Part shown: one piece after another, positions 1 through 64,000 of the stretch | Layout: each line of letters begins with the position of its first letter | How positions within the stretch are numbered: the first letter of the stretch is position 1 | NCBI GenBank assembly: GCA_934277435.1 | Contig: CAKQUE010000001.1 | Location: 385,957 to 449,956 of the forward strand | Direction of reading: 5' to 3' | Length of the DNA stretch: 64,000 nt | Origin: an uncultured Alphaproteobacteria bacterium | Lineage (GTDB): Bacteria; Pseudomonadota; Alphaproteobacteria; RF32; CAG-239 | The notes under the pieces: model-generated | The model's database searches: none | Seen by the model: only the letters and a program-made list of their open reading frames with translations | Told to the model about the DNA's origin: nothing | Translations under genes and position numbers: made by a program

Positions 1-99
1 ATTATATCTGCCGTGGCCGGCTTAATTTTTCATGTTTGAAGACTTGAAATTTAAGTCTTTAGATTATACAGTATAAAAAAATTTAGGGAGATGATTGTT

Positions 100-1122
100 A
101 TGAGCGAGCAAAATACAGTTTATGATGTGGTTGGAATCGGTAACGCTATTGTAGATGTTTTGGCTAAAGTCGGCGATACTTTTTTGAAAGAGCGCAATTT
201 GACTAAAGGCTGCATGACATTGGTGGAAGCGGCAGATGCTGGTAAAATTTATAATGATATTATTCCGGAACGTGAAGTTTCCGGCGGCTCGGCGGCAAAC
301 ACGGTTGCCGGTATGGCGTCGCTGGGTGCGGATTGTGCGTTTATCGGTAAAGTTCATGATGATGAATTGGGACAGGTTTTTAAACGCGATATCGGCGCCG
401 CCGGTATTGACTGCTTTACATCACCGCTGGAAGAAGGTCCGGCGACCGGACGCAGTATTGTTTTGGTAACGCCTGATGCGCAGCGCTCTATGTTTACATA
501 TTTAGGGGCTTCGCGCAAACTTTCTGTGGAAGATATTGATGAAAAGCTTATCAGCGAATCTAAAATAATTTTTATTGAAGGTTATTTATGGGACGAACCA
601 ATGGCGCATGAAGCGGTTTTAAAAGCTTGTGAACTGGCTCACAAATATGGGCGTGAAGTTGCATTTACGGTTTCTGACCGTTATTGTGTTTCTTCTCATC
701 GTGACCATATGTTGGATTTGATAAAAAATCATGTGGACTTGCTTTTTGCCAATGAAATGGAACTTAAGGCCTTGTTTGAAATCGAAGATTTTGCCGCGGC
801 ATTGGATATGATAAAACCAATGGTTAAAATTGCTGCTATAACCAGAGATTCCCGCGGCTCGGTAGTGGTAAACGGACGAGTCAAAATTTTTGTAGAAGCC
901 GAACCTGTAAAACCGGAAACTGTTGTGGATTCTACCGGTGCCGGAGATTTATATGCGGCAGGATTTTTATTTGGTTTGGTTAATAAACGCAGCCTTGGTA
1001 CTTGCGCGATGATTGGCGGTATTGCCGCATCCGAAATTATCAGCCATTACGGAGCAAGGCCGGAAGTTTCTTTGCGAGGATTTGTTCGCAATAAATTATT
1101 GCAATATGGCAAAAGATTTTAG
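100..1122 (+). CDS. PfkB-family carbohydrate/adenosine kinase
   Basis: N-terminal GG motif (VGIGNAIVD) and C-terminal PfkB signature DSTGAGDLYAAGF. GGGAG RBS 10 nt upstream of the ATG at 100; the ORF track begins at 91 in the same frame. Confidence 0.8.
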   Translation: MSEQNTVYDVVGIGNAIVDVLAKVGDTFLKERNLTKGCMTLVEAADAGKIYNDIIPEREVSGGSAANTVAGMASLGADCAFIGKVHDDELGQVFKRDIGAAGIDCFTSPLEEGPATGRSIVLVTPDAQRSMFTYLGASRKLSVEDIDEKLISESKIIFIEGYLWDEPMAHEAVLKACELAHKYGREVAFTVSDRYCVSSHRDHMLDLIKNHVDLLFANEMELKALFEIEDFAAALDMIKPMVKIAAITRDSRGSVVVNGRVKIFVEAEPVKPETVVDSTGAGDLYAAGFLFGLVNKRSLGTCAMIGGIAASEIISHYGARPEVSLRGFVRNKLLQYGKRF

Positions 1123-1130
1123 TAAGCAGA

Positions 1131-1176
1131 AATAAAAAAATATAAAGCCTGTTTGTTATACAGGCTTTATATTTTT
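1131..1176. terminator. Bidirectional rho-independent terminator between convergent genes
   Basis: Stem aaagcctgt / acaggcttt with a 7-nt loop, flanked by an A-run on one side and a T-run on the other. Confidence 0.7.
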
Positions 1177-1768
1177 AGAGTTCTTTTCGCGCTGATAGAG
1201 CCAATTGAATTGTTCCGTCATCCATATAATCAAGTTCTGCTCCAAGCGGAATGCCTTGAGCCAAAGTCGTGACCTTGACCGGAAATTCTTTGAGGCGCGA
1301 CAAAAGATAATGCGCTGTAATCTGACCGTCAATCGTTGCCGGCAGAGCTAAAATAACTTCTTTAATCACGCCGCTGGGCAAACGGGCAAACAGACCTTCT
1401 ACGTTTAAATCGTCAGGAGTAACACCATCAAGAGCCGAAAGTATGCCTCCTAAAACATGATATTGACCGCGATAAAGTCCGACTCTTTCCATTGCCCATA
1501 AGTCGGCAACATCTTGCACGACGCAGACTGTTTCTTTATCACGGGTGGTATCTTGGCAAACAGAGCATGGCTCTTGAGTGTCAAAATTACCGCATATCGG
1601 ACATTTTTTTACATTGTCTGCTACTTCTTGCAAAGCAGTGATTAAAGGTAAAAGAGCTGTTTCTTTCTTTTTTAAAAGCTGCAAAACAATCCGCCGCGCC
1701 GAACGTGTGCCCAAAGCCGGTAGCTTGGCGATAATCTTAGTCAGCTTTTCAATTTCTTTCCCTTGCAC
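1175..1768 (-). CDS. recR: Recombination protein RecR
   Basis: C4 zinc finger (CPICGN...CSVC) and Toprim domain. Conserved dnaX-ybaB-recR order. Confidence 0.95.
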   Translation of the reverse strand: MQGKEIEKLTKIIAKLPALGTRSARRIVLQLLKKKETALLPLITALQEVADNVKKCPICGNFDTQEPCSVCQDTTRDKETVCVVQDVADLWAMERVGLYRGQYHVLGGILSALDGVTPDDLNVEGLFARLPSGVIKEVILALPATIDGQITAHYLLSRLKEFPVKVTTLAQGIPLGAELDYMDDGTIQLALSARKEL

Positions 1769-1783
1769 GATAATGCCTCGATT

Positions 1784-2104
1784 TTAGAACGGAAGTTTCA
1801 AACCGCCCAAACCAACGCCGTTGGTGGCTTCTTTCATACCTTCTTCCATCATCGCATCAATTTTTTGATGAGCGTCGTTATAAGCTGCAAGAATCAAATC
1901 TTCCAAAACATCAACTTCTTCAGCGTTCATCAACGATTTATCGATACTGATTTTTTTCATTTCAGATTTACCGTTCAATACAACTTTAACCAAATTTCCG
2001 CCGCTAACGCCTTCTTTTTCTTCTTGCGCCAATTTGGCTTGAGTTTCTTGCATTTTACGCTGCATTTGTTGAGCTTGTTTCATAATTCCTTGAATGTTTA
2101 GCAT
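1784..2104 (-). CDS. ybaB: Nucleoid-associated protein YbaB/EbfC
   Basis: About 106 aa. Characteristic MQ-rich N-terminus and GGLGGLKLPF C-terminus. Position between dnaX and recR. Confidence 0.9.
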   Translation of the reverse strand: MLNIQGIMKQAQQMQRKMQETQAKLAQEEKEGVSGGNLVKVVLNGKSEMKKISIDKSLMNAEEVDVLEDLILAAYNDAHQKIDAMMEEGMKEATNGVGLGGLKLPF

Positions 2105-3817
2105 TTAATTATCCTCATCATCATAAGTTTCAGAATTTTCTTCCGGAACAACAAATTCAGCCGCTTCTTCATCTTCGGCGTCTTCAACCGCTTTCCGGAT
2201 AACGGTTTCTATTTTAGCACCACTGAACTCACTTAGTATAGCTTTTACTAAAGGATATTCAGAGATATTTTTTTTGTCGCGTTCCAGCTCTTTGTTTTCT
2301 TTAAAAGCCAGAGTTTCGCCAAGTGGTTCATAATCAATATCTATAACCCACGAAACGCCGGTTTCTTTGGCAAGAAATTTTCGCAAATTAGCAATTAAGT
2401 CTTTATCAGCCTTTTCTGAAAGAGCTATTCGCATTTTTCCGGCGGTAAATTCTTTGAACGACATATCGTTTTTAACGGCGTAAAGCAGCAGCATTTGCCT
2501 TTTGGCGTTTAACAGTTTGACTAATTCTTCTGGAGTGGATAGTTCAAAGCCTTCGCCATCTTCAGTCAGCTCCGAGGCAATATGCGTATTTGTATTTGCT
2601 ATACAGGTACTTGAATTTAGAACAATTTGCGGCTTATTCGCCAAATTATTCACTCTTGATTTTTTTTTTAATTCCTTCAGCAGGTCTGCAGGAGTCGGCA
2701 TATTAGCGGAGTAGGCTATGCGCATCAGTATCATTTCCAGCGCATCTATTTGTACATTGGCGTATTGCAGCTCGCTAATACCTTTTATCAGCATTTGCCA
2801 AATCTTTGAAAGTATACTAATCGGTGCCGCGTTAAGTTTTTTACACATTTCACGGTCATTTTCGCCAACAGATGAATCATTGATATAATCCGGAATGATT
2901 TTTACTTTTGCCAAAAGGTGGGTGATATCAACCAAGTCTTGAATAATCAGCATAGGTGTTGCACCGTCGCTATAAAGCTGATGTAAAATCTGTAAAACTT
3001 CGGCAACGTTGCCTTTAAGCAATTTTTCATACATTGCAAAAGTCTGCTGTCTATCTGCCAAACCCAACATATTTTTAACGGTTGCGTTTTCTATTTTGCC
3101 GTTGCCAAGCACAATAGCTTGGTCTAGCATAGAAAGTCCATCACGCGCCGAACCATCGGCAGCGCGGGCAACCATGTGCAGAGCTTCGTCTTCGGCTTCA
3201 ATATTTTCTGCCGCCAAAACCTTATGAAACAATTTGACTAAAGTTTCTATGCTGATACGCTGCAAATCAAAACGTTGGCAGCGAGAGAGAATAGTAACCG
3301 GTACTTTGCGGATTTCGGTGGTGGCAAAAATAAACATTACATGAGCAGGCGGCTCTTCCAAAGTTTTTAGCAGAGCATTGAAAGCACTTTTAGAAAGCAT
3401 ATGAACTTCGTCAATAATGTACACTTTGTAGCGAGCCATGGTTGGCTTATAACGCACACCGTCTAGGATTTCGCGCATATCGTCGACACCGGTTTTGGAG
3501 GCGGCATCAAGCTCAATTACGTCTATATGGCGGTCAGCGGCAATGGCTTTACAGTTTTCGCATTCTCCGCAAGGGTGAATTGTCGGGCCTCCTTTGCCGT
3601 CCGGACCAGTGCAATTTATGGCGCGGGCAATTAAGCGTGCAGTAGTGGTTTTACCGACACCGCGAATTCCGGTCAAAATATAGGCATGATGCAGGCGATT
3701 ATTTTGAATGGCGTTGGTTAGTGTTTGCACAAGCGCGTCTTGTCCAAGCAAATCTTCAAAAGTCTGCGGACGATATTTACGAGCCAAAGCTACATATTGC
3801 GTGTTGTTATCAGCCAT
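2105..3817 (-). CDS. dnaX: DNA polymerase III subunit gamma/tau
   Basis: AAA+ Walker A GIRGVGKTT, zinc module CGECENC, Walker B/DEVHML motifs. 570 aa. Confidence 0.95.
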   Translation of the reverse strand: MADNNTQYVALARKYRPQTFEDLLGQDALVQTLTNAIQNNRLHHAYILTGIRGVGKTTTARLIARAINCTGPDGKGGPTIHPCGECENCKAIAADRHIDVIELDAASKTGVDDMREILDGVRYKPTMARYKVYIIDEVHMLSKSAFNALLKTLEEPPAHVMFIFATTEIRKVPVTILSRCQRFDLQRISIETLVKLFHKVLAAENIEAEDEALHMVARAADGSARDGLSMLDQAIVLGNGKIENATVKNMLGLADRQQTFAMYEKLLKGNVAEVLQILHQLYSDGATPMLIIQDLVDITHLLAKVKIIPDYINDSSVGENDREMCKKLNAAPISILSKIWQMLIKGISELQYANVQIDALEMILMRIAYSANMPTPADLLKELKKKSRVNNLANKPQIVLNSSTCIANTNTHIASELTEDGEGFELSTPEELVKLLNAKRQMLLLYAVKNDMSFKEFTAGKMRIALSEKADKDLIANLRKFLAKETGVSWVIDIDYEPLGETLAFKENKELERDKKNISEYPLVKAILSEFSGAKIETVIRKAVEDAEDEEAAEFVVPEENSETYDDEDN

Positions 3818-3835
3818 TCTTTTCTAAACTCATTA

Positions 3836-3925
3836 AGGCGAAGGGACTTAGACCTTGTACAGACCGTTACGGCTGCTTTCTTCCGAACCTGACCGAGTTG
3901 GCGGTTTTCCAACCCTAAGCCCTTC
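3836..3925 (-). ncRNA. ffs: Signal recognition particle RNA (small 4.5S type)
   Basis: Minus-strand transcript contains GGUCAGGUUCGGAAGAAAGCAGCC, matching the conserved SRP domain IV motif. The 5' segment GAAGGGCUUAGGG pairs with the 3' segment CUAAGUCCCUUC. It lies immediately upstream of dnaX, the usual position. Confidence 0.8.
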
Positions 3926-3984
3926 ATTAATAAATACCCTTTCATAATGGGCAAAATTACATATTTTGCAAGCAAAAAATAAAC

Positions 3985-5346
3985 TTATTGCACGTTTAAC
4001 AAAATCTGGCGCAGCTCATCGGCGTTTTTGCCATAAATTTGCGGCATATAAAAATCGGAAACACCACTTTGCGCATAAGCCGGATTTGCTGAATAAAATT
4101 TATTAGATGCGGCTTCAATTAGCTGCGGACCATTAGCCGTAACTTTTACTATATCCAGACCATGCTCATTTTTTCCGTTAGCAAAAATTCGGAAAGCGCC
4201 GCTCAAACCATAGAAACCGTCAAGCGAAGTTATGGATTCTTTTAGGTAATCTTTATCTTTGTGCGATAAGGCAGAAGACAAAGCCACGGCGTCATAAGCG
4301 AAAATGCTGAGGTCGTTTGAACGTTGATTGAACATATCATAATATTTTTGCTTATAAATAGCCAAACGCGACATAGGCATTATCGGATAAACAGCCCCGT
4401 ATAGTTCTGTTTCTTTGCTTAGGTTGGTGTTGCCCCAAACAGAAGTGCCTAAAAACAAAACTTCGGGCGCAGAAACATCGTAATAGCTAAACATAGAGGT
4501 TATAGCTTTTAAGCGGTTTCCAAATTCCGGAACCAGTAGAGCGTCAAAATCCAAAGGTGCGATTTCTTCTTCTGTTTGTTCTTCTTTTTTGTCGTTAGGT
4601 TTTGTTTTTTGCTGCGAGGCGGTAACACGGGCCGAACCGGTTATTTGCGCCGCTAAATTAGTAAAATCCATACTGTTTGGAGCATAGAAACCAACTTTAA
4701 CAATAGATGCACCGTGCAGTTGAGCAGCGTTTATGGCTGCTTTAAACATATTGATACCGCTTTGGCTGTCCGGCAGCATAATAGCCAGTTTCATACGTCC
4801 TTGCGATACGGCATAGCGGATAATGCGTTCAATTTGCTCTTCATTTAACAAGCCCATAGTATAGACGCCATCTTGTAAAACATTGGGCGCGGTAGAAAAA
4901 GAAATTACCGGAATGTCGGCGCTTTTAGCCGGCTCGGTAATAGCAGAAACTTCTTCACCCAACAGCGGGCCGACAATTAAGTCGCTTTTAGCGTTAACGG
5001 CGTTTTCAACAGCAATGCGAGCGCCGCTTGTTGTACCTTTTGTATCATAAAATTGGACAACCAGATTGTTGTTATTGATGTCGCCTATAGCCATCATGGC
5101 GGCGTTTTTCATATTTTGCCCAGTATCACTTACTTTACCGCTTAAAGGTAATAGCATTGCGACTCGAAAACTATCGGAATTGCCCAAATCAATATGTGAA
5201 TAATCAGTTGTTTCCACCATATTTTGCGGAATACTGTTTTGGTAGTCAAAAGTTTGCTGTGGCATAGAGCCGGAATGCTGAAGCAAACTGCAGCCGGCAA
5301 GGGCAAACGATAAAAGTAGGGCGTTGATTTTTTTTAACACTTGCAT
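3985..5346 (-). CDS. LppC/LpoA-family periplasmic lipoprotein (penicillin-binding protein activator-like)
   Basis: Signal peptide with lipobox LAGC. Periplasmic-binding-protein-like fold. Divergent from rsmI and adjacent to yraN, as in the E. coli rsmI-lpoA-yraN locus. Confidence 0.5.
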   Translation of the reverse strand: MQVLKKINALLLSFALAGCSLLQHSGSMPQQTFDYQNSIPQNMVETTDYSHIDLGNSDSFRVAMLLPLSGKVSDTGQNMKNAAMMAIGDINNNNLVVQFYDTKGTTSGARIAVENAVNAKSDLIVGPLLGEEVSAITEPAKSADIPVISFSTAPNVLQDGVYTMGLLNEEQIERIIRYAVSQGRMKLAIMLPDSQSGINMFKAAINAAQLHGASIVKVGFYAPNSMDFTNLAAQITGSARVTASQQKTKPNDKKEEQTEEEIAPLDFDALLVPEFGNRLKAITSMFSYYDVSAPEVLFLGTSVWGNTNLSKETELYGAVYPIMPMSRLAIYKQKYYDMFNQRSNDLSIFAYDAVALSSALSHKDKDYLKESITSLDGFYGLSGAFRIFANGKNEHGLDIVKVTANGPQLIEAASNKFYSANPAYAQSGVSDFYMPQIYGKNADELRQILLNVQ

Positions 5347-5405
5347 TTTTCCTCAAAATATAAAACAATATCTAGAGTAATAATGCTTAAACTTGTTTTT
5401 GTAAA

Positions 5406-6248
5406 GTGAATTTGATGTTAAAAAGCGGTCTTTATTTGATTTCTACGCCAATCGGCAATTTGCAGGATATCTCTCAGCGGGCTTTAGACGTGTTGAATGA
5501 AGCTCCGATTGTTGCTTGTGAAGATACCAGAATGACAAAAAAACTTTTTTCGCTGTTGGGATTGCCGCTGCATAAAAAGTTTATTACTTATCAGGATCAT
5601 AATGAAGAGCAGCAGGCTCAACAGCTGATTGATATAATTAACGAAGGCAATGTTATGGCTTTGGTTAGCGATGCCGGTGCGCCATTGATTTCGGACCCCG
5701 GTTACAAGCTGGTTAGTAAGTGCCGCGAGCAGGGAGTTTATGTTACGGCGGTTCCGGGGGCGTGCGCGGTTATCACGGCTCTACAGCTATCCGGTTTGCC
5801 GACGAATCGTTTTTTATTTGCCGGATTTATCCCAAACAAAGACAAGGCGAGGGCAGATTTGTTTAAGGAGCTGAAAAACATCAACACTACGCTGATTTTT
5901 TATGAAACAGCACCGCGTTTGTTAAAAACTTTGGAACAGGCGGCGGAGATTTTTGGCGGCCGCAAAATTTCGGTTATCCGCGAGCTGACTAAAATGTATG
6001 AAGAAGTGCAAACAGGCAGTTTTGCTATGGTGCAAGCTCATTTTGAAGAAAACGAACCGAAAGGCGAGTTTGTGTTTATTGTCGCGCCGCCGGAAGAACC
6101 TCAATACTCAGTTGCCGATGTTCGTGAACTGTTGGCAAAACGCTTGCAGGAAACATCGCTGAAAACTGCGGTTAAAGAATTGTCAGAGCAATTCGGATTA
6201 AATAAAAATGAAGTATACGCTTTGGCGTTAGAGTTGAAAAATGAATAA
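5406..6248 (+). CDS. rsmI: 16S rRNA (cytidine1402-2'-O)-methyltransferase
   Basis: Tetrapyrrole-methylase fold motifs (LYLISTPIGN, VACEDTR, GAPLISDPG). Confidence 0.9.
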   Translation: MNLMLKSGLYLISTPIGNLQDISQRALDVLNEAPIVACEDTRMTKKLFSLLGLPLHKKFITYQDHNEEQQAQQLIDIINEGNVMALVSDAGAPLISDPGYKLVSKCREQGVYVTAVPGACAVITALQLSGLPTNRFLFAGFIPNKDKARADLFKELKNINTTLIFYETAPRLLKTLEQAAEIFGGRKISVIRELTKMYEEVQTGSFAMVQAHFEENEPKGEFVFIVAPPEEPQYSVADVRELLAKRLQETSLKTAVKELSEQFGLNKNEVYALALELKNE

Positions 6249-6597
6249 TTACCGCAGCGGTAAATGGGCGGAATTTTTAGCGCGTTTGTATTTGCGGCTG
6301 CATGGTTATCGGATTGTGGCCAAAAATATTATTGTCGGACGCGGAACAACAGCCGGCGAGATAGATATTATTGCCTGCAAGCATAAATGTTTGGTTTTTG
6401 TTGAGGTAAAAAAGCGCCGCACTTTAGATGAAGCCGCATATGCTATTACGCTCAAACAAAGGCAGAGATTGATTAGAGGCGCTGCGGTTTTTGTGGGTAA
6501 TCAGCCACAATATAGAGGTTATGATATTCGCTTTGACGCCGTGTTGGTCAAGCTGCCGTTTTCGATAAGACACTTGCAAAACGCTTGGACCGATTAA
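6241..6597 (+). CDS. yraN: YraN-family (UPF0102) endonuclease
   Basis: About 118 aa with conserved GE-D-I...VEVK core. Overlaps the rsmI stop. Confidence 0.85.
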   Translation: MNNYRSGKWAEFLARLYLRLHGYRIVAKNIIVGRGTTAGEIDIIACKHKCLVFVEVKKRRTLDEAAYAITLKQRQRLIRGAAVFVGNQPQYRGYDIRFDAVLVKLPFSIRHLQNAWTD

Positions 6598-7383
6598 TCA
6601 CAAGCCGGTAAAACGGGCAATTTTTTGCCCCATGGTTTGCGGCAAATGAGCAAGGTTTATATGTTTTTGAATCAGTGAAGTATCATAGTCGGTTTTGGTA
6701 CGTAACTGGTAGCGCAGTTCAATTCCAGTGCCGGCGGTGTAGTCGTTTTCCGGCAAAAAGCTTTTGACTTTGATAAACGGCGCTTGGTGGTCTTGCAGCA
6801 TTTGCACCGGATTGCGCAAAATATTTTCTTGTTTAAATGTGCGAATATAGCTGTTGCCGATAAAACCTTGTTCGGTTAAAAGCGGAGTTAACTCCATTTC
6901 ACAATTGTGTGCGTCATAAGCAAACGGAACGGAGCGCCAAAATTTGTGAAACTGGGCGTTTTTTATAACATCTTGAGAGAAGGCCATGCAATAGCTGTGG
7001 AGGTGAAAATGACTTTCATAGTCGGAAGTGGCACTCCAAAAGTCATAGCCTTTGCGTTCCATGGAGCGGAAAAAATCTTCTAAATTATATAAAGGACCAT
7101 AGACACTGTCATTGCATAAAATTAATTCATCGTATTTTTCTAGTTTTTCCCAGCCTAATTTAGCAATCAGATATTGCCAACAGCCAAAATCTTTGAGCGG
7201 CATATGCTGGGAATAAAACATTTGGGTATATGGTGCAATTTTGAACAATTCATCGGGCGGAAAACGTCCGTTACCCATAAAATATACCTCACTGATTTTG
7301 GATAGTTCTTTAATTAAATAAACCACATAGTCTTGGATTTTGTTGTCTTTATCATAGCCGGCAAATAAACAAATACGACGCAT
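6598..7383 (-). CDS. Putative polysaccharide biosynthesis protein, rhamnan-synthesis-F (RgpF)-like
   Basis: N-terminal ICLFAGYDKDNKIQDYVVYLIKEL resembles the RgpF family N-terminus. No signal peptide. Recalled from memory, not searched. Confidence 0.4.
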   Translation of the reverse strand: MRRICLFAGYDKDNKIQDYVVYLIKELSKISEVYFMGNGRFPPDELFKIAPYTQMFYSQHMPLKDFGCWQYLIAKLGWEKLEKYDELILCNDSVYGPLYNLEDFFRSMERKGYDFWSATSDYESHFHLHSYCMAFSQDVIKNAQFHKFWRSVPFAYDAHNCEMELTPLLTEQGFIGNSYIRTFKQENILRNPVQMLQDHQAPFIKVKSFLPENDYTAGTGIELRYQLRTKTDYDTSLIQKHINLAHLPQTMGQKIARFTGL

Positions 7384-7545
7384 TTTATCTTCCTTTCAAA
7401 TTGTGTGTGCATAAAGATAGTGGCAAAGAATCTGATTTAAAGTGAATTTAATAAAAATAAATCTGTGGTTGAGGTTGCAATATGGCTTGAAAAATAAAAT
7501 TTGGTATGTTAATTATAAAAATGATGTGAATTTTGGAGAAAATAA

Positions 7546-7887
7546 ATGATTGAAATGCCGGAAAATCTGGTGGAAATGGCCTTAAAAACTATGGGCGACC
7601 GCTGGAAAGTAATGATTATTCAAGAATTGATGGACGGCACCAAACGCTTTGGCGAAATCAAAAAAGAGCTTGGCGATATAACGCAGAAGGTTTTGACTTC
7701 TAATTTGCGTGCGTTGGAAGAAAAAGGAATTTTAATCCGTACCGTATATGCGCAAATTCCGCCGAAAGTTGAATATACACTGACTAATTTGGGCTATAAT
7801 TTGAAGCCGGTGCTTGATTCTATGCGCGCTTGGGCCGAAGAATATTATAACCAGAATATGAAACCTTTGTTGCCGGATATGGCTTAG
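7546..7887 (+). CDS. HxlR-type winged-helix transcriptional regulator
   Basis: 113 aa. HxlR signature (RW..MII.EL..G..RF.E) followed by a wing. Confidence 0.8.
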   Translation: MIEMPENLVEMALKTMGDRWKVMIIQELMDGTKRFGEIKKELGDITQKVLTSNLRALEEKGILIRTVYAQIPPKVEYTLTNLGYNLKPVLDSMRAWAEEYYNQNMKPLLPDMA

Positions 7888-7900
7888 GTTTATGATATTT

Positions 7901-7929
7901 GTAAAATAGAAAGACCGCCTAATGGCGGT
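7901..7929 (+). terminator. Rho-independent terminator
   Basis: aaagaccgcc-taat-ggcggtcttt followed by a T-run. Confidence 0.75.
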
Positions 7930-8031
7930 CTTTTTGTCAGTGATATAAATATAATTGCATAAAACAACGTTTTTTTACACCGTTTGAACAGATATTATGG
8001 ATTACGAGGGGTTGAAGTTCGTATTATATTT

Positions 8032-9171
8032 TTAACGCGGCTTATCAGAGATATATTCCTTTACTAATTGGCTGTTTAGCTTATTAGGTTGCTTCGGTGT
8101 CTTAGACTTATTTTCTTGAATGGGGTCTGTTCTTTCTGCTGTTCTTTCTGTTCTTTCTGCTGTTCTTTCTGTTCTTTCTGTTCTTTCTGTTTTTAGTTTA
8201 TTATGAAAATTAGTTAAATGTTCGGATACAGTTCTTTGAATTTGAGCTTGTTCCAAAGAAGCAATTAATGGTTTTTCGCCGCGGTGTGTGGCATTGATAT
8301 ATGTCGCTCTGCCGGCTTCGATTTCTTTTACCAGCGACTCCATTTTTTCAGAATCATTTTTTATTATAAAATCAAAATGCCACTTAGCCGACCATCTATT
8401 ATAATCTTCTTCTGACCTAAACATAATAAGCTGACCGTTATGTTGCATAACATCTTTAGGAGTAACTTCTTGGTGATGAACAACTTTAACATCTCCGGCC
8501 GCGGTATATTCAGTAATATTTCCCTGTTTATCAATTTCAGGCTTAAAATTCTCGCCATCCAAAATAAAAATATGTCCTTTTTTAGCTCCGCTTTCAAAAT
8601 CGGCAAAACGTGTTTCACAGCCTATTAAAATCGGATGATTTTCTTCACTATAATTTATGCTGTAACTGCATTTCTTTAATGCGTAAGCATAGCTGCCGTC
8701 TTGCGGAACAGGCACGCCTTTTTCATCAAAAACGGGTTGATTGTTGTCATCAGTTTTAGATGGAATACCAAAAACACGTTCCGGAATACCAAGTTCCTTT
8801 TGTAAATCTGCCCCCATCGGATAACCGGCTTCCATCAAAACTTCATAAGTCTCTTTGCCAGCTGTTTCAGGGTGATTTTTTCTATAGCTATCAACAAATT
8901 TCTGTTGCAAATCTTTGATTGCGTCCAATTCATTTTGTGTTTCTTTCGGAAAAGCCGGCAGCATCATTTCGGCGTCGCCGAGTTTTGCCTCCGGATGTTT
9001 TTTAGCATAAATATCCTTAAAAGTTTGTTCATCAACGTGTGTACCATGCACAATATATTTAGCTTTTTTTATTCCTTTGCGCTTTTGTGTTTGTTCTTGA
9101 TTAACTTTTGTGAGTACTGCTTTTATATCTTGCAAAAGTTTTTGGATTTCCGGTGAATAATTTTTTTCCAT
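8032..9171 (-). CDS. Hypothetical protein with C-terminal TER/TAER tandem repeats
   Basis: 379-aa ORF with no recognisable family. The C-terminus is encoded by 9-nt tandem repeats. No signal peptide. Confidence 0.55.
   Translation of the reverse strand: MEKNYSPEIQKLLQDIKAVLTKVNQEQTQKRKGIKKAKYIVHGTHVDEQTFKDIYAKKHPEAKLGDAEMMLPAFPKETQNELDAIKDLQQKFVDSYRKNHPETAGKETYEVLMEAGYPMGADLQKELGIPERVFGIPSKTDDNNQPVFDEKGVPVPQDGSYAYALKKCSYSINYSEENHPILIGCETRFADFESGAKKGHIFILDGENFKPEIDKQGNITEYTAAGDVKVVHHQEVTPKDVMQHNGQLIMFRSEEDYNRWSAKWHFDFIIKNDSEKMESLVKEIEAGRATYINATHRGEKPLIASLEQAQIQRTVSEHLTNFHNKLKTERTERTERTAERTERTAERTDPIQENKSKTPKQPNKLNSQLVKEYISDKPR
8126..8190. repeat. In-frame 9-nt tandem repeat (ttctttctg) with occasional 3-nt inserts
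   Basis: Direct reading shows ctgttctttctg repeated about six times. It encodes TERTERTERTAERTERTAERT. Confidence 0.85.
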
Positions 9172-9333
9172 GACGCAAATTCCTTGTTAATATTACATAC
9201 ATTATACGTCTTTTTGTCTAACAAGTCAAGGAGAACCTGCTTTTCAATAACCACCACAGATTGGTACCCGGTTAATCACTGCTTAAAGCTATAAAATTCT
9301 GCTTGATGACATAAATGACCATAAATTTTAGCA

Positions 9334-9375
9334 TTAAAGCAATGCTGCCTACATACACTGGCAACATTGCTTTAA
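9334..9375 (-). terminator. Possible terminator hairpin downstream of the 9398..10765 gene
   Basis: Perfect 11-bp inverted repeat ttaaagcaatg / cattgctttaa. The flanking T-run is weak. Confidence 0.3.
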
Positions 9376-9397
9376 TAAAACACATAGTTTGCCGTTA

Positions 9398-10765
9398 TTA
9401 TTTTTCTATGCCAGACATTTTTTGAGTTGTTGTAACCTTTTCTGATGACAACCCTCGGTTCTGCTTTTGTCTTTCATCTTCTGTTCGCGCAAACATGTTA
9501 CCAAAAGTACCTTTTTTTTCAACTTTGTTATAATAAGCTTTAAAACTTTCATCAGTAATTTTAATCTTTTCTTCTCTCATTAAACATTCAACTACGCGAT
9601 TTCTATTAATTGGAGTATCCGTAACATATTGTTTAAAAGCTTTTTCCATAGGCATTTTTTCAGCGTTTTCCAAATCATTATATAATTGTTTCTGCAACTC
9701 TTTGTTTTGACGCCACTCTTGAGGATTAGCCTGTTTATCGCTTGATATTTTATCAAAGATTGCTCCAGCCAGCACACGCCCTCTTATACTATGCTTTCCT
9801 ATCAATTTAGCCAAACTTTGAGGCATTTTCGGACAAATTCTCCAAGCTTTGCAACAATCTGATAATGTATGTTCATTTTCTATACGATCTTTTGATATTA
9901 CTAAACCGCCGTTATTAACAGCCTTAGCAATAGTTTGTCCAAAATTCATCATTTTTTGTGATTCATCAAGATATTTCATTGGACGCAATATAACTTTAAT
10001 CGGATTAACAAGAGGATTATCCAATTCTGGCTTAGCCTTTAAAATATAATCCAAAGCTTTGGAGGCAGCTGATAAAGAATATTCGGTATTTTTCGGTGAT
10101 TTTAGAGCTTTCATAAATATTTCAAATCTAGAATCTAACAATTCAGGTTTATATCTAGCTATATCGCCAAATGCACCATAAACTCTATCTAAGTGGTTTC
10201 CGTAAAAATCCTCTGAGGATTTTTTAAATCTATTAACAATAGTCTCCGGCGCCACACCATCAGCTTTTACCACTCTACCAACAGCTTTTTGGGCATATTT
10301 TTCTAATGAATTAGTCCCATCTTTATGCGAGTTTGAAGTTTCAATAATTGTATCAATAGCTTCATCCTTATAATCCCTCCCATAATGTTCATCATTTACA
10401 AAAGTCCAAGACACAGAATTAGTACCTAAAACTTTATATGCTTCAGCAAGAGAAGAGGCATCATTTTTAGGTGATTTCATAGCCAGCATAAAGGTCTTAA
10501 ATGCGGAATCCAACGCTAACTTTCCTTCGGAAACAGCTATTATTTCTCCCAACGCGCGGTAATCAACGCTTAAACTTTGCGGATTACATTCTGCTGCTTC
10601 CACTCTCCCCTTAATTTCATCAATTTCTTTCTGCGGATCTTCTTCATCAAATCCTTCAAATCCTAAAGAATCTTTCTCATCATCAGAATGATACTTATTA
10701 TATTGATCATTATAATACGCATCTTCTTTATTTAAATATTCAAAATAATCATTCACATCAAACAT
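9398..10765 (-). CDS. Hypothetical protein with two internal repeat modules
   Basis: 455 aa, acidic N-terminus. Repeats DSAFKTFMLAMKSPKND... and DSRFEIFMKALKSPKNT.... No known family recognised. Confidence 0.55.
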   Translation of the reverse strand: MFDVNDYFEYLNKEDAYYNDQYNKYHSDDEKDSLGFEGFDEEDPQKEIDEIKGRVEAAECNPQSLSVDYRALGEIIAVSEGKLALDSAFKTFMLAMKSPKNDASSLAEAYKVLGTNSVSWTFVNDEHYGRDYKDEAIDTIIETSNSHKDGTNSLEKYAQKAVGRVVKADGVAPETIVNRFKKSSEDFYGNHLDRVYGAFGDIARYKPELLDSRFEIFMKALKSPKNTEYSLSAASKALDYILKAKPELDNPLVNPIKVILRPMKYLDESQKMMNFGQTIAKAVNNGGLVISKDRIENEHTLSDCCKAWRICPKMPQSLAKLIGKHSIRGRVLAGAIFDKISSDKQANPQEWRQNKELQKQLYNDLENAEKMPMEKAFKQYVTDTPINRNRVVECLMREEKIKITDESFKAYYNKVEKKGTFGNMFARTEDERQKQNRGLSSEKVTTTQKMSGIEK

Positions 10766-10902
10766 TTTACATTCCCCTTGATTTACGTTTATTTAGTGCC
10801 ATTTTATACTTTTTTCAAATTTTTGTCAATTTTTTTCTAACGCAGAGGCAGCTTGCAAAAAAATAAAAACGCCACAATGTTTTACTCTGTTTAAGTATTC
10901 AG

Positions 10903-11295
10903 CTATTTTTCAATAATTACCACGGCTTGAGCAAACGGATAGTCGTCGCTCAAAGTTACAAAAGTCTGTGCGGTAACGCTGAGTTTTTGCAAATATGTAA
11001 AAGCCATGCCTCTGATCAACAATTCCGGCTTGCCTAAATCAGTGTGTAGAATTTGAATATCTTTTAGAAAAATGCCGTCACGAAAACCGGTGCCCAATGC
11101 TTTGACAAAAGCCTCTTTGGCGGCGTAGGCTTTCGCCAAACGGCAAGCCAGTTCCTTATAGGTGATGGCTCCGCGTGAATCCAATTCTTCAAGTTCTTCA
11201 TCTCCCATGATTTTTTGTTTGAAACGTTCTAAAAATTGCGGAGATTTTGCAATTCGTTCAATGTTTATGATGTCACAGCCTAAACCTAAAATCAT
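10903..11295 (-). CDS. acpS: Holo-[acyl-carrier-protein] synthase
   Basis: 130 aa. GxGxDI motif (LGLGCDIINIERI). Downstream of spoT as in many alphaproteobacteria. Confidence 0.9.
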   Translation of the reverse strand: MILGLGCDIINIERIAKSPQFLERFKQKIMGDEELEELDSRGAITYKELACRLAKAYAAKEAFVKALGTGFRDGIFLKDIQILHTDLGKPELLIRGMAFTYLQKLSVTAQTFVTLSDDYPFAQAVVIIEK

Positions 11296-11312
11296 TGTGG
11301 TGGTCCTTTTTT

Positions 11313-13451
11313 CTATTTGTTGGCACGAGAAACATAACTGATTGATTTTGCCGATTTCAAGGCTGTTACCAAGTTATTCAGCTGTTCCACGTTTTTAACT
11401 TCTATATCCAGCAAAATTTCAAAATAGCTCAAAGTACGGTAAGTAATGTTGAGGTTTATAATGTTGGAATTGGCTTTTGCCACAATGTTAGCCACATCGG
11501 CCAGCGCCCCAGGCTCATTGCTAATCATTAATTTCAAACGCGCGGTGTGTTTTTCGTTTTCGGCGTCTGCGCCCCAATCAATATCGAGCCAGCGTTCTGG
11601 TTCTTTTTCATAATTTTTGAGCGACGGACAATCTAAAGTGTGAACAGTCACGCCTTTACCGGTGGTCACAATACCAACAATTCTATCTCCTGGGACAGGG
11701 TGGCAGCAGCCGGCAAAATGCACGGCCATACCGTCAATCAGCCCACGGATTTTTAGGGCGTCTTTTTTCGCCTGTTCTTTTTTGAATACCGGCAGCTTGA
11801 TGGAACTTACCATTTTTTCGAGTTTGGATTGTTTATAGGCCGGATGTACGGCGCGCAACACGTCCCAACCGGTAACCAATCCTTCGCCTACTTTGGCATA
11901 AATATCGTCTACGGTTTCGGCTTCAAAATTAGAAAGAACATTGACCAAACCTTTTTCGGTAAACTCCTGTTCTTCCTGCTTAAACAGCTTTTCTAAAATT
12001 TCCTTGCCCAGTGTAATAAACTGCTCACGTTTATTGATACGGACATAGCGGCGGATTGCGGCTTTAGCCTTGCCAGTCACAACAAATCTGTCCCATTCTA
12101 GAGAAGGGTGTTGATTTTTTGCAGTTAAAACTTCCACTTGGTCGCCGTTTTGCAAAATGGTGCGTAGCGGTTTGATTTCTCCGTTAATTTTGGCGCCAAC
12201 GCAGGTGTCCCCCACATTAGAGTGCACAGCATAAGCAAAGTCAACCGGTGTTGAACCAACAGGCAGACCAATTAAATCGCCTTTTGGGGTAAAACAAAAA
12301 ACTTGGTCGTTGTACATTTCAAGCTTGGTGTTTTCCAAAAATTCATCAGGATTTTGCGCTTGATCCAAAATTTCCAGCAGCTCGCGAATCCAGCGGAAGT
12401 TTTTGCCTTCGGTGCGCTGTCCTTGTTTGTATGCCCAGTGTGCAGCTACACCTTTTTCATTGACTTCGTGCATTTCATATGTACGGATTTGCACTTCAAT
12501 CCGCACATCATAAGGGCCGATTACGCCGGTGTGCAAAGATTGGTAACCGTTTGGTTTTGGCGTAGAAATATAGTCTTTGAAACGGCGCGGCACCATGTGG
12601 TATTTACTATGGATAATGCCTAAAGCCTGATAGCAGTCCGCCACGGTATCAACACAGATGCGAAATGCCATAATATCGGAAAGCTGCTCGAAAGAAGCGT
12701 TTTTCAGCTGCATTTTGCGCCAAATAGAATACGGCGATTTTTCGCGTCCGGTGATGGTGCAGTGCACGCCGTTGTCAGCCATGTCTTTTTCCAGCTGCTT
12801 AATAATTTTCGGCACAATGTCATTGCCTTGCTCACGCAAAAAATTCAAACGGGCGACAATGGAGTCATGCGCGTCTTTATATAGTTCGGCAAAAGCGATT
12901 TCATCCATTTCTTCTTTGACTTCTTGCATACCGATACGTTCTGCCAGCGGGGCGTAAATATCCAAGGTTTCTTTGGCAATGCGGGCACGTTTTTCCGGCG
13001 GGCAAAAGTGCAGCGTGCGCATATTATGCAAACGGTCGGCCAGTTTAATCAGCAGCACGCGGATATCTTCCGACATGGCCAAAAGCAGCTTGCGGAAATT
13101 TTCGGCCTGTTTGCTGGAGCCGGATTTTTGTTCTATCATGGCTAATTTTGTCAGACCGTCAACCAGTTGAGCCACCTGATCGCCAAATAAATTGCGGATT
13201 TCATCAAGTGTGGTGTCGGTATCTTCCACCGTATCATGCAGCAATGCGGCAATAATAGATGCGCTATCAAGTTTGAATTTAGTCAGAATACCGGCGACTT
13301 CTATTGGATGAGAATAGTATGGATCGCCAGAAGTGCGCAGTTGCGAACCATGTTTTTTTAGGGCAAAAACATAGGCGCGGTTTAAAGCGTCCTCATCGGC
13401 GTAAGGATCATAAGATTTTACTAAATCAACAAGTTCATACTGTCTTAACAT
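11313..13451 (-). CDS. spoT: Bifunctional (p)ppGpp synthetase/hydrolase Rel/SpoT
   Basis: HD hydrolase motif (HDTVEDT), RelA/SpoT synthetase domain, TGS and ACT domains. 712 aa. Confidence 0.95.
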   Translation of the reverse strand: MLRQYELVDLVKSYDPYADEDALNRAYVFALKKHGSQLRTSGDPYYSHPIEVAGILTKFKLDSASIIAALLHDTVEDTDTTLDEIRNLFGDQVAQLVDGLTKLAMIEQKSGSSKQAENFRKLLLAMSEDIRVLLIKLADRLHNMRTLHFCPPEKRARIAKETLDIYAPLAERIGMQEVKEEMDEIAFAELYKDAHDSIVARLNFLREQGNDIVPKIIKQLEKDMADNGVHCTITGREKSPYSIWRKMQLKNASFEQLSDIMAFRICVDTVADCYQALGIIHSKYHMVPRRFKDYISTPKPNGYQSLHTGVIGPYDVRIEVQIRTYEMHEVNEKGVAAHWAYKQGQRTEGKNFRWIRELLEILDQAQNPDEFLENTKLEMYNDQVFCFTPKGDLIGLPVGSTPVDFAYAVHSNVGDTCVGAKINGEIKPLRTILQNGDQVEVLTAKNQHPSLEWDRFVVTGKAKAAIRRYVRINKREQFITLGKEILEKLFKQEEQEFTEKGLVNVLSNFEAETVDDIYAKVGEGLVTGWDVLRAVHPAYKQSKLEKMVSSIKLPVFKKEQAKKDALKIRGLIDGMAVHFAGCCHPVPGDRIVGIVTTGKGVTVHTLDCPSLKNYEKEPERWLDIDWGADAENEKHTARLKLMISNEPGALADVANIVAKANSNIINLNITYRTLSYFEILLDIEVKNVEQLNNLVTALKSAKSISYVSRANK

Positions 13452-13472
13452 CGAGCGTTATCCTGTTTCTAA

Positions 13473-13518
13473 ATACAAAAAAAGCAAAACATAAATAATA
13501 TATAATACGTTTTGCTTT
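13473..13518 (-). terminator. Hairpin between rpoZ and spoT (terminator or attenuator)
   Basis: Stem aaagcaaaac / gttttgcttt, with a T-run on the minus strand. Confidence 0.45.
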
Positions 13519-13545
13519 ATGAAATGTTAATTTTTTCGATGAAGA

Positions 13546-14022
13546 TTATAAATCGTCATCATCTCCCATACTATCGTCCAATGAGTCATCGCCCAAATCG
13601 GCGTCATCGTCAAAGTCAATGTCTGCGGTGTCCGAATCGAGATTTAAGTCAGCGTCATCATCGCCGCCGTGAACTTGCATAGAATCACTTAAATCTTCGT
13701 CGCTAATCATATCGCTGGAGAATTGACCGTCCATATCTGCCAATTCTTTTTCTGCCGCCAGAATTTCAACTTCTTCATCTTCCGGTTCTTCTACTTCAAC
13801 ATATTTTTGCTGACCCATAACCAAAGATTTTTGCAAGTCTTCAATACTAACTTTATTTTCGGCGATTTCACGCAAAGCAACAACAGAGTTTTTATCATTG
13901 TCGCGGTCTACGCAAAGCGGAGAGCCTGCAGCAATATCTCTTGCGCGTTGTGCCGCAACCATTACCAAGTCATAGCGGTTAGGAATCTTATCAATACAAT
14001 CTTCAACAGTAACTCTAGCCAT
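13546..14022 (-). CDS. rpoZ: RNA polymerase omega subunit with long acidic C-terminal tail
   Basis: N-terminus [30 protein letters not shown] is the canonical omega fold. The last 70 aa or so are poly-D/E. Confidence 0.9.
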
Positions 14023-14107
14023 TTTACATACCTTATTATTTAAAAGTTTTTCTGTTTAGAGTTTATACAAACTATCTGCTGTAAATGCAAGGATTTTTTT
14101 AATAAAT

Positions 14108-15355
14108 TTACGGCATAACCAGCGGAGAGCCCAAAATATTGGCGTTGAAAGGCAAAAGCTTTTCTCTTAGTCGGTCTACTTCAGGTCTTATGGCAGCAAT
14201 GTTTTCCGGCGTGCTGTCAAACATTTGTATGACCGCTTCAATAAAATATTTGTGGGTTTGTCTTTCTTGAGGAGTGTAATAAGAAAATTGATTTATCATT
14301 TTGTAGGCGTAGCCTTTTTTCAAAAGATTTAAGGTGGTGGTGTAGGCGTTGTTTTGACTGGCGGCGCGAAAAGCTTTTAGCGTTTTGTCGCAGGTGTAGG
14401 CCCAATCATCAAGCCCAAACGCCTGTGTGCCAATAACTTGTTGAAACTCGCTGCGGAGTCCTAGCCATTTTACTTTACGGGCAATGCTTTGGCACGGATT
14501 TACGGCGCTTTTTAAAAATGACACATTTTTATCAATACCGTTTTTTTCGTCCCAATAAGATATTAGTCCGCCGATGGCAATAAAATCTATTTCATGGCGG
14601 CCGCTGCGTTGAAAATTCTGTAATCCGTCCAGAGTATCAATAAAGGCGGAAACATCAGCGGTGGAGAGTGGAGTGTTTTGGTCTGCGTTATAATGGCGAT
14701 AATTGTTCTTTTCTTTTTTTTGCGGAGCATTCAAAGCAAAATCTTGGGCAGGTACTTTTTCTGCCAATCGGTCTAAAAATGCTCTTTTGATGCGGACAGC
14801 CGGTATGTTTGGACGATGGCTTGATGGTTGCGGAAATTCTAGAGAGCCGGTATTTTCGCCAAAAATCTGCGGCATTAGATAGATATACAGTTCTGGTGAA
14901 ACAAATTCTATGTTTGGTATTTGGGATAACTTGGAGGCTATGCGTTTAGGAAATTGGTGTTTTGTACCTTTTATCCCCGGTAAGTCCAAAATTTTTCCCG
15001 ATAAGCCAGGAACTTTGTATAGCATTGGACCGATATACGGATAAAAAACCGGCGGAATACGTTTCAGTTCTTGTAATAATTTTTCTTCATCGGCACTGCT
15101 AATGCGTTTTTCGACGTTTCCAAAATATTGAATATTGGCGGAAAATTCTTTATCAAAAACCGGAGGAATATTCCAGCTGAAATCATAATGCCAATCATAA
15201 TCACTAACGCTTTTTCTATATTCTTTTTCTAGTTGCAGCTTGTTGGGAATATTTTCATCTGCCGGAACATCATAGATATGTGCAAATTCTTTGAGCTGGG
15301 CGAGGCAAGGCACATTTATCAGCATTAGGGCGATTATAAAAAAAACAAAGCGCAT
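14108..15355 (-). CDS. Secreted hypothetical protein
   Basis: N-terminal signal peptide (MRFVFFIIALMLINVPCLA). 415 aa. No recognisable domain. Confidence 0.55.
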   Translation of the reverse strand: MRFVFFIIALMLINVPCLAQLKEFAHIYDVPADENIPNKLQLEKEYRKSVSDYDWHYDFSWNIPPVFDKEFSANIQYFGNVEKRISSADEEKLLQELKRIPPVFYPYIGPMLYKVPGLSGKILDLPGIKGTKHQFPKRIASKLSQIPNIEFVSPELYIYLMPQIFGENTGSLEFPQPSSHRPNIPAVRIKRAFLDRLAEKVPAQDFALNAPQKKEKNNYRHYNADQNTPLSTADVSAFIDTLDGLQNFQRSGRHEIDFIAIGGLISYWDEKNGIDKNVSFLKSAVNPCQSIARKVKWLGLRSEFQQVIGTQAFGLDDWAYTCDKTLKAFRAASQNNAYTTTLNLLKKGYAYKMINQFSYYTPQERQTHKYFIEAVIQMFDSTPENIAAIRPEVDRLREKLLPFNANILGSPLVMP

Positions 15356-15489
15356 CTAAAATTCTCCTAGTGTCGTCAGTCTAATTGACATTTATTAAAA
15401 AAAAGTGATGAAGGTCCACTTTTTTATGGACATAAAATAAATAATTTTGTAAACCTTGGAAAGATAATAAAAAAATAAAGGAGTTTGAA

Positions 15490-15945
15490 ATGGCTTGGAC
15501 TGACGAAATGGTTGATAAACTTCGCCAAATGTGGACTGAAGGTAAGACTGCAACTGAAATTGCCAAAGAATTGGGTGTTACAAAAAATTCTATTGTGGGA
15601 AAAGTACACCGTTTGTGTTTGACTGCCAGACCTTCGCCAATTAAATCCAAAGATGAAGAACCGGTTGAAAAAGTAGAAGTTGAAAAAGAAATTCCGGAAG
15701 AAGTTGAAGAAAACGTAGAAGTGGTTGCAGAACCGGTAGAATCTGTAAAACCGGAAAAGACCGAAAAAAAACATAAAAGCAACTGTCATGTAAAGTTGGT
15801 TGAACTTGATAGCCACACTTGCCGTTGGCCGCTGGGCGATCCGCGTGACGAAGATTTTTGCTTTTGTGGCAAAAAAGTCCGTATGGGGCAAACCTATTGC
15901 GAAGAGCATGCCAACATGGCGTATGTTAAAGCCACAAAAAAATAA
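15490..15945 (+). CDS. gcrA: Cell-cycle transcriptional regulator GcrA
   Basis: N-terminus MAWTDEMVDKLRQMWTEGKTATEIAKELGVTKNSIVGKVHRL and C-terminus CRWPLGDP...CEEH are the GcrA signature. AAGGAG RBS. Confidence 0.9.
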   Translation: MAWTDEMVDKLRQMWTEGKTATEIAKELGVTKNSIVGKVHRLCLTARPSPIKSKDEEPVEKVEVEKEIPEEVEENVEVVAEPVESVKPEKTEKKHKSNCHVKLVELDSHTCRWPLGDPRDEDFCFCGKKVRMGQTYCEEHANMAYVKATKK

Positions 15946-16041
15946 TTTGTAAAAAAAATTAAGGAGGTTGGTTTTCAGCCTCTTTTTTTTATAAAATCAA
16001 AGCATATATTTCTCAAAAATTAAAAATAGAGGAAATATGCT

Positions 16042-17184
16042 ATGAAAAAAATTTTTGTTGGGACTTTGGGACTGCTATTGTTGAGCCAAACAGCTAACGC
16101 GATGCAGCCTTCTTTGGGTGAAGATTATTTATCTTTCAAAAATTGGCTGAACAAGGAATATAATCTTGATTACAGTTTAACTTATTCCGTTTTGGGGCAG
16201 CGTACTTCTCCAAGCGGCCGTAACAATGCCGTGCAATCTTATCTGTATCCGTCAATAACATGGACAACGTTTGAAAATGAATACGGCACAGGGGTTTTGA
16301 ATTTTGCGTATAATAGTATTTATTACGGTGGACATTCGGCGGAAGATATTCAAAACCGCAGCGGATTGGTGTCACCGATAAATGATTTTAATGCCTATGA
16401 GCAAAGTTTTGCTGGACTTTATTATACCTATCAATTTCCAAAACAATATAATTGGCTGACTTTGGGTGCAGGTCAATATAATTTGTTTATGTTTGATGGT
16501 ACGGACTATGACGGCAATCAGCAAGTAAATTTTTTGAATTTTTCTTTATCGCAAAACGGCAGCGCCACTTATTCTTCCGCCGGATTAGGCGCCTATTTGC
16601 AAGCGACGCCAGATGATTGGTCGTTTACGGCCGGTTTTCAAGACGCCACCAATATAGAAGCGCCAAGTATTCGGGTTAATCGCCTAAAGAAAAAGCATTT
16701 CACTACGTTTGGGCAAATTGGCTATAATCCGACAATTAAAGGTTTGGGGGCAGGGCAGTATTCGATTATGCTCTATAATCAACCGGCGGTGAAAGAACAG
16801 CCGCAAACGACAAACGGGTGGTCAATCAATATTCAGCAAAGTTTAAACGAAAAATTGGCCGTGTTTGCACGTCTTAACGGAGTTAGCGGACATGTTATTA
16901 CAACAAATCAGACTTATGCAGCTGGTATAGTGTATAATAATCCGTTGGAGCGCAATGAACTAGACCAAATCGGTTTGGCTTATGCTTATAATAAAATTGA
17001 TGAAAAAGCCGTTGGTTCCAAAACATATCATAAAGCCGAACAAATTGTGGAAGCCTATTGGGCTTGGGGAATTTCTAAATGGGCGACAATAACGCCGGAC
17101 TTCCAATTTTATATTAATCCGGCGCTTAATAAAAAGTCAGATTATGGCAGTGTGAGCTCGCTGCGATTGACAGTGTTTTTCTAG
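16042..17184 (+). CDS. Outer-membrane beta-barrel porin (OprB-like candidate)
   Basis: Signal peptide, alternating beta-strand-like pattern, C-terminal ...RLTVFF with terminal Phe. 380 aa. Confidence 0.45.
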   Translation: MKKIFVGTLGLLLLSQTANAMQPSLGEDYLSFKNWLNKEYNLDYSLTYSVLGQRTSPSGRNNAVQSYLYPSITWTTFENEYGTGVLNFAYNSIYYGGHSAEDIQNRSGLVSPINDFNAYEQSFAGLYYTYQFPKQYNWLTLGAGQYNLFMFDGTDYDGNQQVNFLNFSLSQNGSATYSSAGLGAYLQATPDDWSFTAGFQDATNIEAPSIRVNRLKKKHFTTFGQIGYNPTIKGLGAGQYSIMLYNQPAVKEQPQTTNGWSINIQQSLNEKLAVFARLNGVSGHVITTNQTYAAGIVYNNPLERNELDQIGLAYAYNKIDEKAVGSKTYHKAEQIVEAYWAWGISKWATITPDFQFYINPALNKKSDYGSVSSLRLTVFF

Positions 17185-17205
17185 TTGAAATCTTTATAAA
17201 TAAAA

Positions 17206-17243
17206 ATACCGGCTGTTAATTAGTCGGTATTTTCATTTTTTTG
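17206..17243 (+). terminator. Rho-independent terminator
   Basis: ataccggctg...tagtcggtat hairpin followed by a T-run. Confidence 0.6.
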
Positions 17244-17304
17244 CTTTACTTTAGGTAAAAAATAGAGGATTACTAGACCTACAATATTTTTTTGTAATTT
17301 TGAG

Positions 17305-17841
17305 GTGGATATGTTAAAATTTAGACACATGTTATTTGTGTTAGCCTTGGCCGGCTGTACTTCTTCAGAAGTAAAAATGATGCCAGGGATTGTACCGAAC
17401 ACGGCAAAAGAAAAACAAGTGGTGAAAGTTATGCCTAATAATATTATCGGTGAAGTTGAACCAATTTATTTACTGCCGATGAAATCTCCGTTTATGTCAC
17501 GTATTGATACCGGAGCAACTACATCTTCTTTAGATGCCGAAGATATTAAGCCGTTTGAACGTGACGGTCGTAGATGGGTTTCATTTACGGTGGTAAATCG
17601 TGCAACTCAAGAAAAATATACTTTTGAAAAGCCTTTGATTAAAAATGCAAAAATCAAACGAATCGGCGAAAGAGAAAAACGTCCGATGGTAGAAATGGAA
17701 GTGCGTATGGGCAAAGACGTTTTCAGAGCAAACTTTACAATTGCCGAGCGTGAAAAGTTTGAATATCAGACTTTGGTGGGGCGAAATGTGCTTTATGGTC
17801 GTGCCATTGTTGATGTGACATTATCAAACACCCTGAAATAG
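17305..17841 (+). CDS. Retropepsin-like (clan AA) aspartic protease lipoprotein
   Basis: Lipobox LAGC. Catalytic-type motif IDTGATTS. About 178 aa. First gene of the three-gene cassette. Confidence 0.6.
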   Translation: MDMLKFRHMLFVLALAGCTSSEVKMMPGIVPNTAKEKQVVKVMPNNIIGEVEPIYLLPMKSPFMSRIDTGATTSSLDAEDIKPFERDGRRWVSFTVVNRATQEKYTFEKPLIKNAKIKRIGEREKRPMVEMEVRMGKDVFRANFTIAEREKFEYQTLVGRNVLYGRAIVDVTLSNTLK

Positions 17842-17888
17842 GGCAAAAGGCAGAAATTTCTGCCGATTTTTGTTTAAGGATTTGAACT

Positions 17889-19424
17889 ATGCTTAGAAAA
17901 ATTATTTCTGTTCGCGGAATTTTGACCTTGCTGTTGTTATTGTCGGTTGTAGCTGCCGCAGCGGCTACATATTATAAGATTGTTTATTGGGGATTCAGTT
18001 TCCGTCCGCAGGAACGTACAGATGTGTGGACGGTAGATGCTCATGTTTCATTTAAGCCGACAGGTGACCCGATAGAAGTTTCGCTTTCTACACCGCGAAT
18101 CAGCAAAGAATATAAAATTTTGAGCGCCGATGTGGTGGCTCCGGGGTATGAAGTTAATACCGATGAAAAAAATCATCGTGTGATAATGAAGTCTGCCGCT
18201 CGTGTTGTAAAGCAAGATGTTTATTACCGTATTATGATTTATGATAATGAAGATACCAGTGGTAAGGAAGTCAGCGATAGACCTGCTGATGTAAAAATTC
18301 GCTATGATGATGAACAGCAAGAAGAAATGGTGAAAGCCATTTGGACTTTGGCCGAGGCTAAAGATGGCGAAACCAAGGCTCAGCGTTTAATTTCCGTTTT
18401 GAATGAGCAGCCGTTGGCGCCTGAGGTAGATTCATTTTTACCGGTACAGAAAAATCCGCAGATTATGGCGGAAAAAATTATTTTTTTATTGAATGCTAAA
18501 AAAATTCCGGCTCGTGTGGTGCGCGGAGTTAAACTTAGTGAAAATAAAAGAGCCACCGGCGCCGATTTAATGGTTGAAGCCTATGAAGGTTCTAAATGGA
18601 AAATCTATGATATTAATACCGGAAAATCAGGCTTGCCGAAAAGCTTTGTGATTTTTCAACGCGGTGGAAATTCTCTTTTAGACGTTGCCGGCGGCTATGA
18701 TTCCAAAGTTAAGTTTTCGGTTATAAAATCGGTTGTTTCTTCATTTAAAATGGCTGGCAGCCGCGCTAAATATGAAAACAGCCGCTGGTTTGACTTTACG
18801 ATTTATAATTTACCGTCTTTGGAACAGAACACTTTGAAGTGGTTGATGATTTTTCCTTTGGGGATTTTATTGATTGTGCTGATGCGTAACGTTATTGGTA
18901 TTCAAACTATGGGTACGTTTACGCCAATGTTGATTTCTATGTCTTTGGTTAAAACCGGATTTCTCCCAGGGTTGGTGTGTTTTGGGCTGATTATCGGAAT
19001 CGGTTTGTTAATCCGCACCATGCTGACACGCTTGAATTTGTTGCTGGTACCAAGAATTTCATCGGTGGTTATCTGCGTGATTTTAATTATGCAGATGCTG
19101 ACGATTATGGGTTACCAATATAACTTCAGCATTGCTTCTTCAGCCGTGTTTTTCCCGATTATTATTACGGCGTGGATTATTGAACGCGCGTCTATCACTT
19201 GGGAAGAAGAAGGCGTTAAAAACGCAGTTCGTCAGATAGTAAACAGTTTGTTTGTGGCGATTGTAACATATGGTGTTATTAGCAACGAATATATCCGCCA
19301 TATTATGTTTGCTTTCAACGAGTGGAATTTGGTGATTTTGTTTGTGGTAATGCTTTTGGGTACATATACTGGTTATCGTTTAACGGAACTGAAAAGATTC
19401 GCGCCGGTAGCAAGGGGGAAATAA
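17889..19424 (+). CDS. Periplasmic transglutaminase-like domain fused to a 7TM membrane domain
   Basis: Signal/anchor sequence, a soluble region of about 300 aa, then seven predicted hydrophobic helices. Tightly linked to the flanking genes. Confidence 0.6.
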   Translation: MLRKIISVRGILTLLLLLSVVAAAAATYYKIVYWGFSFRPQERTDVWTVDAHVSFKPTGDPIEVSLSTPRISKEYKILSADVVAPGYEVNTDEKNHRVIMKSAARVVKQDVYYRIMIYDNEDTSGKEVSDRPADVKIRYDDEQQEEMVKAIWTLAEAKDGETKAQRLISVLNEQPLAPEVDSFLPVQKNPQIMAEKIIFLLNAKKIPARVVRGVKLSENKRATGADLMVEAYEGSKWKIYDINTGKSGLPKSFVIFQRGGNSLLDVAGGYDSKVKFSVIKSVVSSFKMAGSRAKYENSRWFDFTIYNLPSLEQNTLKWLMIFPLGILLIVLMRNVIGIQTMGTFTPMLISMSLVKTGFLPGLVCFGLIIGIGLLIRTMLTRLNLLLVPRISSVVICVILIMQMLTIMGYQYNFSIASSAVFFPIIITAWIIERASITWEEEGVKNAVRQIVNSLFVAIVTYGVISNEYIRHIMFAFNEWNLVILFVVMLLGTYTGYRLTELKRFAPVARGK

Positions 19425-19425
19425 G

Positions 19426-20376
19426 ATGTTTGATTTTCTCAAAGGTTTTGTATCGCCACAAAAATTGCGTCAAGCGGGCGTGTTGGGTATGAACGCACGC
19501 AACTATAATATTATTGCCAAATTTAACAAGCGTTCGCTTTATCCGCTGGTTGATGACAAGGTGCAGACTAAAAAGCTGGCAAACAGCATTGATATTAATA
19601 CTCCGCATATGATTGGTATTGTAGAACACCAATATGAAGTTAAAGACCTGCTGCAGCTGATTGAGGGACAGAGCGAGTTTGTGATAAAACCGGCTCATGG
19701 CAGTGAGGGTAAAGGTGTGCTGGTGGTGGCGCATTATGAAAACGGTATATTTACCACGCCGTCTGGAAAAGTATTGACCTTTAAAGAAGTGTATCAGCAT
19801 GTTTCAAATATTTTGAGCGGATTATATAGCTTGGGCGGACAATATGACGTGGCGCTGATTGAAGAACTGGTGCATTTTACCGATGTATTTAAAAACTTTA
19901 GTTACCAAGGGATTCCTGACGTACGCCTGATTGTTTATAAAGGCTATCCGGCTTTGGCAATGACCAGACTGGCAACCAAAGAATCTGCCGGCCGTGCTAA
20001 TTTGCACCAAGGAGCTGTCGGAGTCGGTTTGTCTATCAAAACCGGCAAAGCTGTGCAAGCCGTTAGCCACAATCTGCCGATTGCTTTACATCCCGATACC
20101 GGCGCCGATTTAATGCAGCTGCAAGTACCGCTATGGAAAGAACATCTGTTGATTGGAGCACAGGCGTATGAAATGACCGGACTTGGTTACTTGGGGGCGG
20201 ATATCGTTTTAGACCGCGACCGCGGACCGATGATGCTGGAATTAAACGCGCGTCCGGGGCTTTCTGTCCAGATTGCTAACGGTATTGGACTGCAGCCGAT
20301 TTTGCAAAAAATAGAAGAAACTTATCCAAAAGATTTGACGCCGCAAGAAAGAGTTGAGTTTGTCTTGAATAATTAA
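19426..20376 (+). CDS. RimK-related ATP-grasp alpha-L-glutamate-ligase-like protein
   Basis: ATP-grasp motifs (FVIKPAHGSEGKGVLV, LELNARPG). Start 2 nt after the upstream stop. Confidence 0.7.
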   Translation: MFDFLKGFVSPQKLRQAGVLGMNARNYNIIAKFNKRSLYPLVDDKVQTKKLANSIDINTPHMIGIVEHQYEVKDLLQLIEGQSEFVIKPAHGSEGKGVLVVAHYENGIFTTPSGKVLTFKEVYQHVSNILSGLYSLGGQYDVALIEELVHFTDVFKNFSYQGIPDVRLIVYKGYPALAMTRLATKESAGRANLHQGAVGVGLSIKTGKAVQAVSHNLPIALHPDTGADLMQLQVPLWKEHLLIGAQAYEMTGLGYLGADIVLDRDRGPMMLELNARPGLSVQIANGIGLQPILQKIEETYPKDLTPQERVEFVLNN

Positions 20377-20421
20377 AGACGACTTCCTAAATAGGATATT
20401 AGAAATGAAAGGAAGTAAAAA

Positions 20422-21027
20422 ATGACTGATTTATTAGGTAAATCTGATACAAAACATATTGAAAAACCAAACACCAAGCATTTGGAAAATAAAGAAACAA
20501 AAAAGCTGGGAATGAGCGATACTCGTGCAAAGAAAATTAAACATTCTTACAATGTTAAAGATGCAGAAAACGCGTTGCTTTTGAAAACTAAAAACGGGGA
20601 CATCGTTATTGAAATGTTTCCAAATGACGCTCCAAACCATGTTGCTCGTATAAAAGAACTTGTGCGTGACGGTTTTTATAACGGCTTAAAATTTCACCGT
20701 GTAATAGATGGTTTTATGGCGCAAACCGGAGATCCGCGCGGTAATGGTACCGGTGGCAGCGGTAAAAAGCTGAAAGCCGAGTTTAACCGCAATCGTCATA
20801 CTCGCGGCACGGTTTCTATGGCGCGGGCGATGGATCCGGACTCTGCTGATAGCCAATTCTTTATCTGTTTTGCTGATTGTCCATGGCTTGATGGCCAATA
20901 CACCATCTGGGGACAGGTGACTTCCGGTATGGAATATGTTGACCAAATTAAGCGAGGTTCCGGTTCAAACGGAATGGTTGCCGAACCGGATGTGATTGTG
21001 TCTATGTCTGTCATCGCAGATATATAG
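20422..21027 (+). CDS. ppiB: Cyclophilin-type peptidyl-prolyl cis-trans isomerase
   Basis: FHRVIDGFMAQTGDP and WLDGQYTIWGQV motifs. N-terminal basic extension. Confidence 0.9.
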   Translation: MTDLLGKSDTKHIEKPNTKHLENKETKKLGMSDTRAKKIKHSYNVKDAENALLLKTKNGDIVIEMFPNDAPNHVARIKELVRDGFYNGLKFHRVIDGFMAQTGDPRGNGTGGSGKKLKAEFNRNRHTRGTVSMARAMDPDSADSQFFICFADCPWLDGQYTIWGQVTSGMEYVDQIKRGSGSNGMVAEPDVIVSMSVIADI

Positions 21028-21400
21028 GGGAACTCGTCTAATGGTCTACTACTTTTAACTTTTTGTGCTTGTGTACCTCATTGTACACGGCGCAAAAAAG
21101 TTAATGCGTATTAGCCTCATTATCCAAGTCCCTGCGAGTTTGTGCCGGTTGCAGCAATAAGCAGCCGGTTTTTCTTATGTACTAGTTTGTACACTGCGCA
21201 AAAATCTTACTTCGCATTGAGCTCATTATCCGAGTTTCTTAAGAGCAAGAGCAATGCGAATAACGGCACATCTAAAGGCAATTTACGTTCGTTCAGAAAA
21301 TTCATGTACTTCTATGTACACTAGGATTTTCTTCAGAACTAGAGTTGCCTTTATCTGTACCATTATTCGCATTGCTTTATATGATTGTCACTGTTTTGTT
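21028..21400. repeat. Array A of the intergenic repeat family (about 3 units)
   Basis: Each unit has TGTAC-N6-TGTACA, then GCGCAAAAA..., then the hairpin GCCGGTTGC-loop-GCAGCCGG plus a T-run. Near-identical to 32190..32470. It starts with GGAACTCGTCTA directly after the ppiB stop. Confidence 0.85.
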
Positions 21401-21456
21401 TTTAGTTTGTGCCGATTGCAATAAAAATCTTAAAGAATGTTTTTTGTACAAAATTC

Positions 21457-21485
21457 TTGATATTTGGCAAAAACGTTATATAATC
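21457..21485 (+). promoter_or_regulatory. Sigma70-like promoter (TTGATA-16-TATAAT)
   Basis: Near-consensus hexamers upstream of the 21527 ORF. Confidence 0.5.
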
Positions 21486-21526
21486 ACTACATCATTTATA
21501 TTATTCATTTTTTAAATTATTATTTT

Positions 21527-22243
21527 ATGGAACATGTTAATCATTTTGCCGAGACTAATGCCGATGACAAATTAAAATCTATGATTTTTGATTGTATATC
21601 TGGTACATCGCTTGGAGTTTATGATGCCGAAAAGGTTATTTTACAGCTGCCGATTTGTGCCAGAGCTCCGCTTTTGGCCTTGTATTTTATGAGAATACGA
21701 GGAATTGAGAAGGATTGTACAGATAAACATCTTCGTTTTGTGCTGCTGTTGTCTTTGTTTCAGGTCGCCGTGCGGATTTTTGAACGCCATGTGCTTTACG
21801 GTACTTCAAATCGCTTTATTGGAACTGACCGTTTTGATAACAAAAATGTGAAACAGCTTATTACAAATTTGGGAATAAGACAGCAAACCAACACTTTTGA
21901 GCTGGATTCGGTTATTGACAACAATCCTTATTACAAAGAGGTTTTGTATGAAGTGAAGCATAATAATGCTCTCCTCAACTGCAATGTAAAAGCGACAATA
22001 TCTGATTATTTTGTAAAGAAAGTTATGCAATTTGTTGCTTTGTATGCTCAGGATGTGCGAACTTTTTATTCTATGGATGTGCAAACTTTTTATGTGCGTA
22101 CTAATCCATTGGTTTGCGATGAACAATTGTATAAACAATCTTGGATAAAATTCAAGCTACTGACTGTTAAAAGCTTGTTTTTCGTGAATGATTTGAGTGA
22201 AGAAGAGTTTGCTGAATTTTTTGAAAATTACAGCTTGCGTTAA
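21527..22243 (+). CDS. Hypothetical protein
   Basis: ORF with an ATG start at 21527. The 21464 start offered by the ORF track is a TTG. No recognised family. Confidence 0.5.
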   Translation: MEHVNHFAETNADDKLKSMIFDCISGTSLGVYDAEKVILQLPICARAPLLALYFMRIRGIEKDCTDKHLRFVLLLSLFQVAVRIFERHVLYGTSNRFIGTDRFDNKNVKQLITNLGIRQQTNTFELDSVIDNNPYYKEVLYEVKHNNALLNCNVKATISDYFVKKVMQFVALYAQDVRTFYSMDVQTFYVRTNPLVCDEQLYKQSWIKFKLLTVKSLFFVNDLSEEEFAEFFENYSLR

Positions 22244-22507
22244 AAATAAATCCCTTGTTTCTAAAATATAGAAACTGGGGATTTAATTTTTTTAGAATCC
22301 GAAAAATTAATAAAACTTTACATTGTGAATTATTTGAAAAAAAATTTTATAAGGCTATCTGATTGTTTTTTCATTGGCTTTTATTTTTATCTATATATTT
22401 TGTACGAACAAAAGTAGAACAGTTAATAAAATACTAAAAAATCCCATTGAAACCCATAAATTACCATGATATACCATAAATAAGAATTAACCCGAAAGGA
22501 ATCTGAC

Positions 22508-22975
22508 ATGAGAAAAGTTTTTCTCTTTATGGATACCATAACCAACAAAGTAGACGCGAAAGGTCGCGTTTCTTTGCCGTCAGATTATCGCGCAATTGTT
22601 AAAGAATTATCAACAGAGATTGTTTGCTATCGCAGCTTGAGTGCGCCTTGTATTGAAGGTTGCTTGGAGGATTCTTTGGATAAGCTGGCAACAGAAATTG
22701 AAAATTCTACAGATTTCTTTTCGGAAACTCAGGACAATTTAACTAATTTGATTTTTGGCGATGCTAAGCGTTTTCCGTTTGATAGCACAGGGCGAATCGT
22801 TTTGACCGAAAAATTATTGCAGCATGCCGGAATTACGGATTCGGCTGTTTTTGTGGGTAAAGGTCGTAAATTTCAAATTTGGAATCCAGAAAATTGGGCA
22901 AAAGAAGAGGCTCGCATCAGAGCCGAAGTGCTGAAAAACCGCCCAGTGTTAAAGCAAAACAGGGAGGCTGAATAA
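22508..22975 (+). CDS. mraZ: Transcriptional regulator MraZ
   Basis: Two MraZ repeats (DAKGRVSLP and DSTGRIVL). First gene of the dcw cluster. Confidence 0.9.
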   Translation: MRKVFLFMDTITNKVDAKGRVSLPSDYRAIVKELSTEIVCYRSLSAPCIEGCLEDSLDKLATEIENSTDFFSETQDNLTNLIFGDAKRFPFDSTGRIVLTEKLLQHAGITDSAVFVGKGRKFQIWNPENWAKEEARIRAEVLKNRPVLKQNREAE

Positions 22976-22976
22976 T

Positions 22977-23891
22977 ATGCCTGAAATCAGACAAAAACAT
23001 ATTCCTGTGATGCTGCAAGAGGTTTTGACTGCTCTAAAGCCGCAAAAAGGCGAAATTTATGTTGATGCAACGTTTGGTAACGGCGGCTATACAAAGGCAA
23101 TCTTAGAAAATACCGATTGTAAAGTTATTGCCTTAGACCGTGATCCAACTGTGAAAATACGCGTTAACGAATTTAAAAATATGTATGGCGACCGTTTTGA
23201 GTTTAGGGCTGGACAATTTGGTGATTTTGCTGATTTGGTGCCAGAAAAAATCAATGGCGCTGTATTTGATATCGGTGTGTCTTCTATGCAGCTAGATGAG
23301 GCTGAACGTGGGTTCTCATTCAGTAAAGAGGGTGCTTTGGATATGCGGATGTCGCAAAATGGAATATCGGCAAAAGATATTGTCAATAGCTATGATGAAG
23401 AGGCGCTGGCGGATTTGATTTATCAATATGGCGAAGAACGCAAATCACGGCAAATTGCTAAGCGAATCGTGGAATATCGCCAAAATAAAAAAATTGAAAC
23501 CACAACGGAATTAGCCGAAATTATATATTCGGTTATTCATAAAAAATTTGGCGAGATAGACCCAGCAACCAGAACTTTTCAAGCTCTGCGTATAGCCGTC
23601 AATGATGAATTGGGCGAACTTTCGCGCGGTCTATCTGGCGCGGCTAACCGTTTACAAAAAAACGGACGGCTGGTGGTGGTCGATTTTCATTCTTTAGAAG
23701 ATAGAATCGTAAAGAATTTTTTCAAAGAGAACGGAGGCAAGCGGATTCGGGTTTCTAAATACGCGCCGGAATTGCTGCAAGATGAGCATCTGTTTGCCGA
23801 AGTTTCTAAAGTTATTATGCCAACTGCGGAAGAATGCGGAAAAAATCCGCGCGCCCGCTCGGCAAAACTGAGATATGCGATAAGGGGATAG
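22977..23891 (+). CDS. rsmH: 16S rRNA (cytosine1402-N4)-methyltransferase
   Basis: HIPVML start, SAM-binding DATFGNGGY, DIGVSSMQLD. Confidence 0.95.
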   Translation: MPEIRQKHIPVMLQEVLTALKPQKGEIYVDATFGNGGYTKAILENTDCKVIALDRDPTVKIRVNEFKNMYGDRFEFRAGQFGDFADLVPEKINGAVFDIGVSSMQLDEAERGFSFSKEGALDMRMSQNGISAKDIVNSYDEEALADLIYQYGEERKSRQIAKRIVEYRQNKKIETTTELAEIIYSVIHKKFGEIDPATRTFQALRIAVNDELGELSRGLSGAANRLQKNGRLVVVDFHSLEDRIVKNFFKENGGKRIRVSKYAPELLQDEHLFAEVSKVIMPTAEECGKNPRARSAKLRYAIRG

Positions 23892-23894
23892 GAT

Positions 23895-24263
23895 ATGGGC
23901 AGTATCAAAACGGCAATGGTGGTTCTGTGGCTGACGTTTTTCTTGTTTTTAGCAGTTGGTTCTTCGGTGCTGAAAAATCAGGTGCAAGGATTGGAGCGCC
24001 GTCTGGCAACCATTAATGATAATATCCAAAAAGATATTCAGGATATTCACGTTTTGAAAGCTCAATGGAGTTTATATAACACTCCTGACCGTTTACAGAA
24101 ATTGGCTTATGAACAATTATCTTTAGAAAAAGCAAAACCTGAACAAATTATTAACTATTCTGCATTACATTTCAATTATGAAGATGATACAGCCGAAGGG
24201 AAAGTTTCACCAAACAAAAAAGCTTTGACAACTTTGGTAAAAGCAGAGGTAAAAAAGAAATAA
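23895..24263 (+). CDS. ftsL: Cell division protein FtsL (alphaproteobacterial type)
   Basis: Single TM helix, coiled-coil region, position between rsmH and ftsI. Confidence 0.65.
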   Translation: MGSIKTAMVVLWLTFFLFLAVGSSVLKNQVQGLERRLATINDNIQKDIQDIHVLKAQWSLYNTPDRLQKLAYEQLSLEKAKPEQIINYSALHFNYEDDTAEGKVSPNKKALTTLVKAEVKKK

Positions 24264-24264
24264 A

Positions 24265-26037
24265 ATGGGGTTCAATGTAAGTTTTTCTAAGAAAAATACG
24301 GAGCGTTTTTATCTCCCAGGACAGGAGATAAAGTTTTCGCGCGGTATGATTTCGCAGAAAATATTTGCATCGGACGGCGACAATGTGATGGTGTGTCGAA
24401 CCAGAATTTGGCTGGCAATGCTTTTGTTTGCCGCTTGTTATTGTGTTTTGGCGGCGCGTGTTACCTATGTTTGTTTGGGGCATGGGATTAGTATTGATAC
24501 CGCAGTGGCCGATTCTTTGGGTGATGAAGAAGTTATTCATTTTAAAAATCCGGTTAAACGCGCCGATATCATGGATAGAAATGGTGAAATTCTGGCGACT
24601 TCATTGCCGACAGTCAATTTGTTTGCCAATACTAAATTAATTAAAAATCCGCAAGATGTGGCGGAAAAGCTTAATGTTATTTTTCCAGAAATTTCATATG
24701 AGCGTTTGAATGAGCTTTTAAGCCGTAAAAAGAGCTTTGTTTATTTGAAAAGAAATTTATCACCGTCGCAGCAGTCGCAGGTTAATGCTTTGGGTGTTCC
24801 GGGGTTGGAATTTGAAAATTGTGAAAAACGTATATATCCGCATAATAATTTATTTGCTCATGTGCTAGGAAATACCAGCGTTGACAATAAAGGCGTTTCC
24901 GGTTTGGAACGCTATATGGATGAGCGCTTGACCACTTCTACCAAACCGGTGAAATTATCGGTTGATTTAGGTATTCAAAACACAATCCGAGCTGAACTTG
25001 AAGCCGGAGTTGCACATTTTAAAGCCGAAGGCGCGGCGGCAATTTTGATGGATGTTAACACCGGACAAATAGTGGCTATGACATCTGTGCCGGATTTTGA
25101 CCCTAATAAAAGTCTGAAAGTTGCCGATAGAGCAATGTTTAACTTTGCCACCAAAGGCGTTTATGAGGCTGGTTCGGTGTTCAAAGTATTTAATACGGCA
25201 ATGTGTTTGGACAGCGGCAAAATAGATGTCAATAGCCGCTTTGATACTTCTAAGCCGATTTATTTTGGTCGCGCCAGAGTTTCTGACCCGCATGGCTCGC
25301 ATAAAATGCTGACACCGGAAGATATTTTAGTGGAGTCGTCAAATATTGGTTCAACGTTGGAGGTTATGCAGGTTGGCAAGCAGTATCAACGTGAGTTTTT
25401 CCAAAAAATAAATATGGATAAATCTTTAAGCGATTTTGAAGTGATAGAAACTGCTAAGCCTCTGTTTTTATCTGAAAAACGTTGGAGTGAACATACAATG
25501 GCCACAATTAGTTACGGCTATGGTATTTCAACCACGCCGCTGCATATTATTTCGGCCTTTTCGGCCATTGTGAACGGCGGAATTTATAATGAACCGACTC
25601 TGCTGGCAAACAGCAAAAAACAGGGTAAGAGAATCGTTTCTAGCGAAACATCAGAAAAAATGCGTTCGTTGCTGCGCGCGGTTGTGGTTAGGGGAACAGG
25701 TCGCCGTGCTAATGTTGACGGCTATCAGGTGTTTGGCAAAACCGGAACGGCAGATAAATTGGTTAACGGCCGCTATGACCATAAGAAAAGTATTTCAACT
25801 TTTGTTTCCGGATTTCCGGCATCTAATCCAAAGTATGCGCTTTTGGTGGTTTTTGATGACCCCAAAGGCTTGAAAGAAACATTTAACCATACCGAAGCAG
25901 GTTGGAACGCTGTGCCGACAGCCAAAAATATTATTACCGCGGTTGCCCCGCAGCTAAATATTAAAGCTGATTTTGATTTGGAAAAGCAAAAGAGCATTGT
26001 CGATGCCGCATATAAACAAAAAAAATTGGCAAAATAG
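24265..26037 (+). CDS. ftsI: Peptidoglycan D,D-transpeptidase FtsI (PBP3)
   Basis: SxxK (GSVFK), SSN (ESSNIG), KTGT motifs and an N-terminal TM anchor. Exact start is uncertain (24265 or the downstream Met near 24346). Confidence 0.9.
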   Translation: MGFNVSFSKKNTERFYLPGQEIKFSRGMISQKIFASDGDNVMVCRTRIWLAMLLFAACYCVLAARVTYVCLGHGISIDTAVADSLGDEEVIHFKNPVKRADIMDRNGEILATSLPTVNLFANTKLIKNPQDVAEKLNVIFPEISYERLNELLSRKKSFVYLKRNLSPSQQSQVNALGVPGLEFENCEKRIYPHNNLFAHVLGNTSVDNKGVSGLERYMDERLTTSTKPVKLSVDLGIQNTIRAELEAGVAHFKAEGAAAILMDVNTGQIVAMTSVPDFDPNKSLKVADRAMFNFATKGVYEAGSVFKVFNTAMCLDSGKIDVNSRFDTSKPIYFGRARVSDPHGSHKMLTPEDILVESSNIGSTLEVMQVGKQYQREFFQKINMDKSLSDFEVIETAKPLFLSEKRWSEHTMATISYGYGISTTPLHIISAFSAIVNGGIYNEPTLLANSKKQGKRIVSSETSEKMRSLLRAVVVRGTGRRANVDGYQVFGKTGTADKLVNGRYDHKKSISTFVSGFPASNPKYALLVVFDDPKGLKETFNHTEAGWNAVPTAKNIITAVAPQLNIKADFDLEKQKSIVDAAYKQKKLAK

Positions 26038-26232
26038 CGACCTTTGGCAGTTATTTTGGCATAAAAACAAAAAATATGCACAAATTTTATAAATAATCGC
26101 ATTTTTTTTATTTTTGTTATTGAAAAATTTACAAATATTTCTTAAATTACCAACTGTATTAGTTGTTATGCAATTAAATAAACGTTTGTAGAAATGCAAA
26201 CAAAATGTAAAAAACCATATGGAGAAAATAAA

Positions 26233-26697
26233 ATGAAAAAACTTTTAAGTTTGTTCTGCGCACTTGTTGCTTTGTCTGGCTGCTCTACTTTTGGCGCTGA
26301 CGGTGGCTTGTTCAGCGGTGCTGACTGCGAATCAAGATTGGCTCGTGACTTTGTAGAAAATACAACAGACACAGTATTCTTCGCATTTGATAGTTCTTCT
26401 TTGTCTGCAGAAGCTCAAGCTGCTTTGGATACTCAAGTTGCTTGGTTGAAGAAACATGACGATGTAAACGTTATTGTTCAAGGTCACTGCGATGACAGAG
26501 GTACTCGTGAATACAACTTGGCTTTGGGTGAACGCCGTGCCAACGCTGTAAAACAATACTTGGTATCTCAAGGTATTGAAGAAAGCAGAATTTCTACAAT
26601 TTCTTACGGTAAAGAAAGACCAGCTGTTTTGGGTAACAACGAAGCTGCTTGGGCTCAGAACCGTCGTGCAATTACAGTTGTTAGCGCAGCTGAATAA
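26233..26697 (+). CDS. pal: Peptidoglycan-associated lipoprotein Pal
   Basis: Lipobox LSGC. OmpA-like domain (NVIVQGHCDDRGTREYNLALGERRANAV). GGAG RBS before the ATG at 26233. Confidence 0.9.
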   Translation: MKKLLSLFCALVALSGCSTFGADGGLFSGADCESRLARDFVENTTDTVFFAFDSSSLSAEAQAALDTQVAWLKKHDDVNVIVQGHCDDRGTREYNLALGERRANAVKQYLVSQGIEESRISTISYGKERPAVLGNNEAAWAQNRRAITVVSAAE

Positions 26698-26721
26698 TCA
26701 GACAGTTTGATTACCAAATAT

Positions 26722-26754
26722 AAAGGCGCTGCCGAATCGGTGGCGCCTTTTTTG
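26722..26754 (+). terminator. Rho-independent terminator after pal
   Basis: aaaggcgc-loop-gcgccttt followed by tttt. Confidence 0.8.
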
Positions 26755-26855
26755 TGTGTTGCGCCTATTTATAGAATAAACTTGACAGAGTCTATTGTTT
26801 TACTTATAGTCAACGCACTTAGCAATTATTTATGGTATAATTAAATTTACTTATT

Positions 26856-27839
26856 ATGGAAACAAAATTTGAAACTCTTTCTCACGATGCTGTTTTGGGA
26901 GAAATGAAAATGTGGTATGACAACGGTTGCAGAAAGTACGCAGATTATGAAACGCTGTGGCAAATGTTCCGCACTGTTGTTGCCTCAAGCAGTTATGGTT
27001 CTTCCGAATTTGGCGGTCCGGTTTGGATTATGGATTTCAGCCTTGCAAATCTTAAAAAACTTTTTCCTGATAATCCGTGGCTGGAAGCTATGGAAAAGGA
27101 AAAAAATATGTACGTCACCGCTGGAAAGGCTCTAAATCTGGCTAAATTTTCTGAGTGGTTTAAGTTCCGCGCAGAAAGTATGACTAAATTTTTGGGTTTG
27201 GGCAATGTTATCATTAAATATGAAACTGTTGCCGGTGAAGCGGTTATTTTGTATAGCTGGGGTGCTTTTTTGGATGCCGTAGAAAGTGTTGTTAGTGGCG
27301 TGGTAGAACGCCTTAGCTTTGGGTTGATGATTAAGTGGAATTTTTCTTTGCGCGAAAGCGAAGCCGTACGCAAAGGTAAGTTCTTTACCTGTCTAAACAC
27401 CGCTACTATGGTCAAAAAATATCCATGCGTTTCAGAAGATGCGGACGATGTTAAACACAGCGATGTTTATGGCGATGTTTATCGCTTAAAGCATTTTAGT
27501 TTGACAAAGGGCTATGTTGTTCCCGAGACTATTCCTGAAAAAATCTTGATGTTGGTCATCAATGATTTGATGGAAGGTATCGCTGAGGGATATGGCTGCG
27601 GGTTGGATAACAGTAGTTTGGTTTGTCCTTATCCCCACCTAAAGTATGATAAGTATCTTGACAGCATCGGAAGATGTGGACACCACTTTAAAACGACAAC
27701 CGATGTGTTCCGCTGGAGAAGAAAAGACTTTAGCATCGAGGAAATCAAAGTCGACTTGCCGAAGATTGATGAAAAATACGGCGAATTTTGGCATCGTCAG
27801 TTCCCGCCGAAACAAAATTGGCGCGAATTGAAAGACTAA
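26856..27839 (+). CDS. Hypothetical cytoplasmic protein inserted between pal and cpoB
   Basis: 327-aa ORF with no signal peptide and several Cys pairs. Flanked by strong terminators on both sides. Confidence 0.55.
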   Translation: METKFETLSHDAVLGEMKMWYDNGCRKYADYETLWQMFRTVVASSSYGSSEFGGPVWIMDFSLANLKKLFPDNPWLEAMEKEKNMYVTAGKALNLAKFSEWFKFRAESMTKFLGLGNVIIKYETVAGEAVILYSWGAFLDAVESVVSGVVERLSFGLMIKWNFSLRESEAVRKGKFFTCLNTATMVKKYPCVSEDADDVKHSDVYGDVYRLKHFSLTKGYVVPETIPEKILMLVINDLMEGIAEGYGCGLDNSSLVCPYPHLKYDKYLDSIGRCGHHFKTTTDVFRWRRKDFSIEEIKVDLPKIDEKYGEFWHRQFPPKQNWRELKD

Positions 27840-27860
27840 GTGTTCGTTTGTATATCGTTA

Positions 27861-27894
27861 AAAAAAAAGACTGCTTTTTTGCAGTCTTTTTTTG
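27861..27894 (+). terminator. Rho-independent terminator
   Basis: aaagactgc-tttttt-gcagtcttt followed by tttt. Confidence 0.8.
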
Positions 27895-27959
27895 TACTTG
27901 TACTAAGATAAAAAATATTTTATAAATAAGCTATGTTTAGAATTTTTAGGAGACATTTT

Positions 27960-28937
27960 ATGAAATCAGCAGCTTATTCTTTATTTTTTAGCGGTTTGTT
28001 GTTGGCTGTTCCGGCAATGGCAAATTCGGATATGCAAAAAGATATAGAAGATTTGCGTGAAGATTTAATGGTGTTGCAGCGTCAAATTTATCGCGGTGTA
28101 GGTAATACAGGTGAAGTTTCAAAATCAACAACCGTTACTCAAAATCAAGAGGCGGCTGGAAATGTACAGGTTAAAATAGGTGAATATGATGAAACAATCC
28201 GCAAAGTTAACGGCCGTATGGATACATTGGAATATCAGGTAAAACAGCTGGAAAATAAGCTTGATAAAATAAACCGCGATATGGAAATCCGTTTTAAAAT
28301 ATTGGAAGGACGTCCGGTTCCGGCAAATTTGAGCGCGCCAACACCAACAATTCCAACTACATACGATGCTCCGGTGGCCTCTGGTGCGTCTAAGGCTGTA
28401 ACCGGAGATGGTATTCAGGGCGATGATTTAGCTCCGATTGCTGGTTCTAATGTGGCAGCTCCAAAGAATCTTCCTGCCGGCGGCGATGGTGCCCCGCAGC
28501 CGCTGATTACAGATGTTGCCGAGGCTAAACCGGCGGCAAATTCTCAATCTAAATCAGCAGATGAAATTTATGCCAACGGGATGGAAGCGCTGAACGGTGG
28601 ATTGTATGACGAAGCAGAGATGGCTTTTCAGCAGATATTAACACAATCGCCAAACGATAAGCTGGCTGGTAACGCTCAATATTGGTTGGGCGAAACCTAT
28701 TTAAAACGCGGAGATTATTCAAAGGCTATTGTGGCTTTTAAAAACGGTTATGAAAAATATAAAAACGGTAACAAGGCTCCGGATAGCTTGTTTAAGTTAG
28801 GGCTTACATTTAAGGCGCAAAAAGATAATCAAAAAGCTTGTATTGTATTATCAAGCTTTAAAGCTGAGTTTCCAAAAGCTAATGCAGATTTGGCTAAACG
28901 AGTGCAAGCAGAAGCGTCTAAACTCGGGTGCAAATAG
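27960..28937 (+). CDS. cpoB: Cell division coordinator CpoB (YbgF), TPR protein
   Basis: Signal peptide, N-terminal coiled coil, C-terminal TPR (YWLGETYLKRGDYSKAIVAFKNGYEKY). Position downstream of pal. Confidence 0.8.
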   Translation: MKSAAYSLFFSGLLLAVPAMANSDMQKDIEDLREDLMVLQRQIYRGVGNTGEVSKSTTVTQNQEAAGNVQVKIGEYDETIRKVNGRMDTLEYQVKQLENKLDKINRDMEIRFKILEGRPVPANLSAPTPTIPTTYDAPVASGASKAVTGDGIQGDDLAPIAGSNVAAPKNLPAGGDGAPQPLITDVAEAKPAANSQSKSADEIYANGMEALNGGLYDEAEMAFQQILTQSPNDKLAGNAQYWLGETYLKRGDYSKAIVAFKNGYEKYKNGNKAPDSLFKLGLTFKAQKDNQKACIVLSSFKAEFPKANADLAKRVQAEASKLGCK

Positions 28938-30001
28938 TGGAAGAACTGTTTGCTAAATATCAAATTAAAGATGAAGTCGTGGCAGTTGGTGTTTCCGGCG
29001 GGGCGGATTCCTTGGCGCTTGTTTTGCAAGCGGCTGAAGAATTAGCCGTGTTTGGGCGAAAAGTTGTGGCATTGACTGTGGATCATGGCTTGCGTCCTAC
29101 CTCACGTCTGGAAGCTGAATATGTGGCCGGATTAATGCAGAAATATGGTATTGAACACCATATTTTAACTTGGACGGGAAAAAAGCCAACAACCGGAATA
29201 GAAGAGGCGGCGCGGCAAGCCAGATATGCGCTTATTGCCGAGTGGTGCAGCCAAAATAATGTACATGTTTTGCTAACGGCTCATCATGCCAAAGACCAAG
29301 CCGAGACATTTTTGATGCGTCTGCAACGCGGCAGCGGTTTGGAAGGGTTGTGCGGTATCCGAGAATATAGCGTTCGCGATGGATTAGTTATTTTGCGTCC
29401 TTTGTTAGCTATAAATCCTGAAAATCTACGTGATTATCTGCGACAGCGTGCTATTGTGTGGGTGGAGGACGAATCCAACCGCGATACAACTTTTTTGCGC
29501 GGAAAAATACGCCAATATTTACCGGAACTGACAGAAAACATTGGTATAAATATTGAAAAAATCTGTAATGCCGTGCATAATTTGCAAAGTGCTGAAGATT
29601 ATATTGAACAGCAGCTGGATTTGTTGCTGGCGCATGATGTGATATGGGATTTTGGTACTGTTTGCCGTTTTAGATATATGGACTATTTGAGCTGGCATAA
29701 AGAAATGAAATTCAGAGTGCTGGCGCGTTTGTGTCGCCGCGAGTATATTCCCCGCGCCGAGAGAGTTTTGGCTTTGGTAAACGCTTTGAATACGATGCCT
29801 TTTACGGGGGCGACTCTGGGGGGGCGAGAGATTATTTTGGCGTATGACTGGGTTTGGGTTGTACCTGAAAGAATATCTAAAAGAGTGCAAAGCCGCAAAT
29901 TGTGGGCAGAATTTGTGCGGCAACATCCTTTGTATAAAAACATAAAGATGCCCCATAAAGCCAAGTTGGCGATATTACAAAAAGTCGGAGTAAAAAAATA
30001 A
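28928..30001 (+). CDS. tilS: tRNA(Ile)-lysidine synthetase
   Basis: PP-loop SGGADS. Position after pal-cpoB as in other alphaproteobacteria. GTG start overlapping the cpoB stop. Confidence 0.9.
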   Translation: MQIVEELFAKYQIKDEVVAVGVSGGADSLALVLQAAEELAVFGRKVVALTVDHGLRPTSRLEAEYVAGLMQKYGIEHHILTWTGKKPTTGIEEAARQARYALIAEWCSQNNVHVLLTAHHAKDQAETFLMRLQRGSGLEGLCGIREYSVRDGLVILRPLLAINPENLRDYLRQRAIVWVEDESNRDTTFLRGKIRQYLPELTENIGINIEKICNAVHNLQSAEDYIEQQLDLLLAHDVIWDFGTVCRFRYMDYLSWHKEMKFRVLARLCRREYIPRAERVLALVNALNTMPFTGATLGGREIILAYDWVWVVPERISKRVQSRKLWAEFVRQHPLYKNIKMPHKAKLAILQKVGVKK

Positions 30002-30969
30002 TGATTTATGGCAGCTTGTCGGAAATCGCAGATAAGTTTGAAGTGTTTTTGTTTGACGCCTATGGAGTGTTTTGGAACGGTGACGGATTTTATAAAAACA
30101 GCAAAGAAACAATGCAAAAACTGGTGGCGGAAGGGAAAACCGTGGTTGTTGTTTCTAATGCGACATTGCTGCACGATGATATGGTAACTTCGTATCAGCG
30201 TAAAAATCTGCTTGAGGGCCGAGATTATACTTTTATAGTAAGTTCCGGAGAAGTTCTCAGACAAGATTTAATAGATAAAAAGCTGAATTTTGTCGGCAAT
30301 AAATTTTATACTATCGGAGCCAAACATGAAAAGATGTTTGCCGGCACAATTTATCAATCGGTAGAAAATTTGAACGATGCCGATTTTGTGTTTTGCGGCG
30401 TACCATTTTTGATGGCGGAAGATATAGCAAAATATCCAAAGTACAAACACAGTTTTTTACCGGCGAAAGCAGATGAAAACGGCGATATTGTTTTTTGGGA
30501 TAGCACAATAACCGAACCGTTTGTAGAAATTGTAAAAAAGGTGACCAAGTTGAGATTGCCTGCGCTAAATGCTAATCCGGATTATTTAGCGCAAGAAGGA
30601 CATCCTTTGGCAACGGAAAAAGCTCCGCAGTTTGTGGTGCGCAATGGCACAATCGCCGAAATGTTGCGGCAAAGGGGTAGTAATGTTATTGAATATGGTA
30701 AGCCGCACGCAAATATTTATGATTATGTTTTTGCAAAACTGCAGAAAATCGGCAAAATGACGGATAAAGAAAAAATATGTATGGTTGGAGATACGGTGCG
30801 GACAGATATCAAAGGCGCTGTAAATTCTGGTATAGCCCCCATTTTGTGTGTGCAAACCGGAGTTACCGCGCTTGAACTTTATAAGGGGAATACGGTTAAA
30901 AACCTTTGCGAAAGCGAAAATATTGATGTAAAACAAATAATAGAGATTAACAGCGTCGGAGGAGAATGA
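30001..30969 (+). CDS. HAD-superfamily hydrolase, subfamily IIA-like
   Basis: N-terminal FDAYGVFW nucleophile motif. C-terminal GDTVRTDIKGA (motif IV region). Confidence 0.65.
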   Translation: MIYGSLSEIADKFEVFLFDAYGVFWNGDGFYKNSKETMQKLVAEGKTVVVVSNATLLHDDMVTSYQRKNLLEGRDYTFIVSSGEVLRQDLIDKKLNFVGNKFYTIGAKHEKMFAGTIYQSVENLNDADFVFCGVPFLMAEDIAKYPKYKHSFLPAKADENGDIVFWDSTITEPFVEIVKKVTKLRLPALNANPDYLAQEGHPLATEKAPQFVVRNGTIAEMLRQRGSNVIEYGKPHANIYDYVFAKLQKIGKMTDKEKICMVGDTVRTDIKGAVNSGIAPILCVQTGVTALELYKGNTVKNLCESENIDVKQIIEINSVGGE

Positions 30970-31403
30970 TGGCGTTTGAGTTAGTGCCGGGGTTGGCGGC
31001 AAAAGATTATGTGACCGATTTGAAATTGTGCCGAGTATTGTTTGAAGATAACAAATATTATCCGTGGATTTTTTTGGTTCCGATGAAAGAAAATACCAAA
31101 AATATGACCAATTTAAGTATGGATGAACGGTTTCAGCTGATGAGAGAAATTGCGCTGGCCGAAAAAGTTATGATGTCGCTGTTTCCGTGTGACCAAGACA
31201 ATGTGGCGATGATTGGTAATATGACGCCTCAGCTGCATGTGCATGTGGTTTGCCGCAAAAAAGGCGACCCAGATTGGCCTGGGACGGTTTGGAATTCGGC
31301 AACAGCCAAATATGAACCGGCGGAAAAAGAAAAAATTATTGCAAGAATCCGCCAAGCAATCAACGAAGAAATACAAAATCCAATTTATCAAATTTCTAAA
31401 TAA
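30966..31403 (+). CDS. HIT-family protein
   Basis: Histidine triad HVHVV. About 145 aa. Overlapping start/stop (ATGA) with the upstream gene. Confidence 0.7.
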   Translation: MMAFELVPGLAAKDYVTDLKLCRVLFEDNKYYPWIFLVPMKENTKNMTNLSMDERFQLMREIALAEKVMMSLFPCDQDNVAMIGNMTPQLHVHVVCRKKGDPDWPGTVWNSATAKYEPAEKEKIIARIRQAINEEIQNPIYQISK

Positions 31404-31415
31404 AAGGACATAAAA

Positions 31416-32189
31416 ATGAGTAGAGTAATTACTTTAATGCCGGTTAGATTAGCCGCAACCAGACTGCCTAACAAACCTTTGCGCGTGATTAATGGTAAAA
31501 CTATGGTACAGCGCGTTTATGAAAATGTAAAAAAAGCATTGAACACCGATATAGCCATTGCTGCCGGTGACCAAGCTATTGTGGACGAATGCACAAAATT
31601 TGGCGCTAAGGCAATTTTAACCGACCCAAATTTGCCAAGTGGCACGGATAGAATTGCCGCCGCTTTGAAAGAGCTTGATCCGGACGGTTCAAAATATGAT
31701 ATTGTTGTTGATTTTCAAGGCGACAATATCAATGTTGACCCTAAAGTTACATTGCCATTGATAGAAATGGTGGAACGTACCGGCTGCGATATTGCCACCT
31801 GCGGTATGCTGATTAAAACCGAAGAAGACAAAAACAATCCTAATGTGGTAAAAATCATTATGGGACTGAAAGAAGGCGAAAAAGAAGCTCGTTGTCTATA
31901 CTTTACCCGTGCGACGGCGCCTTATACTCGCAATCCGGAAAAATGCCCGAATCAAGATTTATATTATCACATCGGTATTTATGTTTTTAAAGCAGCTTCT
32001 TTGCATAAAATGGTTTCACTTCCTACTGGTGTGTTGGAAAAACGTGAGGCCTTAGAGCAACTGCGCGCTCTGGAAAATGGTATGGAAGTTCGCGCTATGT
32101 TGGTTGACAACATTAAACTTGTTCCCGAAGCTCCGGCGGATATAAATACGGAAGAGGATTTGGCGAATGCTCTTCCTTATATAAAATAA
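31416..32189 (+). CDS. kdsB: 3-deoxy-manno-octulosonate cytidylyltransferase (CMP-Kdo synthetase)
   Basis: MPVRLAATRLPNKPL start and typical KdsB length and motifs. Confidence 0.9.
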   Translation: MSRVITLMPVRLAATRLPNKPLRVINGKTMVQRVYENVKKALNTDIAIAAGDQAIVDECTKFGAKAILTDPNLPSGTDRIAAALKELDPDGSKYDIVVDFQGDNINVDPKVTLPLIEMVERTGCDIATCGMLIKTEEDKNNPNVVKIIMGLKEGEKEARCLYFTRATAPYTRNPEKCPNQDLYYHIGIYVFKAASLHKMVSLPTGVLEKREALEQLRALENGMEVRAMLVDNIKLVPEAPADINTEEDLANALPYIK

Positions 32190-32470
32190 TGGAACTCGTC
32201 TAGCTGGTATCTGCTGGGGATTTTTGCGCTCGTGTACTAATCTGTACACGTCGCTTAAAAATTCCGTCGCATCTACGCACGCTATCCGAGTTTCTGAGAG
32301 TTAGTGCCGGTTGCCTTAAAGCAGCCGGTTTTTCTTGTGTACCACTTTGTACACGTCGCAAAAAAGTTAATGCGTATTAGCCTCATTATCCTAGTTTCTG
32401 CAAGCTTGTGCCGGTTGCAGCAATAAGCAGCCGGTTTTCTTATGTACTAGTTTGTACATAGCGATACCAA
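32190..32470. repeat. Array B of the intergenic repeat family (about 2.5 units)
   Basis: Starts with GGAACTCGTCTA immediately after the kdsB stop. Units share TGTAC-N6-TGTACA, GCGCAAAAAAGTTAATGCGTATTAGCCTCATTATCC and the GCCGGTTGC hairpin plus T-run with array A. Confidence 0.85.
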
Positions 32471-32480
32471 TACAGGTTGC

Positions 32481-32520
32481 AACAAAAAAAACAGCCCTTA
32501 ATTAAAGGACTGTTTTTTTG
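32481..32520. terminator. Bidirectional terminator
   Basis: A-run, then the hairpin acagccctt / aaggactgt, then a T-run. Confidence 0.65.
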
Positions 32521-32525
32521 TTAGA

Positions 32526-33023
32526 TTACGCTGGTGCTTCTGCACCTTCGCTTGTTTCAGCAACCGTGGCTGGATTTTTTTCTTCGGCTTTACGCTCGGA
32601 AGAATAAATTCCATAGTCGCGCGCTCCGCTGACAGTCAAAAGAATGCTTAGAGCAGACAAAAGTCCCTCCCATTCTACTGGTCGAACATTAAAGTATGGA
32701 GATACAATAAAATTATTGCTATACCCCAGAACCAAAATCCAGCCAATAGCAGGAATCCAGAACTTGTTACTCAACTCACGACCACCAGCCGTCGCGTTAA
32801 TAGCTTTTTGCAACGGACCTAAATAGCGGAATCTCTGCAACACTATGTCGCGGGCGCCGCCAAGTCCAATCACAATACTAAATGTCAAAATCAACTGATA
32901 CCAGTCGATAATTCGACAATCAAAATACGGAGCCAATGCGCAGTTGTGAAAGAAACCATACGCAATAACCACTCCTAACGCTGGAATCCACATACGGGAT
33001 TTCTTGACTTTAATCTTAATCAT
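32526..33023 (-). CDS. Small membrane protein with internal 2x (2-TM) duplication
   Basis: Repeats WIPALGVV...SPYF...GARD and WIPAIGWI...SPYF...GARD. Downstream of the pilin genes on the same strand. Confidence 0.5.
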   Translation of the reverse strand: MIKIKVKKSRMWIPALGVVIAYGFFHNCALAPYFDCRIIDWYQLILTFSIVIGLGGARDIVLQRFRYLGPLQKAINATAGGRELSNKFWIPAIGWILVLGYSNNFIVSPYFNVRPVEWEGLLSALSILLTVSGARDYGIYSSERKAEEKNPATVAETSEGAEAPA

Positions 33024-33138
33024 ACTAAAAAAAATATAAAGATTAATAATTTTCTTCCTAAGATTTAAAATACGCCATATGGCCTATTTTGTCAAGGGAT
33101 TATTGTTAATTTGTCTATATTTTTTAGCATTTTCTGTT

Positions 33139-33774
33139 CTAAAATGCCCAAATCGCAATGGCGCAAGTGTTGTTTGTACCGCAGTTGCATGCGTTGGCTA
33201 TAGTTGTTATGGGCATATCCTTATTATAGCAAATAGCAAAATCATTGTCTGAAGTTTCGCATTTTGCGGCTGAGGAATATTGGGTATAGCCTGAAATTTT
33301 AGAAGTACTGTTTGGATTGTTTGAACCGGAGGCAACCAAAATAGTTTTGGGACCGCCCAAACCTTTACTCAAAATTTGGATGCAAGCATCGCGGGACAGA
33401 GATTTCAGCTCAACTATAACACCTTTGTCTGTTGGGGTTAAACCATAAAGTTCTTTTGCCGAACCAACTCTAACTTCACCGCCGTAAACGTGAGTAACCT
33501 TGCCGCTGGAGTTAATCATTTCATCTGGAATAATTTTCATTTTTTTTGCAGATGTGTTATTTAAGCCGGTGTATTTACCGCCTTGACGCAACCCGATGCT
33601 TTTGGCGTTGGCAATAATAGTGCCGATTTGTTCAACAATGTTGTTAACCTTGTAGGCGTCCATGGCTTTACTGAAACCATTGATGCCGCCAACGCTCAGC
33701 ACGCCGATAATTGCCAGCACACCCAGCATTTCTATCATTGAACGACCTTGTTCAAATTTATTGATATTCATCAT
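33139..33774 (-). CDS. Type IV pilin (paralog 1)
   Basis: Prepilin leader ...FEQG^RSMIEMLGVLAIIGVLSVGGI with Glu at +5. C-terminal disulfide loop CNCGTNNTC. Confidence 0.8.
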   Translation of the reverse strand: MMNINKFEQGRSMIEMLGVLAIIGVLSVGGINGFSKAMDAYKVNNIVEQIGTIIANAKSIGLRQGGKYTGLNNTSAKKMKIIPDEMINSSGKVTHVYGGEVRVGSAKELYGLTPTDKGVIVELKSLSRDACIQILSKGLGGPKTILVASGSNNPNSTSKISGYTQYSSAAKCETSDNDFAICYNKDMPITTIANACNCGTNNTCAIAIWAF

Positions 33775-33789
33775 TTGCAGAATTCCTTA

Positions 33790-34398
33790 TTAGTTAAATT
33801 TTAAAGCTACAATACAAGAGTTAGAAGATGAGCAGTTGCAGCCTTTTGCTGCGTCAACAGGCGACATTGGGGTTTTCTCTGCCGGTAATATGGCATATTT
33901 TTTAGCAGCATTAATATCTCCAGCACCATCATCAAGTAAATCTGTCTTAAAATTTTGTTTGTCACCAACGCCAATCATTTGGAAAGTAGAACTCTTGGTG
34001 CCCCAATCTTGAGTGGCTAAATAAATACAAGCAACTTTAGGCAGTCCATTATAAGATATTATATATGACATATCTGTAGGTGTAATTTTTATATTTCCGT
34101 GGAATAGATTTGTTAAAGTTCCATTGCTAGCATTGGCAATCGCTTCTTTAGGAATAGCGCCGAATTTGATGGCAGCTTTGTTGTCTAATCCGTCATAAGA
34201 CGCAACTTCGGAACCGACAGCAGAAAGTTTTGCGGCAATAGCGTTGATTTGTTCATAAGTCTGGGTGATTTTATAACGTTCAAGCATTTGCGAAAAGGCG
34301 GCTATGCCCCCCACGCTTAAAACGCCGACAATCGCTAAAACACCAAGCATTTCTATCATAGAACGACCGGTCATATTCGATAATTTATTATAATTCAT
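33790..34398 (-). CDS. Type IV pilin (paralog 2)
   Basis: Same leader, G^RSMIEMLGVLAIVGVLSVGGI. C-terminal CNCSSSNSC. AGGAGG RBS before the ATG at 34398. Confidence 0.8.
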   Translation of the reverse strand: MNYNKLSNMTGRSMIEMLGVLAIVGVLSVGGIAAFSQMLERYKITQTYEQINAIAAKLSAVGSEVASYDGLDNKAAIKFGAIPKEAIANASNGTLTNLFHGNIKITPTDMSYIISYNGLPKVACIYLATQDWGTKSSTFQMIGVGDKQNFKTDLLDDGAGDINAAKKYAILPAEKTPMSPVDAAKGCNCSSSNSCIVALKFN

Positions 34399-34472
34399 AA
34401 TATCCTCCTGTTTGCTATTTTTGTAACACGTATGCAAGCTGGCGTCAAGCTATATTAAGGCGGAGATAAGTA

Positions 34473-35732
34473 TCAAATTTTTGGCAGCGTCACCATAAAT
34501 GTAGAGCCTTTGCCAAATTTGCTGTCCACAGTGATTTTGCCGTTATATTTTTGCACGATGTCTTTAGCCAGAGCCAAGCCCAGACCAAATCCTCCGCTTT
34601 GGCGATTGCGGCTTTTATCGGCGCGGTAAAAACGTTCAAATATATGGGGTATATCCTCATTTTTTATGCCGCGGCCTTGGTCAGAAACCTCAATTTTCAG
34701 ATTATGTTCATTTTCTGAAACCTTGAGGGAAATATCTTTGTCGCTGGGTGTGTATTTTAGCGCGTTGTCAAGCAATATGGTCAGCAAACGTTCCAAATGC
34801 TGTGCCGACATTTTTATTTTTGCTTTTGCGGGGCAAATCACTTTGATTGGATGTTGCCGTTCTTGATGAACCGTATTCAAACGTTCGGTCAAAGGTTTGA
34901 TGATGTTGGCAATATCGATTTCTGAAACCGCGGTGTTTTTAGTGTTTTCCAAACGAGTAAGTGCCAGTAGGTTTTCAATAAGTTCGGACATATTTTTGGT
35001 TTCATCGCGCATAACCTGCAGCGCCTTGGCATTTTGCGGCTGCTGTTGCAATATTTCGGTGTAAGTCAGCAATACGCTGAGAGGAGTTTTTAGCTCGTGT
35101 GAAGCGTCGGAAACAAATTCTTTTTGTTTGTTATAGGCCTCCTGCAAAGGTTTTACGGCGTTGTTAGAAATTAAATAAGCGGTGAGAATCGAGAGCAAGC
35201 ACAAAAGACCAACCAAAATTAAACCATAGCTTTTATAGCGGTGAGTGACATAAATATACGGTGTGACATTGAGCAAAGCAACTACTTGATATTTGTCGCC
35301 GCTGGGTTCATCAATCCAGCTTTGGGACAAGGCTACAAAGCGCCAGCGCTCGCCGTTGTTTTTGATTTTAACTGTTTTGATTTCTCCGTCTTTTCCCTGC
35401 CACTTGGTCATTTTTTGCGTCAGAATATTACCGGTTTCTCCGGCTGGTTGTTCTAAGCGGCGCATTTGTCCGTTTACAAAGCCATACGAGAAAAAATGCA
35501 GGGCGTTATTGCTTGCGGCGACGGCTATTCTTTCCGGCTTGAATGCGAGTTCGGCGGCTTCTTGCTTAAATTCAAAAACTTCTTCTTGCAAATAGTCATA
35601 AAGGCTTGAAGATATTACATTTTTAGAAATAATGCGATAGGTGGCGTATCCGCCCAAAAATATGAGCAAGGACACGCTGAATAATATTAGCGAATAGCGA
35701 ATTAAAAGTTTATGTTTTAAGGCGTCTATCAT
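34473..35732 (-). CDS. Sensor histidine kinase (PmrB/BasS-like)
   Basis: Two TM helices flanking a periplasmic domain. H-box HELKTPL. G-boxes in the HATPase_c domain. Confidence 0.85.
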   Translation of the reverse strand: MIDALKHKLLIRYSLILFSVSLLIFLGGYATYRIISKNVISSSLYDYLQEEVFEFKQEAAELAFKPERIAVAASNNALHFFSYGFVNGQMRRLEQPAGETGNILTQKMTKWQGKDGEIKTVKIKNNGERWRFVALSQSWIDEPSGDKYQVVALLNVTPYIYVTHRYKSYGLILVGLLCLLSILTAYLISNNAVKPLQEAYNKQKEFVSDASHELKTPLSVLLTYTEILQQQPQNAKALQVMRDETKNMSELIENLLALTRLENTKNTAVSEIDIANIIKPLTERLNTVHQERQHPIKVICPAKAKIKMSAQHLERLLTILLDNALKYTPSDKDISLKVSENEHNLKIEVSDQGRGIKNEDIPHIFERFYRADKSRNRQSGGFGLGLALAKDIVQKYNGKITVDSKFGKGSTFMVTLPKI

Positions 35733-36418
35733 TTGAGTTCCAGCATATATCCAATGTTTTTGAGCAGGTTTATTTGGATGTTATCTTGCCAGATTTTAAG
35801 CTTTTTGCGCAAATTGTAAATATAAGAATCCAAATTGGCGCTGCTGATTTCGGGATTATTGCCCCAAACTTTGTCAAAAAGTGTTTCGCGCAAAATAGTC
35901 TTATCATGGTTTACAAAAAGAATCTGCAATATTTTAAATTCGGTTTTAGAAAAATTAAGCGTTTTCTTGCCGTTGCTCAAGGTATTTTGCGCGCAATCCA
36001 AAACATAGCCGTCGGCTTCAAACAAGCTGTCGACATAAGGTTTGTTTTTGCGGCGCAGCACAGCGTGAATACGCGCTTTTAGCTCGCGGATTTCAAAAGG
36101 TTTGGTAATATAATCATCGGCCCCAACTTCCAGAGCCTGCACACAATCATCAAGCTCGGATTTGGCGGTTAAAAATATGATGCCGCCGCTGTAGTGTCCT
36201 TTTTTGATATCTCTAAGCCATTTGCATACTTCCAAACCAGAAAGCTCAGGCAGCATCCAATCCAAAAGCACCACATCATATTGCGAAGTTCCGTATTTAA
36301 TTTCTTCAATAGCTTCGGTTCCGGTTGTTGCCAAATTTACCTCATAACCGTCAATTTCAAGCAGGGTTTTGATGCCTTGTCCTAAATTAATATCGTCTTC
36401 AACCAATAAAATATGCAT
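35729..36418 (-). CDS. OmpR-family response regulator (PmrA/BasR-like)
   Basis: Receiver domain (LLVEDD...D...LDWMLP). Winged-helix C-terminus. Overlaps the kinase start. ATG at 36418 with a GGGAGA RBS. Confidence 0.85.
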   Translation of the reverse strand: MHILLVEDDINLGQGIKTLLEIDGYEVNLATTGTEAIEEIKYGTSQYDVVLLDWMLPELSGLEVCKWLRDIKKGHYSGGIIFLTAKSELDDCVQALEVGADDYITKPFEIRELKARIHAVLRRKNKPYVDSLFEADGYVLDCAQNTLSNGKKTLNFSKTEFKILQILFVNHDKTILRETLFDKVWGNNPEISSANLDSYIYNLRKKLKIWQDNIQINLLKNIGYMLELK

Positions 36419-36466
36419 AAAGTTATCTCCCAAAACATAGTTTATGTTGTTTTTATTAAGAACTCA

Positions 36467-36540
36467 ATCTGAAAGTTATCTGAGAGAATTTAATTTTTAT
36501 CTGAAAAATTTTTTAGATTCTTTCAGATTGTTTTCAGATT
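36467..36540. promoter_or_regulatory. Phased direct repeats ATCTGAAA / TTTCAGAT in the divergent intergenic region
   Basis: ATCTGAAA at 36467 and ATCTGAGA at 36478 are 11 bp apart. A further ATCTGAAA at 36499. TTTCAGAT at 36521 and 36532 are 11 bp apart in the opposite orientation. This is an OmpR/PhoB-type box architecture. Confidence 0.5.
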
Positions 36541-36579
36541 AGCGTTTTAATTTTGCCAATGTACCAACAGGAGGACAAA

Positions 36580-36858
36580 TTGAAGATAAAAAGAATAAGT
36601 ATAAAATCATCAACATTAATTTGCTTGGTTGCCCTATACTTTGCAACGGTTTTAAACTTGTCGTTTTGGTGCTACATAACACATTATATCCAAATTGACA
36701 ATCCGATGATGTTGATGTTTGCTTTTTCCCTTGGCATATTTATATTTGTTCCGCTGTATGCGTTGTTCAATCTTTTGATTTGTCCTCATGTTGGTAAACT
36801 GATGACAATAATATTACTTTTAGGTGGCGGTTGCTGCCAATTATCAAATGTTAGCTGA
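36580..36858 (+). pseudogene. N-terminal fragment of an EptA-like phosphoethanolamine transferase (truncated remnant)
   Basis: The 92-101 aa membrane ORF aligns by eye to the EptA N-terminal TM domain (KRISIKSS..LNLSFW.....ILLLGGGCCQ versus E. coli KRPSLNLL..LNIAFF...FILVGAAAQY). There is no room for the sulfatase domain. AGGAGG precedes a TTG start at 36580. Confidence 0.45.
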
Positions 36859-36893
36859 CGGCATATATAGAGTTGGCAAGGTTATAAAGTAAA

Positions 36894-36966
36894 TCCCCGC
36901 AAAACAACAGAACATATATCTTATTCCTTCTGGATATATGTTTTGTTGGCGGGGACGTTTTTTTTG
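36894..36966. terminator. Long stem-loop with T-run (bidirectional terminator)
   Basis: tccccgcaaaacaacagaacatatatc pairs with gatatatgttttgttggcgggga, then a T-run of 9. Confidence 0.65.
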
Positions 36967-36969
36967 CGT

Positions 36970-38115
36970 CTAGTCTTTGATTTTGCGGCTCATAAACAGC
37001 AAGTACAGCGCGCATAATATCATTACGGCGACAGCTCCGTGCTGGTTGTTGACAAAGTCGGAGGCAATACCCATCAACAGCGGAAATACGGTGCCGCCGA
37101 AAATACCCATAATCATCAAGCCGGAAACCTCATTACCGTGACGCGGCATGGTTTTGAGAGCTTGCGAAAAAACAACCGGAAAAATATTTGCGTTGCCGTA
37201 GCCAATGCAGGCAATGCAAATATACAGCAGTTCTTTACTGTTGAATAAAAAGATGCCGATAAGGGCAAAAAACATCAAAATCACACTGCCTAAAAAATAT
37301 TTATGGTTGGAGTATTTGGCTAAAATATAGGCGCCGCTAAAACTGCCAATGGTGCGGAAAAAGAAATATATGCTAGTGGCATAGCCGGCTTGTTCCAAAG
37401 TCCAGCCCAGTTTTTGCATAAGCAGTTTCGGGGTGGTTACATTAGTGCCAACGTCAAGCCCAACATGGCACATCACCGCCATAAAACAAAGAAAAATTGT
37501 TCCGTTGCCTAAAAGCATGGCACATTCTTTGAAGCCCGAAGTTTTGCCAACTTCCGTTTCTTCTATTTTTTCGCGTGACAATAAAACAAACGCCAAGACA
37601 GTTTCGGCTAAAAAGAACGGAAACAGCACTTGCCATTTGCCAAAGTGAATAGCACCCCAGCCGGCGAGAATCGGTGCTACAAATGAAGCTGTGGCTTTAA
37701 CAAACTGTCCAAAGGTGAGGGCGCTGGACATTTTATCTTTGGCGACAATGTTCGAAACAAGCGGATTTAGTGAAACTTGCATAATGGTGTTGCCAATACC
37801 CAATAAAGAAAATGAAATCATAATGATTATCATATTGTAGTCAAATATCGGCAAAAGCAAAGCCAGCATAGTGATGGCCAAGCTCAGCAGCACGGTTTTA
37901 CGGCGTCCGATTTTGTTCATCAGCAGACCTGTCGGAACTGAAAAAATCAAAAACCAAAAAAATGTCATTGATGTAAACAAGTTTGCCATTGTGTCGGAAA
38001 GGGCAAAATCGACTTTGACATAGTTGGTGGCTATGCCGACAAAGTCGACGGCGCCCATGGCAAAAAAGGCGAACATAATTGGTATCAGTTTTTTGAACAT
38101 ATCCGTTTTAATCAT
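36970..38115 (-). CDS. MFS transporter (sugar/FucP-like)
   Basis: 12 predicted TM helices. MFS motif NKIGRRKTVL. Adjacent to a sugar kinase gene. Confidence 0.8.
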   Translation of the reverse strand: MIKTDMFKKLIPIMFAFFAMGAVDFVGIATNYVKVDFALSDTMANLFTSMTFFWFLIFSVPTGLLMNKIGRRKTVLLSLAITMLALLLPIFDYNMIIIMISFSLLGIGNTIMQVSLNPLVSNIVAKDKMSSALTFGQFVKATASFVAPILAGWGAIHFGKWQVLFPFFLAETVLAFVLLSREKIEETEVGKTSGFKECAMLLGNGTIFLCFMAVMCHVGLDVGTNVTTPKLLMQKLGWTLEQAGYATSIYFFFRTIGSFSGAYILAKYSNHKYFLGSVILMFFALIGIFLFNSKELLYICIACIGYGNANIFPVVFSQALKTMPRHGNEVSGLMIMGIFGGTVFPLLMGIASDFVNNQHGAVAVMILCALYLLFMSRKIKD

Positions 38116-38135
38116 GGCTATTCTCCTATTACAGG

Positions 38136-38993
38136 TTATTCATATTTTGGCCAAGCGCCGCTTTTGGTGCAGACAAACGCCGCAGTGGCAACAGCTTGTT
38201 TGTGGGCTTCGCGCATGGACTTTCCGGTTAGCAAGCCCATAACGAATCCGGCAGAAAAAGAATCGCCGGCGCCAACTGTGTCGGCAACTTTGACTTTGGG
38301 CGTATCCAAATAAGATTTTTCGCCGTTGGCCGCATAAACAATGCTGTATTTTTCTCCGGCAGTAAAAATCAGATAGCGCAAATCGTATTTTTTTATAAAC
38401 CAATGGCAAATGTCTTCATCAGAGAGATTGAGTTCAAATAGTTTTTGCACTTTAACCATTTCTTCGTCATTGATTTTGAAAACGTTGGCTTCTTGCAAAA
38501 GCTCGTCAATCAGTTCTTTGGAAAAATAGTTGCTGCGCAAATTGACATCAAACAACTTAAAGGCTTTTTGCGGTGCGTGTTTTAAAAGAGTCAGAACCGA
38601 AGCTCTGGTTTGCGGCGAGCGCAGCGCCAACGTGCCAAAACAAACGGCGTCGGCTTTTTCCACCACGGCTATTTCTTTTGGTGTGACGGCCAAATGGTCC
38701 CAAGCAACACCCTCAACAATGGTATAAGTCGGAATACCGTTGTTCAGCTCAATTTCAACAACGCTGGTGGGGTAGTCGTTGCGTTCCAGCACATGGTGAA
38801 TGTGGCTTTTTTCCAGTTCAGCAATGATTTCGTCGCCCAAAGCGTCTTTACCAACCGCGCTGATGGCGTAACCGTCGGCGCCGAGCTGAGTGGCGTTATA
38901 AACAAAATTAATCGGCGCTCCGCCGGCACGCTTGCCTTTTGGCAGCATATCCCACAGAAGTTCGCCGATTCCTACAACAACAGGTTTGCTCAT
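38136..38993 (-). CDS. PfkB-family sugar kinase (fructokinase-like)
   Basis: GG motif and DTVGAGDSFSAGF signature. 285 aa. Confidence 0.85.
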   Translation of the reverse strand: MSKPVVVGIGELLWDMLPKGKRAGGAPINFVYNATQLGADGYAISAVGKDALGDEIIAELEKSHIHHVLERNDYPTSVVEIELNNGIPTYTIVEGVAWDHLAVTPKEIAVVEKADAVCFGTLALRSPQTRASVLTLLKHAPQKAFKLFDVNLRSNYFSKELIDELLQEANVFKINDEEMVKVQKLFELNLSDEDICHWFIKKYDLRYLIFTAGEKYSIVYAANGEKSYLDTPKVKVADTVGAGDSFSAGFVMGLLTGKSMREAHKQAVATAAFVCTKSGAWPKYE

Positions 38994-39084
38994 CTTTGCC
39001 TCCTTTGCTAATAATATAGTTTTAATTTAGCATATTTTAAGTAAAAATCCAATAAAAAAAGGCGGAGAAAAACACCGCCAAAAT

Positions 39085-39660
39085 CTAAAACAAGCCGCCG
39101 TCAATGCGCCATGCGCCGTCATAAACCAAATGAAACACCGCGCAATTTTCTATTTTGCCAAAATCAAAGTGCAGATAGTTCAAAAGACTGCCCATTGTGC
39201 CGCCGTGAATAGCTACGCCGATGACGTTATAAGGTGTTTGCCTCAGGTCTTCTATTTGTCGCCAAACTCTTTCGAGCGCGGCTTGTTTGCTTTCGCCGTC
39301 GGGGTAGGCGATGTTCCAAACTTCTGGATTGCTCCAGTTGTTGTAGACATCAGGATATTTTTCGGCGAGTTCTGATTGCAGCATACCTTCGGCGCGGCCA
39401 TAAAAACATTCTTGTAAATCATCTTTGATAATAAGCGGACAATGCAGTGTTTTTGCCACGGTTTGCGCCGTTTGCACCGCTCTTTTAAGCGGGCTGGAAA
39501 AAATGATATCTAAATTGCACTGAGCCAGTTTTTGCGCCAAAGCGATTGCTTGTTCTTGGCCTTTGGCTGTCAATTCCATATCTATGCCGGAACCTTGCTG
39601 CCGGTGTTGCAGGTTAAATTCGGTTTCGCCGTGGCGGAAAATATAAAAATCTTTACGCAT
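39085..39660 (-). CDS. Histidine phosphatase family protein (phosphoglycerate-mutase-like)
   Basis: RHGETEFN catalytic motif. About 191 aa. Confidence 0.85.
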   Translation of the reverse strand: MRKDFYIFRHGETEFNLQHRQQGSGIDMELTAKGQEQAIALAQKLAQCNLDIIFSSPLKRAVQTAQTVAKTLHCPLIIKDDLQECFYGRAEGMLQSELAEKYPDVYNNWSNPEVWNIAYPDGESKQAALERVWRQIEDLRQTPYNVIGVAIHGGTMGSLLNYLHFDFGKIENCAVFHLVYDGAWRIDGGLF

Positions 39661-39663
39661 GGA

Positions 39664-40143
39664 TTAGAGCGCTTTCAAGCCGACTTTGTGCGCCACAATG
39701 CGGAAAACTTTTTCTTCATCTTCCGGAGTTAATATGCCATAAAGCGGCAGACAAAACGGGGTAAAGTCGCCATTGTGTTTTTGTAAAAAGTTGTATTTGT
39801 AATCAATGCCTTTTTTAGGAATAAGCACAATTACACGGCGTTTTTTGCCGCAACAAGTAACCATGCGTTCTTCGGCAATTTCAATATCTTTCCACGCCAC
39901 CGGATTGGTATGGTCAATTTTGATGGTGTCGTCGGTGATAACCGCCATAATTTGTTTGGTGGCGTATTTATAAATCCAAATTAAAAGAGTTGCCGTCAGC
40001 AGCCCAAACAAAACCTGAAACTCCCACCAATAAGCGTAGGATTTGCTGCAGAACAGACAAGAACAAAGTGCCGCCAACACAAGGATATTCAAGACTAACC
40101 AAACATAGTTTTTTTTGAAATGGTAATAAATAATTTCATTCAT
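39664..40143 (-). CDS. Hypothetical membrane protein
   Basis: Two N-terminal TM helices and a soluble C-terminal domain of about 90 aa. Only 3 nt before the phosphatase gene, so likely co-transcribed. Confidence 0.5.
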   Translation of the reverse strand: MNEIIYYHFKKNYVWLVLNILVLAALCSCLFCSKSYAYWWEFQVLFGLLTATLLIWIYKYATKQIMAVITDDTIKIDHTNPVAWKDIEIAEERMVTCCGKKRRVIVLIPKKGIDYKYNFLQKHNGDFTPFCLPLYGILTPEDEEKVFRIVAHKVGLKAL

Positions 40144-40253
40144 AATAGCCGCCTTTCAAATATTTTATCCAAAACAAGTATATATTATTTTGCGCGTGAA
40201 GGTAAAGTAAAAAATGAAGCTGTTTTTCGATAAATTTATTAATTTAAGTATAT

Positions 40254-40284
40254 AAAAAAATACCGTTTTGCAACGGTATTTTTG
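40254..40284. terminator. Terminator downstream of pilin paralog 3
   Basis: ataccgtt-ttgc-aacggtat hairpin with A-run and T-run flanks. Confidence 0.7.
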
Positions 40285-40314
40285 TGAACTAATGTAATTT
40301 TTGCTGTAAGGAAA

Positions 40315-40974
40315 TCAGTAGTATTTCCACAAAATAGAGCATGTGTTACCTTTATCGCAGTTGCATGCTTTAGCAGCTTGAGTAACTTGCATCGGTACAG
40401 CTAATGTTGTATTTCCTGGCATAGCTATAGAATCACCATCTTCTTTTTTTGCTGAGGCAGAGCCAATATAAACTGTATCCAAGCTGTCATCGCGTGCAGT
40501 TGGAGCAGCAGTTGCTGTGGCATTGCCTTTTACTTCGATAGCAATCAAACCAGAAGAATAGCCAGAACCCCAGTCGTTGGTAGCTAAAGTGATGCAAGCT
40601 TCACGTGATAATTGTGTGAATTCAATTACGAATGCTTTTGTGTCGCCATCCACAGTACTGTCAGCTTCATTGATAAATACAGGACCGTTAAACGCATTTG
40701 TCAGAGTTCCGGCAGTGGCATCTGTAACCAATTCGTCTGGTACAACACCCATAGATACAGCATTGGCATTGTCTAAATCTGTATAAGTATTTTGCTGAGC
40801 ATACAAGGTTTTGATGTTGGCAACCAACATAGAAACATTATCAGAAACTTTATTTGTTTTGAATTTGTTCATAGCTTTTGAATAGCCGGCAATACCACCA
40901 ACAGACAATACACCGATGATGGCCAATACACCCAGCATTTCAATCATGGAACGACCAGATTCATTTACTCTCAT
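40315..40974 (-). CDS. Type IV pilin (paralog 3)
   Basis: Leader MRVNESG^RSMIEMLGVLAIIGVLSVGGI. C-terminal CNCDKGNTC. AGGAGA RBS. Confidence 0.8.
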   Translation of the reverse strand: MRVNESGRSMIEMLGVLAIIGVLSVGGIAGYSKAMNKFKTNKVSDNVSMLVANIKTLYAQQNTYTDLDNANAVSMGVVPDELVTDATAGTLTNAFNGPVFINEADSTVDGDTKAFVIEFTQLSREACITLATNDWGSGYSSGLIAIEVKGNATATAAPTARDDSLDTVYIGSASAKKEDGDSIAMPGNTTLAVPMQVTQAAKACNCDKGNTCSILWKYY

Positions 40975-41175
40975 TGTTTTTCTCCTAAAAATTATATGTA
41001 TAAGGGTCTCCTAAACCCGTTGTAGAATTATACTTGAACAAGCCTCCTAAACTTGTTCAATAGCAACATACTGCTTAATTCTTTCAAAATTATTAATATC
41101 ACAAATTTTTGTTTTTCGCAATACGACAAGCGGTATATTACTTTAGTAATAGTTTGCTACTGAGGTGGCTTGATA

Positions 41176-41208
41176 ATAAAAAAAGCCGTCTAAAAAGACG
41201 GCTTTCAA
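41176..41208 (-). terminator. Terminator after tRNA-Arg
   Basis: aaagccgtc-taaaaa-gacggcttt hairpin. Confidence 0.7.
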
Positions 41209-41214
41209 GCTTGT

Positions 41215-41291
41215 TGGCGCGCTCCGGGCGATTCGAACGCCCGACCCACAGCTTAGAAGGCTGTTGCTCTATCCTGCTGAGCTAGGAGCGC
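41215..41291 (-). tRNA. tRNA-Arg (anticodon TCT)
   Basis: Cloverleaf folded by hand. Acceptor GCGCUCC/GGAGCGC. Anticodon loop CUUCUAA. T-loop UUCGAAU. Encoded CCA. Confidence 0.9.
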
Positions 41292-41434
41292 AATAACATA
41301 CGATGCATCATAAGTCGCACAAAAAATGTTAGTTGTCAATAAATAAAATAAATTATTTTTTTATTTTTTGTGTTGCATTTTAGACAAATTTGAGTTATGG
41401 TCAAAAAGATTTCGAATTTTTAATTTAATTATTT

Positions 41435-41764
41435 ATGGCAGAAAATTTAGTCAACTGTTTTGTTAACTTCTCCGAGGGTGTTAATGGTTTCTCTTCTGAG
41501 GAACGTTCTGAGATTTCTAAGGCCTTCCGCAAAGATCTGAAGGCTTACAAAGTCAGCGGCGCAATCATGAAAATTGTCGAAAGCGCCAGCAACAAGGTTC
41601 CTGTGTACATCAATGTGATGTGTCAGCAATGCCGAAAGAAAAAATTTGTCACAGAGTTCGAAGAGGAATGTTCTCGCCTTCGTCGCCTTTATGCGCGCAC
41701 TCGCCCAGAGGTGGCCTTGAAAATACGACATCTCCATGATGTCGTGATTGACAGCTTGAAGTAA
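41435..41764 (+). CDS. Hypothetical protein
   Basis: 109-aa ORF between tRNA-Arg and rpmJ, followed by a strong terminator. No recognised family. Confidence 0.4.
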   Translation: MAENLVNCFVNFSEGVNGFSSEERSEISKAFRKDLKAYKVSGAIMKIVESASNKVPVYINVMCQQCRKKKFVTEFEEECSRLRRLYARTRPEVALKIRHLHDVVIDSLK

Positions 41765-41784
41765 GGCTGTTCTTAGTAAAAGTT

Positions 41785-41821
41785 AAGCACTGGTTTTGAT
41801 AATGGAACCAGTGCTTTTTTG
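41785..41821 (+). terminator. Rho-independent terminator
   Basis: aagcactggtt-loop-aaccagtgctt followed by tttt. Confidence 0.8.
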
Positions 41822-41835
41822 TGTGCCTAATTTTA

Positions 41836-41870
41836 AAAAATAAAAAAGGCTCTCGCTAGAGAACCTTTTG
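41836..41870 (-). terminator. Terminator downstream of rpmJ
   Basis: aaaggctctc-gcta-gagaaccttt with a T-run on the minus strand. Confidence 0.55.
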
Positions 41871-41884
41871 AATTGTGCCTTAGA

Positions 41885-42010
41885 TTAACCCTGACGAGCT
41901 TTCAGCTTCGGGTTCTTTTTATTAATCACATAAACGCGACCTTTACGACGAACTACTTTACAGTCCTTATCACGTTCTTTTTTAGATTTTAACGAACTGA
42001 AACATTTCAT
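41885..42010 (-). CDS. rpmJ: 50S ribosomal protein bL36 (zinc-independent type)
   Basis: Hand translation gives [41 protein letters not shown] (41 aa). The [11 protein letters not shown]...KARQG core is the bL36 signature. Below the 60-aa cutoff of the ORF track. Confidence 0.8.
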
Positions 42011-42168
42011 TTTTCTTATCCTTTACAAAACATTTTGAGCGCAAAATAAGCTATTTATCGGCAAATGTCAACCTATTTTTTTGCGTATTTGTATAAAATT
42101 AAGATATCTTTTATTTTTTAATCATATATCATATTAAAAATTAACTTTTTTATAAAAGGATTTGATAG

Positions 42169-42723
42169 ATGAAAAAGCTGTGTTTTTTAGCGGTGGCAAT
42201 GTGCTTTTGCGCCGTCGAAGTTTGGGCGGCTAAGCCGATATCTTATATGGATGAAATTCGCCAGCTTGGATATGTGGCCGGTCAGGGCTTGGCTTGCCGC
42301 GCTCGCAAATATCATCAATACGAGCTTTTGGCGCGCGCTTTGCTGGTGACAAAATCGCCAAACGACAAGGCGCAAAAAGAAGCTATGGTGGCATATAATG
42401 AGGCTAAAATAACTTCTATGTCGGCTGTTTTTGCGCAGGATTATGCCGGTTGTGATAGTATTGTGCATGATTTTAATCAACAAAAAATATTTAACAGCGT
42501 GCTTTATGCCGATGGTAAAATAAAGCTTTATGACGGCAAAATGTTGACCCCGCGTAAACTTTATGACGCTTCAAGCCTTTATAAAAAAGACCCTAATATA
42601 TATGATAATGCCTATGCTACATATAAAAAAGCTCTTGCAAAGGCCGAAAAAAACAGGCAGAATGCCAAAAAATTAGAATTTCGTGACGCTAATTATAGCC
42701 GTTACGCCGACCAATTTAATTAA
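42169..42723 (+). CDS. Secreted hypothetical protein
   Basis: Signal peptide MKKLCFLAVAMCFCAVEVWA. Lys-rich C-terminus. 184 aa. Confidence 0.5.
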   Translation: MKKLCFLAVAMCFCAVEVWAAKPISYMDEIRQLGYVAGQGLACRARKYHQYELLARALLVTKSPNDKAQKEAMVAYNEAKITSMSAVFAQDYAGCDSIVHDFNQQKIFNSVLYADGKIKLYDGKMLTPRKLYDASSLYKKDPNIYDNAYATYKKALAKAEKNRQNAKKLEFRDANYSRYADQFN

Positions 42724-42738
42724 ATATAGGAGATTATA

Positions 42739-44418
42739 ATGGCTTCGTACCAATATATTTTTGTTATGCAAAATTTGACCAAAGTTCTACCGGGGGGAAG
42801 AGAATTATTTAAAAATATCACACTCTCATTTTTTCCGGGGGCAAAAATTGGTGTATTGGGTGTTAACGGCGCTGGTAAATCTACACTTTTGAAAATTATG
42901 GCCGGAATCGATAAAGATTTTAGCGGTGAGGCTTGGGCTGCAGATGGAGTTAAAATTGGCTATTTGGAACAAGAACCACAGCTGGACCCAAATAAGAATG
43001 TTATGCAAAATGTGATGGACGGTTTAGGAGAAACTCAAAGTCTGTTGCAGCGTTTTGAAGAGGTGTCGGCAAAATTTGCTGAGCCGATGACCGATGATGA
43101 AATGAATGCTCTAATCGAAGAACAAGCAGAATTGCAAGAAAAAATCGATGCTTGCGGCGGTTGGGATATTGAACGCACTGTGCAAATAGCTATGGACGCT
43201 TTACGCTGTCCGCCGGCTGAAGCCGATGTAACAAAACTTTCCGGCGGTGAAAAACGCCGCGTGGCTCTTTGCCGCTTGTTGTTGCAAAAACCAGACTTGC
43301 TGCTTTTGGATGAGCCGACAAACCATTTGGACGCCGAATCGGTGGCATGGCTGGAACATCACCTCAAAGATTATAACGGAACCGTTGTTATGGTAACGCA
43401 TGACCGCTACTTTTTGGATAATGTTACCGGTTGGATTCTGGAGCTTGACCGCGGGCAGGGTATTCCGTATGAAGGAAACTATACTTCTTGGTTGGAACAA
43501 AAGGAAAAACGTTTGGCTCAAGAAGCGCGTGAAGAAAACGCCCGTCAGCGTACTTTGGCGTTGGAGCTGGAATGGATTCATAAAAATCCTAAAGCTCGTC
43601 AAGCTAAGTCTAAGGCGCGTATTAATGCCTATGACGAATTACTCTCGCAAGCCGGACGCGAAAAAATCAGTACTGCTCATATCAATATTCCAATGACCGA
43701 ACGTTTGGGTGATTTGGTGATTGAAGCCAACCACATCAGCAAAGCGTTTGGCGACAAAGTTTTGATTGATGATTTGTCGTTTAGAATCCCTAAAGGAGCT
43801 ATTGTTGGTATTATTGGACCAAACGGCGCTGGTAAAACAACTTTGTTTAGAATGATTACAGGTCAGGAAAAACCAGATTCCGGAGAAATTCGAATCGGAG
43901 ATTCGGTGGATTTGGGGTATGTTGACCAATCTCGTGATGAACTGAATCCAGATAAAAATATTTGGGAAGAAATTTCTGATGGTTTGGATATGATTCAGCT
44001 GGGGAAAAATGAGGTATCGTCAAGAGCTTATGTGGGACAGTTCAATTTTAAGGGCGCAGATCAGCAAAAGAAAGTCGGGCAGCTTTCCGGCGGTGAACGC
44101 AATCGCGTGCATTTGGCAAAAATGCTGCGCAAAGGCGCTAATGTGATTCTATTGGACGAACCGACTAATGATTTGGATGTTGATACGCTGCGTTCATTGG
44201 AAGAAGGTATAAACAACTACCCAGGCTGTGTTTTGGTTACATCGCACGATCGCTGGTTTTTGGATAGACTTGCCACCCATATTTTGGCGTATGAGGATAA
44301 TGGTCATGTGGAATGGTTTGAAGGCAACTTTGAAGACTATGAAAAAGATAAAAAAGCTCGTTTGGGTGAAGATGCTTGCAATCCGCATCGTATTCGTTAT
44401 AAAAAGCTGGAACGTTAG
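42739..44418 (+). CDS. ettA: ABC-F translational throttle ATPase EttA
   Basis: Two ABC cassettes (Walker [10 protein letters not shown] and GPNGAGKTT, signature LSGGE twice), an inter-domain linker, about 555 aa. Confidence 0.9.
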
Positions 44419-44486
44419 CCGAAAAATTTTATATAAAACGTTATAATGTTTGAATTGTGCTCATATAATCCATAAATATTGATTAT

Positions 44487-44903
44487 ATGAGCATAGCTAA
44501 CAATTTTAGAACCGTGTTAAAATACGCTCAGAATAAGGAGTGTATGATGGTTGTAGCTGATTCTGACTATATTGTTTTATTGGGTAGTAAAATTGCCAGA
44601 TTGCGTAAAATGCAAGGTTTGAACCAGTTTGAATTTGCTGATAAATGCGGTAAAATGGTTAATACTATTTCTAAAATTGAAAGAGGTATTGGCGATCCGC
44701 GCTTGTCTACACTGATTAATATTGCCGAAGCTTTGAATATTTCAGTAACAGAGCTTTTGGATAGTCATTTTATTAGTCCGGCTATGAGCAGAATGACTGG
44801 TGCAGAAAATGTGGATTCTGCCATTGATGGTCTTTTGTTGCAGTGTGATGATGAAACTAAAGCTGTTGTATTGTCATTGCTGCAGCTGTTGGTGAAAAAA
44901 TAA
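44487..44903 (+). CDS. XRE-family helix-turn-helix transcriptional regulator
   Basis: HTH_3 pattern (LRKMQGLNQFEFADKCGKMVNTISKIERG). The real start is probably an internal Met. Confidence 0.65.
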   Translation: MSIANNFRTVLKYAQNKECMMVVADSDYIVLLGSKIARLRKMQGLNQFEFADKCGKMVNTISKIERGIGDPRLSTLINIAEALNISVTELLDSHFISPAMSRMTGAENVDSAIDGLLLQCDDETKAVVLSLLQLLVKK

Positions 44904-44965
44904 TCAAAGCAATTAATTTTTTTATAACTTTTTTACTCTGTCCCCAACTTTAACGATGAACCAGC

Positions 44966-45242
44966 TTGTGTCAAACCCGCTTTTTCGCGGCTTCTTATCC
45001 CTTGATACTTCACCAACAAAAAAAAGCCACCATAAAGGTGGCTTTACTGTTGGTGAGCTCGGTGGGATTACTCCACTTCGTTTCGTTCACTGCGCTCATA
45101 GGCATTGCCTACCGGCACACTCCCGTGCGCCTTTCGCTTGTGTCAAACCCGCTTTTTCGCGGCTTCTTAGCCCTTGATACTTCACCAACAAAAAAAGCCA
45201 CCATAAAGGTGGCTTTACTGTTGGTGAGCTCGGTGGGATTCG
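44966..45242. repeat. Tandem direct repeat (2 x ~102 bp) containing the tRNA-Lys 3' end plus flank
   Basis: 44966..45068 and 45141..45242 are near-identical. Each ends in tggtgagctcggtgggatt (tRNA 3' end) and carries the hairpin aaagccacc-ataa-ggtggcttt. Confidence 0.85.
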
Positions 45243-45297
45243 AACCCGCGACCCTTTGATTAAAAGTCAAATGCTCTACCGACTGAGCTACGAACTC
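45222..45297 (-). tRNA. tRNA-Lys (anticodon TTT)
   Basis: Hand-folded. Acceptor GAGUUCG/CGAGCUC. Anticodon loop CUUUUAA. T-loop UUCGAAU. CCA encoded. Confidence 0.85.
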
Positions 45298-45451
45298 GCT
45301 TAACGAGTATGCTTATATTAGATAAAATTATGGAAGTCAATAGAAAAAATAAAAAAAGTTAAAAAAAATGAATTTGGTGTTTATTTATTAAGATTTATAT
45401 GTTAGTATTTCATAAAATTTGATGAAAACTTTTGTTTTGTAGAGGTTATGT

Positions 45452-45772
45452 ATGACTATTAGCAATGAAATTGGGCAAAAAGGCAGATATAGTATTTTGC
45501 AAAATGCTAAAGGTGAGATTATGTTGATGATGGATAGCCGCGCCGGTGGTCCGGAAAATCCGCGCTTTATTTATGATGGCGGAGAAAAGGCTTTGCTTTA
45601 TCGCTCTCAGGAAAGTTCTGTTGCGTTCAATAACATTGATAAAGACGCACGTTTGCCATTGAAAGCTGTTTCGGAAATTTTGGTTGTCGAAATTGAAAAT
45701 GATGATGTTGAACGTGAATATATTGTTCCTGTTCGTTTGGTTAAAAACGTTCAAAGTCTAATCATTTCTTAG
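45452..45772 (+). CDS. Hypothetical small soluble protein
   Basis: 106-aa ORF immediately upstream of the NuoL-like gene. It is not NuoK-like, since it is not hydrophobic. Confidence 0.45.
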   Translation: MTISNEIGQKGRYSILQNAKGEIMLMMDSRAGGPENPRFIYDGGEKALLYRSQESSVAFNNIDKDARLPLKAVSEILVVEIENDDVEREYIVPVRLVKNVQSLIIS

Positions 45773-45788
45773 TTGCTGCAGGCTCAAA

Positions 45789-47474
45789 ATGATTGCAGAT
45801 ACGACATTTCTGTTAATTGTTATGGCCGTTTTGAGCAGCTTGAAGGTTGGAGTAAAATCAGACAAGTTTATCTCTTGGCTGATTTTTCTGTTTGTAGCAG
45901 GTATTTTTGTATATTTTCTGCAACATAGCCATGTGACTGAAACTACGGTGTTTTCTTTTGTTTGGAATAGTTCGCCAAGCGGAAATATTATGGTCGATAT
46001 TGTTTCAAACTCATATAATTGTCAGCTGATTTTTCCGTTTTTTTTGATGACGTTAATGGCTATCGGCTATAATAATGTCTTCCGCTATGAGGAGCGGCGC
46101 GGGCTTTTTGACGCCGTTATGCTGTTTAATTTAACGGCTTTGATAATGATGATTACCAGCAACAATTTAGTGCAATTGCTTTCTGGGCTTTTTGTTGTGG
46201 ATATTATGGCTTTGCTGATTATAAAAGATGTCGAAAAATCAAAATATTACGCTACATTTAATTTAATTGCCGATATGATGTTGTTTACGGTTTTGGCCGT
46301 GGTGAATTGTCAGTTAGAATCGTTGGATTTGCGGCAAATTATTGAATATAACAAAATTGGATTTCATCAAGATTTTGTAGCTATTGTTGGGTTGTCGGCG
46401 GTATTTATAAAATTTGGCTTGGTGCCTTTTCATGGCAGCATGCTGCGGTTGAAAGACATTCGTTATCATCGTTTGCAGAATGTTTTGTTTTTGACTTCTC
46501 CAGCTTCGGCTTTGATATTGCTGCAAAAATTTTATCCTTTATGGCAAAGTTCTTTATATTTTTTACCAGTTTTACAGGCCGGTTGTGTTTTAGGTTTAGT
46601 GTGGGGATTGGTGCTTTTTGCCATGGGAGAAAGCCTAAAGCTCAAGACAATCTATTGGCAAATGTTTTTTAACTCGATTTTAGTTTTGTTGTTAGCCGAT
46701 AAAAAGGTTGTATGGTCGGAAAATTTTTCAATTTTGCTGGTATGTCAGTATTTGTGCATCAGTTTATGGTATTTTTTGTATTATAATGCGAATCGGTGTG
46801 CAAGTTTATTAAAGCTAAAAAGCTACTGTGTACAAAGACATCTATCCTGCTATATTGTGTGGTGTATATTTCTTTTGGTTTGGACTGCCGAAATTGTGCA
46901 GATATTTTATCTAAAAACTGAAATTAATGGCTATTTGGCAATTTTATGGGCTGTGCCGGCTTGGGTGATGGCTCAGGTGTTTCATTTGTTTTGTGTTAAC
47001 AACAAATCTTCGGAAGCCAAAAAAATAATGGCTCAGCCTAAATTGATGTTTTGGCTGTTGTCGTTTGGGGTTGTTGCTTTGGTTTTGGTAACCACCAAAC
47101 CTATATTTTTCAATATAGATATAAAATTTGTTTGTTTGCCGTTGTTTGTTTTTGTTGTTGCTACATTTATGCCGGTTGCAAACTTTATGTATAAGATATA
47201 TGCCAACAATTGGATTCAAGAAAATGATGTGTTTCAGCGAATATATCATTTTATGATTGTGGAGCCAATACAATGGTGCGGGCGCGTGCTGGCGGTTTTG
47301 ATAGATAGAATGCTGGTAGAAAAAATGATTGTCGGCGCTGCTTCTTTGGGCTTGCAAGGCGCGGTTAGACTGTTTAGAAATATCCATTATAATCGGTTTT
47401 GGGGTGGAATCATTATGTTGCTGCTTTTGGTGCTGTTATTGACGTTGTCTTTCCACAATGGGAGAATAAACTAA
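45789..47474 (+). CDS. Complex I antiporter-like subunit, NuoL-like (highly divergent)
   Basis: Polytopic membrane protein of 561 aa. Gene order L-M-N-birA-rnj is typical of the end of the alphaproteobacterial nuo operon. Sequence conservation is weak. Confidence 0.5.
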   Translation: MIADTTFLLIVMAVLSSLKVGVKSDKFISWLIFLFVAGIFVYFLQHSHVTETTVFSFVWNSSPSGNIMVDIVSNSYNCQLIFPFFLMTLMAIGYNNVFRYEERRGLFDAVMLFNLTALIMMITSNNLVQLLSGLFVVDIMALLIIKDVEKSKYYATFNLIADMMLFTVLAVVNCQLESLDLRQIIEYNKIGFHQDFVAIVGLSAVFIKFGLVPFHGSMLRLKDIRYHRLQNVLFLTSPASALILLQKFYPLWQSSLYFLPVLQAGCVLGLVWGLVLFAMGESLKLKTIYWQMFFNSILVLLLADKKVVWSENFSILLVCQYLCISLWYFLYYNANRCASLLKLKSYCVQRHLSCYIVWCIFLLVWTAEIVQIFYLKTEINGYLAILWAVPAWVMAQVFHLFCVNNKSSEAKKIMAQPKLMFWLLSFGVVALVLVTTKPIFFNIDIKFVCLPLFVFVVATFMPVANFMYKIYANNWIQENDVFQRIYHFMIVEPIQWCGRVLAVLIDRMLVEKMIVGAASLGLQGAVRLFRNIHYNRFWGGIIMLLLLVLLLTLSFHNGRIN

Positions 47475-48883
47475 TGCCGGAATTAATATTGGTTATGATG
47501 TTGTTGCCGTTAGTTGGGTGCTTATTTGTGTTGTCGGCACCAGACAACAAGACAAATGCCTATAGTGTGGCATTTTTTACGTTAGTTACCAATCTTATTG
47601 TTATTTTGCGCTTGTTTTCGTTACTGGACATTAATTCTTCTGCGCTATCATTTGGTTTTGAATATCAGTGGCTGGAAAACTACAAGCTTAATTTATATTT
47701 TGGTGTCGATGCGTTTTCTTTGTTATTGATTATGGCTGTTTATTTGGCTTTGATTATCGGTTTGGCCGGACTAAATCAAAATGCCCGAAAAAATAAAATG
47801 CTGCTGTTGCTGATGCTATATTTTACCAGCAACATAACGGCGTTTTTTACTGCCGGAGATTTGCTTTCATTCTATGTGTTTTTTGCAGGTATGTTGATAC
47901 CGTTGTTTATGTTGATAGGTTATTGCGGCAATGCCAAAAAAATCCAAATTTTATATCGATTTTTTATGTATAATTTTGTTGGAATTTTATTTTTATTGGC
48001 CGCCTCTCTGATTTTATTGAAATTTTATCACGGCAATGTCCGGCTAGAAGAAATTGCGCTGGTAGACATGGCGCCGCGAGTCGGAATTTTAGTGTGGTCG
48101 GTTGTTTGTCTGGCTTTTATTTCCCGCATTCCGGTTTGGCCGTTTCACTCATGGATTGCTTCAGTAAGTATAAATATTAAGAATCCGCTGGTTTATATTA
48201 TGGTTGATATAATGCCGCTAACCGGATTGTATGGTTTTGCGCGGTTTTGGCCTTTGGCTGTGCCTGATAGTATCAGCCTATATCTGCCCTTTATTGAGAT
48301 TTTTACGGTTTTGACTATGTTGTTTTTAGCCCTTATAGGCTTAGTCAGCCGAGAATTTATGTATAAGCTGTTTTCATATTCCACTGTTTATTATTTGTTC
48401 TTTTTGTTGGCGGTTATTTTGCCGGTTGACACGCTGAAAATGAATATAGCGTATTCATTATTTATATTTTTGATAGTTACGTCATCTTTGGCGGTTTTGG
48501 ATTTGCAATTTGAAGAAAAATGTCGGCAGCAGACTTGCGGATATCGTGGAATTTTAGCTTATATGCCGCGTTTTTCTTTTGTGATGTCATTTTTTGTGTT
48601 GACTGCGGTTGGTTTGCCGATATCCTCTTTGTTTTGGAATAATTTTGTGCTGATTTCCGAAATTTTTAGAGAGAGTTTTGGCGTAGGTTTGTGGGTTATG
48701 GCGGCTTTGTTATTGGTGGCGCTGGGTTTGTTGCATGAATTATATGTGATGCGTGATTTGAAACAGCATGAAACTAAGGCGGAAAACATCGAAGATTTGT
48801 CGCCTAGACAGCAAATATTCTTGGCTGGAGTTGTTGCAATTTTGTTTCTGTCGTTTTTTAATCCTCTGTGGTTTATTTTTTAG
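47474..48883 (+). CDS. Complex I antiporter-like subunit, NuoM-like (divergent)
   Basis: The segment FFAGMLIPLFMLIGYCG resembles the NuoM TM5 region. ATG overlaps the upstream stop (TAATG). Confidence 0.55.
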   Translation: MPELILVMMLLPLVGCLFVLSAPDNKTNAYSVAFFTLVTNLIVILRLFSLLDINSSALSFGFEYQWLENYKLNLYFGVDAFSLLLIMAVYLALIIGLAGLNQNARKNKMLLLLMLYFTSNITAFFTAGDLLSFYVFFAGMLIPLFMLIGYCGNAKKIQILYRFFMYNFVGILFLLAASLILLKFYHGNVRLEEIALVDMAPRVGILVWSVVCLAFISRIPVWPFHSWIASVSINIKNPLVYIMVDIMPLTGLYGFARFWPLAVPDSISLYLPFIEIFTVLTMLFLALIGLVSREFMYKLFSYSTVYYLFFLLAVILPVDTLKMNIAYSLFIFLIVTSSLAVLDLQFEEKCRQQTCGYRGILAYMPRFSFVMSFFVLTAVGLPISSLFWNNFVLISEIFRESFGVGLWVMAALLLVALGLLHELYVMRDLKQHETKAENIEDLSPRQQIFLAGVVAILFLSFFNPLWFIF

Positions 48884-48892
48884 GAGAAAAAA

Positions 48893-50317
48893 ATGGTCGA
48901 AAATATATTATATCTTTCTCCGGTATGGATTTTAGGACTCGGCGTTTTGACGCTTTTGTTTTGTTATGCGCGGGAAAGTTCGGTTAGCTTGGTTTTTCGG
49001 CTGGCAAAAATTTTTGCATCTTTAGGCTGGGCTACGGCCGTAATTTTTTATAACCGTTCGGCTTTTCCTGAAATTATGAGCGCCAACGCCTATACGATTT
49101 TATTTATAAATCTAATGTTTTTTGCAATGTGTGCTACATTGTTCCTGTCTAAAAAGTGGTATGCTAGTATGAATATGACAGGGGCGCTGTTTTGCTGTGG
49201 ATTGCTGCTATCCGGTGTTTCTGGCGTTTTGTTGGTAACTTCGCATAATTTGGGATTGACGGCCGCCGCGGTGTTATTGCTGTTATTTTCAAATTATTTG
49301 CTTTTTATACATGCGGACAAGCGAAAAGATATTTATTTAAGCAGCCAGCTTTATGCTTTTTCAGCGGTTGTGGCGGCAGTATTGCTGATGGTTTGTGTTG
49401 GATTTTTATATTGGCAGAATCCAAGTTTAGACTATGATGTGCTGAGTCATTATTTTGAAAACGGAGCCGAAAAAAACGTATTGTTTTTAATGGCAGCGGC
49501 TTTGGTTTTGATTTTTGTATTTTTATTGGGTTTGTCGCCTTTGCATTTTTGGTATACTGAAACCACCGGACAAATCGTGCTGCCCGTATTCAGCTATTTT
49601 ACATTAGTTCCGGTGGGCATCTGCTGGGCGGCTTTTATAAAACTCAACGCCCACGTGCTGTCGGCTATGGAATCAAGTTTGACTTTGTTATATCAGGGAT
49701 TGGCCTTGTTATCATTATTTATGGGAGCTATTGGGGCTTGCAGCGGTAAAAATATCCGCAAAATTTTTGCTTTTGGAGTGGTCTATCAACAGGGAATAGT
49801 GTTTTTGATTTTGCAAAGACTAACACCGGATGCATTAAATACGGCTTTTATATATATGTTTGTATATTTATTGGCCATGTATGGTGTATGCGCTTGTCTA
49901 TATGGGCTTAAAAATAAAGGAGAATATTTGTTTATGCTCAGTGACTTTGAAGGAGCTGCTTTTCGGCGTCCATATATTGCGGCGACGATGACCATATTTT
50001 TGTTTTCGCTGATTGGTTTTCCGCCGTTTTTGGGATTTTTAGGGCTTTTTTCAGTTGTAAACGATTTAATTCAACATCATAATATTTTTCAGCTGGGATT
50101 ATTGTTTATAGCTTTACTGATTTTATCTTACGCATATTTGCAAATAATCAAAACTATGTATTTTGAAAACAGCAATATCGCTTTTGATCGAGCCGATAGG
50201 GGAATTTATCTGGCAATTATGCTGACCGTACTGCTGATGATTTTGATAATGTTGCAGCCGCATTATTTGATACAAGATTTGGAATGGATTTTGGAAGGTG
50301 CTTTGACATGGCAATAG
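48893..50317 (+). CDS. Complex I antiporter-like subunit, NuoN-like (divergent)
   Basis: About 14 predicted TM helices. Position directly before birA. GGAG RBS. Confidence 0.5.
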   Translation: MVENILYLSPVWILGLGVLTLLFCYARESSVSLVFRLAKIFASLGWATAVIFYNRSAFPEIMSANAYTILFINLMFFAMCATLFLSKKWYASMNMTGALFCCGLLLSGVSGVLLVTSHNLGLTAAAVLLLLFSNYLLFIHADKRKDIYLSSQLYAFSAVVAAVLLMVCVGFLYWQNPSLDYDVLSHYFENGAEKNVLFLMAAALVLIFVFLLGLSPLHFWYTETTGQIVLPVFSYFTLVPVGICWAAFIKLNAHVLSAMESSLTLLYQGLALLSLFMGAIGACSGKNIRKIFAFGVVYQQGIVFLILQRLTPDALNTAFIYMFVYLLAMYGVCACLYGLKNKGEYLFMLSDFEGAAFRRPYIAATMTIFLFSLIGFPPFLGFLGLFSVVNDLIQHHNIFQLGLLFIALLILSYAYLQIIKTMYFENSNIAFDRADRGIYLAIMLTVLLMILIMLQPHYLIQDLEWILEGALTWQ

Positions 50318-51045
50318 CAGATAAATGGGGTTATTATTTATTTGATGAAGTTGGCAGTACTAATGATGTTATAAAAGATTATTGTGGCGAATCCGGCAAA
50401 TATGTGGCGGTGGTTGCGGAATCTCAAACTTTGGGACGCGGCAGATTGGGGCGCAATTGGAAAAGTCCAAAAGGAAATTTATTTTTTTCTTTGGCGTTTG
50501 AGTATGAATTGCAACGGGCTGGAGAATTGGCGTTTGCGGCTTCGCTGAGTCTGTTGCAGACGGTTAAAAAAATTGCTCCGTTTGCCGATATAAAATTGAA
50601 ATGGCCGAATGATGTGTTGTTAAATAATGCAAAAATGAGCGGAATTTTGCTTGAAAAAGGTCCTGAAAAGTATATGATTATCGGTATAGGCGTTAATGTG
50701 GCCGCCAGTCCGGAAATTGATAACGCCGTTTATAAGATTACATCACTGGCCGATGCGGGGATAAAAATAGAAGCGCTAAAGCTGTTGCGCCTGTTTATAG
50801 AAAGTTTTTCGCAGAATTTGAGCTTACTGCAAACTAATGGTTTTGCGGTTCTGCGCGAGGAATGGCTCGAAAATGCCAAAAATTTGGGGAAAGAAATTAC
50901 TGTTCGCCAAAGTGGCAAAGAAGAAAAAGGTATTTTTGCCGGAATAGATGAAAATGCCGCGTTGTTGTTAAAAACGCCTGCCGGTACAAAACGAATATTG
51001 GCGGGAGATGTGTTTTTTGAAGAGATGAATAAAAAAGATGAGTGA
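50308..51045 (+). CDS. birA: Biotin--[acetyl-CoA-carboxylase] ligase (group I, no DNA-binding domain)
   Basis: GRGRLGRNW...G motif. The ATG at 50308 has a GGAAGG RBS. Overlaps the NuoN-like end. Confidence 0.85.
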   Translation: MAIADKWGYYLFDEVGSTNDVIKDYCGESGKYVAVVAESQTLGRGRLGRNWKSPKGNLFFSLAFEYELQRAGELAFAASLSLLQTVKKIAPFADIKLKWPNDVLLNNAKMSGILLEKGPEKYMIIGIGVNVAASPEIDNAVYKITSLADAGIKIEALKLLRLFIESFSQNLSLLQTNGFAVLREEWLENAKNLGKEITVRQSGKEEKGIFAGIDENAALLLKTPAGTKRILAGDVFFEEMNKKDE

Positions 51046-52702
51046 ATTTAAAAAAGAAGGAATTTATTTTTTGCCTTTGGGCGGAGCCGATGAAATCGGG
51101 ATGAATATGTATATGTATGCGGTTGACGGCAAGATAATTGTGGTTGATGCCGGTTACGGCTTTTTATTGGACGATTATCCAGGAATGGAGTTGGCTTATG
51201 CTTCGCCGGAATTTTTGGACGCATATAAAGACGATATCGAAGGTTTGTTTATTACGCACGGGCATGAAGACCATTTGGGGGCTATCGCACAAATTTGGCC
51301 GCATTTGCAGTGTCCGGTTTATGCAATGGATTTTACTTTGGGATTGATTAAATCTCGTTTGGCGGAATTTAAAATGGAAGATGTAGTTCCATTGGTTTCG
51401 GTAAATCAGCAAAGAACAGTAGAGTTGCCTAATTTTAGCGTTGAGTTTATCTCAATTGCGCATTCGGTGCCGCAGACCTGTGCTTTGGCTATCCGCACAA
51501 AATACGGCAACATATTGCATGCAACCGATTGGCGTTTTGATGATGAGGCGCTTTCTATGCTGCCAACAGATTTTGACGCTCTAAAAAAACTTGCGGATGA
51601 AGGCGTTTCGATGTTGGTTTGCGATTCAACCAATATTATGGTGGATAAAAAATCACCGTCAGAAGCAGAAGTGCGCAAAAGTTTGATGGAAATTATTCCG
51701 CAAATTGAAGGTGGTTTGATTGTAACTTGTTTTGCGTCTAATCTGATGCGTTTAGAAAGTTTGATTTTGGCGGCCGACAAAGCCGGAAGAACTCCGGTGC
51801 TGTTGGGGCGTACATTAATTAATAATATAAAAATAGCCAAAGAATGCGGCTATTTACAAGATTTGCCGCCTGTTCACACTATGGAGGAAGCAAAGGATAT
51901 TCCAGCGGATAAAGCGCTTTATATTTGTACCGGTTCACAGGCAAATTATCGTAGCGCGTTGAGTATTATTGCAAACGGCGAAAGCAAATATATAAAGCTG
52001 GATAATTCGGATACGATTATTTTCTCGTCTAAGATGATTCCGGGAAATGAAGATAAAATCGAACGTATGCAAGATAAATTGGTAGCGCAGGGAGCAACAG
52101 TAATTACTGATGAAACTGAGTTGGTTCATACTTCTGGACACGCTGGCCGCGAAGATTTGAAACGTATGTATGATTTATTGAAACCGGCTGTGGTGCTACC
52201 GGTACATGGAGATAAAAAGTTTATTCGCGAACATAAGCGTTTTGCCTTGAGCTGCGGTATTAAAGAAGTTTTTTCGGCGCGTAATGGCGATATGTGTTTG
52301 CTGCACAACAATCATATTGAACTTTTGGAACAAGTTTTTAGCGATATTATTGGTTGGGATAGAAACCGTCCGGTTTCGCTTGGTTCTCAACTGATTAAAA
52401 ACCGCCGCCGTATAGCATTTAATTGCAGTATGTTTATCAGTGCCGTAATTAAAGATAAAAAGTTGCTGGACTTGCAGATGTCGTCTATTGATATTTTGGA
52501 AGAAAATGATTGGGATAAATTGGCTGACGAAATTTTGGCAACAGTTAAACCGCTGATAGAGAAAAAATTGCTTGAATGTGAAAATCATACGCAAATAGAA
52601 GATTTTATCCGCGGGCAGATTCGCCGCCGCGTTTTTGCGGCAACCGAGATTAAACCGGTGACATTGTTGCATGTGGCATTTTTGGATAATGAATCAGAAT
52701 AA
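51038..52702 (+). CDS. rnj: Ribonuclease J
   Basis: Metallo-beta-lactamase motif HGHEDHLGA, beta-CASP region, C-terminal domain. 554 aa. Confidence 0.9.
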   Translation: MSEFKKEGIYFLPLGGADEIGMNMYMYAVDGKIIVVDAGYGFLLDDYPGMELAYASPEFLDAYKDDIEGLFITHGHEDHLGAIAQIWPHLQCPVYAMDFTLGLIKSRLAEFKMEDVVPLVSVNQQRTVELPNFSVEFISIAHSVPQTCALAIRTKYGNILHATDWRFDDEALSMLPTDFDALKKLADEGVSMLVCDSTNIMVDKKSPSEAEVRKSLMEIIPQIEGGLIVTCFASNLMRLESLILAADKAGRTPVLLGRTLINNIKIAKECGYLQDLPPVHTMEEAKDIPADKALYICTGSQANYRSALSIIANGESKYIKLDNSDTIIFSSKMIPGNEDKIERMQDKLVAQGATVITDETELVHTSGHAGREDLKRMYDLLKPAVVLPVHGDKKFIREHKRFALSCGIKEVFSARNGDMCLLHNNHIELLEQVFSDIIGWDRNRPVSLGSQLIKNRRRIAFNCSMFISAVIKDKKLLDLQMSSIDILEENDWDKLADEILATVKPLIEKKLLECENHTQIEDFIRGQIRRRVFAATEIKPVTLLHVAFLDNESE

Positions 52703-52776
52703 ATAACATAATATATCATATAAGAATGATGAAAGACTGTGATTTTAAATCATGGTCTTTTTTTTATACAAAAGAC

Positions 52777-52803
52777 TTGACAAACAACCGGGGGGGGTAA
52801 ACT
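52777..52803 (+). promoter_or_regulatory. Candidate promoter with G8 homopolymer in the spacer (TTGACA-15-TAAACT)
   Basis: TTGACA at 52777-52782, then aacaaccgggggggg, then TAAACT. The G8 tract is at 52790-52797. Downstream are a GGAGAA RBS and the ATG at 52836. Confidence 0.4.
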
Positions 52804-52835
52804 GGAGGCGTGAACACTTTATAGGAGAAGTAATT

Positions 52836-53510
52836 ATGATTACCAATGCTGATGCAGAAAAAAAATTTACCTCAAACAATGTTATTGAAGCTGAGCCGAC
52901 GGGTATTCGCCGTGTGATTATTCCAGCTTATGGATTTGCTGGTGCAACTCCTCAAAAAAGACAGGAATGGGGAGCAGACGGACCTTTTATGGAAGATGTT
53001 CAAGGATATAAATTTAATAATCCCAAAGATAATGCTGACCAAATATTAAAAAAGAACGACGGAGTTCTTATTTGCTATGATGCTCCAGGGCGAGTAGATA
53101 AAATTAATAAATATCTAGAAGAAAATCCTAAAACATTTAAAGATGTAGTTCATTTGAAAAAATTCATTTCATTTATGCAACAAGAAACTGGCGATGTGTG
53201 GGATACTGACGTTAATTTTGCGGCCGGCTTAAAAAATGCTCCGGCTAAAGAAGATATTAAACCAGGCAAGGTGTTTACCGGCATAAAAGCAAAAGAAGCG
53301 GTTACAGCTTTTAGGGTAAAAGAAGGTGAACAGTTTGAAGGTGCAGAAGGCACGCCGCAAACTGCAGGTAAAGGTGGTGCCTATGTTATCAAAGATAAAA
53401 GCGGTATAAGAATGATTCAAGCGGCAGAATTTGCTAAGGCTTATACTGTGACCAAGGAACCGCAAAATAATATTAATACGCGTGTAAATTCTACATTGGA
53501 AAATAACTAA
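52836..53510 (+). CDS. Hypothetical protein
   Basis: 225-aa ORF with a good RBS. No recognised family. Confidence 0.5.
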   Translation: MITNADAEKKFTSNNVIEAEPTGIRRVIIPAYGFAGATPQKRQEWGADGPFMEDVQGYKFNNPKDNADQILKKNDGVLICYDAPGRVDKINKYLEENPKTFKDVVHLKKFISFMQQETGDVWDTDVNFAAGLKNAPAKEDIKPGKVFTGIKAKEAVTAFRVKEGEQFEGAEGTPQTAGKGGAYVIKDKSGIRMIQAAEFAKAYTVTKEPQNNINTRVNSTLENN

Positions 53511-53527
53511 AAGAACTATTAGTTAAC

Positions 53528-53567
53528 AAAAAAAATCCCTGTAATTTAAATTACAGGGATTTTTTTG
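53528..53567. terminator. Bidirectional terminator
   Basis: aatccctgtaatt-taa-attacagggatt with A-run and T-run flanks. Confidence 0.8.
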
Positions 53568-54761
53568 TTATTCAAACGAAAACGGCGAAACAAGATAACT
53601 ATTTTGAATTATGTTGTATAGCTCGTTGTATGTTTGCAAATATTGTTGGCGCAATTCAGATGGTTCTGGCGGCAAATTATTAATTTGCTGTGCGACTTTA
53701 TTCAAATTGCTGCGCGAATCGGCAATCAGTTTAACAAACTCGGCTAAGGCTGGTATTTCAGAAAAATCATCAACAAACTCTACAGAATATAGAAATTTTT
53801 GATGATAAACCAAAAAATCTTGACATTTATCCAACAGACAGTCGACATTCAAACGCTTAATATATACATTGGCGTAAAATTGCTTATCTGTGTGTGCATT
53901 TATAATGCACATTTCTGCAGGGTCAACATACGCAAACGTTTCTGTCGGCGTTTCAAAATCCTCGTCTTCTAGCGACATTTGTTTATTTGCTTGCCACATA
54001 TTAAAGATGGAGTGCATATATTCATGTACATTGGCGAGCAAACTGCTTTGGGGTAAAAAGCCGCGTTCAAGGTTCACTCTGTCGTCAAAATACGGCGAAT
54101 TATAGGCAAAAGCCAAACACGTGCGTTCATCTGTAGTCAACTTGGTTTCGTTAGTCTTGGAGGCTTGCAACGCCTGCAAAAAACCATTATAGTCAGCGAT
54201 ATTTATGTATGCTTTCATAATATCTCTGAAAGTGTAGCTATAGATGTCGGCCTTTAGTTTGTCGCCGTATAAACACTCCAGCGTCAATAACAGGTTGCGC
54301 TTTAATTTACTTTCTTTTTCATTTATAGATGCAAAAATAGATTGATAGCGCAAATCCATAGATTCCATCAAGGTTATAACGACTTCATCTTGTAAGTTTA
54401 GAGCCCAGCAATAGGCCGTAATAAGAGCGTCTGAGGATAGAGTTTGCTTAATATTAATTCGGCATATTTGGGAGATTGCTTTTACAAAATCGTACTGCCA
54501 AGGAATTGGAGTATAAAAACGAATCCTGTCGATGGATTTTTGGAATGATTCGTAACTACAATCCACCCATTCGGCCAATTTCCAAAGATTGTCCAAATCA
54601 TCAGTATTCTCGCCAAATTTGAAACAAATTGTTACGTCGTACGTCACCTCTTTCAAATCTGTCAAGAGCAACCCGTGCTGTTGCAATAACATTGTTAAAA
54701 AAATGTATTGCCACAGTTCGTCCTTTTGAAGTAAATGCTTCTTTAAACTGTCTTTGTCCAT
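53568..54761 (-). CDS. Hypothetical protein with an HEXXH motif
   Basis: About 397-aa ORF with HEYMH (zinc-metalloprotease-like motif) and nothing else recognisable. Likely start MDKDSL. Confidence 0.5.
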   Translation of the reverse strand: MDKDSLKKHLLQKDELWQYIFLTMLLQQHGLLLTDLKEVTYDVTICFKFGENTDDLDNLWKLAEWVDCSYESFQKSIDRIRFYTPIPWQYDFVKAISQICRINIKQTLSSDALITAYCWALNLQDEVVITLMESMDLRYQSIFASINEKESKLKRNLLLTLECLYGDKLKADIYSYTFRDIMKAYINIADYNGFLQALQASKTNETKLTTDERTCLAFAYNSPYFDDRVNLERGFLPQSSLLANVHEYMHSIFNMWQANKQMSLEDEDFETPTETFAYVDPAEMCIINAHTDKQFYANVYIKRLNVDCLLDKCQDFLVYHQKFLYSVEFVDDFSEIPALAEFVKLIADSRSNLNKVAQQINNLPPEPSELRQQYLQTYNELYNIIQNSYLVSPFSFE

Positions 54762-54834
54762 AATGATAGGAATAAAATAATGAAACAATAAAATAGAATT
54801 AACGATTTTATTGTTTCACAGTAAGTGTTTTTTG

Positions 54835-55800
54835 TCAAGCGGTAGGAGATATTTTTTTGCGGATAAATTCAGTAAGCTGTTCTGGATTATCCCAAACTAC
54901 AGCGATTTCAAGAACTTTTATATCTTTTTGCAAAAGGTGCGGAATTTTGACATAATCTTTACTGGTGGTATAAACTTCTGCATTGAGTGTTCGAGCTTTT
55001 TCTAAAATTTTATCCAGTTCTTCGCGGCTGTAAAAATGGTGATCCGGAAAATCTATGGTTTCTACCACATTAAATCCCTGTTGGCATAAGGTATGATAAA
55101 ATTTTTGTGGGTGACCAATTCCGGCAAAGGCCACAACATTAGGATTTTCTATATTACAGGTTTGCACTGCTTCGGTATGAGCATAAAAAACGGGTAAGCC
55201 GCTTTTTTCGGCCAGATTGTGTTTGTCTTTGCCCAAAATTACTAAAGCGTCAGCGCGTTTAATGCCGTTGCAAAAAGTTTCGCGCAGTGGACCGGCCGGA
55301 ATTATTTTTCCATTGCCGATACCATAAGTTCCGTCAAAAACCAAAAAGGAAAGATTTTTGCGTAAAGTCGGATTTTGAAAACCATCGTCCATAACAATAA
55401 CATCGGCGCCGTTTCTTATGGCTAATTCCGCACCGGCATAGCGATTGGCGTTTACAACAACCGGAGCTTGCTGTGACAACAACAGCGGCTCATCGCCGAC
55501 TTCGGCTGCCGTGTGCTTTTTGTTGTTAACTATTACATTTTGCAGCTGTCCGCCATAACCACGAGTCACAAAATAGGGGTGATACATTTCAATGCCCAAA
55601 AGTTTAGCAATAGAAATGGAAACCGGTGTTTTTCCAGTGCCGCCGGCGGTAATGTTGCCAACACAGATTACAGGTATTTTAACCTTTTTCGGCTTTACAA
55701 TTTTTAAACGTGCCTGTGTCAAAGCGCCGTACACCCACCCAAGCGGAGCTAATATTTTAGAAATAAAGGAATTTGACTGCCAATATTTAGGTGTTTTCAT
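54835..55800 (-). CDS. lpxK: Tetraacyldisaccharide 4'-kinase
   Basis: P-loop GNITAGGTGKTP. Follows waaA. Start at the ATG at 55800, 11 nt after the waaA stop. Confidence 0.85.
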   Translation of the reverse strand: MKTPKYWQSNSFISKILAPLGWVYGALTQARLKIVKPKKVKIPVICVGNITAGGTGKTPVSISIAKLLGIEMYHPYFVTRGYGGQLQNVIVNNKKHTAAEVGDEPLLLSQQAPVVVNANRYAGAELAIRNGADVIVMDDGFQNPTLRKNLSFLVFDGTYGIGNGKIIPAGPLRETFCNGIKRADALVILGKDKHNLAEKSGLPVFYAHTEAVQTCNIENPNVVAFAGIGHPQKFYHTLCQQGFNVVETIDFPDHHFYSREELDKILEKARTLNAEVYTTSKDYVKIPHLLQKDIKVLEIAVVWDNPEQLTEFIRKKISPTA

Positions 55801-57064
55801 TTTCCATATATCCTTGAATTTTTTCGGCGATACCGTCCAAAACCTTGGCCTCGCTGGTTGCCCAATTGTAGGCAAGGCTGCGTTTTGCTTCTAACAGTTC
55901 TTTATTGCTCAAAAGCTGATCTACCATATCAATCAAATCAACGGTTTCATCAACTTGAATAATACCGTCAGCGCGTTTGGCTCTGTTCATAGCGTCAGTA
56001 AAATTGTGCATATGCGGACCAACAATCACCGCGTCGCGGCATCGTGACGGCTCCATAAAGTTTTGTCCTCCGTGCGGAATTAGAGAACCGCCAATAAACA
56101 CAATCGGGCAAAGTTCATACCAAATTCCCATTTCGCCGATAGTGTCGGCAATATAAACTTCGGTTTCGGGCTGAATCTTTTCATTGGCTGAGCGCAAAGC
56201 CGTTTTCAGCTGATATTTATCTTGCAATATATCGCGTATTTCCACACCTCGGGTTGGATGACGAGGAGCGATAATCGTCAGCAATCCTTCATGTTTGGCA
56301 CTTAGCTCTTTAAGATAACGACCGATTTTTGCTTCTTCATCACTATGAGTCGAACTTACTAACCAAACCGGACGTTCACCGATTTCATCTTGAATTTCTT
56401 TTTTCTTTTCTTCATCTACGGGAATCGGTAGACCGGCATATTTTAAGTTGCCTAAACACATAGCGTCTTTTGCGCCGAGAGCGCGCAAGCGATAAGCGTC
56501 TTCTTCTGATTGTCCCAAACAAGCGGTAAAGCAATCCAAAATTTCTTTAATAACAAAGTCAAATTGCTGCCAGCGTTTGAATGATTTATTAGAAATTCGG
56601 CCGTTTATCAAAATCAAAGGAATGTTGCGGCGTTTAATGGTCGAAAGCATCCCCGGCCAAAATTCGGATTCAAACCAAAGAGCTATTGTTGGCTGCCAAT
56701 GGCGGATAAAACGGGCGGCAAATACCGGATTGTCAATAGGTAAATATTGGTGAAAAGCCCGCTCTGGCAGGCGTTTTGCCATAACTTCCGCCGAAGTGGT
56801 GGTGCCGGTTGTGACCATTACATGGGCATCAGTATATATTTCTAAAAGACGGTTGATTAACGGCAGCATTGAAATTGATTCGCCAACGGACGCGCCGTGC
56901 AGCCATATCAACCTTCCAGCCGGACGTGGTTTGGTTGGGCGTCCGACTCTTTCGTTGAAGCGTTTAACATCTTCTTTGCCAATTTTTTTGCGCTTTTCAA
57001 TGTAGCGGCGAATGACGATTGGGTATAGAGTTCGAACCAAGGTATTATAAATTCCGATAAACAT
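55787..57064 (-). CDS. waaA: 3-deoxy-D-manno-octulosonic acid (Kdo) transferase
   Basis: N-terminal PxGxLIWxHxASVGE motif. 425 aa. Confidence 0.9.
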   Translation of the reverse strand: MFIGIYNTLVRTLYPIVIRRYIEKRKKIGKEDVKRFNERVGRPTKPRPAGRLIWLHGASVGESISMLPLINRLLEIYTDAHVMVTTGTTTSAEVMAKRLPERAFHQYLPIDNPVFAARFIRHWQPTIALWFESEFWPGMLSTIKRRNIPLILINGRISNKSFKRWQQFDFVIKEILDCFTACLGQSEEDAYRLRALGAKDAMCLGNLKYAGLPIPVDEEKKKEIQDEIGERPVWLVSSTHSDEEAKIGRYLKELSAKHEGLLTIIAPRHPTRGVEIRDILQDKYQLKTALRSANEKIQPETEVYIADTIGEMGIWYELCPIVFIGGSLIPHGGQNFMEPSRCRDAVIVGPHMHNFTDAMNRAKRADGIIQVDETVDLIDMVDQLLSNKELLEAKRSLAYNWATSEAKVLDGIAEKIQGYMENENT

Positions 57065-57823
57065 TTATTTTCCTTCTTTTTGATTTTTTTCTGCCAACAT
57101 TTGTTTGCGGCTTTTTTTAGCAACAGTGCCTTGGGGAATATATGGAATGCCCATTTCACGGTCCAATTTCCAAGTCAGTTCATTTAAGGTTGTTTCAATT
57201 TGCAGACGATATTTCTCCAGTTCTTCGGCAGTTGCTTCCGCCGGAATAAAAAACGGTTCTGTAATGCTGTACATTCCACGGCGGAAAGGCAGAGGAACCA
57301 ACATTCTGTCCCAGCTTTTTTCAATAATCTTGGCGCCGGCTATGCTATAGGTGATGCCGATAATCGGCTTGCCGGATTTTTGGGCATAAAAAAGCGGGCT
57401 CATTGTCAATTTCATCCCAGGACCGCGCGGACCGTCAGGAATAATGGCGATGCTGTTGTTTTGCTGTAAATTGCGCATTAGCTCCAACGCAGCTTCGGTA
57501 GAATTTTTATTGGTAGAACCGCTAATGTTGCCAATACCAAATTTTTTGAGGATATTTACAATCAAGCGGCCGTCACGGTGTGGAGAAACCAAAGCGTTTA
57601 ACGGGCGCGATTTGTTCCAAAAATATGGCATTTCCAAGGTGCGACCATGCCAGCCGATAACAATCATGCTGCCGTGTTTATCCAACAGCTCATAAGCCTC
57701 TTTGACGCCGTTAACCTGCCAGCGCGTGGTTAATCCCACAAATTTAAGGTATAGATAAGCCAGATTACCTATAATGGCTTCGCCTTTTTCAGATTTTAAT
57801 AGATTTTTGAGCCAATCTTTCAT
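57065..57823 (-). CDS. DUF374-type lysophospholipid-acyltransferase-like protein
   Basis: Conserved position upstream of waaA in alphaproteobacteria. Acyltransferase-like HxxxxD region (WHGR...DG). Confidence 0.55.
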   Translation of the reverse strand: MKDWLKNLLKSEKGEAIIGNLAYLYLKFVGLTTRWQVNGVKEAYELLDKHGSMIVIGWHGRTLEMPYFWNKSRPLNALVSPHRDGRLIVNILKKFGIGNISGSTNKNSTEAALELMRNLQQNNSIAIIPDGPRGPGMKLTMSPLFYAQKSGKPIIGITYSIAGAKIIEKSWDRMLVPLPFRRGMYSITEPFFIPAEATAEELEKYRLQIETTLNELTWKLDREMGIPYIPQGTVAKKSRKQMLAEKNQKEGK

Positions 57824-57968
57824 TTTTCTTAATTATATTCCGTTATTTGACTTGAAATTAACTACATCATACAGACTTTTTTCTTAAATACAATCTGAAA
57901 AACCAAAATATTAGGTGTTTTTTTACTCTTTTTTATGCTTTAATAGCAGTTAACAGAAAGGAAAAAAG

Positions 57969-59141
57969 ATGAATAGACGCGTTTTGAAACCTGCTCAGCT
58001 GAAAATAGAATTGGAAAAATGTTTGCATTGTGCGGCTAAGCCTTGCTTAAAAGCTTGTCCGGTGCATTGTTCGCCGTGTGACTTTATTGCCGCGGCAAAA
58101 AATGGCGAATGGCAAAAAGCGGCGGAGCTGATTGAAAATCAGAATCCATTGGCGCAAAGTTGTGGATTGATTTGTCCGGATAAGTTTTGCCAAAAAGCCT
58201 GTGTTAGAGCCAATTTGGATAAAGCTATAAAAATTCCGGCAGTGCAGGCGGCAATTATGCAAAAAGCGCGGGACGAAAATATGCCTTTAGCAAATGTAAC
58301 AAATCCAAACGGTCAAAAAGTGGCGGTTATTGGTTCTGGTCCTGCCGGTATTGGCGCCGCGGCGGTGCTGTTGCGGCAGGGTTTTTGTGTGACTATTTTG
58401 GAAAAAAGTAACCAAATCGGCGGAGCGCTTAATTTGATACCGGCAGAGCGGTTGCCACGTGAAGTTATTGCTGCGGATTGGAAAAGAATTGCAGCTAATC
58501 CAAACTTGACGGTAAAACTTAATACTTTGGCTGATGATTATGAAACTTTGCTGGAACAAGGTTTTGAGGCGGTTATTGTTGCGATTGGCGAGCAGACTAG
58601 ACGTATGCTTAATATCGCTGGCGAAGAACTTAGTGTTTCGTATGTGGAATATCTTAGCAATCCGCAAAAGTATCAGACCAATGGTAATGTGGCTGTCGTG
58701 GGCGGCGGTGAAGTGGCGCTCGATTGCGCTTTGACGGCTAAACGGCTTGGCGGAATGGTAGAAATGTTTGTGCGCCGAGGTTTGAGCAATATGCGCATGG
58801 GGTTGGACGATTATGCTGATTTGATTTCAAACGACATCAATGTTACCACCATGACCAGAGTTGCCAAAATAGAAAAGCAAAAAGAAAATTTATTGACAGC
58901 GTATACGATTAAAACTCGTTTTAACACTGACGGAAAATTAGAGGATATTCCAAACACGCAAACTGCGCGGCCGGATTTTTCTTTGATTGTTTTGGCTTTA
59001 GGCAGTAGCTGCCGCGAAAATAAGATAGATAATCCGCGCGTTATTTATGCCGGAGATTGCGTAAACGGCGGTTCAACAGCCGTTGAGGCGGTGGCTTCAG
59101 GTAAAGCGGCGGCACAGAAATTTATGGAACAAATAGCTTAG
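57969..59141 (+). CDS. GltD-family NAD(P)-dependent FAD oxidoreductase (glutamate synthase small-subunit-like)
   Basis: N-terminal Cys cluster region. Dinucleotide-binding VAVIGSGPAG and VAVVGGGEVALD motifs. Confidence 0.7.
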   Translation: MNRRVLKPAQLKIELEKCLHCAAKPCLKACPVHCSPCDFIAAAKNGEWQKAAELIENQNPLAQSCGLICPDKFCQKACVRANLDKAIKIPAVQAAIMQKARDENMPLANVTNPNGQKVAVIGSGPAGIGAAAVLLRQGFCVTILEKSNQIGGALNLIPAERLPREVIAADWKRIAANPNLTVKLNTLADDYETLLEQGFEAVIVAIGEQTRRMLNIAGEELSVSYVEYLSNPQKYQTNGNVAVVGGGEVALDCALTAKRLGGMVEMFVRRGLSNMRMGLDDYADLISNDINVTTMTRVAKIEKQKENLLTAYTIKTRFNTDGKLEDIPNTQTARPDFSLIVLALGSSCRENKIDNPRVIYAGDCVNGGSTAVEAVASGKAAAQKFMEQIA

Positions 59142-60529
59142 TCCACAGGTCCTGTTTCACGCAAATGCTGTTTGATTGCGCCCATCTTCCAGCGTAGAGG
59201 GTCTTTGCTGAATTTGTTGATATAAAAGAAGTAACCGGCGGTCACAAATAATCCGGCAGCGGTCCAAGAAATGGCACTGGCGTAGAATATGCCGGTGTAG
59301 CCCATAACTTTTGCCAAATAAATGGCGGCAAAAATACGGGTTGAAAGCTCAATGAGGCTTGATATAAACGGAACAATCGGTTTGCCCATACCTTGTACAG
59401 TGTTGCGGAAGACAAAAATCAAGCCCAAGAAAAAGTAGAATTGCGTACTGATAATCAGATATTCTTTGCCGATTTTCAAAATGTTGTTGTTGCCGTCGTT
59501 AACGAAAATTCCAATCATATTTTCTCCAACTTCGCGCATTAAAAAGAAACCAAATACGCTCAAGCCGGTAGAAATTAAAAAGGCGTATTTAGCGCCGCGG
59601 CGAATACGTGAAAGCAGACTGGCTCCCCAGTTTTGCGCCGAAAATGTGGCCATGGCCAAACCAATAGCCATTAGCGGCTGAGTTGCCACTTGCTCAATGC
59701 GCAAAGCGGCGGCGAAAGCGGCTATAACTGACGGACCAAAGGAGTTGCATACACCTTGCACAATCAAAATACTAAATGATAGAATGGAAAATTGCAAAGC
59801 CATTGGCACGGCAATATTCAAGTGGTCGCGCATAATCTGCCAGCTGAATTTCATAAAACGGCGTTCAAGACGCAGCAGCGGAAATTTTTTCCACATATAA
59901 ATATAGCATAAAATTACCGAAATTGTGTTTGCAACCAATGTTCCAAAAGCCGAACCGACAACGCCCCATTTGAAATTATTGATAAAAACAAAATTAAGCA
60001 CAATATTAATCAGTGAGGAAAAGACCAGAAAATAAAGCGGGGTTTTGCTGTCACCCAGCGCGCGAATAAAACCTGACAGCAGATTGAAAGTGATAATCAT
60101 TACCGCACTTAAAGAAAGTACAAACATAAACTTGTATGCGTTTGCAAAAATTTCGGCAGGTACGTTCATCAAGTGTAACAGCGGTTTTAGGCTGAATATT
60201 AGACCAAGTGTCATAACAATGCTCAAAGCTAAAGCTGCGACTAGGCTATGAAAAACCGAATATTGTACGCCATCATCGTCATGTGCGCCGAATCGCTGAG
60301 CTGTGACCACGGTTAAACCGCCGGTAAAACCAAAAGCAATCATCAAAAACACCATATAAATAGGTGCTGAGCTGCCGACTGCAGCTAAAGTTTCTGTGCC
60401 GAGCAAACGTCCGACAATTACCATGTCCGAAATTTGATATATTTGTAAAAAGAGGTTGCCCAGCAAAAGCGGAATTGCAAATTTTATAATCAAAGTCAGC
60501 GGATTGCCGGTTGTCAAATCATTAGTCAT
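59138..60529 (-). CDS. MATE-family efflux transporter
   Basis: 12 TM helices. MATE N-terminus (LIIKFAIPLLLGNLFLQIYQISDMVIVGRLLG). ATG at 60529. Confidence 0.85.
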   Translation of the reverse strand: MTNDLTTGNPLTLIIKFAIPLLLGNLFLQIYQISDMVIVGRLLGTETLAAVGSSAPIYMVFLMIAFGFTGGLTVVTAQRFGAHDDDGVQYSVFHSLVAALALSIVMTLGLIFSLKPLLHLMNVPAEIFANAYKFMFVLSLSAVMIITFNLLSGFIRALGDSKTPLYFLVFSSLINIVLNFVFINNFKWGVVGSAFGTLVANTISVILCYIYMWKKFPLLRLERRFMKFSWQIMRDHLNIAVPMALQFSILSFSILIVQGVCNSFGPSVIAAFAAALRIEQVATQPLMAIGLAMATFSAQNWGASLLSRIRRGAKYAFLISTGLSVFGFFLMREVGENMIGIFVNDGNNNILKIGKEYLIISTQFYFFLGLIFVFRNTVQGMGKPIVPFISSLIELSTRIFAAIYLAKVMGYTGIFYASAISWTAAGLFVTAGYFFYINKFSKDPLRWKMGAIKQHLRETGPVD

Positions 60530-60778
60530 CTTTTTTACCTCTTTTTTATTTTCAAATCTTTTAAAATACGTGTGAGTTATAACGCACAAAATTTAAATGT
60601 AAAGAGAAAAAATAATGATTTTTTTGTAAAAACATAGCTTGAAACGAAAAAATATTTGAGCTAATTTTTTGGATATAACAAAAGGTTAATAGATGCAGTG
60701 ATAAAAAAATAAAAAAAATTGAAAAAAATGCTTGCTTTTTGAATTTTTAGCGTGTATAAACATTTTTGTTGATGAGAT

Positions 60779-60854
60779 GGGCGCTTAGCTCAGCTGGAAG
60801 AGCATCTCGTTTACACCGAGAGGGTCGGGAGTTCGAGCCTCTCAGCGCCCACCA
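60779..60854 (+). tRNA. tRNA-Val (anticodon TAC)
   Basis: Hand-folded. Acceptor GGGCGCU/AGCGCCC. Anticodon loop UUUACAC. T-loop UUCGAGC. CCA encoded. Confidence 0.9.
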
Positions 60855-61127
60855 CTTAAATAGCTGCCGCAAGGCAGTTTTTTTGTTTTTAAAGCTTTGA
60901 AGCTCAAACTCCCTCGGGAGTTCGTTTGCATTCGATATAAATTGCTGCGCGCAAAGCTAGTTTGGCTGGCAATTTATGAATGCTGCACCTTTCGTTGAAA
61001 AATATCCATTAAGGGATATTTTTCTGTCTCAAGCCGGTGTCTCAGCGCCCACCACTTAAATAGCTGCCGCAAGGCAGTTTTTTTGTTTTTAAAGCTTTAA
61101 GGCTCAAACTCCATCAGGAGTTCATCG
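60841..61127. repeat. Direct repeat (2 x ~87 bp) of the tRNA-Val 3' end plus downstream flank
   Basis: 60841..60927 and 61041..61127 share ctcagcgcccaccacttaaatagctgccgcaaggcagtttttttgtttttaaagcttt...ctcaaactcc..ggagttc with about 4 mismatches. Each copy contains the terminator ctgcc-gcaa-ggcag plus T7. Confidence 0.85.
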
Positions 61128-61239
61128 TAAAAGTTGGGCAGAGTAAAAAGTTATAAAAAATAGTTCTTTATCTTTACATTTTAATATCAAGAAATTATAT
61201 TTTATGCAGAAATAGTTTTTGTCTTTAGAAGGAGAAAAT

Positions 61240-61764
61240 ATGATGGATAAAAAAGAAAAAATGGAAGCGGCTAAAGAAGAGCATAAATGCTGCTGTAATA
61301 AAAACTGCGATTGCGGTTGTCAAGAGGGTAAAGAATGCACTTGTGGCTGCGGTTGTGGTTGTGGCTGCGGTTGTTGCTGCAAGAAAAAAGTTTTTAAAGT
61401 TTTGGCGGTATTGGTTATCTTTTTGGCTGGTATGGGGTTTCAGGCTTTGTTGCAATGCGGTTTTCGCTGCCCAATGAACAAGCCGCGTCCAATGCCGGTA
61501 CAGATGGCTCCAATTCCGGCGATGCCTATGCCTGCTTATTCTGACGCTCAAGGCGGTGACATCATTATTATTAATACTGATGGTTTAGCCGGTATAGAAA
61601 AGTTTTTGAAGAACAAAGGCTGTTCCAAGGATTGCGGCTGCAAAAAAATAAAACACGACCATGATCATCATTCACACAAAAAAGATAAGCATTCGGAATT
61701 TCACGCAGATAGACATGCTCATATGCCGGAACATGCGCCAATGGCACCGGAAGCGGTTAAATAA
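61240..61764 (+). CDS. Cys-rich / His-rich metal-binding membrane protein (metallothionein-like N-terminus)
   Basis: N-terminal CCCNKNCDCGCQEGKECTCGCGCGCGCGCCC, one TM helix, Met/Pro-rich segment, His-rich C-terminus HDHDHHSH...HADRHAHMPEH. AAGGAG RBS. Confidence 0.65.
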   Translation: MMDKKEKMEAAKEEHKCCCNKNCDCGCQEGKECTCGCGCGCGCGCCCKKKVFKVLAVLVIFLAGMGFQALLQCGFRCPMNKPRPMPVQMAPIPAMPMPAYSDAQGGDIIIINTDGLAGIEKFLKNKGCSKDCGCKKIKHDHDHHSHKKDKHSEFHADRHAHMPEHAPMAPEAVK

Positions 61765-61787
61765 TCTAGAAAAAAATCTAAATTTGA

Positions 61788-61818
61788 GGCTCCCTTACTT
61801 TGCGTGAGGGAGTTTTTT
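61788..61818 (+). terminator. Rho-independent terminator
   Basis: ggctccctt-loop-gtgagggag followed by T7. Confidence 0.7.
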
Positions 61819-61972
61819 TGTGACATTTATATGACAATTTTATAACAAATTTATTTTATGTTTGCTTATTTTACAAGAGTTTGTTAGAATAATTATGGGG
61901 GAGTAGTCCGACTTTATATAAAGTTAGGACTGTATGGTTATATAATTTTAGGAGGCTTTACGATGAGCAAAA

Positions 61973-64000
61973 TGAAGCAAATAGCGGCTTTGACGGCTAT
62001 GCTGGTTGGCGTGATTATGTATGCGTCGCCTGCAAAATGTGCGGTCTGTTTTTTGCCTGATGATGACGGCAGTTGCGGCGGCGGAGATATAGAAATTTCG
62101 GACGGTAGCGGTAGCGATGACGATAAACCGGTAAAAGAATGCAGCGGTTTTACGGTTAGTGCCACAAATTATGACAAGATGAAAGATTGTTTTAATTTTA
62201 CATATTGCACAAAATCAAAAACAAAAGAAGTAGTCTATAAAAAAGGGGGTAAAAAAAGCAATACCCACTGGTATCCTAATTGGAACGCTTGCTGCACAGG
62301 TGGAACAGCCTATGATTTGAGAGAAGGTAAGTGTTGTCCGGCTGGCGGCTGTGTACACGACGAATGTGACGCCCCGAAAGTATGGAGCAGCATTTTGGGT
62401 AACTGCGTATGTCCGGCTGACAGAGAAGAAAATACAACTAGTAATACGTGTTGTCCTGTTGGCGAACACGCAGATGGTGCGATTTGTTGTCCAGATAAAA
62501 AACATAATGAAGGCGGTGAGTGTAAGTGCGACAGTAAATACAATACCGATAAAAATGGTAATTGCGTATTGCCGAATAACTGCACTTATGCCTATCGCCA
62601 AGCTACAACAGCAGATAGCTGTGGTTTAAAACATTTTGAAAATACTACTAAGTGTATGGATAGCATAAATGGCTGTTTGTGTTACACTCAATTGCAGAAA
62701 GTATCATCTGTTTATGCTGGGAGCGCTGGAACTGTTATTCCACTTAACAAAATCAGCAATACGTCTGCAACTTGCATTGATGAAAACAATGTAACTAGAT
62801 ACCAGACAATTTGTCCAGGAACGCCAGAATCAGGATGTACTGATAAAGATAAAGAGTTTAAGCCAAACGGCTGCGTAAGCGATACTTATAACAATGGTTT
62901 TGAAGTTAAGGGTGTTAGATGGGGTGATTGCGTTAAAAAAGAAGAAACCTGCCTTTATGAATATACTATGTTAACGACAAAAGATACAGGCGGAGTCACG
63001 GATATTAGCGGTCAATCACTTAGATATAGTAAGAATTGGAATGATAAGTGTTATAAAGAGGGCCGTAAAATAGAAAAGACTTCTACTTGCTATGGTTATG
63101 AAGGTTCCAATGGTACTTATAGTTGTGGCGGCACTAGTGATGGACCAAAATGCACCAATCCAGGAAGCAGTTGCAAAATTACACAGACTTGCACGATGCG
63201 CTATAATTGTCCAACTCAGGCATCTTGCGGTATAGCGGATAATCCGTCTGTTTATAGTGAAGGTATATTTGTTGGAAGTCACTGGAGCACACCTTATAAC
63301 AGAATAAGTAATGCATCCGCAAGCTGCACAACAATTGATGGAGTAACAAAATATCAAACTATTTGTGAGGGAACTCCTAAACAAAAATGTGATAAAAAAT
63401 TTACACCAAATAACTGCGTAAGTAGTGATTATAGCAACGGTGTTCAAGTCTTGGGTGCAGAGTGGGGAACGTGTGGTTGCGATACAGACAAAGGATATTA
63501 TGATAGCATGGAAACATGCAGAAGTAATGCAAACTCTGACGGCTGTATGACATCCAATATTTATGGTTGCTATCAAACCTGCAAATCCAGAAGAGGGTAT
63601 TTTTCAACCCTAGAAGACTGCAGAGATACAACCTATAGCGTTAGCTGCAATAAAACTGATGATTGTTATGAGAGAAGAATGCAAGGCTTCTTGATTAAAT
63701 ATGAAACAGATTTAAAACTACTAGTAGATTGTCATAGTCCTTATTCTTACACTGTTAGGGTAAATGCGTTCTTAATGGATGTTACTAAAAATAAATATTC
63801 TGGACTAGAAGAAGCAGACAGATACTCTACAACAATTAGCGGAGAAAAACATATAGCTCTGCCTGTAGATACTTCAAAAGGATATCAATATACGGCAGGA
63901 ACCTATTATCTTTGCTACCAAAGCAGCTGTTCATCATCAGGTAGTAATAATCAAAAATGTCCTAATGTTTCTGTAAAATCTGTGCAGTTACTAAAACAAT
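61973..64000 (+). CDS. Very large secreted cysteine-rich repeat protein (5' partial, continues beyond the window)
   Basis: Hand translation from the ATG at 61973 (GGAGG RBS). Signal peptide MSKMKQIAALTAMLVGVIMYASPA. More than 675 aa open to the window end. Over 10% Cys. Internal repeats, for example ...ISNTSATCIDENNVTRYQTICPGTPESGC... and ...ISNASASCTTIDGVTKYQTICEGTPKQKC.... It is missing from the ORF track because there is no stop in the window. Confidence 0.7.

Follow-up and report, generated by a model that had tools for sequence, protein, structure and literature searches.

The rlo Operon of Pseudomonas and Its Counterpart in the Window

The gene neighbourhood that joins a retropepsin-like protease, a transglutaminase-like/7TM protein and a RimK-related ATP-grasp protein was reportedly first described by Iyer et al. 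in 2009. That study is cited by two later publications (PMC12096838; PMC12239564), the second of which named the rloABC operon in Pseudomonas aeruginosa (Lormand et al., 2025, mBio; PMC12239564). The P. aeruginosa copies are PA14_41710 (rloB) and PA14_41730 (rloC), with PA1768-PA1767-PA1766 in PAO1, and the rlo phenotypes concern cell shape, the tolerance of hypo-osmotic conditions, biofilm formation and resistance to beta-lactams (PMC12239564). The RloA proteases of this species cut runs of at least eight glutamates in vitro; basic residues of the RloA channel contact polyglutamate, and residues lining the channel are needed in vivo (PMC12239564). Loss of all three RloA proteases is lethal in hypo-osmotic medium and is suppressed by deletion of rloB or rloC, while rimB and rloA do not interact genetically in Pseudomonas (PMC12239564). 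A polyglutamate stretch is absent from the Pseudomonas periplasmic proteome (PMC12239564).

The stretch of DNA analyzed here (the window, 64,000 nt) very probably carries a chromosomal rloABC orthologue of an uncultured gut alphaproteobacterium. A sequence-only reading of the locus had stated that the trio has no assigned function, which is out of date given the naming of rloABC with its P. aeruginosa phenotypes (PMC12239564) and the existence of NCBIfam models for RloA and RloB. The window trio shares with the Pseudomonas operon the same three Pfam architectures, gene order and strand, a secreted DTGA protease whose substrate channel is basic, a cysteine-less transglutaminase-like domain fused to a 7TM domain, and an ATP-grasp protein of TIGR02291. 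In contrast to the Pseudomonas operon, it resides in an alphaproteobacterial host (PMC12239564 treats Gammaproteobacteria and makes no mention of Alphaproteobacteria), its RloA has a lipobox and is predicted to be membrane-anchored, and its lineage has a cyclophilin gene after rloC and a small hairpin between rloA and rloB. The sequences are also distant, falling under the cut-offs of the NCBIfam RloA1, RloA2, RloA3 and RloB models. These models are tuned to near Pseudomonas relatives, and the window proteins are members of the families rather than near-identical equivalogs. The window operon is an ordinary new copy of a known, partly characterized operon; new here are the alphaproteobacterial host, the predicted lipoprotein form of RloA and the lineage-specific link to a cyclophilin gene. 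The features of the locus are as follows.

16042..17184, OprB/AaxA-like porin gene, upstream flank
17203..17243, + strand, terminator-like hairpin and T-run; 13-pair stem at 17203..17233, then CATTTTTTTG
17311..17841, + strand, rloA homologue, retropepsin-like aspartic peptidase, 176 aa from ATG 17311 (178 aa from GTG 17305)
17311..17358, + strand, predicted lipoprotein signal peptide MLKFRHMLFVLALAG followed by C, lipobox LAGC, read directly from the sequence
17506..17517, + strand, catalytic DTGA motif, aa 66-69, with Asp66 in the 176-aa numbering
17849..17874, + strand, short hairpin GGCAGAAATTTCTGCC and T-run between rloA and rloB
17889..19424, + strand, rloB homologue, 511 aa, with an N-terminal TM helix, a periplasmic inactive transglutaminase-like domain and a C-terminal 7TM domain
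17991..18815, + strand, periplasmic transglutaminase-like domain of RloB, approximately aa 35-309, no cysteine
18816..19397, + strand, 7TM membrane domain of RloB, approximately aa 310-503, best-conserved part of the family
19426..20376, + strand, rloC homologue, RimK-related ATP-grasp "alpha-L-glutamate ligase-like" protein, 316 aa
20422..21027, + strand, cyclophilin PPIase gene, downstream flank (PF00160, 1.4e-46, match from aa 54)

Gene Organization and Transcription Signals

The list of open reading frames gives the three genes as co-directional on the + strand, the first of them counted from GTG. The tight packing noted earlier holds for this three-gene operon, with gaps measured at 47 nt between rloA and rloB and 1 nt between the rloB stop and the rloC start, compared with the 2-47 nt first given. 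ATG 17311 is the likelier rloA start over GTG 17305, and the sequence GAGGTG is found upstream of it at 17300-17305. The hairpin with T-run proposed upstream of the trio is present as well, its stem now placed at 17203..17233 instead of 17206..17243; this terminator-like element closes the porin gene and delimits the cassette on its 5' side. The hairpin between rloA and rloB may act as an attenuator or as an incomplete internal terminator. Near relatives (loci L001-L009, L011 and L015) retain a hairpin and T-run here, with stems that differ in sequence; in farther loci the gap shrinks to 7-20 nt and the hairpin is missing.

A sigma-70 promoter scan returned 14 sites against 13.6 expected from shuffled sequence, so no promoter is claimed. 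At a permissive E-value, an Rfam scan of positions 15000-23000 yielded no riboswitch or leader and two chance matches, to eukaryotic U4 and mir-1829, both under the gathering scores. A search inside the cassette for a carrier or acceptor gene whose product ends in a Glu tail found none, as the 47- and 1-nt gaps are too short to contain such a gene; the C-terminal residue is not Glu in RloA, RloB or RloC. The antisense open reading frames 18048..18320 and 19315..19800 fall within genes that have good support, and they were rejected as spurious. A known defence system was likewise rejected, as PADLOC matched neither the three proteins nor orf259.

The Three Proteins

Profile searches place the proteins in the families that had been proposed for them from the sequence, namely PF05618 for RloA, PF14400 and PF14402 for RloB, and PF14397/TIGR02291 for RloC. 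RloA matches PF05618 at 2.4e-31, and the NCBIfam models RloA3, RloA2, RimB and RloA1 all match it as well, every one below its cut-off (103.9 bits against 210 for RloA3, 67.8 bits against 200 for RimB). Its relatives in the PDB are 9g58, 9g59 and 2pma, and its DTGA motif, found in all 78 of the 78 orthologues, coincides in the alignment with the catalytic Asp of the RloA structures 9g58 and 9g59. At the seven basic substrate-channel positions and the catalytic Asp, charge is kept throughout in the alignment of the window RloA. The sequence-only reading had already described the first gene product as a lipoprotein with a DTGA motif, and both points are borne out. A strict lipobox pattern occurs in 57/78 orthologues; inspection of the N-terminal stretch revealed a hydrophobic N-terminus and a Cys in 20 of the remaining 21, the last one (L036) being cut at the contig start. 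The window RloA is predicted from its sequence to be anchored in the membrane via the lipobox and not simply secreted.

RloB matches PF14400 over aa 29-176 (1e-24) and PF14402 over aa 262-507 (4e-83), and the NCBIfam RloB model at 4e-77 with 260 bits, which is under the 900-bit cut-off. The 7TM helices were taken from an AF2 model with a pLDDT of 73, and a profile search against PDB sequences gave no match. Across 66 sequences of 24-53% identity, the residues invariant in the whole family all fall in the 7TM domain (G337, G342, F344, L348, R376, L384, R389, P423, E432, Y493, G495, R503 and F504). The periplasmic domain diverges fast and is near-invariant only at W47, P69 and W237; its sequence indicates that this transglutaminase-like domain is catalytically dead. 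The sole acidic cluster in RloB is the conserved WEEEG loop (residues 438-442), and the protein has no run of at least eight Glu.

RloC scores 417.6 bits against TIGR02291 (cut-off 314.2) and 3.8e-81 against PF14397. It has no hydrophobic segment, which fits a cytoplasmic ATP-grasp protein. The structure model shows an ATP-grasp fold of the RimK/LysX/ArgX type without the usual N-terminal (pre-ATP-grasp) domain, the first approximately 55 residues being helical instead, and the best matches are RimK, LysX and ArgX rather than Ddl or Mur ligases.

Comparison With Rim and LysX/ArgX Systems

In the RimABK system, which mediates polyglutamylation of ribosomal protein S6, the protease RimB is cytoplasmic, whereas the window protease is an exported lipoprotein by prediction. 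Furthermore, the 7TM/transglutaminase-like protein has no Rim equivalent, and in the window its gene separates that of the protease from that of the ligase. RloC scores far under the RimK cut-offs of TIGR00768 (41.8 against 143.4 bits) and NF007764 (25.6 against 331 bits), and its helical N-terminus sets it apart from RimK as well. LysX and ArgX, the LysW amino-group carrier ligases, lack membrane or protease partners, while the window lacks a LysW-like carrier gene or a lysine/arginine biosynthesis context.

Conservation of the Operon

Matches were obtained in 303 species-level genomes of uncultured gut and rumen Alphaproteobacteria, 80 of which were inspected for synteny (RloB identity 58-98%). 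In this sample rloB and rloC adjoin in 80/80 genomes and rloA lies upstream of them in 78, the contigs of the other two ending at rloB. The A-B-C order is also kept in Legionella and Aeromonas, with RloB approximately 32-33% identical to the gammaproteobacterial copies. The trio is retained where flanking genes differ and across proteobacterial classes, with gaps of 1 nt or overlapping genes. The adjacency of rloA, rloB and rloC is not due to chance and represents a real, strongly conserved operon, which confirms the suggestion that the trio recurs as a conserved neighbourhood. The operon, which in P. aeruginosa bears on osmotic tolerance, resistance to beta-lactams and the formation of biofilms, is extended by the window to a large alphaproteobacterial clade of uncultured gut and rumen bacteria.

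The setting between a porin gene and ppiB was likewise read correctly, the flanks being the OprB/AaxA-like porin gene and the cyclophilin PPIase gene. The cyclophilin, which has a conserved Lys-rich N-terminal extension of 50 aa, is encoded within 150 nt of rloC in 68/74 loci and not beside the trio in four others (L081-L084). No terminator-like site was found between rloC and the cyclophilin gene, the next one lying at 21144..21169. This gene is a lineage-specific downstream neighbour outside the core trio, possibly co-transcribed with rloC.

Proposed Mechanism and Alternatives

The best overall explanation, with a probability of roughly 0.55, is that the locus is an rloABC orthologue making, presenting and trimming a glutamate-rich product. 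The earlier proposal of a tailor-and-trim modification system, in which a ligase adding amino acids is paired with a protease, is partly supported, as it agrees with the published genetics and the in vitro protease specificity. Families, motifs, folds, gene order and conservation come from the present analysis, glutamate cleavage and suppression from the Pseudomonas literature, and we infer the substrate and product of RloC and any transport role of RloB.

The specific mechanism is tentative and would stand somewhat short of even odds. RloC would act as a cytoplasmic amino-acid ligase of the RimK/LysX/ArgX type and build, at the expense of ATP, an acidic glutamate-rich peptide or tail. It would probably dock to RloB from the cytoplasmic side, since it lacks the usual N-terminal acceptor-binding domain. 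The arginine-rich, conserved 7TM domain of RloB may pass or present the product across the inner membrane, and the dead transglutaminase-like domain may hold it in the periplasm. RloA, a putative dimeric retropepsin-like protease and periplasmic lipoprotein with a basic channel, would then cut the polyglutamate product and limit its level. If RloA is missing, the product of RloB and RloC would build up and harm the envelope.

By analogy with RimK acting on RpsF, the RloB periplasmic pseudo-enzyme might instead bind an envelope ligand and control RloC, which would glutamylate a cytoplasmic target, with RloA acting on RloB or the ligand to switch signalling off and nothing being exported. A dead and fast-diverging periplasmic domain fits ligand binding, the rescue of rloA loss by deleting rloB or rloC is equally consistent with unrestrained signalling, and the protease of the related Rim system, with an EAL protein, is described as regulating RimK and not merely degrading its product (PMC11957791; PMC12239564). 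We nevertheless consider this sensor or regulator role unlikely: RloA requires runs of at least eight Glu in vitro and its basic-channel residues in vivo, and neither RloB nor the Pseudomonas periplasmic proteome offers such a stretch. The presence in the periplasm of a protease specific for polyglutamate is best understood if a glutamylated product arrives there.

It is similarly improbable that RloC attaches one amino acid or several to a peptidoglycan precursor or another lipid-linked envelope precursor, with RloB handling the lipid-linked intermediate and RloA trimming in the periplasm. The closest relatives of RloC argue against such a role, the taste of RloA for long Glu runs is mismatched to a short stem-peptide substrate, and the association with the division cluster counts as weak evidence, mraZ having been detected inside the fetched stretch, with its short flanks, in 7/80 loci. 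That the three genes are mere neighbours in a core region would suit their ordinary housekeeping flanks, yet it is refuted by the synteny analysis and retains next to no credibility: order and strand are the same in 78/80 species, the trio outlasts changes of flank and class boundaries with its genes 1 nt apart or overlapping, and epistasis among the genes has been published (PMC12239564).

Work on the mechanism may gain from three features: the conservation across classes of the RloA residues contacting polyglutamate, the confinement of the family-wide RloB invariants to the membrane domain, and the lack of a canonical pre-ATP-grasp domain in RloC. A more far-reaching version, which we regard as rather doubtful, holds that RloC and RloB make and export a poly-alpha-glutamate-like fixed anion to the periplasm, that RloA tunes its length and amount, and that the cyclophilin is a fourth, lineage-specific component. 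Exported polyglutamate would then be a peptide counterpart of the osmoregulated periplasmic glucans, a reading that adds little to the glutamate-polyglutamate homeostasis on which the Pseudomonas authors already speculated (PMC12239564).

Gene Organization and Relation to a Known Operon

The trio belongs to a known operon family that was named only recently; it is a new copy showing small variations, in a host lineage new to the family. The same three genes form the rloABC operon of P. aeruginosa (Lormand et al. 2025, mBio, PMC12239564), whose published phenotypes render outdated the remark in the sequence-only reading that no function had been assigned. PA1766-PA1768 had been picked up in earlier screens as an operon without known function (PMC7314104). 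The cassette proposed at 17305-20376 was described correctly apart from trivial details of ORFs, gaps and upstream hairpin, and ORF calls place three co-directional genes:

17305..17841, + strand, rloA
17889..19424, + strand, rloB
19426..20376, + strand, rloC

The intergenic gaps are 47 nt (rloA-rloB) and 1 nt (rloB-rloC). Translation of rloA most likely starts at the ATG at 17311, seven bases past a Shine-Dalgarno-like GAGGTG; the resulting RloA has 176 aa and a lipoprotein-type signal, with MLKFRHMLFVLALAG directly before the cysteine of the lipobox LAGC.

The surroundings are core chromosomal and alphaproteobacterial: the trio is flanked by genes for an OprB/AaxA-like porin, a GcrA homologue and a cyclophilin PPIase, with mraZ-rsmH-ftsL-ftsI and spoT/rpoZ farther away. 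By comparison, the rloABC paper deals with Gammaproteobacteria, and Alphaproteobacteria are not mentioned in it (PMC12239564). Further differences from the published system are the predicted lipoprotein nature of RloA, a short hairpin with T-run between rloA and rloB in the window's near relatives, and a cyclophilin gene 3' of rloC in the window's lineage.

Conservation of the Trio

An RloB alignment was used to scan one genome per GTDB species, yielding 303 confirmed relatives. The best 80 of these (RloB identity 58-98%) are nearly all labelled Alphaproteobacteria or unclassified proteobacteria, with a few under other names; isolate and contig names suggest that they derive from metagenomes of human gut, rumen and other animal gut or faeces. 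The nearest of them, UMGS1578, has a 98% identical RloB. In every one of the 80 loci rloC lies next to rloB, with a median gap of 1 nt, and rloA precedes them in 78, the contig ending at rloB in the other two. In two further loci, L081 and L082, the trio is kept amid entirely different flanking genes. Legionella adelaidensis and Aeromonas caviae have it too, with the genes in identical order, at 31-35% (RloA), 32-33% (RloB) and 48-51% (RloC) identity to the window proteins. The trio is thus a conserved unit, as had been proposed, and neither outcome named beforehand as counting against this, failed profile placement or a trio unconserved elsewhere, was observed.

Several of these loci have features of their own. 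In L081 (2805..5167) and L082 (1682..4044), from an alphaproteobacterial relative with 60% identical RloB, genes for a PhoQ-like histidine kinase, an OmpR-type regulator and a BOF-domain protein lie divergently just upstream of rloA; the kinase and regulator recall the published rlo links to the VxrAB and CreBC two-component systems. The Legionella trio (L083) is complete, with overlapping gene ends, at 3429..9000 of the 54-kb plasmid 5, and two C1-family cysteine peptidase genes follow directly downstream on the opposite strand. Its protease gene is annotated "RimK/LysX family protein," apparently in error; the other two carry the names "inactive transglutaminase family protein" (rloB) and "alpha-L-glutamate ligase-like protein" (rloC). 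The Aeromonas record (L084, NZ_AP026896.1) is entered in PLSDB as a "plasmid" of 4.94 Mb, with just 18 annotated features in total; almost certainly it is a misfiled chromosome.

Protein Families and Conserved Residues

Profile searches bore out all three suggested family placements. RloA matches PF05618 (2.4e-31), and the NCBIfam models RloA3, RloA2, RimB and RloA1 also match, each under its curated cut-off. The DTGA motif is present in all 78 RloA orthologues. A strict lipobox pattern is found in 57 of them; 20 of the other 21 have a hydrophobic N-terminus with a cysteine, and the last is cut by the contig start. The RloA structures 9g58 and 9g59 (PMC12239564) and Legionella Lpg0085 (2pma) align over the active site. 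With an offset of +20, the 9g58 chain carries exactly the residue types listed for polyglutamate contact (K46, D48, R92, K95, K97, K109, R114, and R137; PMC12239564), to which R64, D66, K111, K114, K116, K123, R124, and R147, in that order, correspond in the window RloA. Since the basic channel is kept, an acidic substrate is expected here too.

RloC matches PF14397 (3.8e-81) and TIGR02291, "alpha-L-glutamate ligase-like protein" (417.6 bits, cut-off 314.2). Its AF2 model is confident (pLDDT 89.7); just ~200 residues of it align, and aa 1-55 are helical, with no Rossmann-like pre-ATP-grasp domain; the sequence alignment with RimK likewise begins at RimK residue 98. K88, D259, E272, and N274 are invariant among 58 homologues and line up with their counterparts in the ATP-grasp core of RimK.

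RloB contains PF14400 (aa 29-176) and PF14402 (aa 262-507), and matches the NCBIfam model "osmotic stress tolerance membrane protein RloB" under its cut-off (4e-77). The RloB family is of moderate size, numbering 1663 clusters (50% identity, E ≤1e-3). In the AF2 model (pLDDT 73), an N-terminal TM helix leads into a mixed alpha/beta domain, followed by a C-terminal helical bundle. The region between N-terminal helix and membrane domain lacks cysteine, which makes a thiol transglutaminase or protease impossible there. Across 66 aligned members (24-53% identity), all invariant residues fall in the membrane domain, the charged ones including R376, R389, E432, and R503, and R333, R433, E440, E478, and R497 are nearly invariant; in the periplasmic domain only W47, P69, and W237 are kept. 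Judged by this pattern, RloB has its functional core in the membrane domain.

Proposed Function

The three paralogous P. aeruginosa proteases RloA, RloA2 and RloA3 are of the retropepsin-like type: they are secreted, form dimers and have a positively charged channel. RloA cleaves substrates with at least eight consecutive glutamates in vitro. The triple protease mutant does not grow at low osmolarity and has biofilm, beta-lactam and cell-shape defects, which are suppressed by deletion of rloB or rloC (PMC12239564). Taken together with the window results, this epistasis favors a model in which RloC, docked on RloB, would make an acidic glutamate-rich product in the cytoplasm, which RloB would transfer or present to the periplasm and the lipoprotein RloA would trim, the product being toxic when its accumulation goes unchecked. 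We give this reading a probability of roughly 0.35-0.4. It is preferred over a role of the trio as a sensor or regulator, which we consider unlikely, and over modification of cell-wall precursors, which seems just as improbable.

Neighboring Genes and Intergenic Elements

A hairpin with T-run at 17849..17874 occupies the rloA-rloB gap; it is kept, with varying stem sequences, in the near relatives L001-L009, L011, and L015, whereas loci farther off lack it. A possible role is attenuation of read-through, leaving the protease in excess over RloB and RloC.

The cyclophilin gene (20422..21027) lies ~45 nt 3' of rloC in 68 of 74 loci, and the window has no terminator-like site from rloC up to 21144. 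The link is lineage-specific, being missing in L081-L084, and in this lineage alone the gene may share a transcript with rloABC. Its product has a Lys-rich, repeat-like N-terminal extension of ~50 aa (..ETKNL.K..TKNL..), which is conserved in distant gut alphaproteobacterial loci.

On the other side, the porin gene (16042..17184; OprB family, nearest model the chlamydial AaxA porin, 2.7e-81, below cut-off) ends in a terminator-like 13-pair hairpin with T-run (17203..17233) that stands between it and rloA. A porin homologue is found in 66 of the 80 related loci, mostly upstream of rloA at variable distance. A 415-aa ORF between rpoZ and gcrA (14108..15355, - strand) has a hydrophobic, signal-like N-terminal segment and matches no Pfam or NCBIfam model. 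Pfam, NCBIfam and PADLOC likewise gave no hit for a 259-aa ORF (21464..22243) in a low-GC stretch (21000..22500, 27-36% GC), and tblastn did not match it to any of the 80 related loci; it resembles an insertion specific to this strain, placed between ppiB, the cyclophilin gene, and mraZ.

Follow-up and report, generated by a model that had tools for sequence, protein, structure and literature searches.

The repeat arrays behind ppiB and kdsB

The window, i.e., the complete stretch of 64,000 nucleotides of an uncultured alphaproteobacterium that was analysed, carries two arrays of intergenic repeats, one following ppiB (array A, 21028-21430) and one following kdsB (array B, 32191-32460), by which the repeat family that the original prediction had placed behind ppiB was confirmed. 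In each array, a full hairpin and its terminator come first, and behind them lie half units without a 5' arm (Table 1). Both first units start 1 nt past the stop codon of the upstream gene (TAG of ppiB, 21025-21027; TAA of kdsB, 32187-32189), and the 12-mer GGAACTCGTCTA, described earlier as common to both array starts, was found only at 21029 and 32191, with 0.07 occurrences expected by chance. The motif TGTAC-N5-TGTACA occurs at six sites, all on the + strand (21072, 21178, 21305, 32233, 32338 and 32443), and allowing one mismatch yielded 12 matches on both strands vs 0.44 expected by chance; the N6 spacer given for it originally is to be replaced by N5, as the N6 pattern has no match. In RNAfold, A1 and B1 both adopt a single long hairpin, next to which the terminator forms a hairpin of its own (A1, 21028-21176, z = -6.4; B1, -63 kcal/mol, z = -6.7), and a covariance model applied to the window identified arrays A and B as its only matches, with unit A1 scoring 106 bits at 21024-21135 and unit B1 scoring 115 bits.

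Table 1. Features of the two repeat arrays and of the adjacent promoter-like site (window coordinates)
Feature	Position	Strand	Basis
Array A unit 1, full long hairpin, subfamily 1 (5' arm, tip, 3' arm)	21029..21132	+	RNAfold, covariance model
GGAACTCGTCTA, outer 5' stem, pairs with 21124-21132	21029..21040	+	fold
Hairpin tip TGTAC-CTCAT-TGTACA of unit A1	21072..21087	+	motif scan, fold
Intrinsic-terminator module GCCGGTTGC-AGCAATAA-GCAGCCGG, then T-run (predicted)	21144..21175	+	terminator scan, fold
Array A unit 2, half unit without 5' arm: tip (21178-21193), subfamily-3 3' arm, tail	21178..21247	+	
Separate 131-nt hairpin module M3, tip 21305-21320	21248..21378	+	inverted repeat, fold z = -11.5
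Decayed terminator remnant GTTTGTGCCGATTGCAATAAAAATC, end of array A	21405..21429	+	read from sequence
Promoter-like site of the next gene, TTGATA-16-TATAAT, 11/12 matches	21457..21484	+	promoter scan; outside the repeat
Array B unit 1, full long hairpin, subfamily 2, tip 32233-32248	32191..32294	+	
Terminator module of unit B1 (predicted), loop CTTAAA	32306..32335	+	terminator scan
Array B unit 2, half unit: tip (32338-32353), subfamily-1 3' arm, tail, terminator (32410-32435)	32338..32440	+	
Orphan terminal tip, then truncated body TAGCGATACC...	32443..32458	+	motif scan

The composition of array A deviates from the three alike units of ~105 bp that had been proposed. Its motif sites are spaced by 106 nt and then 127 nt, whereby the third one forms the tip of the M3 hairpin, which is located between the tail of unit 2 and the decayed terminator of the same unit. 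M3 is found 3' of a GAGAG tail at at least 10 further loci, and the end of array A was also seen in L035. The segment GCGCAAAAAAGTTAATGCGTATTAGCC and the intact terminator, both ascribed to every unit, are features of unit 1 and are absent from the other units of array A; the body of unit 2 (CTGCGCAAAAATCTTACTTCGCATTGAGCTC) belongs to another subfamily than that of unit 1 and matches the partner of H3 heads at other loci. In array B, the orphan tip with its truncated body was identified as the constant 3' end of the kdsB array in all strains examined.

The hairpins followed by T-runs that had been described as terminator-like are present at 21144-21169, 32306-32329 and 32410-32435; each consists of 9 pairs, 6 of them G-C, and all three are predicted terminators. 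The next hairpin tip follows the T-run after only 4-9 nt, and a scan for sigma-70-like promoters gave no site within any unit of arrays A and B. A strong promoter-like site is located 3' of array A, so that the array fills the gap between the gene end and the next promoter. On this basis the idea of one sRNA gene per unit was evaluated, which assumes that each ~105-nt unit possesses its own promoter, that TGTAC-N5-TGTACA is a regulator-binding direct repeat and that an intrinsic terminator closes the unit. Tandem sRNA pairs under such regulation are known in other bacteria, and the terminator hairpins at the unit ends as well as the motif spacing, which equals one helical turn, are consistent with it. 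We nevertheless judge it highly improbable, as the units lack a promoter-like site and leave merely the short gap mentioned above for one, as the first unit begins directly behind the stop codon, as the motif is self-complementary and caps a hairpin with its 5' arm upstream of the motif, as there is no matching Rfam family, and as the 17-codon ORF MRISLIIQVPASLCRLQQ of subfamily-1 bodies is missing in subfamilies 2 and 3. The search of Rfam 15 with the arrays returned no match at gathering score, and chance-level eukaryotic snoRNA and miRNA hits alone at E-values up to 10. Processed 3'-UTR fragments derived from the units are possible.

Several further candidates were considered and rejected. 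The 17-codon ORF (ATG CGT ATT...TAA; units A1 and B2) was discarded as a small toxin or leader peptide because bodies of subfamilies 2 and 3 lack it, and the reading as a direct repeat bound by a response regulator in front of sRNA promoters was dismissed, given that the two halves are complementary, form the hairpin tip and are followed by no promoter. Among LexA, CtrA, DnaA, sigma-54 and EcfG-type motifs, none fits.

Hairpin architecture and covariation

The basic module of the family is an imperfect hairpin of ~105 nt, which extends from GGAACTCG, 1 nt past the stop codon, to CGAGTTTC. As TGTAC is the reverse complement of GTACA, TGTAC-N5-TGTACA is not the direct repeat as which it had been described, but a 5-bp stem closing a 6-nt loop at the tip of this hairpin. 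The stem sits above a conserved 1x2 internal loop, and the extended tip motif comprises ~27 nt (GCKCKYG-TGTAC-N5-TGTACA-CGKCGC). At the other end of the hairpin, terminal inverted repeats of ~12 bp were identified (GAAACTCGKCTA at the 5' end pairing with TAKCCGAGTTTC at the 3' end), and the element is palindromic, even if imperfectly, from end to end.

Across 99 distinct copies, which were aligned and represent at least 10 subfamilies, the arms covary and the tip is invariant. Compensatory changes were found in 24 of the 30 predicted consensus pairs, the outer stem covaries between copies as GAAACTCG/CGAGTTTC, GAACCTCG/CGAGGTTC and GAGGCTCG/CGAGCCTC, and the five pairs of the tip stem are unchanged in 99/99 copies. 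Of the cells, 93.8% are paired, as compared to at most 52% when the 3' partners were slid, and double changes amount to 458 cells as compared to at most 127; none of 500 shuffles reached the observed values for pairing or double changes. This covariation alone is no proof of an RNA function, since in palindromic DNA the two arms covary whatever the model. Nor do the strand comparisons speak for the sense RNA: the folding energy of the AT-rich copies is nearly the same for both strands (sense -44.0 vs antisense -44.6 kcal/mol), and the excess of G.U over A.C (395 vs 158) may be a mere reflection of the T-rich sense strand.

A 5' arm is accompanied by its matching 3' arm in 93 cases and by a mismatched one in 2, and a further 60 3' arms occur without any 5' arm. 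These half units remain close to the consensus despite having no pairing partner, thus selection on the hairpin alone fails to explain the conservation of their sequence, which points to either recent copying or recognition of the sequence itself.

Dispersal and placement among genomes

A scan of genome contigs revealed a dispersed family, of which more than 106 loci were listed. Almost all of those listed come from alphaproteobacterial MAGs of gut or rumen origin, dozens in number, in which the family recurs at many loci each. The restriction of the units to the two window sites, for which a duplication had been named as the simpler explanation, is thus contradicted. A plain within-genome duplication of a single intergenic segment would be compatible with the 91% identity of array B unit 2 to unit A1 (21063-21172 vs 32329-32438, across 110 nt), yet arrays A and B begin with different subfamilies, and the loci outside the window, together with the 113 metagenome stretches described below, leave this explanation with practically no probability. 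All copies within one genome share species-specific variants, as seen for the JAUNIW01 loci. Searches of phage, plasmid and IMG/VR sequences gave no copies, as did two GC-rich relatives searched against plasmids. The family is apparently an undescribed ~110-base hairpin repeat of uncultured gut Alphaproteobacteria. In this gut lineage, a separate module with a predicted intrinsic terminator comes after the hairpin in most cases.

The elements adopt a defined position relative to the genes, which are housekeeping genes on their upstream side. Of the tips in co-directional intergenic regions, 44 are sense and 0 antisense to the upstream gene; convergent regions contain 81 tips and divergent ones 1, and the distance from the stop codon to the foot of the stem peaks at +1 nt, with 27 of 69 distances at 0-1 nt and all except seven between -3 and +10 nt, although the counts on placement and orientation are not independent, because the ORF calls are crude and many loci are orthologous. 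Six of the seven outliers form a -13 class, in which the ORF was called as ending at a TAA inside the element. Approximately 20 of the 69 element-adjoining genes end with ATA followed by the stop codon, as compared to ~2% of other genes, and TAG stops are enriched as well. On its 5' side the element is flanked by the stop codon, on its 3' side by another module or by unrelated sequence. Wherever the retrieved set includes the ppiB or kdsB site of a related species, an element is present there, but the subfamilies differ.

As a side observation, type IVb pilin genes often adjoin the elements (~17/48 with the tip at most 500 nt from the 3' end), and pilin was the only multi-copy protein family recovered from the 106 loci. 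On the 8-kb scale, pilin density amounts to 0.059 per kb near the elements vs 0.047 per kb in the window.

The tip in GC-rich relatives

The extended tip motif was recovered from 113 metagenome stretches, 38 of which have a GC content of 50-69% and carry the tip on unrelated GC-rich arms with 40-49 pairs. These GC-rich hairpins sit after stop codons, SRP RNA, 5S rRNA or a tRNA, or between tRNAs, and score 30-49 bits with a covariance model that was built from gut copies only. The tip is kept on unrelated arms across genomes of ~38% to 69% GC, the GC-rich ones being those of environmental bacteria. Among the GC-rich copies, 30 of 32 fold better as the opposite strand, and in tRNA spacers the motif and the tRNA genes are located on different strands.

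These findings bear on the REP/MITE-like nature that had been considered for the repeats, of which the repeat character stands: the family is dispersed, palindromic, modular and composed of multiple subfamilies. The mobility of a classical MITE is putative, as neither a transposase nor a target duplication nor a clean empty site turned up. Concretely, a survey of recurrent protein families in the 106 loci (~760 kb) gave no transposase, integrase or recombinase, and no RAYT was seen; a search for an autonomous partner via solitary ends and TIR pairs around ORFs identified no TIR pair that encloses an ORF; no repeated flank was present in the window, at the orthologous ppiB loci or in the kdsB strains; and a BLAST gap analysis, into which too few loci could be mapped, gave no clean empty site. 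A classical selfish MITE, in which a transposase acting in trans recognizes GAAACTCGKCTA / TAKCCGAGTTTC and the 3'-end placement results from insertion tolerance or target preference, would account for the terminal inverted repeats, the full-length palindrome, the many copies and subfamilies, and the nesting of one hairpin module in the tail of another (21248-21378); the enrichment of ATA plus stop and of TAG could reflect a target preference, and an enrichment between convergent genes is known from other small repeats as well (PMC3049150). The conservation pattern argues against it, as the outer stem varies and covaries and the centre is invariant even in the GC-rich relatives, which is the reverse of what end recognition by a transposase predicts. 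Considering in addition the lack of a target duplication and of a recurrent transposase family in the 106 loci, the occupation of the same gene ends across species, the orientation of 44 to 0 and the sharp peak at +1 nt, the selfish MITE is regarded as unlikely.

An element that acts at the DNA level at the ends of transcription units, e.g., as a site for gyrase or a nucleoid protein, would render the tip a protein-binding palindrome and its transcription incidental. E. coli BIMEs bind gyrase and IHF, and the element follows highly transcribed units such as 5S rRNA (the end of the rRNA operon), SRP RNA, tRNAs and housekeeping genes. Moreover, the tip is conserved as a sequence beyond its structure, the folding energy has no strand preference, and both orientations occur in tRNA spacers. 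Binding to double-stranded DNA would, however, require neither the sharp foot at +1 nt nor the strict sense orientation seen in the gut clade, the covariation by which the long arms keep their pairing is relevant only if the strands fold on themselves, and there is no known binding protein, so that we consider this explanation improbable.

Strain-level shuffling of modules

Comparison of ten contigs encoding an identical KdsB protein documented that the array behind this gene is variable. One of the ten possesses no element, the others possess 1, 2, 3 or at least 4 units, subfamilies 1, 2 and 3 follow each other in differing orders between strains, and body types are exchanged independently of the terminator loops. 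In L111 an ordinary terminator replaces the element behind kdsB (91.7% nucleotide identity of kdsB), with homology stopping exactly at the stop codon, hence the element is dispensable at kdsB. The genes downstream of kdsB are other ones in both L115 and L111, and L111 is therefore to be seen as a rearrangement rather than as a clean empty site. Synteny often ends at the element, as downstream content was common to only 5 of 19 pairs sharing the upstream gene. The modules are the 5' arm, the tip, the 3' arm (at least 4 types), the tail, the terminator and the M3 hairpin, and with its reordered modules and variable internal number the family is a modular mosaic repeat of the BOX/BIME type. The recombination hot spot that had been suggested as one of several possibilities is thus borne out by unit number, order and type varying among strains with identical KdsB, as well as by the synteny breaks.

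Whether this shuffling involves site-specific recombination was discussed on the basis of the tip, whose inverted 5-7-bp arms and 6-bp spacer resemble the core of a tyrosine-recombinase site and would allow units, and perhaps neighbouring genes, to move as cassettes. Tips bound the array units and several units lie between two tips with the same loop (e.g., tagtt...tagtt in L112, L117 and L119), unit number and order vary between near-identical strains, synteny is often broken at the element, and pilin genes are frequent neighbours. Free tip exchange, on the other hand, predicts mismatched arms, of which two were observed against 93 matched ones; neighbouring tips mostly differ in their loops, which would block a tyrosine recombinase; no recurrent recombinase gene is located near the elements, and the pilin density there is close to that of the window. 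Body types swap independently of terminator loops, so breakpoints lie in the tail too, as in homologous exchange. Taken together, site-specific recombination at the tip appears quite improbable. Integrons share little with the family either, as the units contain no ORF, the elements are located 3' of dispersed housekeeping genes, no recurrent integrase is found nearby, and GTCTAAT / GTTAGTG bear only a loose likeness to attC core sites (RYYYAAC...GTTRRRY).

The window and metagenome contig L003 differ solely in the loop. A diversity-generating mechanism for this variable position was rejected, given that the changes are not adenine-specific and the loops derive from a small recurring set, and gene conversion among copies whose arms are identical accounts for the difference.

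Proposed function and comparison with known repeats

In our view, to which we assign a probability of roughly 0.6, arrays A and B are dispersed, modular and imperfectly palindromic 3'-end cassettes comparable to BOX, BIME and ERIC elements, which are co-transcribed with the upstream gene and reshuffled between strains, and whose tip is probably recognized by a host factor. According to this model the cassette would form the 3' UTR of the upstream gene's mRNA, a transcript that the long hairpin and the terminator would end; further units of tip, 3' arm and terminator can follow in tandem. Hairpin and terminator probably also block 3' exonucleases and prevent terminating ribosomes from continuing. 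With the stem starting at +1, its base has to be melted by a terminating ribosome, which would couple translation to the folding of the element. The arrays are assumed to change by unequal crossover and gene conversion among dispersed copies, with breakpoints in the shared segments, namely tip and tail, and the invariant tip is most likely the recognition site of a putative conserved host or mobilizing factor. A bolder version, in which the tip is bound by a conserved, as yet undescribed trans-acting protein and constitutes a new class of gene-end signal, which in the gut lineage would have turned into a system of shuffling cassettes, is regarded as speculative and rather doubtful; were it true, the signal may serve, e.g., RNA 3'-end processing or decay, or act as an insulator of termination or topology.

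Among the known systems, the BOX elements of S. pneumoniae and S. suis, which are built as boxA-boxB(n)-boxC, are similar in organization: they consist of modules of mixed types whose internal copy number varies between strains, are predicted to form a stable stem-loop upon transcription, are enriched between convergent genes, often occupy the extreme 3' end of a gene, to which they sometimes supply the stop codon, and have no convincing transposase (PMC3049150). In contrast to BOX, with which it shares no sequence similarity and which is found in another phylum, the present family repeats a unit of tip, 3' arm and terminator, with the first unit keeping its matched 5' arm, possesses a strict sense orientation and a tip that is conserved far outside the repeat-bearing clade. 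The pneumococcal SPRITE is likewise interspersed, resembles a Rho-independent terminator and is most enriched downstream of genes (PMC3049150), yet it represents the terminator-like hairpin alone, whereas in the present family the terminator is located behind a much longer conserved hairpin.

REPs are 20-40 nt long, carry a 5' GTAG-type tetranucleotide, have alternating orientations in BIMEs and are associated with RAYT transposases. REP/BIME elements resemble the present family as palindromes at the 3' ends of transcription units that form mosaics with a species-specific consensus; the latter family differs by its ~105-nt palindrome, its single orientation and the lack of an observed RAYT, and the search for a GTAG-type foot, as a REP would require, found none, the conserved core being the tip of the ~105-nt hairpin. 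REPs are reported to protect mRNA 3' ends, to act in termination and to stall ribosomes when located at most 15 nt from the stop codon (work cited in PMC5082802).

ERIC/IRU and Correia (NEMIS) elements are imperfect palindromes of ~105-155 bp, which are co-transcribed with neighbouring genes and exert orientation-dependent effects on mRNA stability, with ribosome-dependent exposure of an RNase E site described for ERIC and RNase III cleavage for Correia (PMC2229807). Unlike the present family, they are conserved at their ends (Correia with TA target duplications), occur in both orientations and at variable gene distance, and have neither a terminator module nor tandem half units. The CIR elements of Caulobacter, Brucella and other Alphaproteobacteria share with it, according to the summary of Chen & Shapiro 2003 in PMC2229807, the intergenic location, a length of ~110 bp, the conservation across alphaproteobacterial species and a short conserved motif at the hairpin tip; they are described there as two arms with a linker and the CcrM site GANTC at the tip, as opposed to the single hairpin reported here, whose tip is TGTAC/GTACA and which has no conserved GANTC. 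Finally, stable structures just 3' of stop codons insulate translation, and these ribosome termination structures (RTS) resemble the present elements as stable mRNA structures right after stop codons, with an enrichment behind the terminal genes of operons and before convergent genes (PMC7518266). RTS are, however, a statistical property of unrelated sequences with a signal peaking at the edge of the ribosome footprint, whereas the stem described here begins at +1.

As a rule, small interspersed repeats are regarded as genomic parasites specific to a lineage. The present family is conserved at its tip and not at its ends, and the position of its foot agrees with the last base of the gene product to almost one nucleotide, hence it lets the question of functional 3'-end signals vs selfish DNA be tested directly. 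As the number and order of units vary, the arrays are also strain-level markers for uncultured Alphaproteobacteria of the human gut, and they can break assemblies and mark the points at which gene order changes.

Sequence and fold of the arrays

The intergenic arrays behind the ppiB-like and the kdsB-like ORF (arrays A and B) were found to be composed of complete and partial copies of one hairpin element, the positions of which are collected in the table. As had been expected from the original prediction, array B opens with the same 12-mer as array A, which occurs at these two places in the window and in array B begins 1 base past the kdsB-like stop codon. The recurring TGTAC...TGTACA motif had been assigned a six-nucleotide spacer; the N6 pattern gave no match and the actual spacer is N5, for which six exact sites were identified, the chance expectation being 0.44 for a search with one mismatch permitted. 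The direct-repeat analysis linking both arrays gave a motif spacing of 105-106 nt. As TGTAC and GTACA are mutually reverse-complementary, the motif forms a 5-bp stem with a 6-nt loop, and its flanks are likewise complementary. RNAfold predicted for the start of each array a long imperfect hairpin, reaching from the foot GGAACUCG through to CGAGUUUC with TGTAC-N5-TGTACA at its tip, and a separate terminator hairpin (GCCGGUUGC-loop-GCAGCCGG) that is followed by U's. Unit 2 of both arrays is a half unit, i.e., tip, 3' arm and tail without a 5' arm, with the terminator present in array B, and as a whole it does not fold (z=-0.6). Array A is not the series of three like units described earlier, as its unit 2 lacks the 5' arm and its third motif site is the tip of a different hairpin, which stands between the unit 2 tail and a decayed terminator.

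The idea that the units are independent small-RNA genes found no support, as the scan for sigma-70-like promoters identified no site inside the units of either array and the Rfam search of the arrays returned no matching family. The promoter-like site downstream of array A serves the next gene. A covariance model derived from 99 copies revealed nothing in the 64-kb window beyond the two arrays.

Coordinates of the features in the window
Feature	Position	Strand	Remarks
SRP RNA gene	3834-3928	-	no hairpin element behind it (covariance-model search)
9-nt repeat CTGTTCTTT	8126-8191		~5.6 copies, higher-order period 21
ppiB-like ORF, stop TAG	21025-21027		Pro_isomerase domain PF00160
12-mer GGAACTCGTCTA	21029; 32191		
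TGTAC-N5-TGTACA, array A	21072, 21178, 21305	+	
TGTAC-N5-TGTACA, array B	32233, 32338, 32443	+	
Long hairpin and terminator, array A	21028-21176		-52.7 kcal/mol, z=-6.4
Long hairpin and terminator, array B	32190-32336		-63.0 kcal/mol, z=-6.7
Direct repeat between arrays	21063-21172; 32329-32438		91% identity
131-nt hairpin	21248-21378		z=-11.5
Decayed terminator	21405-21429		
Promoter-like site TTGATA-16-TATAAT	21457-21484		
kdsB-like ORF, stop TAA	31416-32189		CTP_transf_3 domain
Segment behind kdsB	32190-43450		pilins, two-component system, MFS transporter, tRNA-Arg
Type IVb pilin genes	33139-33774; 33790-34437; 40315-40974	-	Pfam PilS/Bundlin
ABC-ATPase gene	43451-44783		
Direct repeats	44964-45069; 45136-45240		98-100% identity, 172 nt apart
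tRNA-Lys	45222-45297	-	
tRNA-Val	60779-60854		
tRNA-Val repeat copies	60840-60923; 61040-61123		95% identity, ~116 bp apart

Distribution, subfamilies and covariation

Copies of the repeat unit were sought across genomes with the pattern TGTACN5TGTACAYNNCGCWWAAA, using one genome per species, and more than 106 stretches matched, many loci coming from the same genome; the element is thus not limited to the two sites in the window, and the earlier reading as a REP/MITE-like family was broadly right. Among the matches listed, nearly all sources are Alphaproteobacteria-labelled MAGs from human gut, deer rumen or colon, and chicken, and the window organism itself was found in human-gut metagenomes. 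In a few bins labelled as [Ruminococcus] gnavus, Bacteroidaceae, Eubacteriales, Clostridia or Gastranaerophilales (L005, L006, L009, L011, L017, L019, L021, L023, L025, L037, L051, L059 and others), ppiB, kdsB and other loci are 80-90% identical to the window, and judging from this identity the labels are evidently wrong. Searches of phage records (50,697), plasmid records (72,556) and IMG/VR turned up no copy.

The copies fall into subfamilies, each possessing its own complementary arms, as exemplified by AATGGTCTACTACTTTTAACTTTTTGTGCTTG with CGGCGCAAAAAAGTTAATGCGTATTAGCC, AGCTGGTATCTGCTAGGGATTTTTGCGCTCG with CGTCGCTTAAAAATTCCGTCGCATCTACGCACGC and AATGGCTTTCTGCTGGTAAGATTTTTTCTTA with CTGCGAAAAAATCTTACTTCGCATTAAGC (5' arm and matching 3' arm, respectively), and several more exist. 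For 99 distinct sequences RNAalifold predicted 30 pairs, 24 of which show compensatory changes; 93.8% of the cells are paired as compared to at most 52% after sliding the 3' partners, double-change cells number 458 as compared to at most 127 in the slid controls, and none of 500 shuffles equalled the observed pairing values. The five tip pairs are invariant throughout these sequences. Within a subfamily the arms are near-invariant across species, and variability is high at loop positions 1-3 (subfamily 1, 13 different loops in 33 copies; subfamily 2, 15 in 29). Over 500 nt the window differs from a metagenome contig (L003) solely in the tip loop, CTCAT vs TAATT, for which a short gene-conversion tract is taken as the explanation, as between copies with identical arms the loop is the sole place where such a tract would show. 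Private variants common to all copies were found within one genome (JAUNIW01).

Placement at gene ends

Simple ORF calls in the retrieved loci placed 44 tips of co-directional intergenic regions sense to the upstream gene and none antisense, while 81 further tips lie between convergent genes and one between divergent genes. Among 69 cases with an ORF of 80 codons or more, the hairpin foot is located between -3 and +10 nt relative to the stop codon in all but seven, six of which form a -13 class where the ORF was called as ending at an element-internal TAA; +1 is the commonest distance, and 0 and +1 together account for 27 cases. About 26 distinct gene contexts carry elements, including ppiB and kdsB, the putative infB-rbfA region, pheT and proS as judged from N-terminal sequences, and other unidentified ORFs. 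The ppiB and kdsB ends bear elements in every related species of the set, with differing subfamilies. Comparison of the stop-codon junctions (loci L005-L110 and window 21019-21028) revealed that about 20 of the 69 genes preceding an element, representing at least six unrelated genes, end with ATA plus stop, as compared to ~2% of other ORFs, and that TAG stops make up 41% as compared to a 22-24% background; this excess could reflect a target preference or a context effect. The kdsB C-terminus is unaltered by the element, as identified by comparison with contig L111.

A fourth hairpin subfamily, with the arms GGGTTTGYCTGTCGGGTCACTACTAGCGC.../...CCAAAAGTGCGGCGTATTGACG, was observed at L062:118-228, L092:7515-7625 and L103:6083-6193. 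In L062 and L092 it resides directly upstream of and antisense to the RBS and start codon of a pilin gene, which is an exception to the placement after stop codons, and in L103 the context is a different one.

Strain-level reshuffling after kdsB

The comparison covered ten contigs whose encoded KdsB matches the window protein exactly (L111-L120); nine of them share 98-100% kdsB nucleotide identity with the window. With H denoting the 5' arm, B the 3' arm (body) and T the terminator, the array reads H2-B2-T, B1-T, orphan tip in the window and L113; H1-B1-T, B2-T, orphan tip in L112; and H1-B1-T, B3-T, orphan tip in L117. Three units are present in L114 and L118 (B1, B1, B2) and in L116 (B1, B1, B1), four in L119 (B2, B1, B3, B2), a single one followed by different genes in L115, and in L120 H1-B1-T and B1-T precede a third B1 body at the sequence end. 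Unit number, order and type thus differ among strains with identical KdsB, and the assumption of a recombination hot spot was broadly right. Body types swap independently of the following terminator loop, which places the breakpoints in the shared tip and tail segments, and these array patterns would fit unequal crossover together with ectopic gene conversion, i.e., concerted evolution. In the kdsB arrays the stop-codon-adjacent 5' arm and the first body match throughout; across all loci, 93 5' arms match and two mismatch their body, 60 bodies lack a 5' arm, and 5' arms hardly ever stand alone. Either selection or the manner of copy donation seems to maintain the intact first hairpin.

In L111 (91.7% kdsB nucleotide identity) an ordinary terminator replaces the element and homology to the window stops exactly at the kdsB stop codon. 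Here, an HTH_3 gene lies next to kdsB and precedes the counterpart of the window's ABC-ATPase gene; the L111 genes downstream of kdsB correspond to window 43451-44783 in inverted orientation, so that ~11 kb of the window, the segment behind kdsB, are rearranged or absent in L111. Among 19 locus pairs with a common upstream gene, only five share anything within 2 kb downstream.

GC-rich relatives

The extended tip motif GCTYG-TGTAC-N5-TGTACA-CGNCGC (20 specified bases) was identified in 113 metagenome stretches, 38 of which have 50-69% GC. In these 38 it caps hairpins of 40-49 pairs with arms unrelated to the gut arms, and a covariance model built from gut copies alone scores them with 30-49 bits over their full length. 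GC-rich contigs showed one copy per locus, located directly after a stop codon that sometimes lies in the stem (L127, L129, L130, L152, L163, L170, L185, L188, L191, L224), ~3 nt past SRP RNA (L208, L212), behind the 5S rRNA that closes an rRNA operon (L200) or after a tRNA (L134). On the strand opposite the tRNAs, copies fill the two-tRNA spacer within the 16S-23S spacer (L184, L186, L202) or the spacer between other tRNAs (L161, L232). Unlike in L208 and L212, the SRP RNA of the window is without a 3' hairpin element. One GC-rich contig also carries an sRNA of the mmgR/suhB family, which is alphaproteobacterial. As the tip is kept on hairpins with unrelated arms, it is old and conserved as a sequence, and the arms are lineage-specific.

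RNA or DNA action and comparison with known repeats

The covariation of the arms is expected of any palindrome that must fold, be it as RNA or as single-stranded or cruciform DNA. The AT-rich copies are equally stable in sense (-44.0 kcal/mol) and antisense (-44.6 kcal/mol), G.U mismatches number 395 vs 158 for A.C, and 30 of 32 GC-rich copies have the more stable fold on the opposite strand, since their sense-strand mismatches are pyrimidine-pyrimidine. The strict sense orientation, the +1 placement and the attached terminator would argue for action on the transcript, or at least for one coupled to transcription and translation, and the sequence-level conservation of the tip together with the conserved unpaired half units for a putative recognition of the tip by a protein. 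Both the function and the mobilisation of the family are inferred.

The family possesses terminal inverted repeats like MITEs, and neither a target duplication nor a transposase was found in the loci examined. In MITEs the ends are usually conserved, whereas here the tip is. REP/BIME served as a further comparator; the family lacks the short GTAG-footed palindrome of REP/RAYT systems, no RAYT was seen in the loci examined, and the organisation is that of a modular mosaic repeat. Closest in kind is the pneumococcal BOX, which is modular, varies in boxB copy number, is enriched between convergent genes and provides the stop codon of 36 genes; SPRITE is a terminator-like pneumococcal repeat (PMC3049150). 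ERIC and Correia are palindromes of ~105-155 bp with orientation-dependent effects on mRNA (PMC2229807). CIR repeats of Alphaproteobacteria, as summarised in PMC2229807, are ~110 bp long with a conserved motif at the hairpin tip, and their GANTC tip motif and their description as two arms plus linker would set the present family apart. Br-REP1 and Br-REP2 of Bradyrhizobium differ in sequence. Stable structures just past stop codons were proposed to insulate translation (PMC7518266), and REPs no further than 15 nt from a stop codon were reported to stall ribosomes (as cited in PMC5082802). The family was filed as a variant among the known small interspersed palindromic repeats at gene 3' ends; unusual are its deeply conserved tip, its position at the gene-product end, precise almost to the nucleotide, the matched first hairpin followed by terminator-bearing half units and the rapid strain-level shuffling.

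Neighbouring features and other repeats

The three pilin genes of the window are paralogous (N-terminus GRSMIEMLGVLAI). PilS/Bundlin pilins are the sole multi-copy protein family in the related loci L005-L110, with 48 genes in 35 of 106 loci; at this density, ~0.05 per kb, a genome would carry about a hundred pilin paralogues as an order of magnitude. Some 17 of the 48 genes have their 3' end no more than 500 nt away from a hairpin element and are convergent with the housekeeping gene.

The last 15 nt of tRNA-Val, its terminator and another ~40 nt are duplicated 200 bp downstream, which looks like att-type direct repeats as may be left by an integrated element. The direct repeats at tRNA-Lys overlap its 3' end and the hairpin AAAAAAAGCCACCATAAAGGTGGCTTT and represent a further case, besides tRNA-Val, of a partly duplicated tRNA 3' end in the window. 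A second palindromic repeat family (...CCTCGCCCCCTGAGGGAGAGGT...GGGTGAGGGG...), absent from the window arrays, often lies behind the terminator module, e.g., in L017, L021, L045, L081, L093 and L096.

Follow-up and report, generated by a model that had tools for sequence, protein, structure and literature searches.

A Palindromic Repeat Array Downstream of kdsB in an Uncultured Gut Alphaproteobacterium: Probable Member of a REP/BIME-like Family of Gene Ends

Introduction

The kdsB gene (CMP-Kdo synthetase) of an uncultured alphaproteobacterium is followed by an array of palindromic repeats, array B, and a related array, array A, lies behind a PPIase gene in the same window (the whole 64-kb stretch of DNA that was analysed, with a G+C content of 40%). 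What these arrays are, and whether array B marks the border of acquired DNA, are the questions that the locus raises. An earlier note, made from the sequence alone, had taken the two arrays for near-identical copies and suggested that array B and a downstream tRNA-Arg gene may bound a genomic islet of about 8.8 kb. The observations set out below are best explained, with a probability of about 0.6, by array B being one locus of a dispersed set of non-coding mosaic repeats, REP/BIME/REPIN-like and specific to a clade of uncultured human-gut Alphaproteobacteria, in which the palindrome is kept as a DNA hairpin or cruciform.

Architecture of the Arrays

The junction GGAACTCGTCTA that had been reported directly after the kdsB stop and at array A is real. 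It has exactly two matches in the window, at 21029 and 32191 (shuffled sequences contain a mean of 0.07 matches, and two matches occur in 0 of 100 shuffles), and both copies begin 1 nt past a stop codon, the PPIase gene ending at 21027 and kdsB at 32189. The last codons of kdsB include TATAA (32180–32184), and its stop TAA occupies 32187–32189. Direct-repeat families with a period of 105–106 nt connect 21053–21239 with 32229–32463, and nhmmer profiles built from the units detect no further arrays in the window. The two arrays are not near-identical: their identity is about 75% in register, array A opening with palindrome P1 and array B with P2, and 91% over 110 nt is reached only by unit 1 of array A against unit 2 of array B. 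Judged by their sequences, they are mosaics drawn from the same modules (Table 1).

Table 1. Features of the two arrays and of the DNA between kdsB and tRNA-Arg.
Feature	Position	Strand	Basis or remark
Array A	21029-21240	+	3′ of PPIase gene (20422-21027)
Longer palindrome past array A	21245-21380	+	Arms 21250-21290 / 21336-21376, unlike other palindromes
Tract 100% identical to lineage L003, 1,371 bp	30932-32302	+	Right end in array B linker
kdsB (CMP-Kdo synthetase)	31416-32189	+	NCBIfam and Pfam matches
Array B	32191-32463	+	After kdsB; start GGAACTCGTCTA common to array A
Palindrome P2 of array B, full, 104-nt, imperfect	32191-32294	+	Fold and covariation
H1, portable module, putative intrinsic terminator	32306-32337	+	GCCGGTTGC-CTTAAA-GCAGCCGGT then TTTTTCTT
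Half unit of array B, T1 type	32330-32399	+	14-nt left-arm stub, centre 32338-32353, right arm
H2, putative terminator module	32410-32441	+	Loop AGCAATAA; terminator scan
Terminal centre site TGTACTAGTTTGTACA and right junction to unique DNA	32443-32463	+	End of array B
Putative two-way terminator hairpin of convergent 165-aa gene	32483-32519	.	Read from sequence; outside repeat
165-aa gene, two pilins, histidine kinase, response regulator	32526-36433	-	Domain matches and synteny
Pilin paralogues	33139-33774 and 33790-34437	-	Specific to window lineage
Histidine kinase; response regulator	34473-35732; 35729-36433	-	Ancestral neighbours with 165-aa gene
eptA N-terminal remnant	36553-36858	+	Full length 533 aa in L132-L135 (7548-9149)
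MFS, PfkB, His_Phos, 159-aa ORF, pilin	36970-40974	-	Only variable segment; 3′ side of tRNA-Arg
tRNA-Arg(TCT)	41215-41291	-	3′ end toward variable segment

The leader and the first "unit" of an array together form one 104-nt imperfect palindrome, in which an outer stem G(G/A)AACTCG/CGAGTTTC is succeeded by an internal TC/TC loop and then by several stems whose bulges are fixed. The palindromes have 35–41 pairs, fold at −30 to −45 kcal/mol and carry the tip TGTAC-N6-GTACA. That of array B has the outer stem GGAACTCG/CGAGTTTC and its centre at 32233–32248; it folds at −44 kcal/mol with 39 pairs, the two strands folding about equally. A linker of about 11 nt separates the palindrome from a hairpin, GCCGGTTGC-loop-GCAGCCGGT, and a T run, and in the later units a 14-nt left-arm stub and the centre site lead into a right arm only, a linker and another terminator module. 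Right arms fall into three types (T1–T3) and leaders into three matching types, the leader type agreeing with the first right arm in 11 of 11 arrays; the linkers AGAGTTAGT / CAAGCTTGT and the terminator loops CTTAAA / AGCAATAA combine freely.

Array B is accordingly composed of one palindrome (P2), one T1 half unit, whose right arm terminates in ATCCTAGTTTCT and whose counterpart left arm is absent, two terminator modules and a final centre site (32443–32458), and its right junction is identical in all conspecific contigs. Array A contains P1 (21029–21132), a terminator module H (21144–21169) and then a T3 half unit. The longer palindrome past array A keeps the common centre ATGTAC-N6-GTACAC, and this module also trails arrays in L090, L139, L141 and L168. 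The H modules are terminator-like. In H1 and H2 the stem is 9 bp long, 6 of the pairs being G-C, and the loop measures 6–8 nt, H1 with a T run in the terminator scan; the module of array A likewise has the features of an intrinsic terminator, all three lie on the strand of the upstream gene, and the H1 module recurs in arrays elsewhere.

No ORF was noticed by eye in the arrays, and a search of the window with Rfam 15 gave no match at the gathering score; with E up to 10, the region 32150–32560 yields chance-level matches only (at most 29 bits, far below gathering). The units might be imagined as tandem small-RNA genes, each with its own terminator and its own promoter, TGTAC-N6-GTACA being a CRP/FNR-type site at −41.5. 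A conserved segment of about 55 nt ahead of each terminator module is what such genes would have, as is TATTAG, read from the sequence 21 nt past the site in T1 units, but T2 and T3 units do not preserve the −10-like hexamer, the arrays contain no sigma-70-like promoter on either strand and match no Rfam family, and the supposed site is the tip of a covarying hairpin, which reads TGTAG/CTACA in L155. Small-RNA genes are therefore extremely improbable.

Two other kinds of repeat were considered and rejected. The window contains no Neisseriaceae DUS dialect and almost no Pasteurellaceae USS, as DNA-uptake sequences would require, and its over-represented 10–12-mers are A/T runs only. The variable parts of about 30 nt are not CRISPR-like spacers; they are three homologous types that recur in every strain.

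The window also has repeats of other kinds. A tandem duplication of 171–172 nt at 44964–45297 (44964–45069 / 45136–45240, 98–100% identical) spans the last 19 nt of tRNA-Lys(TTT) and a downstream hairpin, leaving a partial tRNA 3′ end at about 45051–45069; it adjoins an XRE/RstR-like repressor gene (44487–44903), and its sequence resembles an att-type scar. The 3′ end of tRNA-Val(TAC), together with 70 nt downstream, is repeated 200 nt further on (60840–60923 / 61040–61123, 95% identity, within 60779–61123), a second duplication that may be called att-like. A tandem 9/12/21-nt repeat, CTGTTCTTT and relatives, is present in about 5–6 copies at 8126–8194 in a minus-strand ORF (8032–9171) of very low GC3 (0.27).

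Conservation of the Palindrome

Twelve copies of the variants P1–P3 share 35 consensus pairs, 10 of them with compensatory double changes. With the diverged variants L155, L129a, L129b and L178 added, the seven-variant alignment has 36 pairs, of which 23 show compensatory changes, and 96.4% of its cells are paired; none of 500 shuffles matches the observed values, and slid controls give 3–9 compensatory pairs. The tip is altered to TGTAG-N6-CTACA in L155, and the outer stems are TCTTGCG, CCTGCG and GGGTTTG in L129a, L129b and L178, respectively. The unpaired TC/TC loops and the bulges are conserved across the palindrome variants, and conservation is strongest in the outer 12 nt and at the hairpin tip. 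A sub-palindrome within an arm is found in P2 only (CTAGC..GCTRG).

If the sense-strand RNA were under selection, G-U would be expected to be tolerated far better than A-C. G-U makes up just 4 of the 248 cells of the seven-variant alignment, and the single changes within variants, taken from 40 distinct copies, comprise 12 G-T and 10 A-C events; a strand-specific G-U excess, sought as a sign of RNA selection, is not found. The scarcity of G-U, the similar numbers of G-T and A-C changes and the equal folding of the two strands therefore point to complementarity at the DNA level, in a hairpin or cruciform, or to conversion between the arms, and the constraint looks like one of these with conserved unpaired positions. 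Palindromy could be kept through arm-to-arm conversion instead of selection.

Distribution and Placement at Stop Codons

The repeat is present in MAGs of uncultured human-gut Alphaproteobacteria (UMGS1578, HGM16763 and a Hadza MAG) and in two contigs that are apparently mis-binned. Among kdsB proteins with a name, the nearest belong to MAGs labelled 'Alphaproteobacteria bacterium'. At least 8 loci with real arrays occur in MAGs of gut Alphaproteobacteria; they are the 8 real cases among the 111 matches listed from a scan of genome contigs with a terminator-module pattern, the rest being mostly chance hairpins. A metagenome scan with a degenerate leader returned 41 stretches, 39 with real arrays, and one metagenome sample contains at least 14 arrays on contigs of similar coverage. 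Together, the MAG and metagenome loci represent about 21 distinct host genes among the matches listed, including ppiB, kdsB, pepF, fabH, rbfA and rlmE, and the upstream neighbours are conserved. The arrays are 91–444 nt long. No copies were found in plasmid, phage and viral collections (plasmid and phage by blastn).

The placement of the element is strict. It is co-oriented with the upstream ORF in 46 of 48 pattern matches, the exceptions, L162 and L176, being chance matches, and every real array is on the same strand as the ORF upstream. The palindrome starts 0–14 nt from the stop codon (1–9 nt at most loci), at four loci the ORF enters the leader and stops at the leader's GTCTAA, and some loci have one or two extra tandem leader stubs. 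Given this placement and the stops within the leader, the left border of the element overlaps the stop codon and often supplies it. TATA[AG] is present no more than 16 nt ahead of the palindrome at 9 of the 21 host loci (12 of 21 when stubs are counted), compared with 2 of the 58 gene ends of the window that have no element (p = 5.6e-5).

This placement bears on a functional 3′-UTR RNA, in which the stop-adjacent hairpin and terminator would be selected to stabilise mRNA or tune translation termination. REP sequences of E. coli within about 15 nt of stop codons are said, in work of 2015 by Liang, Rudd and Deutscher, to act in just these ways. The strict co-orientation, the distance of 0–14 nt from the stop with a terminator module next and the conservation of the element at 85–93% where the flanking genes are too diverged for blastn are all compatible with such an RNA. 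Against it stand the near absence of G-U and the equal frequency of G-T and A-C variants, a minus strand that folds equally well and half units that have no left arm. The DNA-element reading is preferred over a purely RNA one mainly because the pairs carry a DNA-level signature, and selection on the RNA is decidedly improbable as the explanation. The strict orientation and stop-codon rule is unexpected for purely selfish DNA all the same and hints at a function in the transcript.

Several features accompany the arrays. A second repeat family, a near-perfect palindrome of about 34 nt, CCAGTCATCCTAGGCACAAGGCCTAGGATGACTGG, is often beside them (L143 at about 7680–7720, L144, L148 and L172), and L178 has tandem copies of ATTCTCGGAATAAATCCGAGAATGAC. 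The window organism has several type IV pilin genes, and there are arrays no more than 1 kb from pilin genes in the window and in L003, L111 and L178. The metagenome contigs L123, L161, L159 and L170 terminate within arrays.

Polymorphism, Recombination and Rearrangement

In conspecific contigs encoding the same kdsB protein, the gene is followed by 1, 2, 3 or 4 units, with P1, P2 or P3 as the opening palindrome depending on the contig. Palindrome-type switching is also seen at ppiB, pepF, rbfA and rlmE. In L129, from a species whose kdsB is 83% identical, two diverged palindromes stand immediately past the stop; in its sister L128 the outer 23 nt alone are retained, the extra 270 nt being bounded by 12-nt repeats. 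The sequence of L128 looks like the result of an internal deletion between these repeats and not like an empty site.

The identical tract shared with lineage L003 ends within array B. To the left of 30932 the window and L003 are about 86–88% identical, and to the right of 32302 there is no homology, kdsB of L003 being followed by one unit and then by unrelated genes (pilin, ddl, mreBCD). Homology of L003 and L004 to the window begins only at 21440, at the edge of the array A region. L008 (about 78% nucleotide identity) lacks an array, its kdsB running straight into window 44783→41239, which is inverted there; the tRNA-Lys duplication lies near the end of this inverted block. As read from these alignments, the kdsB/array B junction is a true discontinuity, and both arrays are endpoints of recombination or rearrangement; we infer that the repeats are the cause. 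Window 21416–42189 is matched at 100% identity by contig L001 (ENA metagenome assembly ERZ27287485).

Other signs of exchange are scattered over the region. Protein identity to L003 is mosaic, genes at 99–100% lying amid genes at 82–88% (21527–22243, 26194–26697 and 30966–32189), which by sequence comparison suggests frequent homologous exchange between diverged lineages. The kdsB of L008 (5229–6002) differs from that of the window (31416–32189) at 64 of 774 nt (91.7% identity), yet the proteins are identical; the neighbouring proteins are only 67–90% identical, and a complete lack of amino-acid changes beside so many silent ones is unusual. A 327-aa gene without a Pfam match (26856–27839), between OmpA-like and BamD-like genes, is missing from L003 and L004 and 43% identical in L008, an indel polymorphism.

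These polymorphisms can be set against the possibility of a non-autonomous mobile element (REPIN, PATE or MITE-like), of which a folded single-stranded DNA hairpin would be inserted 3′ of TATAR by an HUH/Y1 transposase or a comparable enzyme acting in trans. Insertion of IS200/IS605 elements takes place 3′ of a short target and leaves no duplication, and here TATAR is conserved at the left and no target-site duplication is evident flanking single elements or arrays. Insertion would also accommodate the Watson-Crick-only covariation with conserved bulges, the 14 or more copies in one sample (read as one genome), the presence/absence polymorphism between L129 and L128 and the tandem leader stubs, which suggest repeated events at one site. 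However, about 1 Mb of related contigs, looked over unsystematically, showed no HUH/Y1-type enzyme, and neither a transposase nor a recombinase was seen within 2.5 kb of the 7 arrays inspected or among the window ORFs scanned. Orthologous loci are occupied across species, L128 resembles a deletion rather than an empty site, and the element is absent from phage, plasmid and viral collections. Insertion by such an enzyme is on the whole unlikely and the mobility of the elements is unproven; the occupation of the same host genes across species also fits long residence with selection, not transposition.

The Segment between Array B and tRNA-Arg

The genes that had been read in this segment are all there: three PilS/Bundlin pilins, a histidine kinase, a response regulator, an EptA N-terminal remnant, an MFS transporter, a PfkB kinase, a His_Phos phosphatase and two unknown ORFs. 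The kdsB neighbourhoods of relatives (82–86% protein identity) have almost nothing in common with the window, and synteny was instead read from homologues of the histidine kinase and PfkB. Loci with histidine kinase homologues of 77–80% identity contain, in order, a 109-aa gene, tRNA-Arg(TCT), two small ORFs, a full-length eptA, the response regulator, the histidine kinase and a homologue of the 165-aa gene; past the 109-aa gene, L135 has L36, a 184-aa gene and ettA. Since the order from tRNA-Arg to the 165-aa gene is conserved in relatives, the segment has an ancestral backbone, and the genes at its two ends are ancestral as well. The whole 8.8-kb segment is kept in six conspecific contigs. 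Peculiar to the window species, against these loci, are the two pilins between the kinase and an inverted 165-aa gene, the decay of eptA, and the block from MFS to the pilin (36970–40974) beside tRNA-Arg.

Composition gives a divided answer. Over 32.5–41.2 kb the G+C content (0.37–0.47) and codon usage are within the range of the window, contrary to an islet of this size, but 36970–40143 deviates. The four genes there (MFS, PfkB, His_Phos and the 159-aa ORF) have a GC3 of 0.487 against a mean of 0.395, the highest four-gene run in the window (permutation p = 2e-4), and they are not present at the related loci L132–L135. This is the only part of the segment with both the composition and the absence from relatives expected of an island, and the same four genes, together with the eptA remnant and the two-component pair, recur in L178/L179 (identities of 70% for the kinase, 86% for PfkB and 89% for MFS). 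From this comparison, the block is a variable segment common to some lineages and not a private acquisition; a smaller islet at 36970–40974 is possible. The 3′ end of tRNA-Arg has no repeat of 12 nt or more in 31.9–41.15 kb, no att-like repeat was found, and no integrase or recombinase is found among the segment ORFs scanned.

An 8.8-kb horizontally acquired islet bordered by array B and tRNA-Arg would explain why the segment lies at the 3′ side of a tRNA gene, why its genes look accessory and why the neighbours of kdsB differ in L003 and L008. It is at odds with the ancestral order of tRNA-Arg, eptA, response regulator, histidine kinase and 165-aa gene, with a composition that is uniform apart from four genes, with the lack of an att repeat or integrase, and with the array being a dispersed repeat; because the array is found at about 21 other gene ends, array B is not an island border. 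What survives of the original proposal is the junction at array B together with a small variable block beside tRNA-Arg, and the 8.8-kb islet itself is very unlikely.

Variation within the segment is seen at three further places. The eptA remnants differ in length, 82–164 aa, among conspecific contigs and L178. A 105-aa ORF between the eptA remnant and MFS is deleted in the window and L001 and kept in L002 and L004–L007. The three pilin paralogues have a common 72-nt segment of 75–76% identity, which encodes the conserved N-terminal helix (33683–33754, 34304–34375 and 40892–40963).

Relation to Known Repeat Systems

REPINs are REP doublets that form hairpins, the clusters of which are mobilised by RAYT transposases, and some classes of REPIN have been co-opted as terminators (PMC3116915, PMC3337134). 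The family described here resembles them in having a hairpin of about 90–100 nt made of two inverted halves, complementarity that is kept while the sequence drifts, and dispersed extragenic copies that occur as singlets and higher-order clusters. It differs in a conservation pattern unlike that of REP doublets, highest at the outer 12 nt and the tip and not over a 25-nt REP in each arm, in the strict one-orientation placement at stop codons, in growth by right arms only and in having no known RAYT.

Like REP and BIME sequences, the repeats are dispersed, extragenic and modular, with a tandem number that varies between strains. BIMEs of enterobacteria are mosaics in which palindromes and linkers recur as modules in variable tandem number; they lie 3′ of stop codons, inside operons or at their ends, and their copy number varies between strains. 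The likeness lies in the few palindromic and linker modules, the variable tandem number and the position 3′ of stop codons. BIMEs alternate REP orientations and have short palindromes of 35–40 nt, whereas in the present arrays half units with terminator modules are repeated directly behind one long palindrome, and no sequence similarity is apparent.

Other elements offer looser analogies. ERIC/IRU, the Correia elements of Neisseria and Bru-RS1/RS2 of Brucella are imperfect palindromes of 100–150 bp in transcribed intergenic DNA, and they can carry terminators and promote rearrangements; Bru-RS1/RS2 are palindromic repeats of 103–105 bp in an alphaproteobacterium. Compared by description, these occur in both orientations, unlike the present family, and Correia elements are marked by TA duplications as well as by terminal inverted repeats. 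Of the features of a MITE, the present element has inverted ends, GAAACTCG/CGAGTTTC, with no flanking duplication. PATEs, which derive from IS200/IS605, are recognised as imperfect DNA hairpins with unpaired bases and insert 3′ of a short fixed target, in one orientation and without duplication; here, in contrast, the element has no linked TnpA gene and consists of one long palindrome instead of distinct left-end and right-end hairpins.

The attC sites of integrons and CALINs are folded imperfect palindromes of 57–141 nt just past an ORF stop, in fixed orientation and with conserved extrahelical bases. On this model a tyrosine recombinase acting on the folded hairpin at gene ends would swap the downstream DNA. 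The imperfect palindrome with conserved unpaired bases, its fixed orientation directly 3′ of ORF stops and the variation by lineage of the DNA downstream of both arrays recall attC sites. The outer boxes, however, are unlike RYYYAAC/GTTRRRY: in P1 and P3 the left end, GTCTAAT, agrees at 6 of 7 positions, and the right end, GAGTTTCTG (GTTTCTG), has pyrimidines at required purines. Moreover, the hosts (kdsB, ppiB, pepF, fabH, rbfA, rlmE) are core genes with conserved upstream synteny and not cassettes, right-arm-only units are atypical, and no integron integrase is seen near the arrays or otherwise known for them. We consider attC-like cassette sites very improbable.

The nearest concepts are REPIN clusters and BIMEs, membership in any of the systems compared not being established. 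The hairpin family of about 104 bases is so far undescribed, as judged against ERIC, Correia, Bru-RS, PATE and BIME by description only.

Proposed Mechanism and Significance

Taken as a dispersed DNA repeat of gene ends, the family may be pictured as follows. The founding module would be the 104-nt imperfect palindrome, maintained as a DNA hairpin or cruciform, which would abut or overlap the stop codon of a housekeeping gene in the gene's orientation, with a portable terminator next. Half units (stub, centre site, right arm, terminator) would be gained and lost, for which unequal or ectopic recombination among the modules is the simplest route. Arrays would expand and contract through unequal exchange at centre sites or terminator modules, and ectopic exchange among loci would swap palindrome types and occasionally join unrelated flanks. 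At kdsB, transcription would end at the first terminator module, H1, and the palindrome would form part of the mRNA's 3′ end, its outer stem having to be melted by a ribosome that terminates there. The repeated modules would make the gene end a hotspot for copy-number change, palindrome-type switching and the endpoints of recombination or rearrangement.

A bolder proposal is that an unrecognised hairpin-specific transposase or recombinase, distinct from REPIN/RAYT, IS200/IS605 and integrons, anchors the element on the TATAR stop codon of core genes, supplies the stop and the terminator, and exchanges or rearranges downstream DNA. This seems distinctly unlikely; if it were true, the arrays would represent a gene-end-targeted mobile or recombination system, and a cognate enzyme, if one exists, would be a new case of hairpin-guided DNA targeting.

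For the dispersed repeat itself, the combination of features is unusual: a long DNA hairpin kept through many compensatory changes, placement on core genes at the stop codon in a single orientation, and built-in putative terminators in arrays of variable length. The arrays break short-read metagenome assemblies of the clade and mark endpoints of recombination and rearrangement, so that they matter for strain typing and for the reading of synteny. They add a well-defined repeat family to a little-known clade of uncultured gut Alphaproteobacteria.
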